DNA of 38,890 nt from Sphaeroforma arctica JP610 (lineage: Eukaryota): assembly GCF_001186125.1 (NCBI RefSeq), contig NW_014040522.1, positions 158,315-197,204 of the forward strand. The letters run 5' to 3'. Position 1 is the first letter of the stretch; each line of letters starts with the position of its first letter. This document shows, one piece after another, positions 1 through 38,890 of this stretch. Both the position numbers and the translations under genes were made by a program. Under the pieces are notes generated by a model that was not told the origin of the DNA, made no database searches, and worked only from the letters and a program-made list of their open reading frames with translations.

Positions 1-1907
1 TGTTCAACCACCTGGGATTACACTTCCAGTCAGTGGCTAGTAACTCACGTACGGATTTATTAAAGTCCGGTACAAAGCGTGATAACATATCCGGTAAATG
101 GTTATGTATTCCTGGCAGATGTTTTATATCAAAATAAAACTTTGATATTGTATCATGCCAGCGACTCAGTAATTGTGAGTCGGGTTTCATCTCACGAAGA
201 GATTTCTGATCACACATCAGCGTAAATGCTGTTCCGTATAAGTAATCTCGGAAGCGTGTTTGAGATGCCACTGTGGCTAATAGCTCTTGTTTAACAGTTG
301 GATAATTCAACTGTGAAGCATTCATTGCTCGATTAAAGAATTGTATCTAGGTTTACCATCTATAACCAGATATAATACTCCTAAGGCTAAGTCGGAGGCG
401 TCCGTTGTTATTTCAAACGGCACGCCATCGACTGGTCCTTGTACAACTGGGGTTTGTTGGACTGCGTTTTTGAGCGCTTTAAACGCGTCATCACACTCTT
501 TAGTCCACAAGTCTCCTAGTTTGCCTTTATGACACCTTAAGTGTCCAAACAAAAGGTTTAAGGTAATCAGCCAAGTGTGGTACTCCGTCTGAAAAGAAGT
601 TTACAAACCCACACATGCTGTTAACATCTCTTCCTGTAGTTGGTGTTTGCCAATCTAACAGGTGTGCTACCTTACCGGGGTCGATTTTAATACCTTCCCC
701 AGAGATATGGTAGCCTAAGAGCTGTATTTCGCTCATTGCGAAGTGGCATTTCTTCTCGTTAATCTTGAAGTTTTGCTCGTTGAGTCTCTTAAGGACTCGT
801 CTGATTAATGCGGCATGTTCGCCCTTAGTCTTAGAAAAGATGACTATGTCATCTATATAGACTTGCACGTTAGGCATGTCTGTGAACATTTATTCTTACT
901 TGTTGGAATAATGCTGGTAAAGAGTGTAACCCGAAAGATGCACCTCTGAACCGGTATTGTTTACCTTTCCACGTAAAACTAAAGTATTTACGATGTGGTC
1001 CATATACCTGCATTTGATGGTATCCTTGTGTAAGGTCTATAGTTGTAAATACTGTAGCACCTTCCATCCTTCGCAGTAGCTCGTTAATATGAGGTAAGTG
1101 AAAGCTATGAGTAGGCAATAATTCATTTATTGGACTCATATCTAAACATACTCTGACTTTCTTAAACGATCCGTCAGAGTTATGTTGGTCTACGGCTAGC
1201 AGCGCCAAGTAAACTGGCGTCTGTTGATAGTTAATTTCTATCACTCCATCTGCTAACTATTTCTCAACTTGTTCTTTTACCACAGCCTCGTGTCTCCAGG
1301 ATACATAGTTCCTTGAGGGATACTTTAACTGTGTAAAATCTACCTTGGTTAAGTCAAGGATAACATACCCGTCGTTAAAATTTACACAATCTGTGATCTT
1401 TATCTTCTTATTAACTAGAATCAGATCCATGATTTTGTTCGCAAAGTCAGGTATTAATGCCTTGACTGTGTCTGACGGGGGCTTATATGGATTCAGACAG
1501 TTATCGTCTGATTGATCCTTTAATGGATCTATCTTATTTGGTAGACCCGCTACGGTTATACCTAGAGTGAGTAAATCGCTCATTCCGACTATAATGTCGT
1601 ACTTCTGTGACATCTTAACTATCACAGCTTGGGTAGTGATATTCCTATCATTGGCCAGGGAGATTTTAATATCTGTGGCCATGGTATCACACTTAGCAGT
1701 TTTATCATCAGCTAAAATGAGGTGAGTTGTTTGTGTTCTCCTTTCGATATCTTTCATTAATGCAAAGCGATCGGATGTACATGAAATTTTTGAATCAGGA
1801 TCAATCAACGCAAGGATTTTATTTACATTGCAGTATACAGGGATTATTACAAGTTCATCTAAAGAGTCGTTGTATTGTCTGTGTAACGATTGTACCTGGT
1901 AGTACCT
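1..1907 (-). pseudogene. pol: pol of element A: protease, reverse transcriptase, RNase H, first residues of the MTase domain; broken by stops and frameshifts
   Basis: ORFs 1257-1808, 870-1244, 527-889 and 322-552 are consecutive pol pieces. Positions ~160-1 read WHDTISKFYFDIKHLPGIHNHLPDMLSRFVPDFNKSVRELLATDWKCNPRWLN, homologous to the RH/MTase junction of element B. Confidence 0.92.
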
Positions 1908-4150
1908 TCACTCCAACTTAATGTTGGGCTTTTTGTCACAAGACTTAGTGTGATACTTCTCACACTTGTCGCACTTAATAAGAAAGTGTGTACAGGTGGA
2001 CGTATGTCTGCCATTCCAATAGCCGTTAGGGGTTAATTGGTACATGTCATACCCACACTGTGCGTCGGCACATTTCTTAATCTCTTTAAATGGAGGTTCC
2101 ATGTCCTTCGCTCCCGCGCGTGCCCGTTTATTGGGTCGCGTGGATAGAGTGGAGTCGCGAGCACGTGTATGTTGGGGTCTCTCGTTTGAGGTCTACCTGG
2201 ATACGTACCCGTGATCGGTGTGCTCCCGCGGCTTCTTAACAGCCGCTTTTCCCTTCGATGTTACTCGATGTGCGGGGGAAAGGGTAGATACAGTATCATA
2301 AAACTGTTCCCACGTAAGTCGGGATAGATGAAACTTTGTTTCATGTCCCTTGTCTCGAGCCTCAGTTGCGTGTTTACGTCGCAACTCGGTGTACTGGCTC
2401 TCACGGTCGTTATTCCCTATGTTCTTACAGAACACGTGCATAACCAGGAACTCGTACCATCGCTGTGCCTTGTTCTTTGTTATATCTGGACGTTTCAGGT
2501 CAGCATCTAGCTTCAGAATATAACTCTGAATGGGCGTGTTCTCAACTGGTTCAGTTAAAATTGAACTCAGTCCAGGGCTACGCATGTCCTTGCTTAACAA
2601 GGATGTAACCTACCAACACACAGCTGGCCGGTCACGACAAGTGTCTAGCTCATGCTGGTGTCGCTGCAGGATCAAATAACTTGTACCCGTAGGGTCAAAC
2701 GTCTGCATTAAGCAGAGATCCATTGCTGGGGAGCAATATCATTCGTCACCAGCATGACCGTAAACGCATCAAGCGTACGGGTTAGCATGTCGAGGTCATG
2801 GTTGTTTATAAATTCGACCTGCTTACTGTTAGCATCCCAGTTCGACTTAAGTCGGCTGATCTGTCCCTTGTACTTCTGGTTGTCCCTGTGGTCTTGTCCA
2901 CGTTGGGCCTGAAGTAACTGATCAATGCGCTTTTGCTTAATCGTAATCATATTCGCAAAGTATGCTACATCATCAGCATGATGCGCATCGTGGGCGATTT
3001 CCATTTTAATGGTGTAATCGTCGACCGATTTGTTAAGTTCGGTCACCTCGTCAGTGTGAAAATCCTCTGCGGGTTGATGTAGTGCTGTGCGATCGAAGCG
3101 ATTAAATACCGACTTCGTTAACACGTTTACGGGGTTGTTTATTACCCCTTGTAAAATCCATGGTCGAGGCCTTTCGGTGCTCTGTTCCTCGGATAGTGGT
3201 TAGTATTATAATATTGGGTGATTCATACGTCTGGATAACATACACAGTCTTAACTGGTTTCCGACGATTGTCATCCCAATTGGGTAAAGGTGGCGGAGTA
3301 TTTCTACCAGCCTCTGGGTCTATAATACCCTCAAGGACCGGTGACTCACGGCCGGGTGTCATAACAGGCGATTTATTAGCCTGAAGTTCTGGTGGTAGTA
3401 CCTCGTAAGGTATAGATACGCTGAGCACATCTGAATCATATGCCACAGGTGTAGCGCTTGAGTCTTTACGTTCTTCGGGCGTAATTGCCTGTCGACGTTC
3501 TGTCCACTTCTGTAGGGCTTCAGTAATGCCCGGGGAAACATGCTCGCGTAAGTGCTGTGTATGTTTTCCTGATCTATATAATTGATCTACATGTTCGACA
3601 GTCAAGTCTTTCATAATGGTAGCTAACTGATTCTTAAGATCAGCGTTTTCAGTAATTAAGTTACTTATGTGCGTTGGCTTAGTAGTCTTGGACGTAGATT
3701 CGGGTTTGCCACTTGAGCTTGCCTCCTCGTCTGTAGTTCCTTCTGAGATTTGTCCTTGTCCCCTATAATTGGGGACTCCCTTATAATTGGGTGCTTTCCT
3801 TTCTGAGTTTCGTCAGAAGAATGGGTTGGGGCGTCTTGAGACGTGTCCCTTGTCTCACTTCTTGGCTTCGTAAATGCAAGCTTTGAAGTTGAGGCAATAG
3901 TTGGCCTTCGGGCTCTGTCAGTGGGAGTAGTTTGCTTAATCGGAGTGGCTACATCCTTATCTGAAGCATTGTCCTTTTGACTATTATTGTCAGAGGCAAG
4001 TACTTCGGCTACAATGCGGTTAAACGCATCAGCAGCGGCAGCGGTTGCTTCTGCGGCAGCAGTAGCTGCGGCAGCGTTAGAGGCTTCTCTCTCCATCTTC
4101 TTCTTTTCAGCTTTACGCTTCTTAGAAGGAGTATTGTCTTTCTTGGTCAT
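1908..4150 (-). pseudogene. gag: gag of element A (fragmented), with C-terminal Cys/His cluster
   Basis: ORFs 3665-4150, 3102-3614, 2708-3124, 2193-2600 and 1908-2102 lie between LTR and protease. They share motifs with gag of B (LTWEQFY/LTWAEFY; WNGRH..C.HF..KC..C). Confidence 0.8.
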
Positions 4151-4277
4151 AATCTTAACTTATGACTACTAGCTTGCCTCTTAAGGACTAGCTTGGACAA
4201 GAAAAATTTTGTGGTAGTTAATCTACCTTTACACTTAAGTAGTCTAAGTAATTAATACCTTTGCTAACTTTAAAATG

Positions 4278-5151
4278 TGTAAGATTCGGTCCCTCAAGGC
4301 GATATTAACGCCTTAGAATAAATAAACGCGTAGGTAAATTCTGAGTATCGTGAAAATATCAAAGCAAATAAACGAAATAAGACATTTAGTAAAGGTAGGT
4401 TTGCCTCGTGAAAACAGCAATACTCTGAGGGATTGTGAGGCTGAGACATTGCCTATATATATAATCCTCTCAGTACTGTTTCCGCCGAAGGGATTTTATT
4501 TAGTGTTTCGTTGTCGCTCTATTAGAAACTATGCTATGTTTCATTGGGGCGAATCCGAGGGACTCATATAATCCTATCTTTAGAAGAAGAAGAAATACTC
4601 TTGATGTCCTTAGTTATTGTCTTAACCAATAACATGCCACTTATCAAGAATTACCGACTTAGCCTTCATCAGACTGGCACATCTGGTTGGCTGATCGGAG
4701 TATCAACTAGGTAACGTTAATAGTCCTTAGAAACCTATATTCGGTTGAGCCATCTCGCTACCGAAGTTTTCAGATATAAATAAAAATGGAAAGTAAATAA
4801 AGTTCTATTAATAGAACTAGACCAACTCTTTATGTTTGGTACTTTACTGAGGCCTTTTAATGGCCTCGTCCGAATATCAGATATGTAAAATGGAAAAGGT
4901 ATTAATTAATAAAACCATTAAACCCCATTTTAGGAAACTTAAGTTCCTCGTGCTATTTAGAGTACATTTAGGAAACTTAAGTTCCTCGTGCTATTGAGAG
5001 TACATTTAGGGAACTTAAGTTCCTCGTGCTATTAAGAGTACATTTAGGAAATTTAAGTTCCTCGTACTATTAAGAGTACGTTTATAATTTACGTACTGCT
5101 TAAGAGTACGTTTATAACATAGAGTCTAATGTGGAGGCCCGGCTTATTACA
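4278..5151 (-). repeat. 5' LTR of element A (LTR family 1), 874 bp
   Basis: TGTAA...TTACA inverted termini. Closely similar to 7652-8418 and more distantly to 13655-14336. TATATATA at ~4454-4463. Confidence 0.93.
4929..5080. repeat. 38-bp tandem repeat x4 inside the LTR
   Basis: Unit TTTAGGAAACTTAAGTTCCTCGTGCTATTAAGAGTACA repeated four times; one copy only in the solo LTR (~8311-8348). Confidence 0.9.
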
Positions 5152-5396
5152 TTATGTACAATTCTAATTTCAGTGGAAAAACCGATCTATATTTGAAAAA
5201 CCACCTAATTGTCCACAGTAGAGTCCCATACTCTACTGAGTACTGTCACATGTTCAGAATCTTGAATTTATCAGTTCTTGTTCATTTCCAATTCGATAAA
5301 CGTATTCCAGTATTATAAGTATGAACGTTAATACGTTTATACGTTTATAAAATACGTTAACTTTGCAACTACTATTAGGAGCCCGATATTTTTACA
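5152..5396 (-). repeat. Start of the 3' LTR of element B, interrupted by element A
   Basis: Minus strand reads PPT-CTA-TGTAAAAATATCGGGCTCC; the sequence stops at the LTR terminus of A (5151). No second copy is in the window. Confidence 0.7.
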
Positions 5397-5399
5397 TAG

Positions 5400-5410
5400 C
5401 CCCCCCCCTC
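5400..5410 (-). promoter_or_regulatory. Polypurine tract (plus-strand primer) of element B
   Basis: GAGGGGGGGGG on the minus strand, 3 nt before the LTR TG and downstream of the integrase stop. Confidence 0.85.
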
Positions 5411-5582
5411 GGCTTGAAAATTACAATTTTGGCTTATACGTGGTATTAGCACATAGATTAAAAAAGCTCACATGAATTGTACAAGCGAAAAGAAAAGAAA
5501 CGGGTTTCGATCATATAACGGCCTCAATGCTTATGTTATATTCTCTTCGACAAAGTATACTTAGACGTTTCAAGTTACTCGA

Positions 5583-6990
5583 TTACTCTATTATGTTTGG
5601 GCTTTGATCCTTGTGGTCCCCGATGGTGGATGGGACGTTTCTTAATGCCTTTTGGAGGTACGTACATTCCATGCTGTTTAAAGCTGGGAATGTATGATGT
5701 CTGTGGATAGATCTTAACCACTTCGGGTCGCTTATTCGATGGTAAGATTGTTTCTGCATCAGCCTTATTTTTGTGTAAGCGTTTGTGAAACTTCTTATTA
5801 AAAGCCTTTAGTACATCCGGATCATCAAATGCTAATGGTGGAAGATCCTACTGTGCTCCATCGGCGAACTCCGTAGTGTAATATGTCATATCCTCATGTT
5901 TGTACTTCCCTAGAATCTTCTTAAACTCGTAAGACATAAGAGGTGTAGTAGCTTCACGTGTGCGACGAAGGATGATCTCTGTCGTAGGGATTCGATGTGA
6001 CCCGATATTTAAGGCACTAGAGCCGTCAACGTTGTTAACTTCATACGTTCCGCTCTTCTTATCGGCCACAGAGATCATAAATGGTCCAATATATTTAGCC
6101 GCTAGCACAGTTGTATCGGAGTTGCGAGCCATAATGTTGACTATATCGCCTACCTCAAACTCAACTATTTTCTTGTTATCTTTCCATCGCTTTTATCTCT
6201 TCTTGAGAGCGATGTCCTTCATCTCCCTTAAGCAAGGATATACCACATCTCTGGTCCGACGCATCTTCTCTAACCATGGTAACACATGATCATCTTGAGA
6301 CTCCTTGTTGAAGGGGATCTGTAATTCACTATAACGGCCCCGGAAATAGTAAGCGGGTGTTGTACCAGTGATTGAATCAGGGGATTCGTTCATCTGTGTC
6401 TGTACCCAATTGATTGAGTACGGCTACATGTCAGCATCATCAAGTAGTGCTCCTCGCATGAACTCCTTCATCTTTCTGTGTCGTACCTCGTTCGCACCTT
6501 GTGTCTGAGGCTTGTAAGGTACACCCATCTTATGGCATGATCCCGCAACGAGTAACAGTGTCGTCATGACATCTCCTGTAAACTCACTACCGTTGTCGGA
6601 ACATACAATAGCTGGCCAGCCGAAATCTGCGAAGCACTTATATATGCACTCAGCCACAGTTTGTGTCGATTTATCTTTCAGCGGATACAATACATTATAT
6701 CTTGATGCGACATCAAACACGTGACAGACATATTTATCCTTCGTGTGTTCGGACGTGGGTAGCTCAACCAAATCAATGATATCCCGGCGCCACGGCTCGT
6801 CTTCTGATACGCTGCGTAAAGGTGCGTATCCGTAGCGCTTGATCCGGTTAACTTCGCAGTTGTTACATTCGTGATACACCTGAGATATATATTGCTTGAG
6901 GTTCGGGTGTACGATTCCGTGCCTCTTGCAACCTTCCTCAGTTCTAACCTTCCCATGTGCTTAAGAGCATGATTTTGTCTTAACCACTTC
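5583..6990 (-). pseudogene. DDE integrase of element B with HHCC finger, GPF motif and divergent chromodomain
   Basis: HALKH...CNNC; DIIDLVELP; FADFGWPAIVCSDNGSEF; PYKPQTQGANE; AKYIGPF; YEFKKILG...YYTTEF...*DLPPLAFDDPDVLKAF. Frameshift near 6880-6900 and internal stops. Confidence 0.92.
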
Positions 6991-7436
6991 AGAATCGCCT
7001 TCTGTGATTTACTTGTTACATTGAAATCAGGAGGTGAGAATTCCACCGCGTCATCACCTGGACTCGAAGACTCGTCTTGTCCAATCTCGCTTAAAGCTTC
7101 TACATCGTGAATCCGACTAATGTTTGATTTATCCATTAGTTGAGTCACATGATCATATACCTCGGGAAAGTCATTCATCAATTGCTTAAGCAATCGAGTT
7201 TCTGCTTGGTATGTAGTTTCCCTGTCAGACCGTATCTTGTTGTAGAAGGCTTTCGCTAGTGTTGCGCTCCTCTTTGATTCCTTTGAATTTGGCTGTATCT
7301 CGGTAACACATATTGCAGGTGCTTGTGTTGTCCCAGTCTCTGATTGAGACTTGGGAATCAAGAGTGGAATCTTGGATTCTTCAACCTTCTGTTTGAAAGT
7401 CTCGGATGTTGTCCACTTGGTTGTTCCAACTGGACC

Positions 7437-8612
7437 TATTCGACATATAATAGTATGTCGCCAAGGCGTCTTTTGGACTGCACGGATACCCTGGTAGAGA
7501 AAAGTATCTACCTCTCTGTCCACATAGATCGGCTCACATTGTATCATTGAGATCAACTGTGGTAGCCATTTATCTGAGTGTCTTAGGGGACAACACAACG
7601 TGATGGTAGCATCTTGAATATGTACATAATTTAGCAACTGTGGTATTAATATGTAAGATTTGGCCTATCAAGGCGATATTAACGCCTTAAAGTAATTAAA
7701 CGCGTAGGTAAAGTCTAAGTATCGTGAAATTTAAAGTAAATAAGCGAAATGAGTCTTTTCGTAAAGTTAGGTGTGCCTCGTGGAAAAAACAGCAATACTC
7801 TGAGGGATTGTGAGGCTGAGACATTGCCTATATATAATCCTCTCAGTACTGTTTTCGCCGAAGGGATTTTATTTAGTGTTTCGTTGTCGCTCTAATAGAA
7901 ACTATGGTATGTTTCGTTGGGGCGAATCCAAGAGACTCATAAAATCCTATCTTAAGAAGAAGAAAAAAGAATAGAAAAAGAAAAATACTCCTTATGTCCA
8001 TAGTTATTACATTAACCAATAACTTGCCACTTATCAAGAATTACCGACTTAGCCTTCATCAGACTGGCACATCTGGTTGGCTGAACGGAGGATAAACTAG
8101 GTAACGCTCCCTAGAAACCTATATTCGGTTAAGCCTTCTCGCTACCGAAGTATTCAGATATAAATAGATTTGGAAAGTAAATATAGTTCTATTAATAGAA
8201 CTAGACCAAATCTTATATTTGGTGTTTTACTGGGGCCTTTTAATGGCCTCGTCCAAATATCTGATATGTAAAATGGAAAAAGTATTAATTAATAAAACCG
8301 TTAAAACCCATTTAGGAAATTTAAGTTCATCGTACTATTAAGAGTACGTTTATAGTTTACGTACTGCTTAAGAGTACGTTTATAACATAGAGTCTAATGT
8401 GGAGGCCCGGTTATTACAAATAGCCATGGAGGATTTGCCCAGGCATTCTCGTGAGACAAGTCTATCTGGAATCCGTCTCCTTCCGGATGTTCCAGTGTCC
8501 GGTACCTCGGCAGTTGCGCATTATGATGAGCGGCAAACATATCTATGGTATGTGGTACATATATGTTGTCAGCGATCTTAAACCACCTAGGATTGGCCAT
8601 CCAATCTGTAGC
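7437..8612 (-). pseudogene. Dam-like DNA N6-adenine (amino) methyltransferase domain within pol of element B, split by a solo LTR
   Basis: After removing 7652-8418 plus one TSD it reads in one frame: TDWMANPRWF...PHTIDMFAAHHNAQLPRY...DGFQIDLSHENAWANPPWLLIPQLLNYVHIQDATITLCCPLRHSDKWLPQL...TPWRHTIICRI. NPPW codons at 8424-8435. Confidence 0.88.
7652..8418 (-). mobile_element. Solo LTR (family 1), 767 bp, 4-bp TSD AATA
   Basis: TGTAA...TTACA termini; AATA at 7648-7651 and 8419-8422; similar throughout to 4278-5151. Confidence 0.95.
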
Positions 8613-8639
8613 TAGTAACTCCCTAACCATCTTGTTAAA

Positions 8640-10497
8640 GTGTGGTACGAAGCGAGACAACATGTCGGGTAAGTGATTGTGAATACCCGGTATATGTGTT
8701 ATACCGAAAGAAAATTTCGCGATTGTGTCATGCCACTAACTGACTAACTGTGAGTTAGGTTTCATGTCCTTTAGGTGTTGCAATGACTTCTGATCACATA
8801 GCACGTTAAAGTGCGTGCCATATAGATAGTCCTTAAAATGAGAGTGTGCAGTAGCAATAGTCAAAAGCTCTTGTTGCACGGTTGGGTAATTGATCTGAGA
8901 CGAATTCATAGCCCTGCTAAAGAACTGTATATATCTTGGTTTCCCATCAATCATTTGATACAAGACGCCGCCGAGCGCCATGTCGGACGCGTCTGTTGCT
9001 ACCATGAATGGAATACCATCCTTTGGTGGCTGGACTACTGGTGCCTGCTGAACCACTGAATTGAGCTGCTTAAATACGTCATCACAGTCTTTGGTCCACA
9101 GTGTGCCTAGTTTGCCTTTATGACATCTCAAATGTCCAAAGGGCTTTAAACAACTTGCCAGGTGTGGTACTCCGTCAGAAAAAAGTTGACGAATACGCAC
9201 ATGCTGTTGACATCCTTACCCGTGGTAGGAGTTATCCGTCTAGCAAGTGGTCAACCTTCCCGGGATCGATCATGATTCCATCCCCGGATATTCGGTAACC
9301 CAACAGCTGAATCTCGTTAACACCGAAGTGGCATTTCTTACTGTTGACCTTAAAGTTGTGCTTGTTGAGTCTGTCTAGAACCTCTCGCACAACATTTTCG
9401 TGCTCCTCTTTAGTTTGGGTGAATACCACTATGTCATCAATGTATACTTGTACATTGTCCATGTCCCTAAACAAGTCTTGCATAATTTGTTGAAATAACA
9501 CAGGTGACATGTGTAACCCAAAGGGGGCACCTTTGAACGAATATTGCTGACCCTCCCAGGTAAAGGTGAAATACTTCCGATGTGGTTTGTAGATCTTTAT
9601 CTGGTGGTAGCCCTGCTTCAGGTCGATAGTGGAGAATATCTTAGCTCCCTCCATGCGCCTGAGTAGTTCGTTTATCCTTGGTAAGTGAAAATTGTGTGTC
9701 GGTATCAAAGCATTAGTTGGGCTCATATCCAAACACACCCGAACTTTCTTCAAGGTCCCGTCAGAGTTGAATTGGTCGACGGCTAAAAGCGCTAGGTTGA
9801 CGGGAGTCGGCTCGTAGTTGACTGCGATCACCCCGTCATCTAGCCATGCTATAACCTGTTCTCGTACGACCTGCTCATGACGCCATGCAACATAGTTACG
9901 TGTAGGACACTTAAGCTTCGAGAAATCTACTCTCGTCAGGTCTAGACTAACGTATCCGTTATTGAATTTAAACTTAGCCCAGTCAGTGATCTGAATCTTG
10001 TCGTTCTCGAAAATCAAGTCCTTGAGTTTCTCTGTGGTTTGAGGAATCATCTCCTTCACAGTCTTCGAAGGTTTATTTATCGGTTTCAACAAGTTATCGT
10101 CCGACTGATCCTTCTGTGGTTCAATGTTAGTAGTTAAGCCTGTAATTGTGATACCTAATGACAATAAATCACTCAGACCTACTATGAGATCATAGTCTGG
10201 TGAAGTGTTACATATGACTGCCTTAGTAACTATAGTACGTTGGTCTGTCAATGTAAACCTAAGATCGATTGCCATTTCTCTGCAAGTGATCTCTCTTTCA
10301 TCAGCTAGTTTCAACATAGTTGGCTCTGACTTACGAGTTACGTCTATTATTTTACAGAATCTAGAGGATACACATGAAATTTGCGAGCCCGGATCCAACA
10401 ACGCTTTTATTTCATTCCCGTCAACTCGTATATCTAGGATTACACGCTCGTCTTGAGGTGCGTCCTTTTGTCTTAGTGACAAGACCCGGTATGTTTG
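8640..10497 (-). pseudogene. pol: Protease, reverse transcriptase and RNase H of element B
   Basis: ALLDPGSQIS; IDLKQGYHQ; APFGL; YIDDIVVF; VATDASD...QELL...DQKSL...LPDMLSR. Frameshift near 9200-9235 and a stop at 8736. Confidence 0.95.
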
Positions 10498-12234
10498 TCA
10501 CTTAACTTCAACTTTTGGTTTCACCTTGCATGTATGCTTGTGGTAACCTCCAGTCCCGGTACAGTCGGCACACTTCTCGATAAAGTGCTTACACTTTTCT
10601 GCGTGCCTTCCATTCCATCTGCCTTTCGGCTCATGTTGGGTCATTCGCCAATTGCAATCAGTCTCACTACAGTTCTTGACCTCCCTATGCCTGGGCTTAG
10701 GGTTGCCTGCCGGCGGGTGGCTTTCAGAACTATTTGTATTTTTGTTCTTTTTGCCACCCTTATCACCCCTTTTGCTTACCTTCTGACCTCCATTAATGGA
10801 CTGAGAGTCTCGATCATTGCCTGATCCCCCGGTAAGATTGCCGCCGACCTTCCCCTGATCATTAGTGACTTTCACCACGGAACTAGGGCGTTTGGTAAAC
10901 GTCTGATCCTCTCTCGAGTAAAATTCAGCCCAGGTTAAGTCCGCTAGCTTCATTATGCCGTAGGTAGGTCCTTCAATGGAGATCTCTCGTACCTTGTCCG
11001 GGTAAGATTGATGCACATCAGCGTACAGAATCTCTTGATCTCTCCTATGTAGGTTTGACCAAAAGATTGTCTGCACCCATAGTACACACACGGATAGTTT
11101 GTCAGGTGACATCTCCTGTGTCTGTGCCCGTGACATGTGTGTGTCCAACTCCAATAAGTAGTGGGACACCGGCGTTCCTTCTTCCGGTGGTATCATGATC
11201 GATACAAGCAATTCCGGTCGAGGGTCCGTTGAAAATAAGTGGACGATCATCTCACTCTGCTCTTTCCACGTTTTCAGCTTAGTGATCGCTTGTTTAGCTT
11301 TCTCTAACTTGTTATACGTGTAAGAGGACGGCTTAAAGCTCTGCTGCGCTGTTTCGAACCATATGTTCTTCCGTAGATTGGCTGTAAGCATAATTTGTCC
11401 AAACTCTTTCAAAGACCTAGATAATAACGCCAGACTGCTAGTATCGGTTGGATCCTTTCGGTCCTTTCGATCAGACCTGTATGTCGTTGGTAGTTTACCT
11501 ATGTCCTTACAAACTTCTTGCCTTCTACAGCCTTCTCGGTCTGAATCACTCTTAGTCTGGAGGTGCGTAGCCATTGTCATATAAAGACTAACGGCATCAA
11601 TCCTACCTAGATACATCGCCTCGAGTGAAGCTGCCTCAGCCTTGTTCATTTGAACAGTGAATTCAGCAATTTTCAGATCACTACTGGTGTGATCTGATCC
11701 ATTCTTTTCTAACTGCATCTGGCCATGCAGTCAGTTGTCTGCCTCATCCTTTGATCCATCGACCTGTTCAATGTGAATCAACGCTTCTGATGGGACAGCA
11801 TCTTTTGTCGTCGTTGGGATTGTCGCTGGTGGCGAACTGTCTTCCGATGACGACAAAGATTTTCTAGCTTCCACCTGATCCGGTTTAGGCTCTTCGGTCG
11901 GTTTGTCCTTCGGAAATACCTCTGGGGCCCTCTGTGGATTTCCTTCCGGTGGTGGATTTGGATTAGGCTCCTGTTCAGATGCCATTCGCGACATTGCTGT
12001 TGTGTCCAATCCAGGAGAAGATTGAGCTTCGGATGATGAAGATTGGATTCTGTTTGCCCCTCCATTGTCTGGCAACATCTCAAACGCCAATATGGCTTGA
12101 TAGAGTGCCAAATGGTTTGATATCAAGTCGGGAATGTCTCCAAGAAGATCCCGAATTGGTACCAAATTAATTGTGCAAAACTTCCATCTCTCCTAGTTCC
12201 GAATACCTTCGGTAGTGTCTTTTGAAACTGACGG
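10498..12234 (-). pseudogene. gag: gag of element B (5'-truncated by gap)
   Basis: ORFs 10498-11718 and 11731-12165 directly upstream of the protease; C-terminal Cys/His cluster homologous to that of A. Confidence 0.8.
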
Positions 12235-12767
12235 NNNNNNNNNNNNNNNNNNNNNNNNNNNNNNNNNNNNNNNNNNNNNNNNNNNNNNNNNNNNNNNNNN
12301 NNNNNNNNNNNNNNNNNNNNNNNNNNNNNNNNNNNNNNNNNNNNNNNNNNNNNNNNNNNNNNNNNNNNNNNNNNNNNNNNNNNNNNNNNNNNNNNNNNNN
12401 NNNNNNNNNNNNNNNNNNNNNNNNNNNNNNNNNNNNNNNNNNNNNNNNNNNNNNNNNNNNNNNNNNNNNNNNNNNNNNNNNNNNNNNNNNNNNNNNNNNN
12501 NNNNNNNNNNNNNNNNNNNNNNNNNNNNNNNNNNNNNNNNNNNNNNNNNNNNNNNNNNNNNNNNNNNNNNNNNNNNNNNNNNNNNNNNNNNNNNNNNNNN
12601 NNNNNNNNNNNNNNNNNNNNNNNNNNNNNNNNNNNNNNNNNNNNNNNNNNNNNNNNNNNNNNNNNNNNNNNNNNNNNNNNNNNNNNNNNNNNNNNNNNNN
12701 NNNNNNNNNNNNNNNNNNNNNNNNNNNNNNNNNNNNNNNNNNNNNNNNNNNNNNNNNNNNNNNNNNN
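12235..12767. other. Assembly gap (N run)
   Basis: 533 consecutive N. Confidence 1.
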
Positions 12768-12883
12768 ATACCCTGGCCATCCCAAGCGGTTGAACACTAG
12801 GACAAACACCTTAGGTATAAATCCAAAGGTGAGTCAGAAATAAAGAATACATTTGAACTTTATTTGATGTCTACTACATAACA
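12768..12883 (-). repeat. Fragment of LTR family 2, cut by the gap
   Basis: Reverse complement starts TGTTATGTAGTAGAC...AAATAAAG and contains CTAGTGTTCAACCGCTTGGGATGGCCAGGG, matching 14953, 20118 and 21160. Confidence 0.8.
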
Positions 12884-14336
12884 GTATTTGTTATCTCTGC
12901 ACGGTCAATATTCCTTTCAAGCACAGGCTCATGTACAGGTTCTTTGGAACTGGACGTAGGAGTAAGGGGCTCAACCTTCGGTTCATCCTCGGTCAGACTT
13001 CTTCAACTTCCGCTTCTTTCACTATTTCAACGTTATACATCTGGTTTCCGTGAAATAACATGGGTCTTTGTAGTCATCGGCCTTTTTGCCTCACTTTCCA
13101 CGAGTCCACTCGGCTAGATCTACAGTTTCTGTCGGCAGAGATATGTTCACATAGGCGCGTGATTTTTCATTCGATCCATATATACAGCTTCTAAATTCTC
13201 CGTAACGAGTTTATGTATTAAAGCTGCTAACTGAGACTTAAGTTTAGCGTACTCATCCGTCGACTTACTTATCTCAGTCAATGAGGCAGATTTGGACGTT
13301 GTGCTGAGTGGGCCCCAAAGACTGGTCTCTTGGTTATTTTACTTTGGCAGCTCAGGCTCGACTATGGACTCTTTTTGCTGGCCAAGACCGGAGTCTTCTC
13401 TATCCGACTTTTCTCTTCAGACATAGTAGGGGTTGATTTAAAACCCCGGGTCTCGAATGTCAGCTTTACTTCCTAGATTTAAGTTTCTTCGAGGAAGAAG
13501 AATCCATGGTATACTTCGATACTGAACCTTAAGTATTGAAGACCTTCATTCTCTTAAGGAATAAATGTACAGGAAATTAATATTATATGGTAGTTGACAC
13601 CACAACGTTTAAGCAGCAGCAGTTGTGGTTGTTACTTTCGCTAATTTTAAAATATGTAAACGACGGTTTAACGAGACTATATTGACGGTTAAAGCGTAAA
13701 CGTAGGACTATTGTTTTTAACAGTTCTATTGAAATATGCACGAAGTAGGCGAACTATAAAGTTAGGGTGCCTCGTGGATCAGCAATACTCTGGGGGGATT
13801 TGAAGACTGTGACATTGCTTATATACAATCCTCCTAGTACTGAATTCGCCGAAGGCATTTTTATTTATGTTTCCATCGTCGTCTTGGCAAACTTATTATT
13901 ATTGGTTTCGTCGCGTGCAGATGGTAGCTAAGCGAAATCCTATCTTTAGAGAATAAAAGAAGGGAAAATGAAAAGTATACTCTTGACCTCCCTAGTAGTT
14001 GTATTAACCAACGACTAGCCACGGATCAAGAATCACCGGCTTGTCTACATCAGAATGGTGAACTGATTGGCTGCTCGGAGGAAAAACTAGGCAACGTTAA
14101 TAGTCCCTAGATACCTATTATCAGTTGTGTTGAGCTATCTCGCAACTGAAGTATTCAGATATATATCATTGGGAAAATAAATGGGACTTTTAATTTGCCT
14201 ACTCCAAATATCTAATTTGTAAAATAGAAGATATTTATAGATAAAACCATTAAACCCTATTTGATGAACTCATTGTACCTACTTGTTAAGAGTGCTTTAT
14301 ACAATTGGCATCTAATGTGGAGGCCTGACTATTACA
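12884..14336 (-). mobile_element. 5' part of Gypsy element C (family-1 LTR 13655-14336 plus decayed gag 5' end)
   Basis: TGTAA...TTACA termini, homologous to LTR 4278-5151. ~13270-13160 reads EYAKLKSQLAALIHKLVTENLEAVY, similar to A gag ENADLKNQLATIMKDLTVEHVDQLY. Confidence 0.8.
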
Positions 14337-14819
14337 CTTTACGAAAGAAAGTTACCCTCCATCCCCAGGTTGGTGTGGCAGGCCCTAGGCCAAAAGGTTG
14401 ATCTTAAAAAAGAGAAATCCTAATTACCTCAGTTCTTATACTGTAAGTATCCCGTAAAGTATTTGAATCTTGCATATACATTTGGCTTGAGTCAAACAAC
14501 TTTATGAGTTGATCATAATCTTCAGGTTCACATTTTTAAGAAGATATGAAAACCCCCAAAACCTTAGCACGTGCTTCCTTAATAGCATTCTTCATACTCA
14601 TATGAAAGCAACCTGTTACAACCTTTCCTCTTCTCTCATACAAAGTTGCCGTAAACACTTCCGGTGGAATTTGCGTAGTCTTGCGACTTATCCCTCTGTG
14701 GTACTGTTTCTTTATACTCGGGGTTCAGATATAGTTTTATCTATCTCTATAAGAAGAATGGTAGATTCATCTACTGTACTTGGAATTTCTTTGAAGGTTT
14801 CCAAGTAGAAGTTCTCTAG

Positions 14820-15690
14820 GGCCTATATGACATATCATCGTCTGAAGACGTCTTCTTGACTGCCTGGGTACCCATATACCGGAAGGTGCTAACACCTCTT
14901 TTCAAATACATTGGTTCATCCTGTGTCATATTCATTCGTTCATTGAACCAGGTGTTGGAGTGCAATGTAGTAGACTTTAAATAAAGTGCAACTGTATCTA
15001 AAGTACGTTGCATTCGAATGAATTTTTTTATGATCTCACCCTCAGTTATATACTGATGGTGTTTGTACTAGTGTTCAACCACTTGGGTTGGCCAGGGCAA
15101 AAACTCATATGATCAGTAGAAGAAACCTTATGCAGAACACTTTAGCACTCGGATATATTTTCTAGAAATAAATATATAATATTCTCTGTTACTACACTCA
15201 GTCTCGGACCTCGGCTCTCGGCTAGCCGGTGGCCCGTATCCTATAAATAGAATAATCTGAGAAGAAGTCTCAAATTACTCTTACGTTCTCTCGGGCTGAC
15301 CCACCTATACTTATATTAATTTGAGAACAAGTATCATATTACTCTCGGGCTGACGACGTAAAACGTTATTAACATATATAGAAATACGTCTACTACTGTA
15401 GTCTCTCACCAGGGATCTGTTTCCCGTATCAACACAGAGTGATCCTAGCGTTCACTATGTTAACCAATGCGATTTCCTTAATAATTTCCAAGACGGATTT
15501 TCCCATGCGTTTTGTTTCCTACGATTAATCTCAAATGCATCTCTTTATATTGATTTGAGGACCTAAGGCCCGGACGTTGTGCATTATGTGACGCAGTGAA
15601 CAGATCTATATTATGTTTGCCCCATCTTTTCTCAGCTAACTAAAAGAATCATGGAAACAATTTTCAATCGGTTGCTCAACTCATGTACTA
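14820..15690 (-). pseudogene. Decayed MTase domain of element D, split by a family-2 solo LTR
   Basis: KHNIDLFTASHNAQRP...DAFEI...NAWENPSWKLL...ARITLC...DPWFNE...EPMYLKRGVSTFRYMGTQAVKKT; collinear with the B domain. NPSW at 15488-15499. Confidence 0.82.
14953..15408 (+). mobile_element. Solo LTR (family 2), 456 bp, 5-bp TSD CCAGG
   Basis: TGTT...TCA; CCAGG at 14948-14952 and 15409-15413; homologous to 21160-21567. Strand is arbitrary, chosen relative to the other family-2 copies. Confidence 0.92.
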
Positions 15691-18600
15691 CCTTTTTTGA
15701 TAGACTGGTAGCTGACGTACTAGCATATCCGGCAAGTGATTGTGCACAATTGGTATATGTCCTTTTGTAAAAGAGAACTGACGAATTGATCATGCCATCT
15801 ACTTACAAGCTGGTTGTATGGATTCATATCATTAATATAATCTAAGACTTTTGGTCAATTACCATTTCAAAGTGTGTACCATATAGTTAGTCTTAAAACA
15901 GCTCAAGGCTGATAATGTTCCTGATAATTCCTACTTTATAGTAGGATAATTACGATGTGGGGCATCTAAGCTCTTACTAACGAATTGCACATATCTAGGC
16001 TTCTCAACAACCTGATATAGTACTCCGCCTACAGCGTTATATGATGCGTCAGTAGCTACCTGAAAAAGTATCCCGTCTATCGGACGACGAATTATTGGAG
16101 CAGTCGTGTATGACAGTCTATACTTTACGTAAAACTTCTTCCCATTCAGATATCCATAGTTATCCTAGCTTACCTTTATGTAAACGTAAGTGACCAATGG
16201 GCTTTAATAAGCCCGATAACTGCGAAACTTCATCTGTAAAGAAATTTGTAAATCTGCAGAAGCTGTTAATATTCTTCCAGTTTGTAGGGATTCTCCAGTC
16301 TTGGAGATGTTAAACTTTACTTAGATCTCATCACTACACCTTCAACTGAAATATGGTTTCCAAGCAATTGTAACTTTTTGACTCCCCACTCATACTTCTG
16401 CCCATTTATTTTGGAAGTTATGAACATTCTAACGCGCAAGCACTTGTTTTGAGATATGCTTCTGCTTCCTTTGTTGCCGTGAAGACAATAATAATATCAT
16501 ACAAGTCACCTCTTCTTGAGGCATAACTTCGAACATATTCTCCATGATCTGATGAAAGCATATGAAGCACAAATGGTGGTCCTCTGAACATATATTGACT
16601 TTCTTTCTTTACAAATGAAAAGCGGCAACGATGTTCCTACACGAGTTTAAGCCGATTATAACTTTAGGTAACATCTGTTCTTGAAAAAACGCCCTTTCAA
16701 GGGATCTCAGTATCTCAGTTATACGAGGTAAGTAGAAGTAAATGTAGGCATTGTCTTATTAAAGGTACACATATCTAAACAAACTCTGTGCTTTTGGAAA
16801 GTTCCATCCGAGTTGAACTTATCTACAGCTAACAAAGCCAACTTATAGATGTAGGTCATCTTATCTTCAAACAATTGTTTTATCTGTCTTGAAGCAGTCT
16901 ACGTGAGACATAGTTGCGTTAGGGAATCTTTAGTTTAGTGAATTCAACTCAGGTCAAGTCTTAACTTACGTAACCTTAGTTAAACAATCCAATAGGTTAT
17001 ATCCTTATCGCCCGATTGATAACAATCAAGTCAGTGATTTTTTGACAAAATGAGGAATCAATTCCTTCATGTTATTATTTGGTGACGACGGTGGCTTCAA
17101 AATTTTATCGTCGGATTGATCCTTCATAGGTTTGACTCCGTTTGGTAATCCCGTAATATTATCCCAAAAGATAGCAAGTCTCCCAAGCCAGTTACAGTGT
17201 AGTCACATTGAATACAACCAAATCGATTTGTCCCATTATATGATCAAATAACATGGTATTTATATCACTGACTTTCTACTGAAAAAAATTAAGTTCATTC
17301 TCATTAGGCATGACAATATGCGTATCTCCTAAATATATTTTACGTCTCGCATAAGTGTTACACGTTGAGACGAGCGAGAAATTGAGCTACTGGGTCTAAT
17401 AATGCATCAATCTTCATTCCGTTTAAATATACAGGTGATACAATACGTTTATCGTCTTCAGACGTACACGGCTATCTGTCGTCACGTGATACCAATGTTT
17501 ATTGTCGTCTTTACCTTAGCGTTTATAGGTATCAGTTGGATATTGTTGCAAGATGAAGAGTGCTTTCGGTGTGTTGTCTTGGAACTAGTGCACTGTAAAA
17601 GGCACTTGCAAGAATCTGCATGTTTCCCAAAGGAGTTCGGTGTGAACTGGTTTTGATAAACCATAAATTCATACTCTGAATTTAAAACTTTTATGCAGTG
17701 GCTGTTGTTGCTGCTAGTCTTTACGTCCAGCTGGCTTCGAGTAACTTGTTGACAAGTTATATTTCCATGATCTTTATAATGGCCATTGACTCCTTTATTT
17801 GGTTTATTGTTAACATCGGACCTGGTAGAAGTACTAGTACAGGTAGACTGCATAAGTCGATTTTGTGACGATTCTTCAACTGTAAAAGCTTGCACGAATA
17901 TTTCTCACTCAGAATCTGCTACGTTTGAAGGCAGCTTTTCAGTCATAGCGTTGATCCATTAAAGCCTTTCCTGTCTTGAGTTTTTATTCATAAGATTGGA
18001 TTATATATGCATGATTTTTACTTCTAATACTCGTCGATACCAAACGGCCTATGGCTGTATAGAGAGCTTTGATAGTCTATCATCGTAATAAAAAACGGTG
18101 CTTATGGGAACGTTTAAGTTCCCACCATCAATCATGTTTAATAGAAGCGACATATTCTTCTCACAACAAACCAATTCTTAACCTATGTTAAAGAATTTAA
18201 TTGCGTTTCTGACTTCCAAAAGCCTATGTGTAGCTCCAAGGATACTATTTCTTTGTCGCTTCCTGTTTCTAGAGCATGTGTTAACGCATGATAATATTCA
18301 TAAATAGGCCATTCTTCTCTAATAAAAGTTATCGTCTTAGACGTTGTGAAAATGTTATAGATATTAATCCGATCCAATACTCTTATACGAAGTTTTCAGC
18401 ATAGATAAAGCTCGTTCTCTGTCTTCCACAGTTCGTGTCCAGCCACGATAGCTTGAGTGATCGGTGTGTTGCATTGTCATTTCTGAAATGTAACGCATAT
18501 ACAAATGAACACGCTTATTCAGCATGTTAAAATGTATAAGCATTTCGAAGACATCTCTTGCAAGTGAATAATTTATCAAACAAGCAGACTTATACACTGA

Positions 18601-18810
18601 CGAATCAGGGAAACGATTTCGTTCATTAGGTATATCCTTAAGGAGTTCCACTACTAGCTTTTAGTTGGATTAGACTTCTATTTCAAGTGTGTGATATCTT
18701 CCTCCTTCGTGCTCATATAATTATTGGTAGAATGTGGGAATTTCTTTTGGTGTCACCTATGACTTGCGAGCGAGGCCAATATCGGGAGTGGGGTACTGCC
18801 ATTGTGGTAA

Positions 18811-19031
18811 AGTCGAAGGTAACTGTATCTAAGCGTACTTCCCTCTTACAAGGGGTGACGTCGATCCTTTATAAATAATTATATAAATAACTAATGAACC
18901 AAAACTTGCATGTGCTTTTTCTATCATAACAAATGATCGGTTAAACCAAGTATTTTTAAGAATAATAACTAATAACAAATATTAATCAAATAAATTCTGT
19001 TTAGGGTACTCCGACCACTACCTCCCAAACT
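18811..19031. repeat. ~220-bp dispersed repeat, copy 1 (leader upstream of gag D)
   Basis: AGTCGAAGGTAACTGTATCTAA...AATGAACCAAAACTT.CATGTGCTTTT...CATAACAAATGATCG recurs at 24074-24310. Confidence 0.8.
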
Positions 19032-19158
19032 GAAGAACTCCTCGTGTGTCAGTTTTAGAGATAAGGAAAAGAATACCCGAACCCGGGCCGGGGACACTGG
19101 CATTTATCCTCGAGCTAGAGGACCCGAAGAAAACGTCTCGAGCGTACCGTCATTCTTG

Positions 19159-19487
<329 letters not shown>

Positions 19488-19493
19488 CTAACC

Positions 19494-20118
19494 TGAGGAG
19501 TTCGACCCGTTCTGGTTTACCTTTGAATTCGGAAGGAGTCGACCCATCTTTGTTTGCTAACTTATGCCCTTGGCCGACCTTAGTCTTCACAGCATACGGA
19601 CCGAACAAAGGTCGTATTACCTTCGATGTCCTATGAGAGACTACAGGTCTCAGGCCAGAATTTACAGCAAGAAGTCCTCTTTGATTTAGGGAAGTCAACA
19701 AAGTTAGCTCACTCCCGAGAGCTAATCAAGTTGCTTGAATTACTCTCAAGAGTTGAGTTAATTCTCAACCGACATCCGAGAGCAGATTAAGTTTCGCAAC
19801 CGATTCTCGAGAGTGGATTAAGTCTGTCAACCGCAACATTTTAAAAATAACTGCGGTTATATGTGAGTCACAACCTAAGCGGAAAGGCATCATGTGATCA
19901 GCGTGAGATTTAGTTGCAGAGAAGTTGAAATGGAATAGCATCGAAGTGTTCAAGTGTTCTGCATAAGGTTTTTTATAGTGACCATATGAGTTTTATCCTG
20001 GCCAGCCCTAGCGGCTGAACACTAGCACAAACACGTTAGGTATAAAACCAAAGGTGTGGTCAGAAAGAAATACATACATTTGCACTTTATTTAAAGTCTA
20101 CTAGATTGCACTGTAACA
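19494..20118 (-). repeat. LTR related to family 2 (shared first ~130 bp, divergent interior)
   Basis: Minus strand starts TGTTACAGTGCAATCTAGTAGACTTTAAATAAAGTGCAA, as at 14953. Putative end CTCCTCA at 19494; no TSD confirmed. Confidence 0.6.
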
Positions 20119-21159
20119 TTCTGCCCTCAGACTTCACCATCACTACATCTTTTTTATCGAAATGCACCAAGTCGTGGGCATGGAGGCAATCGAGCGTTGC
20201 TGTCAGTTTGTTCGTTTATTTCAACGTTATCTTGCGCAGCATGGGAAGGATAGTGTCCTGTAATTGTTCCAAGCGTTGTACCCACGTATCGTTGGTGGCT
20301 GTTTGGGCTTCTGGTAATGCGACAGTCAGAAAAATCGGCGAACGGGAACTACCGACGACCGAAATACACACTGAATGGGGCGCTCTTGTGTCTACGCGAG
20401 ATGTGGAGGTTCTGATATTTTTAGTTCATCCTCGCAGCACATACGTATTGATCATGTGATGTCTTTGTGACGACGTCCCGCCGCTCCCAGCACTTGTGGG
20501 CGATATGTTGGTGACACTTTGTATAGCATCCCTACCCCCTTTACCAGTAGTTCTACGACTTGTTCGTTAATTCCGATCCCATGTGCGTTTGTATCATGCG
20601 TGCATATCCGTGTTCACTGAAGATCTCTATCAACGTCTGTACTGTTGTCTCCTTGGTCTTATCTGATGTGGTGCGGAGGATTGAAAAGCCTGTAGCCACA
20701 TCTAGTACGTGGAGGATGAATTCATTCTTCCTTCGGGATATGATCGGTTTAGGGAAGTAGGCAATTTGAATGTGATCCCATGGATACCATGCATCAATGC
20801 TGATCATGGGATGGAAGCCTTTGTGTAGCGTATCTTGACCTAAGCACACACCGCATTTGTCGGTTAACTTCCGTCGCTAGCTCCACACTCCAAGCCACAC
20901 ATACCCATTGTGTTGTAATTGTTGGACTGTGTCTGCTGCCCCGCGGTGTCCTTGTTCGTGTTGGGCATGCGTCATTTGTGTGCGTCGGAAGTTATTTGGT
21001 TGGTGTTGCTTGTGCGAACGCTAGTTGTCCTTCAGTGTTAGCCATGATAGTGCTCGCGATGTATCTATGCACCGGTGGTATAGTAAGTGTCGTGGCTCTT
21101 CATACCTGAGTCGTTGTGAGAAGTGTAGGTCAAACTCAAATCCACTAGGTGGATCTAAC

Positions 21160-21567
21160 TGTTAGCGTGTTGGGTGGGGGAATACAAGTAAGCTGAAGTG
21201 TGTCTAAAGAGTGGTGCGTTCGAATATAAATTTATTTTTATCTCAGCTTCAGTTATATACTGATAGTGTTTGTACTAGTGTTCAACCACTTGGGTTGGCC
21301 AGGGTAAAGCATGAAAAACCTAATGCAGAACACTTTAGTTCTCTGATATATTTCTAGAGATAAATATATCACTTTCACTGTTAAGCACTCTCAGTCTCGG
21401 GCCTCGGCTCTCGGCTAGCCGGTGGCCCGCCCATATATAGAATATTTTGAGAAGAAGTCCCAATTGGCTGATCCACCTATACATAGAGATGTCCCAAATT
21501 ACTCTCGGGCTTTTAGCGTAAAACGTCATCAAAGTATTTAGGATTACGCCTACTCCTGTCGTCCTCA
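21160..21567 (+). mobile_element. Solo LTR (family 2), 408 bp, 5-bp TSD CTAAC
   Basis: TGTT...TCA; CTAAC at 21155-21159 and 21568-21572; lies between RH and integrase of E. Confidence 0.9.
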
Positions 21568-24073
21568 CTAACCTTTTTACTACCGTGTGACCCCAAGGTG
21601 TTTACTTCCAGAAGGTATGCGGTAGTTGAGCATTGCATGGGACTGCAAATACGACTACATTATTCGATTCGAAGATCTTTTGGGCTTGCTCAAAGGAATA
21701 TATCTCGGGTACATCACTCTCTGCCGCGCCTTCGTGTACTCAACGTATCTGGGAGCACATTCGTCGCTCCCGATATCGTAAAGTTAAAAGATGCAGTCAT
21801 ATGGTGCCACCACTGCAACATCGGGCTGAGCTTGACCCGTGTATACATGTGCACCAGCGCCTTGTGGTCTGTGCAGACCGCGAAACGTTGTCCATCGAGG
21901 TGATCGCGGAAGTGAGCTAAACCATTCACTAACGCCAGTAAATCCTTCATAGGTGAAGCATAGTTCTGTTAGGCGTGGCTCAGAATCTTACTGGAGGACA
22001 TCAAGTAAACCGTCGATCCACTGAATTAGAGCGCCGCCTATGCCGTAGTCGCCTGTTTATGTCTCAAGGTTCAACGACACTCCTTCCACTGGGAAGTGTT
22101 ACGGTACTGCATTATAAAATTACATTTTTCGTCTCCTGCAATGCTTCTGCGTGTCGTTAGTTCCATCGACCGCCAATCAAATCACTTGGTTTGAGTTTAC
22201 AACACTTTCGTAATGGTGCTACTACGTGTGCAAATTTACGCTAGCGCTCATGTAGATAGTTCGCCATACCTAACGCCGACGCGATGTCTTAGTATCGTTG
22301 CTGTGTCGGCCAGTCGAGTTACTTCGCCGCCTACTCAAAGTCGATATCGTTACTCTGTGCTGACACCTTCTTACTCAAACTCAATATCATCACTTCTGCT
22401 ATCGCAAAGTGGCATTTATTTGGATTGAGTTTGAAGCTGTGATACGTGAGACGTCTGATACTTCCTTCACGGTTGTCATGTGTTTTTCGTAGTCGTCACT
22501 GGCAATCACTGTCATCTATATAGTGGTGCATCGGTAACCCGTCGAGTACGGTACTCATCGTGCGCTTGAATTATTGCGTCAACACGTGAAGACCAAAATA
22601 TGCCGATGTAAACGAGTATTTGTACCTCTCGTGTGTGAAGCTAAACAAATATCGCGAGTCCGGATGTATCGGTAGTCCATGATATGCGGCCGATATGTCC
22701 AACGTTGTATAATAGTTCTGGCTTTGTAGAAGAGAAATGAGTTCGTTGACTTTCAGAATTGAGAATTGGTCACCCGGAATGAATGCGTTTAGTGCTTCCA
22801 TGTCCAAACAGACCCTCCCCTTCTTCACCTCACCCACACTCACTATCAAACGTTGGCACCGCAAGCAACGGAAGGTTGACTGTCGTTGGTGTTGTACACT
22901 TTGCAATTACTAACTCCTTCAACCATTTATGTACTTGTTCGTCGACACAAGGTAGCCATCTATCAGGCACAAAGTTGCTTGTGGATCTACACATGCTCAT
23001 TGCTTGTTCACTCGTGACCGGGATTGATGCCTCGCTCTCTCGAGGCCACAGCGTGCGTTGTCGGCAATGGCTGCGTTCGCCTCTACTTTTCATGTTAACC
23101 GTTGTCGTACATCAGCCGGCTCCGTTGTGCTAGGTGCTTGACGTCGTGGTATCGGTTCAAGGAGGGCATCTAACTCTGTAGGATCTGTTGGCCTTTCATC
23201 ATGTCTTGGCCCAAGGTGATGTCTATAACGTCTGGTAAGTTCTTTATGATCTCTGTACTGTACTGTGCCGTATGGGTAGGACTTCCGTCGTCCCCAGTCA
23301 TTGAGTTCGTACCGCCTTGCCAGCGAAATAGATGAACAAACCAGATGGTGCTAGGGTTATGGGACGGCCTTATTGTTCTGTGGATGTCGTCGCGACGCAG
23401 TTTCGGTTTGCTCCCGTGTCTACTAATGCTCTGAACGTGCGCCCATTTAGTTGTATTTGTATGTAGATTCGGATGTCCGCTGCGAGAAATGGGACTTCAA
23501 TCACCATTACCTCACTGAACGTATTTACAAATATCAGAGCTACATCCGCGTCAGACACCCTCACCTCTCAGTGCTTCTCCGGTACAGGCGTCCATACGGA
23601 CTGGCCAGAGTCTGCTGTAGGTGTGTCGTCTTCGTAATCACCTGCGATATTGCGCTGACGCCGATGATTTTCTGGACCGTTACATTTCTAGTATTCGACA
23701 TCTATGAATAGTAGTTGTCTCGTCTGTCTCTCTTTGTATATTCTCGTTGTCATGTTTCTGACTCGTGCATTGTGGGGCTCTCTATGTATAGTTTGACTTC
23801 TACAATTATTGGCCCCTGTACTACTGTATGCATCGCTACTGCTGTCCGTATAAAGCGCAGGCATCGATTCACAGGTATCGCTGCTAGTATTGTCGCTGAT
23901 CGACTTACTTTCCCGGCCATATCGCGTGCTATTGACGCTACTCTCTCGATTGATCTTGACGGTCAATGTATTAACCTCTCCGGTATATGTTGAAGTAAGA
24001 TCTCTCTTTATCAATACTCTATTCTCAGATCATTAAAAAATGAGCAACGTACTATTAATTTTAAATGGGGTAT

Positions 24074-24310
24074 AGTCGAAGGTAACTGTATCTAAAAATA
24101 CTCCCCTCTCACAAGGGGAGACGTCGTTTCTTTATTAATAATTCTATTTGGAAATAATTAAATAATGAACCAAAACTTTCATGTGCTTTTCCATTCATAA
24201 CAAATGATCGCATAAACCAAGCTTACAGATTCTATAATAAAAAACTAAGTAAACTATTTTAATAGAATAAACCCTGTTTTGGGTATATCGACCACACCAT
24301 TCTCTAAACT
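24074..24310. repeat. ~235-bp dispersed repeat, copy 2 (upstream of element E coding region)
   Basis: Direct, diverged copy of 18811-19031. Confidence 0.8.
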
Positions 24311-25974
24311 TCGGTATGTGCTTCGAGCGCCGAACTTAAAATGGGGGTTTTTTTTGGGTACTCTCATAAATATTATGCTTCGAACACAACTAGATTTTAT
24401 ATCAAACTAATGATTTTAACAAAGAATCGTTACGTGCCTGAAGCGGATTTGCCCTAGGGCATGTAAGGTGGTTTTTAGTGTTCGCAGAGTACCGTTTGGC
24501 GCGCGATTTGCTTGGGCCAAGGAGAACATAATTAAATAGTAGAGCCCACAGTATACAAATGCTGCACATATATCTTATAGTGGCAACAATTTTACTTCTC
24601 CTTATATAATGCTGAGACGTAATCAAGTACTGATACATATTAGTAGAATGGTTTACAAGATTAGTTTTTGGTATCAGCGCAAATCCATTACTTTTAGCTG
24701 TGAACTTGGTATAAACTGTAATACCTATTAATAGTCTATATAGCGCGATAAATCGGAACGTGATGCACCCTTGTCCACTACGAGATTTCAACCTATTATA
24801 TACGTGTAATTGCGATTGTAGTCAGTTTTATTAATACGGTGCTCAAAAATAAAGGTAGCCTAACAACTGCGACAAAAACTATTTAATCACTTCTCGGGAG
24901 CCAGAGGCACAAACATTGTATTGAGCGAGTGAACGCTCAGGTAGAATTATAACGCGTGCAGCACGTTAGTGCCAATCAAACGTTACGGATCTCACCAGCC
25001 ATACATTCTCGCCGCTGCAAATATACAAAAGGGTGTACACATTTGAGTTATAAACCTAAACATTCCATTCACATACTAGAAAACGAGTAGGAACGCGTAA
25101 TTTTAAACACTCAACAATACCGGTTTGGAAATCTGGGAATCGCTGATCTAAGTCGCGTGAGCGGTTTGCTTGCGCTCCTTGTCTGCGGAGATTGAGATGA
25201 CTAGCGCTAGAGTGTGCACTGCGAAACCGACTGTGTCGGTATGATCCTATTTCTTCAAAGCGACCAGGGTCCTCTTCGTACCAGCGATGTTCACGAGGCC
25301 GCCTAAAGTCGTTTTTGCTTTCATACCTGTGATTGTGTTTGTGAATGGGGTGGTGGTAGAAATGGGTACATATATTATAAGAGCCGCGTTGGCATGCTTT
25401 GCTGTTCACCATATCAGTGGCGAACCCATTACACAAGACACGGATGGGTCTAAGCGATCCACGACCAGCGAAAAGCTTACACGTTGATGAGAAGATATAG
25501 AGCATACGTGATTCTATCAATGGATCCTGGCGGCATTTTATCATAGTCCACAAAAGGACAGGCCAACATAGGTAGGGCACCATCGTTTAAAACTCCGACT
25601 GAAATCACGTGCAGATGGTCGCGAGGCCTGTGGTGTGGTCGAAAAAAAAAGTGAGATAAGAAAGCCGTTAATCAACGAACTGCTAAACGCCGGCGTAAGT
25701 ATATAAACCAGAGGTACTTGCGAGGGGTACCCGTTAACGGGCTGTGAAAGGCGGCGTATGTGTATGTGCAATTTGAGCGGAGTGCACATTTGTGGAAAGT
25801 ATGTATTTGGTATTTGGTGATGACAATGGAACAGGAACATAAAGCCCGCGAGGGTCGCAATAAGACCACACCGCAATAGATGCGACCTTTCCGCAAAGAC
25901 AAGTCAAGCCTGTGCGGCACTATTGACCCGAGCAAGCACTATATACCCGGCTCTCACACACAAAGCTCTAACTC

Positions 25975-28900
25975 TACTTATTCGCTTCTATGTTCAACCA
26001 CTCTGCACACCTAGTGCAGGCCACATGGGCCATCTTCATCTCCTCGTCCAGATGCTTGGCCTCAATCGCCTCCTGATCGCGCACCTTTTTGATACTCGCG
26101 CGTAGCCTGTGGTGTCGTTCCTGCAGGTATGGTGGTGCATTGCTTTAGTGGAACAGTTTGTATCGGCCTACGACAGCGGCGTGTCTACAGGATACAACCG
26201 TGATAGTAGACATCGATATGCATGTCGCACAATGTTAACACTAGATGTATTCTATTCTATGCGCGCAGCAAAGTACTGTCAAAAAGGAGTTGTTCGCACA
26301 CACCACACACCTCTGTGCTACCAGATGTCCCACTTGTATGTCCAGGTGCCCCATTCTCGGCTGGCGTATTGATTTTATGCTTAGATTTAGGGCCAGACTT
26401 TTGGTCAGACTTAGAAGTGGACTTTGGGGTGTTCAGAGGAGATTGTTGCGGTACAGTTGGTGGCCTGAGATTCCTATCGCGATCCTCATACGCCATGGGC
26501 AGAATACCATCATTCCAGAACACTACGAACACCACATTCCACTCCAATCCCTTGGCCTAACAGAAGCGGGTATGCATGGATTGTAAATGTATTAGAGTAT
26601 TACATGGGTTTAATAAACACTGCATGTTCCTTGAATACTGGGTGCCGACTTATTGAGCACATCTACCTGTAGACTAACGTCGGTGTTTGCTTTCAGAAGA
26701 ATATGTTCCAATGGTCAACATTGTCTCGTTTGCGCGAAAGGGCCTATTGAGGTGCAGTGTTCGGGTGAATCATTTGCATGTACTCGCCCAAGACCCAGGA
26801 TGTATATACACCTACCTTATGAATCGTTGAAATGGTGACCATTCCCTTGTCTGCTTCCTCCTCTTGCCCTTTGGCTTCCTGCATAGTTCAATCCGAACGG
26901 GGTTCATGATTTATAGTTGAGTAGCTATAACGAACTGAGCACCAGGCCAATCACCCCCCGAATAATCTTAACTCAATAGTTTACGGTGACACTACCAGAG
27001 CTCACACAGTCACACACATACTGCATCTATGCACAAAGCGACACATATGTGGGCATTTCACCCATACAAGACGAGCCTCATACATCGGTAATCCCCCACC
27101 CAAAGCCGGGTGTCAGTTGTTCAACATAGCATCCTCCATATACCTAGGCAAAACCAGTACACACGTGGTTGCTATGGTTCGCGGACGGATACACCACGCA
27201 ATGCAATACCGGGGCTCTCACAACCCCACCCACACCACGACGATGTATATCGAAAAGATATGCGATACGCACATTAAAAGCCATACCCCAGTATCCCCTA
27301 GTCCAACAGAGCTCAGAAACTCGCTCAAGATCACCGGTCCCACGTGGTGCCGTTCGTAGATCTCACCCAAAATCACTTGGTCGAGTGTCGCAATACACTG
27401 CTTGGCAAACTCCGGGCGCGCCTATAGTCAAGAGGGTACAGGGCGTTAGCAGATATCGCTACTATATCACCTACGGAGATGACGCTATGCTGGTTGGGGT
27501 TAAATGCAACACACAACAAGGAACTTCAAATAAACTATAGTGCTAAACTTACGTTGGCCTCTTTCACTATCACTCTTCTACACATCTCTCGTAGACTATC
27601 AGGTGGGTCATTTGTCCATGTCCAGGAGGGGACACTCTCTTACACATCTGCCACAAACAGGTAATGATAAACATACATTAACCTCCTGCACTATCACTCT
27701 CCTACAAATCTCCCGTAGACTATCAGGTGGGTCGCTTGTCCAGGAGGGGTCACTCTCTTACACATCTCCCCAAACAGGTAATGATAAACATACATTAACC
27801 TCCTGCACTATCACTCTCCTACACATCTCCCGTAGACTATCAGGTGGGTCTTTTGTCCAGGAGGGGTCGGCTGGCACGGGCACAGGACGGCCCTCTTTAT
27901 TCAGTATCGCTCCTCTTTTCGTCAGGAAGTATCGTGCCTCCTCCGTCAGGTTCTGTTTTGCAGATCGAATACAATACACAGTAGGTCAATACCACCATAG
28001 TATCCGCTCATACGCATCCACAGCAACAAACATGCACAGTAGAACAATACCACCATATTATCCGCTCATACACATCCACAGCAACAAACATGCACAGTAG
28101 ATCAATACCACCGTAGTAACCGCTCATATGAATCGATAGCAACAAACATGCACAGTAGATCAATACCACTATAGTATCCGCTCATACGCATCCACAGCAA
28201 CAAACATGCACAGTAGATCAATACCGCCGTAGCATCCGTTCATACGCATCCACAGCAACAAACATGCACAGTGGTTCATTACCACCATAGTATTCGCTCA
28301 TAAACATGCACAGTAGATCAATACCACCGTAGTATCCGCTCATATGAATCGATAGCAACAAACATACACAGTAGATCAATACCACCGTAGTATCCGCTCA
28401 TACGCATCCACAGTAACACACATGCACAGTAGATCAATACCACCGTAGTATCCGCTCATATGAATCGATAGCAACAAACATACACAGTAGATCAATACCA
28501 CCGTAGTATCCGCTCATATGAATCGATAACAACAAACATACACAGTAGATCAATACCACCGTAGTATCCGCTCATACGCATCCACAGTAACAAACATACA
28601 CAGAAGGTCAATACCACCGTAGTATCCGCTCGTATGGATCGATCGCAACAAACATACACAGTAGGTCAATACCACCGTAGTATCCACTCATATGAATCGA
28701 CAGTAACAAACTGGGAATTAATATAGCTAACACCACATGCGCCATACATACCAGCGCCCATGTACAACATAATGGGGCACCGATTTCAGGGTTTTAGAGT
28801 TTTAGGGGTACAGGGGTTTAGGCCTTACCCGGATAAATTGTGGGTTGCTTTCGGCCGAAGTCGATGGCAAGAAAGTGTTCACAGTCGAGGTTTAGGGATC

Positions 28901-31211
28901 CCGGAGATATGCAAGAGAATGTAAAATGTGGGTGCAATTATTGTTATATTATGGGTCTGATTAAGTGGGCTTGAATGTTTCTCACATCGAATTAATGCAA
29001 AGCGTACTCGATATATGACAGACGCTTATGCACCACACAAACAACAACAATCAGGCTCATATAATATAACGATAATATATACCTGTAAGTGTCGGTAGCC
29101 GCACCTTCCACGTCCTCGTCCGAATCTTCATCAGAGGTGCTGTCATAGCTAGATTCCAGGCGGGGTGTCTGCTTTGTCTTGTGCGTGGAGGTGTTGGGTG
29201 TGTTGTCGAGGTCTCTGCAGGTTTCAGCGTGGGTGTAGAATGATTGGTATTGTATTGTTATAGGAAACAGTGACTGTATGTATTTTCTGCATGTGGCATC
29301 TGCTCCACCGAACCTAAAAACCATAAACTCTAAAACCGCAACTTCGAACTTACTACCATCACCTATATGAATAGTATATAATAGTACAGAAGCACCCACA
29401 ATATATACAATTGAGCGCAATCGCATCAGTGTCAAATGGCACAATAGAGATCACAGCACTAAACGTATTAGAGCCCCAAATGATTGAACTCACCTTTCAG
29501 CTTGTTTGCGCTCATGTTTCCGTTTCTTCAACTGCTTCAAATTAGAGGTGTCGTAGACAAGCTGCGTGAAACATCAATCAACAGGAAGATCAACAAATCA
29601 GCGATACGCTAACGCCACATATGTACGCGTACATGCGGTATTCATACGCTGTTATATATATATATATATATAGATATATATAGATATATATCCATATATA
29701 TATATATTCAGAGAGAGAGAGAGAGAGAGAGATGTATAAATATATAAATATATATATATACACAAACACACACACACATATATATATACATACATATATG
29801 CACGTGAAAGACTCATGCAAAACATACCTTTAGAAGGGAGCACAAGTCCAGATGAATGCTACTTGTGCACCACATTTCGTAGGTCGCCAGGAACTGTTCA
29901 ATGATGTTTAGAGTTTTGCGCTCTGAAAACATAAGTAAGGGCGATTACAGTTTCAGTATCTGATGATATCACGCACGCGTACACCTGAATACATACCTAG
30001 ACACATTAATATCGCCTACACCTATTGGCTTGTGGGTGGCATATACGCTTACCTACTCGGCCGGTGAGCATTATATGATTGAGGGTGTCGAATACACACG
30101 AGGCCTTGAGCGCCTGGTGGATGTTCTTGACCTTCTCAATGGCCCTCTCCCCTATGCCACTGTTGTTGGTGGCGCGAAGAAGTGTGAGCCAGGGAAGGTA
30201 GAGTAACCGAAAGCTGCGGTTACTATACCGCACAGAAGTATATGAAAAGCAACGTACATACCCCAATTTCGTGCGTTAGATATGAATCAGATATATACAT
30301 ACTTATACTTACACCGTACACGCTTGAGCGTACAAACGTATATGGAGACATAAAATAAATACTTGTATAGGTATGTGTAGACGTCACAAAAATACTTGTA
30401 TACGTTTAAAAAGAAGAAGAAGGAGTACTTGTACATGTATACGAAGACATCAAAGTAATACTTGTATACGAATATGAAAGCATAGAAGATATAATTGTAT
30501 ACGTATACGAGGTATACACGTATACGAGGTATACACGTATACGAGGTATACACGTATACGTATATGCACTAGTACAGTGACAGGACATACTGACAAGCGG
30601 CTAGGGCTTCCAAACAGGCAAAGTCATCGGAACTATCCAGAACAAAGCGTAGATGAAGCGCCATCAGTTTGACATCTGTATCACGTTGTGTATAAGCGTT
30701 ACGATTAGGCGATGTATTGGTATTGAAGAAAACTTGTACACCACAGGGAATAGAATGAACGCCACACAACAAGAAGTACATAGAGGGTACATAGAGGAAA
30801 CAACAGCAGCGAATACATAAGAGTCAATAAACGCATTGAACAAGTTGTGTCAATAATGTTCGAGCAAGTGACTTGCCGGCATTGTCGAATACGGATTTGC
30901 CACCAACAATCTTAACGGGTATGTCTCTCCGTCTTAATTCCTGTGTAAGCGGAATCGGATAAAGTTGTAAGAAGTGACAGAGAAATCAGATAAATTTGTA
31001 TTCGAAACTGACACAGAAATCAGACAAACTTGTATTTTAAAGTGACGAGGAGTCGGAAAAATTTGTATTTAGTGACAGATAAGTCAGAGGGATGTGTATC
31101 AAGCGATAAGACGGAACATAGAACGAAACTGTAGCAGGTGGTGGAGTGAGAGCTACACCCACAGTTGTCCCGTGCGATCGTACTGCGCATATATATATAT
31201 ATACATACACG

Positions 31212-31256
<45 letters not shown>

Positions 31257-32923
31257 ATATGAATTCAATCAGGCCTACGGCAAGTATGTGAACCAGCACA
31301 GAGTTACTAATATATACAGTGTACATGTACATATAGTGCAAGACCAGCCACACCCACCGCTTCTACAAGTCGCACGTGGGGATTCAGTCGACCCTTCCAT
31401 ATGCGCGTCAGTACAGCAATCTCGCTCAGTGACACGTGTGGGTGTGTCTTGTGATACTCCTCCACTTCGTTGGCGATGTATTCGGCCTGGGAGATGGACG
31501 AAGGCACGTTGACTACACGCACGGGCGCTCCATCCGCCTTAGTTGTGCGTAGAGTCTTCTCAACCTGGTGGGGGCATATGTATATATATATATATAATAT
31601 AGATATGCTTAGGTACAATACAGATAAACAAAGCGCGCCAAACAAGAGCTCGAAAGGTATTGCTCTCAGAACAACAACAAGCGCTATATATCATCCGACA
31701 ACCACACAGGACAGGCACATGGCTGCAAACATACTCGGCCGTTGATACCCTTCGGACACTGTGTGGCAAACCTTAGAATGTTGCCTGAACAACGGTAGTT
31801 GTCGCTGAGCGCCGCGAGGCCACTCGTTAGACGGAAGTCTTCGAAAATCAGGTCCGAATCCGCGCCGGTGAAGCCAAAGATAGACTGCCAGAGAAAAGAA
31901 AGGGATCAGTGAGTACACATAATACAGCATAGGGGTATACGGGTGTGATAGTAGGTGTATGAATGAGACAAGATGGTCTTGAAAGTGGCACGGCAGTCCA
32001 ATTGGAGTGTATCGCACCATACAATGCATCGATGCCACAGCTGTGCGAAGTAAGGGCGTGTAGATGTAGCTCAGCCAGACGATATAACAGACGAAGAATG
32101 ATCAAAGCGCACACAGAGGTCAACAAGTACTGTGCAGCTTCCACGATTACAGGTACTAAGAATATACAGGGTGCGGATGCCACAGATGATACTGAGTTCT
32201 ACCCATATAATATATATCTGTTGTGTTGGGAATGCGAGCCAGATACACACAAGGACGCACGAAGTTATGGCTGCAACGGTATGTGAAGACACACAGTTCA
32301 GCCGTACGACAAACCTGGTCATCGTCTCCGACAGCGGTCACATTCGTGGACAACATCTTCAATATGTCGTATTGGATTGAGTTGAGATCTTGGAACTGTA
32401 AGAGGGTGACGGAGGTTGAACACATTAATAATGCAATAACGGAACGTACGAGTTTCAAGAAAGTGATACAACCAGCATACACAGGCCCAGCTTTCTCCAA
32501 AGTCTCGTTCTCAACTCGGAGATGTTCTGTACACATACGCACACATACGGTACACATGCGACACCGCTTCCCATGGATCATCAGCCGGTGCGGACTGCGT
32601 GCGCCCGCGAATGACATGCATACTAGTTTCATACACATATAAAGTTGGGTTGATGGCAATTGCACCGAAACAAACCTCATCCACAAGGATGTGGGTAAAA
32701 TTGTCCAGATATTTCCGTTTGACATCGACTTCATCCGTCAGCAGTTTCCGAGCACACAACAGCAGATCGAAGAAGTCCACGAGATTGTTCTCAAGACACT
32801 CGGCAGTGGTACGGGCCAGCATGAGCCTAAACAAGGTACATTTCCGGAATATATGCGTAGTAAAAGGTTAGAAGGCTCACCAAATACACAGGCGTGGAGC
32901 GGGGAATTATATATATATATATA

Positions 32924-32964
<41 letters not shown>

Positions 32965-35900
32965 GTATTTGTATATGTATATAGGCACAGACACAGGTAC
33001 AGGCACAGGCACAGACACAGACACAGGCACAACCACAGACACAGAAACAGTCACAGTCACCTATTGTCGTCGAGGTAGTCCGCTGCCGTATAGTCGTTCT
33101 GCTTTGCAAAATTCCACTGCGCAAATAAAAGGGGAGGAGAGGGGTGCATAGAAGAGTTTAATTTGCTACACAACTAGAGACAAACGGCAACAGTCAATGC
33201 AACAGAGCCAAAGGGGTTAACGGGGGTGTACAGAGACTTACCAGTTTGGTAGCCTTCTTCACGGTTTCTGCGCTTGGCACCGCAAATTTCTGTGGGACAA
33301 AATGGGGAGTTCAATGTAAGCCACACACGCCTCTGCCCACCCGCAATGGAAGTACAAACGCACACAATGGCAAAGCGCCAGACGAAAAGGGGTGTATTCC
33401 TGCGATATAAAACGGACAGTAGGGCTGTGCCTTCAAATACCTTTCTGTCTCTGAAAGGCATTAGCTTATTCTTGCAGCACTCCAGGACATAGTGATGGAG
33501 TAGGTAGTTGGCCTCAATGCTGATGTCCTCTACGTTCTTAGACGGCTTGAGGTTACAAAACTCCTGCACGAGCGCATTGAGCTGTGTAGGGGTTATAAGG
33601 GAGTGGCAAAGGTTAGACCATGCTTAAGCTATTCCACCGGAGATAACGGGCTACATGCGCATGACACACCTTTTTGTCGAGGAAGGTCTCGGCCAATTCC
33701 AACAGCTGAGCCCAGGAGTGGTCCTTATGCGTCTGTAGTTTCAACAGCGATGTCAGCGCCTTCTTCTGGTGGCTGTCCTCGATCTGAATCAGCACACTCG
33801 TGACAAGCTTCCGCTTCTGATACTACAGAAAGATAAAGCCACACGTGACGAGAGAGTGTTTGGGGGAGGGGTGGGTGAGGGCCTATACAGACATCGGGTC
33901 AATGGATTCGCGCCGACAAATAGCATGCGGAGAAAATATGAATGCTAGCAGGAGTCCATACAAGGCAAATTTCCCTACCACCCAACGGGCAGGGGTTTAG
34001 GGATTCAGGGTTTTAGCAACCTATATGAAAGACATAAAGCAACTTACATCCAGGAGTAGGCCGGGCTTCTTCTGGTAGTGCAGGGCACTGTAGTGGCACA
34101 TGACCATGCTATAGCACAACCCGTGCAGTGTGCAGATGTTGACAGCGCCTGCATACGGCGCAGGTATTGCAGCCGCCAGCCTCTGAAGGGAAGCGGATTT
34201 ATATTTTGTAAGTACATGGGCGAGGTATACGTATATGCTTCTTAGCACATGTGTGTAACTGCTTATATATGCACATGTCGGATGTATTTGTATCTGCGTA
34301 TATACACGTGTGTGATATATATGTATCTGCATATATGCACATGTGCGATGTATATGTATCTGCGTATATGTACATGTATAATATATATGCATTTGCTTCT
34401 AAGTACATGCGTGTAACTGCTTATATGCACATAACGGATGTATTCATATCTGCGTATATGTACATGTGTGATGTATATGTATCTCGTATATTTACATGTA
34501 TGATGTATATGTACCTGTGCGTCGCTGCTCATATACACATGTGTGATGTATGTATATCTGCGTATATGTACACGTGTAATTATATTTATCTTCGTATATG
34601 TACATGTATGATGTATATGTATCTTCGTATACGTACATGTATGGTGTCTATGTACCTGCGTGTAGCTGCTCATATACACATGTGTGATGGATGTATATCT
34701 GCTTATATGCACATATGTGGTGCCTGTGTATCTGCCTATATGTATATGTGTGATGCATAATTAGCTGCGTATAAGTACATGTGAGATGTATACGTATCTG
34801 TGTGTATGTGCAAGTGTGATGTATATGTATCTACTTCTAAGTATATGCGTGTAACTGCTTATATGCACATGTCGGATGAATATTTATCTGCGTATATGCA
34901 CATGTATATCTTGCATGATTATATTGCACACGCACGGCTGTGCTGGCAAATAAAAGAGCTAGGACGGTCCGTGACTATAATTAAACACTCCACAACAGTC
35001 ACACGGGGTACCCTCACACCAGTTAAACGTTCAACCAACACACCTCACGCATCTCGTACACTGCCTTGTTGGTGAATGACACAGCCAGAATGGATGATGG
35101 GGCTATTCCTGACTTGATCATGGCCAGGATGCGAGTGGTAATCACCCGTGTCTTTCCTGTCCCGGCTCCTGTATAGTTGTCCGTGCGCACATAGTAGCAT
35201 GCACAGAGTTCGATTAACATTGGAGCATGTACAGTTACCATAGTAGCATGCACAGAGTAGGGTTGATATACCAGCATGTCCAGTTAACATAGTAGCATGT
35301 ATATAAATAACACATGAGCATCCATATAATCGGATTTACTTCTTAGCATCAATACGTTTGATGTGCGCATGACAGCACCAACACGGCTATTGTGCAGAGA
35401 ATCGACATCGCACAGTTGGGGGGCACATAAGGAAACGCTCATACAACATCCAGCTGTCTATCAAACACACACCACTGAAAGACCTCTCCAATGTGACGTT
35501 GTCGGTGAGGATATATATATATATATATACATATACACACATACATACATACACACACACACACACATATATATATATCGGCGTTTATCCAAATGCCACT
35601 GTGTAATTATGTGTATGGATTCTATCATCACAGTGTGTATACCAGCATGCTTTCAATGTAGTTAGAACTGGTAGCAGTACTACATTGCACATGCGGGAAT
35701 GATAACAGCTACATCCGCCTGAGATGGTATGCAACATCAGTTGCCAACCATGCCAATGTGCCGAAATCAAGCACAGCCACAACTCCATATTCACATATAC
35801 ATAATAAGCACACAACACTTATTTACGGAAACCTAATAAGGACACGACACTTATTTACATCCACACAATAAGCACACATCACTTGTCTCAAAATATATAA

Positions 35901-38329
35901 TAGTCATTCAGACGCAATCTGTCGCACCTACCGGTGCGTACAAGCGTCTCCACTGTGTTCCGCACTCCTTCTCAGAGCATGTACGTTGACACCATTTGCA
36001 TGCACACACGCGTCATATACACCCACATGACGCACACACGCTTGCGCTCCACGCGTGTGTTTGGTGTACACATAGATCATGAGCCGAGTGGATACGACAT
36101 GGCAGATAGACGAACAAAGCAGGTGTGGGTGTACAGGTAGTTGTACGTACCTGCCACTATGAGTGTAGCCTTATCGAACGGCGTTTGGACAGCTGCCATC
36201 TGTTGTGTGTTGAGTGTGGGGAGCTTGATGTTCTCTCGCATGGTCTGCTGGGTTACAGGGGTTTAGGGGTTTAGGGGTTGGAATGCTGGGTTTTATTTGT
36301 TTGCTAGTTTGCTGTATGTATAAGGTCGAATGTGATCCGGCTGATATCGCGACGCGTGCACGCCTTCCTGAAACATCGACAATCTTTTGACCCAAGCGCC
36401 TGCGCAGAACTCGCACATATAAATCAGTACAAACAATTTGTATACAGTTTACACGTATGAGATCAATACAAACAGCATATAAACTTTTGACACGCAAGAA
36501 GACACACCACCCGCGGGTGTACGCATGCCACGCGCGTATGTGCGGAAAAATATACGATCGAAAGCAAGTAAAAGTTAAAAGTACCCCCACGCATGTAGCT
36601 GCGTGTATAAAAAACATATATATAAAGCTCAAAGCGTATGATTTGAGGTACATATTGTTTGTATATCGTGAAATGGCACACATATCATCATGCCCCATAC
36701 TTCCATGTACGTCCTGTATACCTGAGCCAGACTTGGTGGGGGACCGTTAGAGCGACACTGTTGACCCCAAGCGCTTCCGCCGAAGCTGAACTGCCGCTGG
36801 TCACTGTCACGCTGCGCCGCATGGTTGTGTGCTGTAGACAAAACAAAGCAATGTGCATGTTCAAGCTATACCTGTGATTGCAAGTCATGTCTTCGAGAAT
36901 ACACTGGATATTCCAACGAAGTACATCAAGAGTGTGTTCTATGTTTGACTGTCTTGTAGTATGCATATGTTGTATATACGTAAATAGTATCAAATGTCGA
37001 ACATTGGCATGTCTCAGATCAAAAGTTCCATTTACAGGTGAATCATACCGGACCGTACGGGCTTGAAGGCGCCCCTAGCGGTCTTCGCATTCGTTGTCTG
37101 TGTACACTTCACACTGGCCTTGAGCTTAGATGGCAAGCTATTTTGGCCCAAAACAACTTTTTGCGCAACATGCATGCAGTCATTCAATGAGGTCTTCTGC
37201 TGTGGTGCCTTCTCACGCCTCACACTGCGCTTGGCTTTGGCCTTGGCTGGTATGCTGCTTTGACCTATGCTGGCTGCGTGCAGAACGGGCATGAAGTCAC
37301 TCAAACTTGTCTTCTTATTCGTAGCCATCTCACACCTCACACTGGTCTCAGACTTGGGTGGTATGCTGCTCTGACCTATGCTGGCTGCGTGCAGAACGGG
37401 CATGAAGTCACTCAAACTTGTCTTCTTATTCGTAGCCATCTCACACCTCACACTGGTCTCAGGCTTGGGTGGTATGCTGCTATGACCTGTACTAGCTGTC
37501 TGCGGAACAGGCATGGAGTCGCTCAAATTTGTCTTCTTATTCGTAGCCATCTCCCACCTCACACTGGTCTCAGGCTTGGAGGGCATGCTGCTTGGGCATA
37601 TACTAGCTGTCTGCTCAGTATCAGAGTCCCGAACTGAGTGCTTATCGACATCTGCACCCTTGTGAGCATCGTAAAGTTTGGGTTGTTTACCCTTCAGTTC
37701 CGTCTCCGACGGCTGACTCCTATGCAGATCCAACTGGACCGCAGCTGGCAGCACAATTGCACCGCTCCCAGAAGCACGTACATCCACAACCGGGGGAGCC
37801 TTCTCAGAGTTCATCGTGCTACCAGCATGCTTGAGTTCCTTGATGGGTGTTTCAGGGGGTTTCGGACACACCACATTGAAGTAGGAGGTGATGGAGCCGT
37901 TTCTCCGCCGTTTGAATTTGCTTGGCTTAGCAAGGCCCAGCGACCTAGACGGGCGTTTTGTAGCCAGAGGGGCGGTCGAGCTGTATGTAGATATTACATG
38001 CGCAGATGTCAATAATCGGAAGACATCGTGGGTACGTCCATTGAGCACTACGTAAGTCGCATGTGTATCAACTTGGGTTACAGCTTACTAGGAAATGTAT
38101 CGTAGTCTGCGTATGTAATATTAGCTCTGTACCTAGAAACGAATAACCCGGCCGTGGTTGATTCCCGAAAAGCTTCGTTCACAGCCAGATATTCGAGGGG
38201 AGCGGACTGTATATGTAAGTGGCATGTAGCAATTGCAACTTACAGTGCACAAGCTTCCTCACGCCTTTCATCGTCGTCCGAGTCGGCAGTCAGATCGATG
38301 GGGTTAAATGGTGCGCTTGGGGGGATAGC
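25975..38329 (-). CDS. Multi-exon UvrD/Rep/PcrA (Srs2-like) superfamily-1 DNA helicase; roughly 20 or more exons, true start and stop not fixed
   Basis: Spliced motifs in the expected order: LNTQQMAAV...[105 protein letters not shown]. The checked junctions are in phase. Confidence 0.92.
26012..26120 (-). CDS. Helicase exon with motif VI (boundaries approximate)
   Basis: [37 protein letters not shown] resembles EERRLxYVAxTR. Confidence 0.75.
26290..26881 (-). CDS. Helicase exons with motif V (intron 26557-26815)
   Basis: [10 protein letters not shown]|gtagg...ttag|[20 protein letters not shown]. Confidence 0.88.
27548..27868. repeat. Tandem triplication (~117-124 bp) of an exon 3' end plus splice donor
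   Basis: CTATCAGGTGGGTC at 27596, 27720 and 27837; each copy encodes [12 protein letters not shown] text on the minus strand. Confidence 0.85.
27975..28712. repeat. Intronic 58-bp minisatellite, ~12-13 copies
   Basis: Unit CAGTAGATCAATACCACCGTAGTATCCGCTCATA(CGCATCCAC/TGAATCGAT)AGCAACAAACAT(G/A)CA; no unique spacers. Confidence 0.93.
30496..30562. repeat. Intronic 17-bp tandem repeat, ~3.5 copies
   Basis: GTATACGAGGTATACAC units. Confidence 0.8.
31772..32826 (-). CDS. Helicase exons with motifs II, III and IV (32826-32676, 32395-32315, 31884-~31772)
   Basis: [10 protein letters not shown]...[16 protein letters not shown]...[15 protein letters not shown]...[12 protein letters not shown] with GT-AG borders. 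Confidence 0.93.
34048..36250 (-). CDS. Helicase exons with Q motif, Walker A, Ia and Ib (~36250-36151, 35168-35044, 34182-34048)
   Basis: [35 protein letters not shown]...[16 protein letters not shown]...ICTLHGLC with GT-AG borders. Confidence 0.93.
34235..34910. repeat. Intronic degenerate ~30-34 bp purine/pyrimidine-alternating tandem repeat
   Basis: Recurring GATGTATATGTATCTGCGTATATGTACATGTGT. Confidence 0.85.
37032..38048 (-). CDS. Large low-complexity exon with 37-aa tandem repeats; probable N-terminal extension of the helicase
   Basis: 338-aa open frame, K/S/P-rich; 111-bp repeats at ~37245-37605 ([25 protein letters not shown]); same strand and ~0.8 kb upstream of the Q-motif exon. 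Confidence 0.7.
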   Translation of the reverse strand: MLNGRTHDVFRLLTSAHVISTYSSTAPLATKRPSRSLGLAKPSKFKRRRNGSITSYFNVVCPKPPETPIKELKHAGSTMNSEKAPPVVDVRASGSGAIVLPAAVQLDLHRSQPSETELKGKQPKLYDAHKGADVDKHSVRDSDTEQTASICPSSMPSKPETSVRWEMATNKKTNLSDSMPVPQTASTGHSSIPPKPETSVRCEMATNKKTSLSDFMPVLHAASIGQSSIPPKSETSVRCEMATNKKTSLSDFMPVLHAASIGQSSIPAKAKAKRSVRREKAPQQKTSLNDCMHVAQKVVLGQNSLPSKLKASVKCTQTTNAKTARGAFKPVRSGMIHL

Positions 38330-38835
38330 CTGTTGATCGCGGAAAGGAAAATTAAGAATTCAGCACTATTAGTAAAAAGTAATATGATTTTTTTTGGGGG
38401 GAGAGATGAGGGTTTGATACAGATGGAGATAAAATATAATACCCAGTTCTTTTGAGCACAGGTCCACTTTCTCCAGGTTAAAATTAAATATATAGTGAAG
38501 TGGTATCTGACGCATGTGGCTGAAGAATCTATGATCGTATAGGCCTAATCTTATATAACGAAAGCCTAGATAATCTAGCGGAGTTCTATTAGATCCAGCT
38601 CATGGCACACTTGCATAGCAATTAAAGTGTAGGACGGCCTTTCTGGAGCCCACAAGACACCAGTTTCTATCTTCTTTTTGTGTGTGCTACAAATGCCACT
38701 TGTTGCTTACTCGGGTCACCACCGTAGGCTGTGCACATCCCATCTACTCGAGCCCATACACACTCAGGATACAAAGTGTGTACATACAAAGCATTGAGAG
38801 ACCAGGAACGATGAGAAGCAATTCCGTGTACACAT

Positions 38836-38840
<5 letters not shown>

Positions 38841-38890
<50 letters not shown>
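38841..38890. repeat. (TACA)n/(CA)n microsatellite; similar tracts at ~29655-29800, 31190-31260, 32910-33060 and 35510-35580
   Basis: Direct reading. Confidence 0.95.

What the first reader, a model, noticed from the sequence alone, without database searches (positions are those of the whole stretch)
5583..10497. Gypsy LTR retrotransposon encoding a Dam-like DNA adenine methyltransferase between RNase H and DDE integrase
Seen: after the RNase H end (LPDMLSR), pol continues into TDW..NPRWF...HTIDMFAAHHNAQLPRY...DGF....NAWANPPW. Once the solo LTR and one AATA are removed, it reads in frame into LLIPQLL...ATITLCCP..SDKWLPQL, then a linker, HHCC-DDE integrase, PPT and a TG-starting LTR. Known: (D/N)PP(Y/F/W) is the catalytic motif of amino-MTases. 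A similar phage-Dam-like domain follows RNase H in DIRS elements, but those use a tyrosine recombinase. Cytosine MTases have been reported in some algal retrotransposons. Inference: this is an integrase-type Gypsy lineage carrying an amino-MTase with an intact NPPW motif, possibly methylating its own cDNA or target site to mimic or evade host chromatin marks. I do not recall this as a standard Gypsy architecture but cannot rule out earlier reports.
Basis: partly seen in the sequence, partly recalled or inferred. Interest (0 to 1): 0.93.

Follow-up and report, generated by a model that had tools for sequence, protein, structure and literature searches.

The report
Dead methylase-carrying Gypsy retrotransposon, ichthyosporean lineage
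This is a broken copy of a Gypsy-type jumping gene, likely from the single-celled animal relative Sphaeroforma, that carries an adenine-methyltransferase-like domain between RNase H and integrase; the design is real but a May 2026 preprint already described it, and the domain's likely job of methylating the element's own new copies is untested.

Summary
On the minus strand lie gag, protease, RT, RNase H, a Dam-like domain (NPPW), HHCC-DDE integrase, a polypurine tract and a probable LTR. A 767-bp solo LTR of a sister family splits the Dam domain. Contigs of 4 of 4 public runs join across the insert. Intact single-ORF relatives have the same order. The RT groups with Gypsy-type rows, not DIRS-like ones. 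An intact relative's domain folds as an N6-adenine methyltransferase. The nearest named proteins are from Sphaeroforma arctica and Abeoforma.

Novelty is refuted: bioRxiv 10.64898/2026.05.21.726589 names this ichthyosporean DAM-LTR lineage, and the scan met the design before in other genomes. This copy is dead: five premature stops, three frame changes and the insert.

Additions: (1) a degenerate chromodomain ends the integrase, though the preprint says this lineage lacks one; (2) the top solved-structure match is the RNA cap methyltransferase PCIF1, tied with other adenine methyltransferases; (3) gag and pol meet at a UGA in two sister elements; (4) a metagenome contig holds a Ty1/Copia element with Dam, not found in print. 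Interest 0.3.

The parts
10498..12192 (-). gag-like frame with two C-terminal Cys/His clusters; premature TGA at 11731-11733; ends at TGA 10498-10500, in frame with pol
   Evidence: no gag family hit in Pfam; aligns with the gag end of sister element A
10174..10434 (-). aspartic protease (LLDPGS)
   Evidence: Pfam Asp_protease_2 E 7e-4, under cut-off
9235..10020 (-). reverse transcriptase (YIDD), Ty3/Gypsy type; frame changes near 9235 and 9180
   Evidence: RVT_1 E 1.4e-33; tree; tblastn frames
8652..9100 (-). RNase H; premature TAG at 8736-8738
   Evidence: RT_RNaseH_2 E 4e-28
8424..8612 (-). Dam-like N6-adenine methyltransferase domain, 5' half (TDW, IDMFA..HN, NPPW at 8424-8435)
   Evidence: Pfam Dam E 2e-4; PHROG 111 and TIGR01712 match this row; 61-67% identical to intact P0001/P0002
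7652..8418 (-). solo LTR of a sister family inserted in the Dam domain; 4-bp target duplication at 8419-8422 and 7648-7651
   Evidence: 92% to LTR 4278-5151, 82% to LTR 13655-14336; joint 7647-8419 in 4 of 4 runs
7431..7647 (-). Dam-like domain, 3' half (LIPQLL..ATITLCCP..TPW)
   Evidence: 73-75% identical to P0001/P0002; 38 bits on an independent profile
6980..7430 (-). poorly conserved linker
   Evidence: 30-36% identical to P0001/P0002
5940..6979 (-). integrase: HHCC zinc finger (frame change near 6950), D,D(35)E core, GPF motif; stops at 6424 and 6193
   Evidence: rve E 7e-13
5775..5931 (-). degenerate chromodomain-like module at the end of pol; stop at 5848
   Evidence: HHalign 96.8%, E 2e-10 to sister-element chromodomains; model matches chromodomains; no Pfam hit
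5400..5410 (-). polypurine tract
   Evidence: seen in sequence
5152..5396 (-). putative 3' LTR of this element (starts TG), cut at 5152 by the LTR of sister element A
   Evidence: position after the polypurine tract; higher summed contig depth than the bin at 5561-5747 in 4 of 4 runs, a weak sign; no second copy in the window

Best explanation
This is a dead copy of a Ty3/Gypsy LTR retrotransposon, likely of the ichthyosporean DAM-LTR lineage, whose intact relatives make one protease-RT-RNase H-Dam-integrase polyprotein, and the Dam-like domain likely methylates adenines in the element's own nucleic acid during reverse transcription. Shown: the domain order, intact natural relatives, a Gypsy-type RT, and the breaks in this copy. 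Predicted: the methyltransferase fold of the domain and a chromodomain fold at the end of pol. Inferred: pol is made by bypassing the UGA after gag and is packaged in the particle. The enzyme, tethered to RT-RNase H and lacking its own target-recognition domain, would put N6-methyl groups on the RNA/DNA hybrid or new cDNA. After integration the host enzyme AMT1 would keep 6mA at ApT sites, so the new copy looks like an active gene and stays transcribed. Identity about 0.95; this mechanism about 0.5.
For: P0001 and P0002 (1400 and 1376 aa) are single ORFs with RT-RNase H-Dam-integrase in this order. The Dam halves are as conserved as RT and RNase H (61-75% versus 63-73%), the linker only 30-36%, which points to selection on the domain. 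Of 30 hits scanned (chosen mostly for length, out of 150 listed), 13 carry Dam and rve in one protein, 9 with RNase H-Dam-rve in order. The RT falls with 23 other Gypsy-type rows, apart from 31 rows lacking protease and integrase (SH-aLRT 100), and in a 16-row set with an Abeoforma Dam-bearing pol (99). P0002's best PDB sequence hit is Ty3 Gag-Pol, E 3e-71. The model of the P0002 domain (pLDDT 77) matches phage N6-adenine methyltransferases (E to 5e-6 for named rows) and adenine methyltransferases in PDB. The preprint (whole text read) reports more 6mA and more transcription on DAM-LTR insertions than on other LTRs in S. arctica and A. whisleri, and an association with AMT1. [quoted passage not shown]
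Against: No activity has been shown: eukaryotic DAM domains gave no rise in 6mA in dam-deficient E. coli. The 6mA enrichment is a correlation and could follow from transcription. P0001, an intact close relative, has CPPW in place of NPPW. Iyer et al. judged DIRS1 methyltransferase domains likely inactive (PMC4738411 passage). The scan's notes report other DAM-LTRs that lost the motif (not checked here). The host is inferred from paralogous fragments at 63-72% identity, not from a host gene. No dN/dS and no modification data were obtained here.
Confidence: 0.5

Rival explanations
1. The domain is an RNA methyltransferase like PCIF1. It would mark the element's RNA (cap-adjacent m6Am or internal m6A) to aid stability, translation, stop-codon bypass or packaging, and the 6mA on insertions would be the host's answer to their transcription.
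For: The top three Foldseek rows in PDB are PCIF1/CAPAM (E 4e-4 to 8e-4) and it ranks first by VIA (Z 7.7, rmsd 4.0, 133 aligned). Many following rows are rRNA adenine methyltransferases. Iyer et al. place DIRS-type domains in the PCIF1 clade. It would explain the negative E. coli DNA assay.
Against: Z 7.7 is within about 1 of several rRNA enzymes and 1.2 above E. coli Dam (6.5), at 10-14% identity, so the fold does not fix the substrate. Viral-library and sequence matches point to phage DNA methyltransferases. The preprint's tree derives the domain from prokaryotic Dam.
Confidence: 0.2
2. The domain no longer catalyses anything. It is kept as a nucleic-acid- or chromatin-binding module that, with the chromodomain-like tail, steers integration into or beside 6mA-marked active chromatin.
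For: No activity in E. coli. CPPW in intact P0001; of 157 proteins scored, 100 show NPP(W/F/Y), 31 another form and 26 no match to the pattern. Iyer et al. suggest inactivity for DIRS copies. Insertion into marked chromatin would also give the reported 6mA enrichment.
Against: NPPW and the D(L/M)FA motif are both kept in the window copy, P0002, P0003, P0004 and (NPPW) the Abeoforma protein. This copy lies in a nest of decayed elements, not visibly beside a promoter.
Confidence: 0.22
3. The arrangement is an accident of nesting or assembly: a DIRS-like RT-RNase H-Dam piece lying next to an unrelated Gypsy integrase.
For: The window is a nest of several broken elements with assembly gaps, and no piece listed in the read lay spans the whole stretch.
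Against: Intact single-ORF relatives are collinear with the window from protease to integrase tail. A protease is present, the RT is Gypsy-type, and public contigs join across the insert.
Confidence: 0.01

Closest known systems
Ichthyosporean DAM-LTR lineage (Fernandez-Moreno et al., bioRxiv 10.64898/2026.05.21.726589, 22 May 2026; Pirum gemmata, Abeoforma whisleri, Sphaeroforma arctica)
   Same: Ty3/Gypsy organisation with a Dam (PF05869) domain and Asn-Pro-Pro motif; nearest named proteins are from S. arctica and A. whisleri; RT groups with an Abeoforma Dam-bearing pol.
   Different: The preprint says this lineage lacks chromodomains; a degenerate one is found here by profile and predicted fold. 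Its main text does not mention gag-pol readthrough or frameshifting. This copy is dead. Its supplements could not be seen, so whether this exact family is in its set is unknown.
DIRS tyrosine-recombinase retrotransposons with an MT/Dam domain
   Same: A homologous Dam domain directly after RNase H; a profile from mostly DIRS-like rows scores the window domain at 130 bits.
   Different: Has an aspartic protease, a DDE integrase and direct LTR-type ends; no tyrosine recombinase seen; RT on the other side of a fully supported branch.
Phage N6-adenine methyltransferases (Pfam PF05869, TIGR01712, PHROG 111)
   Same: Sequence and fold of the catalytic core, including NPP(Y/F/W).
   Different: About 145 residues inside a polyprotein; per the preprint the eukaryotic domain lacks the first catalytic and target-recognition parts of T4/E. 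coli Dam; activity not shown.
PCIF1/CAPAM cap-specific adenosine N6-methyltransferase
   Same: Top solved-structure match; same clade as DIRS-type domains in Iyer et al. (PMC4738411).
   Different: 12-14% identity; no WW domain or cap-binding helical domain (recalled features of PCIF1); substrate of the retrotransposon domain unknown.
Retrotransposon-borne cytosine methyltransferases (KnitGypsy-Dnmt3, SymbioDIRS-Dnmt3; PMC5890265)
   Same: A DNA-methyltransferase domain carried in pol of a retrotransposon, including a Gypsy.
   Different: C5-cytosine enzymes, unrelated to this amino-methyltransferase.

Membership tests
Ty3/Gypsy LTR retrotransposon | pol order protease-RT-RNase H-integrase | tested here: met
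Ty3/Gypsy LTR retrotransposon | RT groups with Gypsy-type RTs | tested here: met
   (quick tree, SH-aLRT 100, no named reference RTs in it); best PDB hit of P0002 is Ty3 Gag-Pol
Ty3/Gypsy LTR retrotransposon | HHCC and D,D(35)E integrase | tested here: met
   rve E 7e-13; motifs read
Ty3/Gypsy LTR retrotransposon | paired direct LTRs with primer-binding site and polypurine tract | tested here: inconclusive
   tract and TG start seen at 5396-5410; no second LTR copy in the window; N gap at 12235-12767
DAM-LTR (2026 preprint) | PF05869 Dam domain in the pol of a non-DIRS LTR element | tested here: met
   window half E 2e-4; intact relatives E 8e-5 to 4e-10; fold
DAM-LTR (2026 preprint) | Asn-Pro-Pro catalytic triplet with following aromatic residue | tested here: met
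   NPPW at 8424-8435; P0002 NPPW; P0001 CPPW
Ichthyosporean DAM-LTR lineage | ichthyosporean host and clustering with Abeoforma/Sphaeroforma elements | tested here: met
   named hits SARC_07824 (72%), SARC_07241 (63%), Awhi_evm1s3944; 16-row RT set, SH-aLRT 99. Host inferred from element proteins only; the Dam tree link to Abeoforma is weaker (87)
Ichthyosporean DAM-LTR lineage | lacks a chromodomain (a description in the preprint, from Pfam-level detection) | tested here: inconclusive
   no Pfam Chromo hit, as the preprint says; but a degenerate chromodomain by profile-profile and predicted fold
DAM-LTR (2026 preprint) | raised 6mA and transcription over insertions | not testable with these tools
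   no modification calls or recorded RNA holder available
DIRS retrotransposon | tyrosine recombinase, no protease or DDE integrase | tested here: not met
   protease and rve present in the element and in intact relatives
Active N6-adenine DNA methyltransferase | SAM-dependent methyl transfer to adenine in DNA | not testable with these tools
   preprint's E. coli assay was negative

The most novel reading that the evidence does not exclude
The retrotransposon 'Dam' is a PCIF1-like enzyme that works inside the particle on RNA or RNA/DNA hybrid rather than on chromosomal DNA, ichthyosporean DAM-LTRs pair it with a hidden chromodomain, and the same module has also jumped into Ty1/Copia elements (locus L001: protease, UGA, Dam with NPPF, integrase, RVT_2, RNase H), a superfamily the RVT_1-based screen in print would not have classified.
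Probability: 0.3. Interest if true: 0.62.

Novelty: already known. Interest (0 to 1): 0.3.

Why it matters
If the model is right, a transposon writes the host's 'active gene' mark (6mA) on its own new copies instead of dodging silencing, which bears on how transposons adapt to hosts that use 6mA. That idea is already in a May 2026 preprint for this lineage. What this window adds is practical: intact natural polyproteins (P0001, P0002) to test, a fold-based reason to test RNA and hybrid substrates after the negative E. coli assay, a hidden chromodomain that amends the preprint's description, and a lead to a Copia element with the same domain.

Tried and rejected
No whole genome is held for this window, so copy number, intact copies in the same assembly and LTR dating were not done. 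IMG/VR scans found no relative of the window Dam half or of the L001 Dam. No RNA holder on record was listed; no evidence either way. Sequence profiles of the Dam domain found no methyltransferase in PDB; only the fold search did. ARAGORN found no tRNA gene. The sister LTRs are not followed by a TGG primer site; a self-priming complement was sought, and the one 14-nt match in element A was not shared by element D, so it was dropped as chance. A profile of canonical chromodomains did not detect the window tail (HHalign 4.8%); only the profile of divergent sister chromodomains did. The fold model of the tail used those sister rows in its alignment, so it leans towards that fold; Foldseek E-values were 0.1 or worse and the best VIA Z was 7.7. 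The careful Dam tree did not finish; the quick tree has 43 of 100 branches open and L001 on a long branch, so no donor or direction of transfer is claimed. Single-sequence folding 3' of the gag UGA gave no structure that I could match between A, B and C, and no shuffle control was run. No variant list or dN/dS was obtained for the Dam domain. The ESM Atlas look-up for L001 did not complete. DIRS chimera reading rejected.
Full report
Anatomy. The finding is one element on the minus strand. A gag-like frame (12192-10498) ends in TGA and is followed in the same frame by protease and RT (RVT_1 E 1.4e-33), RNase H (E 4e-28), a stretch that hits Pfam Dam PF05869 at E 2e-4 (21.4 bits, under the 28.1 cut-off), a linker, and an integrase (rve E 7e-13) with HHCC, D,D(35)E and GPF motifs. 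A polypurine tract at 5400-5410 precedes a TG at 5396, the likely start of the element's own 3' LTR. That LTR is cut at 5152 by the LTR of a sister element and has no second copy in the window; a 533-N gap lies upstream of gag. The copy is dead: premature stops at 11731, 8736, 6424, 6193 and 5848, frame changes near 9235, 9180 and 6950.

The insert. 7652-8418 is a 767-bp TGTAA...TTACA repeat with a 4-bp target duplication. It is 92% identical to the LTR at 4278-5151 and 82% to that at 13655-14336, so it is a solo LTR of a sister family. It landed one codon after NPPW. Insert plus one duplication is 771 bp and both halves share a frame. In 4 of 4 public DNA-type or unrecorded runs laid, contigs join 7647 to 8419, so the uninterrupted form exists.

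The domain is real and belongs to pol. A search for longer proteins gave 4 hits among 19 candidates. P0001 and P0002 are stop-free polyproteins with RT-RNase H-Dam-integrase in this order; P0003 and P0004 have the same RT-RNase H-Dam order with weak integrase or Chromo hits downstream. P0001 and P0002 are collinear with the window element from protease to integrase tail. Identity of the window pieces to P0001/P0002 is 63/70% in RT, 73/66% in RNase H, 61/67% and 73/75% in the Dam halves, 56/53% in the integrase core and 30/36% in the linker. A full HMMER search gave 192 proteins at E up to 0.001, 150 listed. Of 30 chosen mostly for length, 13 have Dam and rve in one protein, 9 with RNase H-Dam-rve in order; none has RVT_2. 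Of 157 proteins scored with my profile, 100 show NPP(W/F/Y); the query biases this. A profile from 76 rows not labelled Gypsy scores the window halves at 77 and 38 bits and the two read through with X at 130 bits. PHROG 111 (DNA methyltransferase) matches 6 of 8 alignment rows and TIGR01712 matches 5 of 8.

Fold. The P0002 domain modelled on an 8-row alignment has mean pLDDT 77, pTM 0.76. Among viral models the best named matches are phage N6-adenine methyltransferases (E 5e-6, TM about 0.63-0.70), with PCIF1-like giant-virus proteins lower. In PDB the three matches at E under 0.001 are PCIF1/CAPAM. VIA ranks PCIF1 first (Z 7.7, rmsd 4.0, 133 aligned), tied or nearly tied with RNA adenine methyltransferases, with E. 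coli Dam at 6.5 and M.TaqI at 6.3. The fold says amino-methyltransferase; it does not say which substrate.

Placement. In an RT tree of 55 rows (73 hits; P0005 and those covering under 120 profile positions left out; quick method, no named references), the window RT lies with 23 other rows that I labelled Gypsy-type, apart from 31 rows, at SH-aLRT 100. None of those 31 shows a protease or rve in Pfam (26, 5); I call them DIRS-like by inference. A 16-row set (99) holds the window, P0001, P0002 and an Abeoforma whisleri RT-RNase H-Dam protein. The nearest named proteins are Sphaeroforma arctica SARC_07824 (72%) and SARC_07241 (63%) and Abeoforma Awhi_evm1s3944. Sphaeroforma is an ichthyosporean. 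The host is therefore likely Sphaeroforma; this rests on element proteins, not on a host gene.

What is known. My first literature search found bioRxiv 10.64898/2026.05.21.726589, read whole (supplements closed). It reports Dam domains in Ty3/Gypsy elements as a first, defines five DAM-LTR lineages, and names an ichthyosporean one in Pirum, Abeoforma and S. arctica. It finds more 6mA and transcription on DAM-LTR insertions, an association with AMT1, and no activity in dam-deficient E. coli; it proposes methylation of RNA-DNA intermediates with upkeep by AMT1. Iyer et al. (PMC4738411, passages) put DIRS-type domains in the PCIF1 clade and thought them likely inactive. PCIF1 acts on ssRNA, hybrids, ssDNA and dsDNA in that order (PMC9178792, abstract). 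De Mendoza et al. 2018 (PMC5890265, passages) cover cytosine methyltransferases in Gypsy and DIRS. The scan's notes list six DAM-LTR-like Gypsy findings in other genomes and none in this genome.

How it likely works. Pol is likely made by bypass of the gag UGA and packaged with the RNA. The small methyltransferase, beside RT-RNase H, would meet the hybrid and new cDNA there and add N6-methyl groups; host AMT1 would then keep 6mA on the insertion and keep it transcribed (about 0.5). Rivals: RNA methylation as by PCIF1 (0.2) and a non-catalytic binding or targeting role (0.22); an accidental chimera is refuted (0.01). Against the main model stand the negative assay, the CPPW form in intact P0001, and the correlative nature of the 6mA data. 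In this copy nothing works.

Additions. (1) The last domain of pol (5775-5931) has no Pfam hit and is missed by a canonical chromodomain profile. It aligns almost without gaps to divergent chromodomains of sister elements (HHalign 96.8%, E 2e-10), which match canonical ones (98.1%); single-sequence scores of 6-13 bits beat the best of 300 shuffles each. Its model (pLDDT 80) retrieves chromodomains in all Foldseek rows shown, at weak E (0.1 or worse), and as the top VIA rows over 48,161 chains (Z 7.7, rmsd 1.6, 56 aligned). The alignment leaned towards that fold. The aromatic cage looks incomplete (recalled cage positions). This amends the preprint's 'lacks chromodomains'. (2) Elements A and B, 67.5% identical over 1.6 kb of pol, have an in-frame TGA at the aligned gag-pol position; a gag-UGA-pol design is known from Candida Tca2 (PMC2194720, abstract). 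(3) The one locus confirmed among 81 pattern matches in JGI metagenomes, L001, is a Ty1/Copia element: zinc knuckle, protease, TGA, Dam (E 3e-10, above cut-off, NPPF), rve, RVT_2, RNase H-type end. Its downstream protein cluster has 6 near-identical members from JGI and ENA. The preprint's main text has 0 mentions of copia or Ty1, and two paper searches showed no listing on such an element (one listed paper checked by passages). It is one family of unknown host without visible LTRs, and the preprint's supplements may bear on it.

Verdict. Observation confirmed; interpretation right on what it is, wrong on novelty. Already known; interest 0.3.

Noticed in passing
L001:180-6545 (+), JGI contig Ga0115006_10012071: Ty1/Copia element with a Dam domain (Pfam E 3e-10, NPPF) between protease and integrase, an in-frame TGA between protease and Dam. 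Not in the main text of the 2026 preprint and not found in two paper searches. Six near-identical cluster members; host unknown; no LTR pair in the contig.
   Followed up: partly
window 10498-10500 and 1908-1910 (-); perhaps 17482-17484: gag and pol are in one frame, separated by TGA at the aligned position in sister elements B and A; element C has a TGA near the same place but is too decayed to judge. Suggests programmed stop-codon bypass.
   Followed up: partly
window 1-5151 (-): Sister element A (LTR 4278-5151 with a 38-bp tandem array, gag, pol) inserted in the putative 3' LTR of the finding's element; 67.5% identical over 1.6 kb of pol; runs into TDW..NPRW at the window edge, so likely also a DAM-LTR.
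   Followed up: partly
window 14400-17900 (-): A third, much decayed relative (element C) with RT, RNase H and a Dam domain (NPSW). Its Dam domain is also split by an insert, about 15020-15470, of another repeat family that recurs at 21196-21568.
   Followed up: partly
window 12850-14336 (-): A further LTR of the sister family (13655-14336, 82% to the others) followed by a leader and what looks like a gag remnant (element D).
   Followed up: no
window 4255-4277 and 13630-13654 (-): The sequence after the sister-family LTRs has no TGG tRNA primer site but is similar in both copies; the priming mode is unexplained. The target duplication seen for this family is 4 bp.
   Followed up: partly
window 20300-23020 (-): Another decayed Gypsy-like element (RT, RNase H, integrase at about 30% identity); no Dam match by tblastn between RNase H and integrase, where a repeat of another family sits.
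   Followed up: partly
window 31300-32870 (-): Exon-like pieces resembling a UvrD/Srs2-type helicase (recalled motifs, not searched), with introns rich in TA and CA microsatellites.
   Followed up: no
window 27530-28840, 34230-34900, 37240-37615: Tandem arrays of 58, 33 and 111 bp; the 111-bp array lies in an open frame (37032-38084, minus).
   Followed up: no
proteins P0135, P0154, P0094: P0135 and P0154 carry Dam before the protease, not after RNase H; P0094 has dUTPase next to Dam. The module sits in several positions in retroelement proteins.
   Followed up: no
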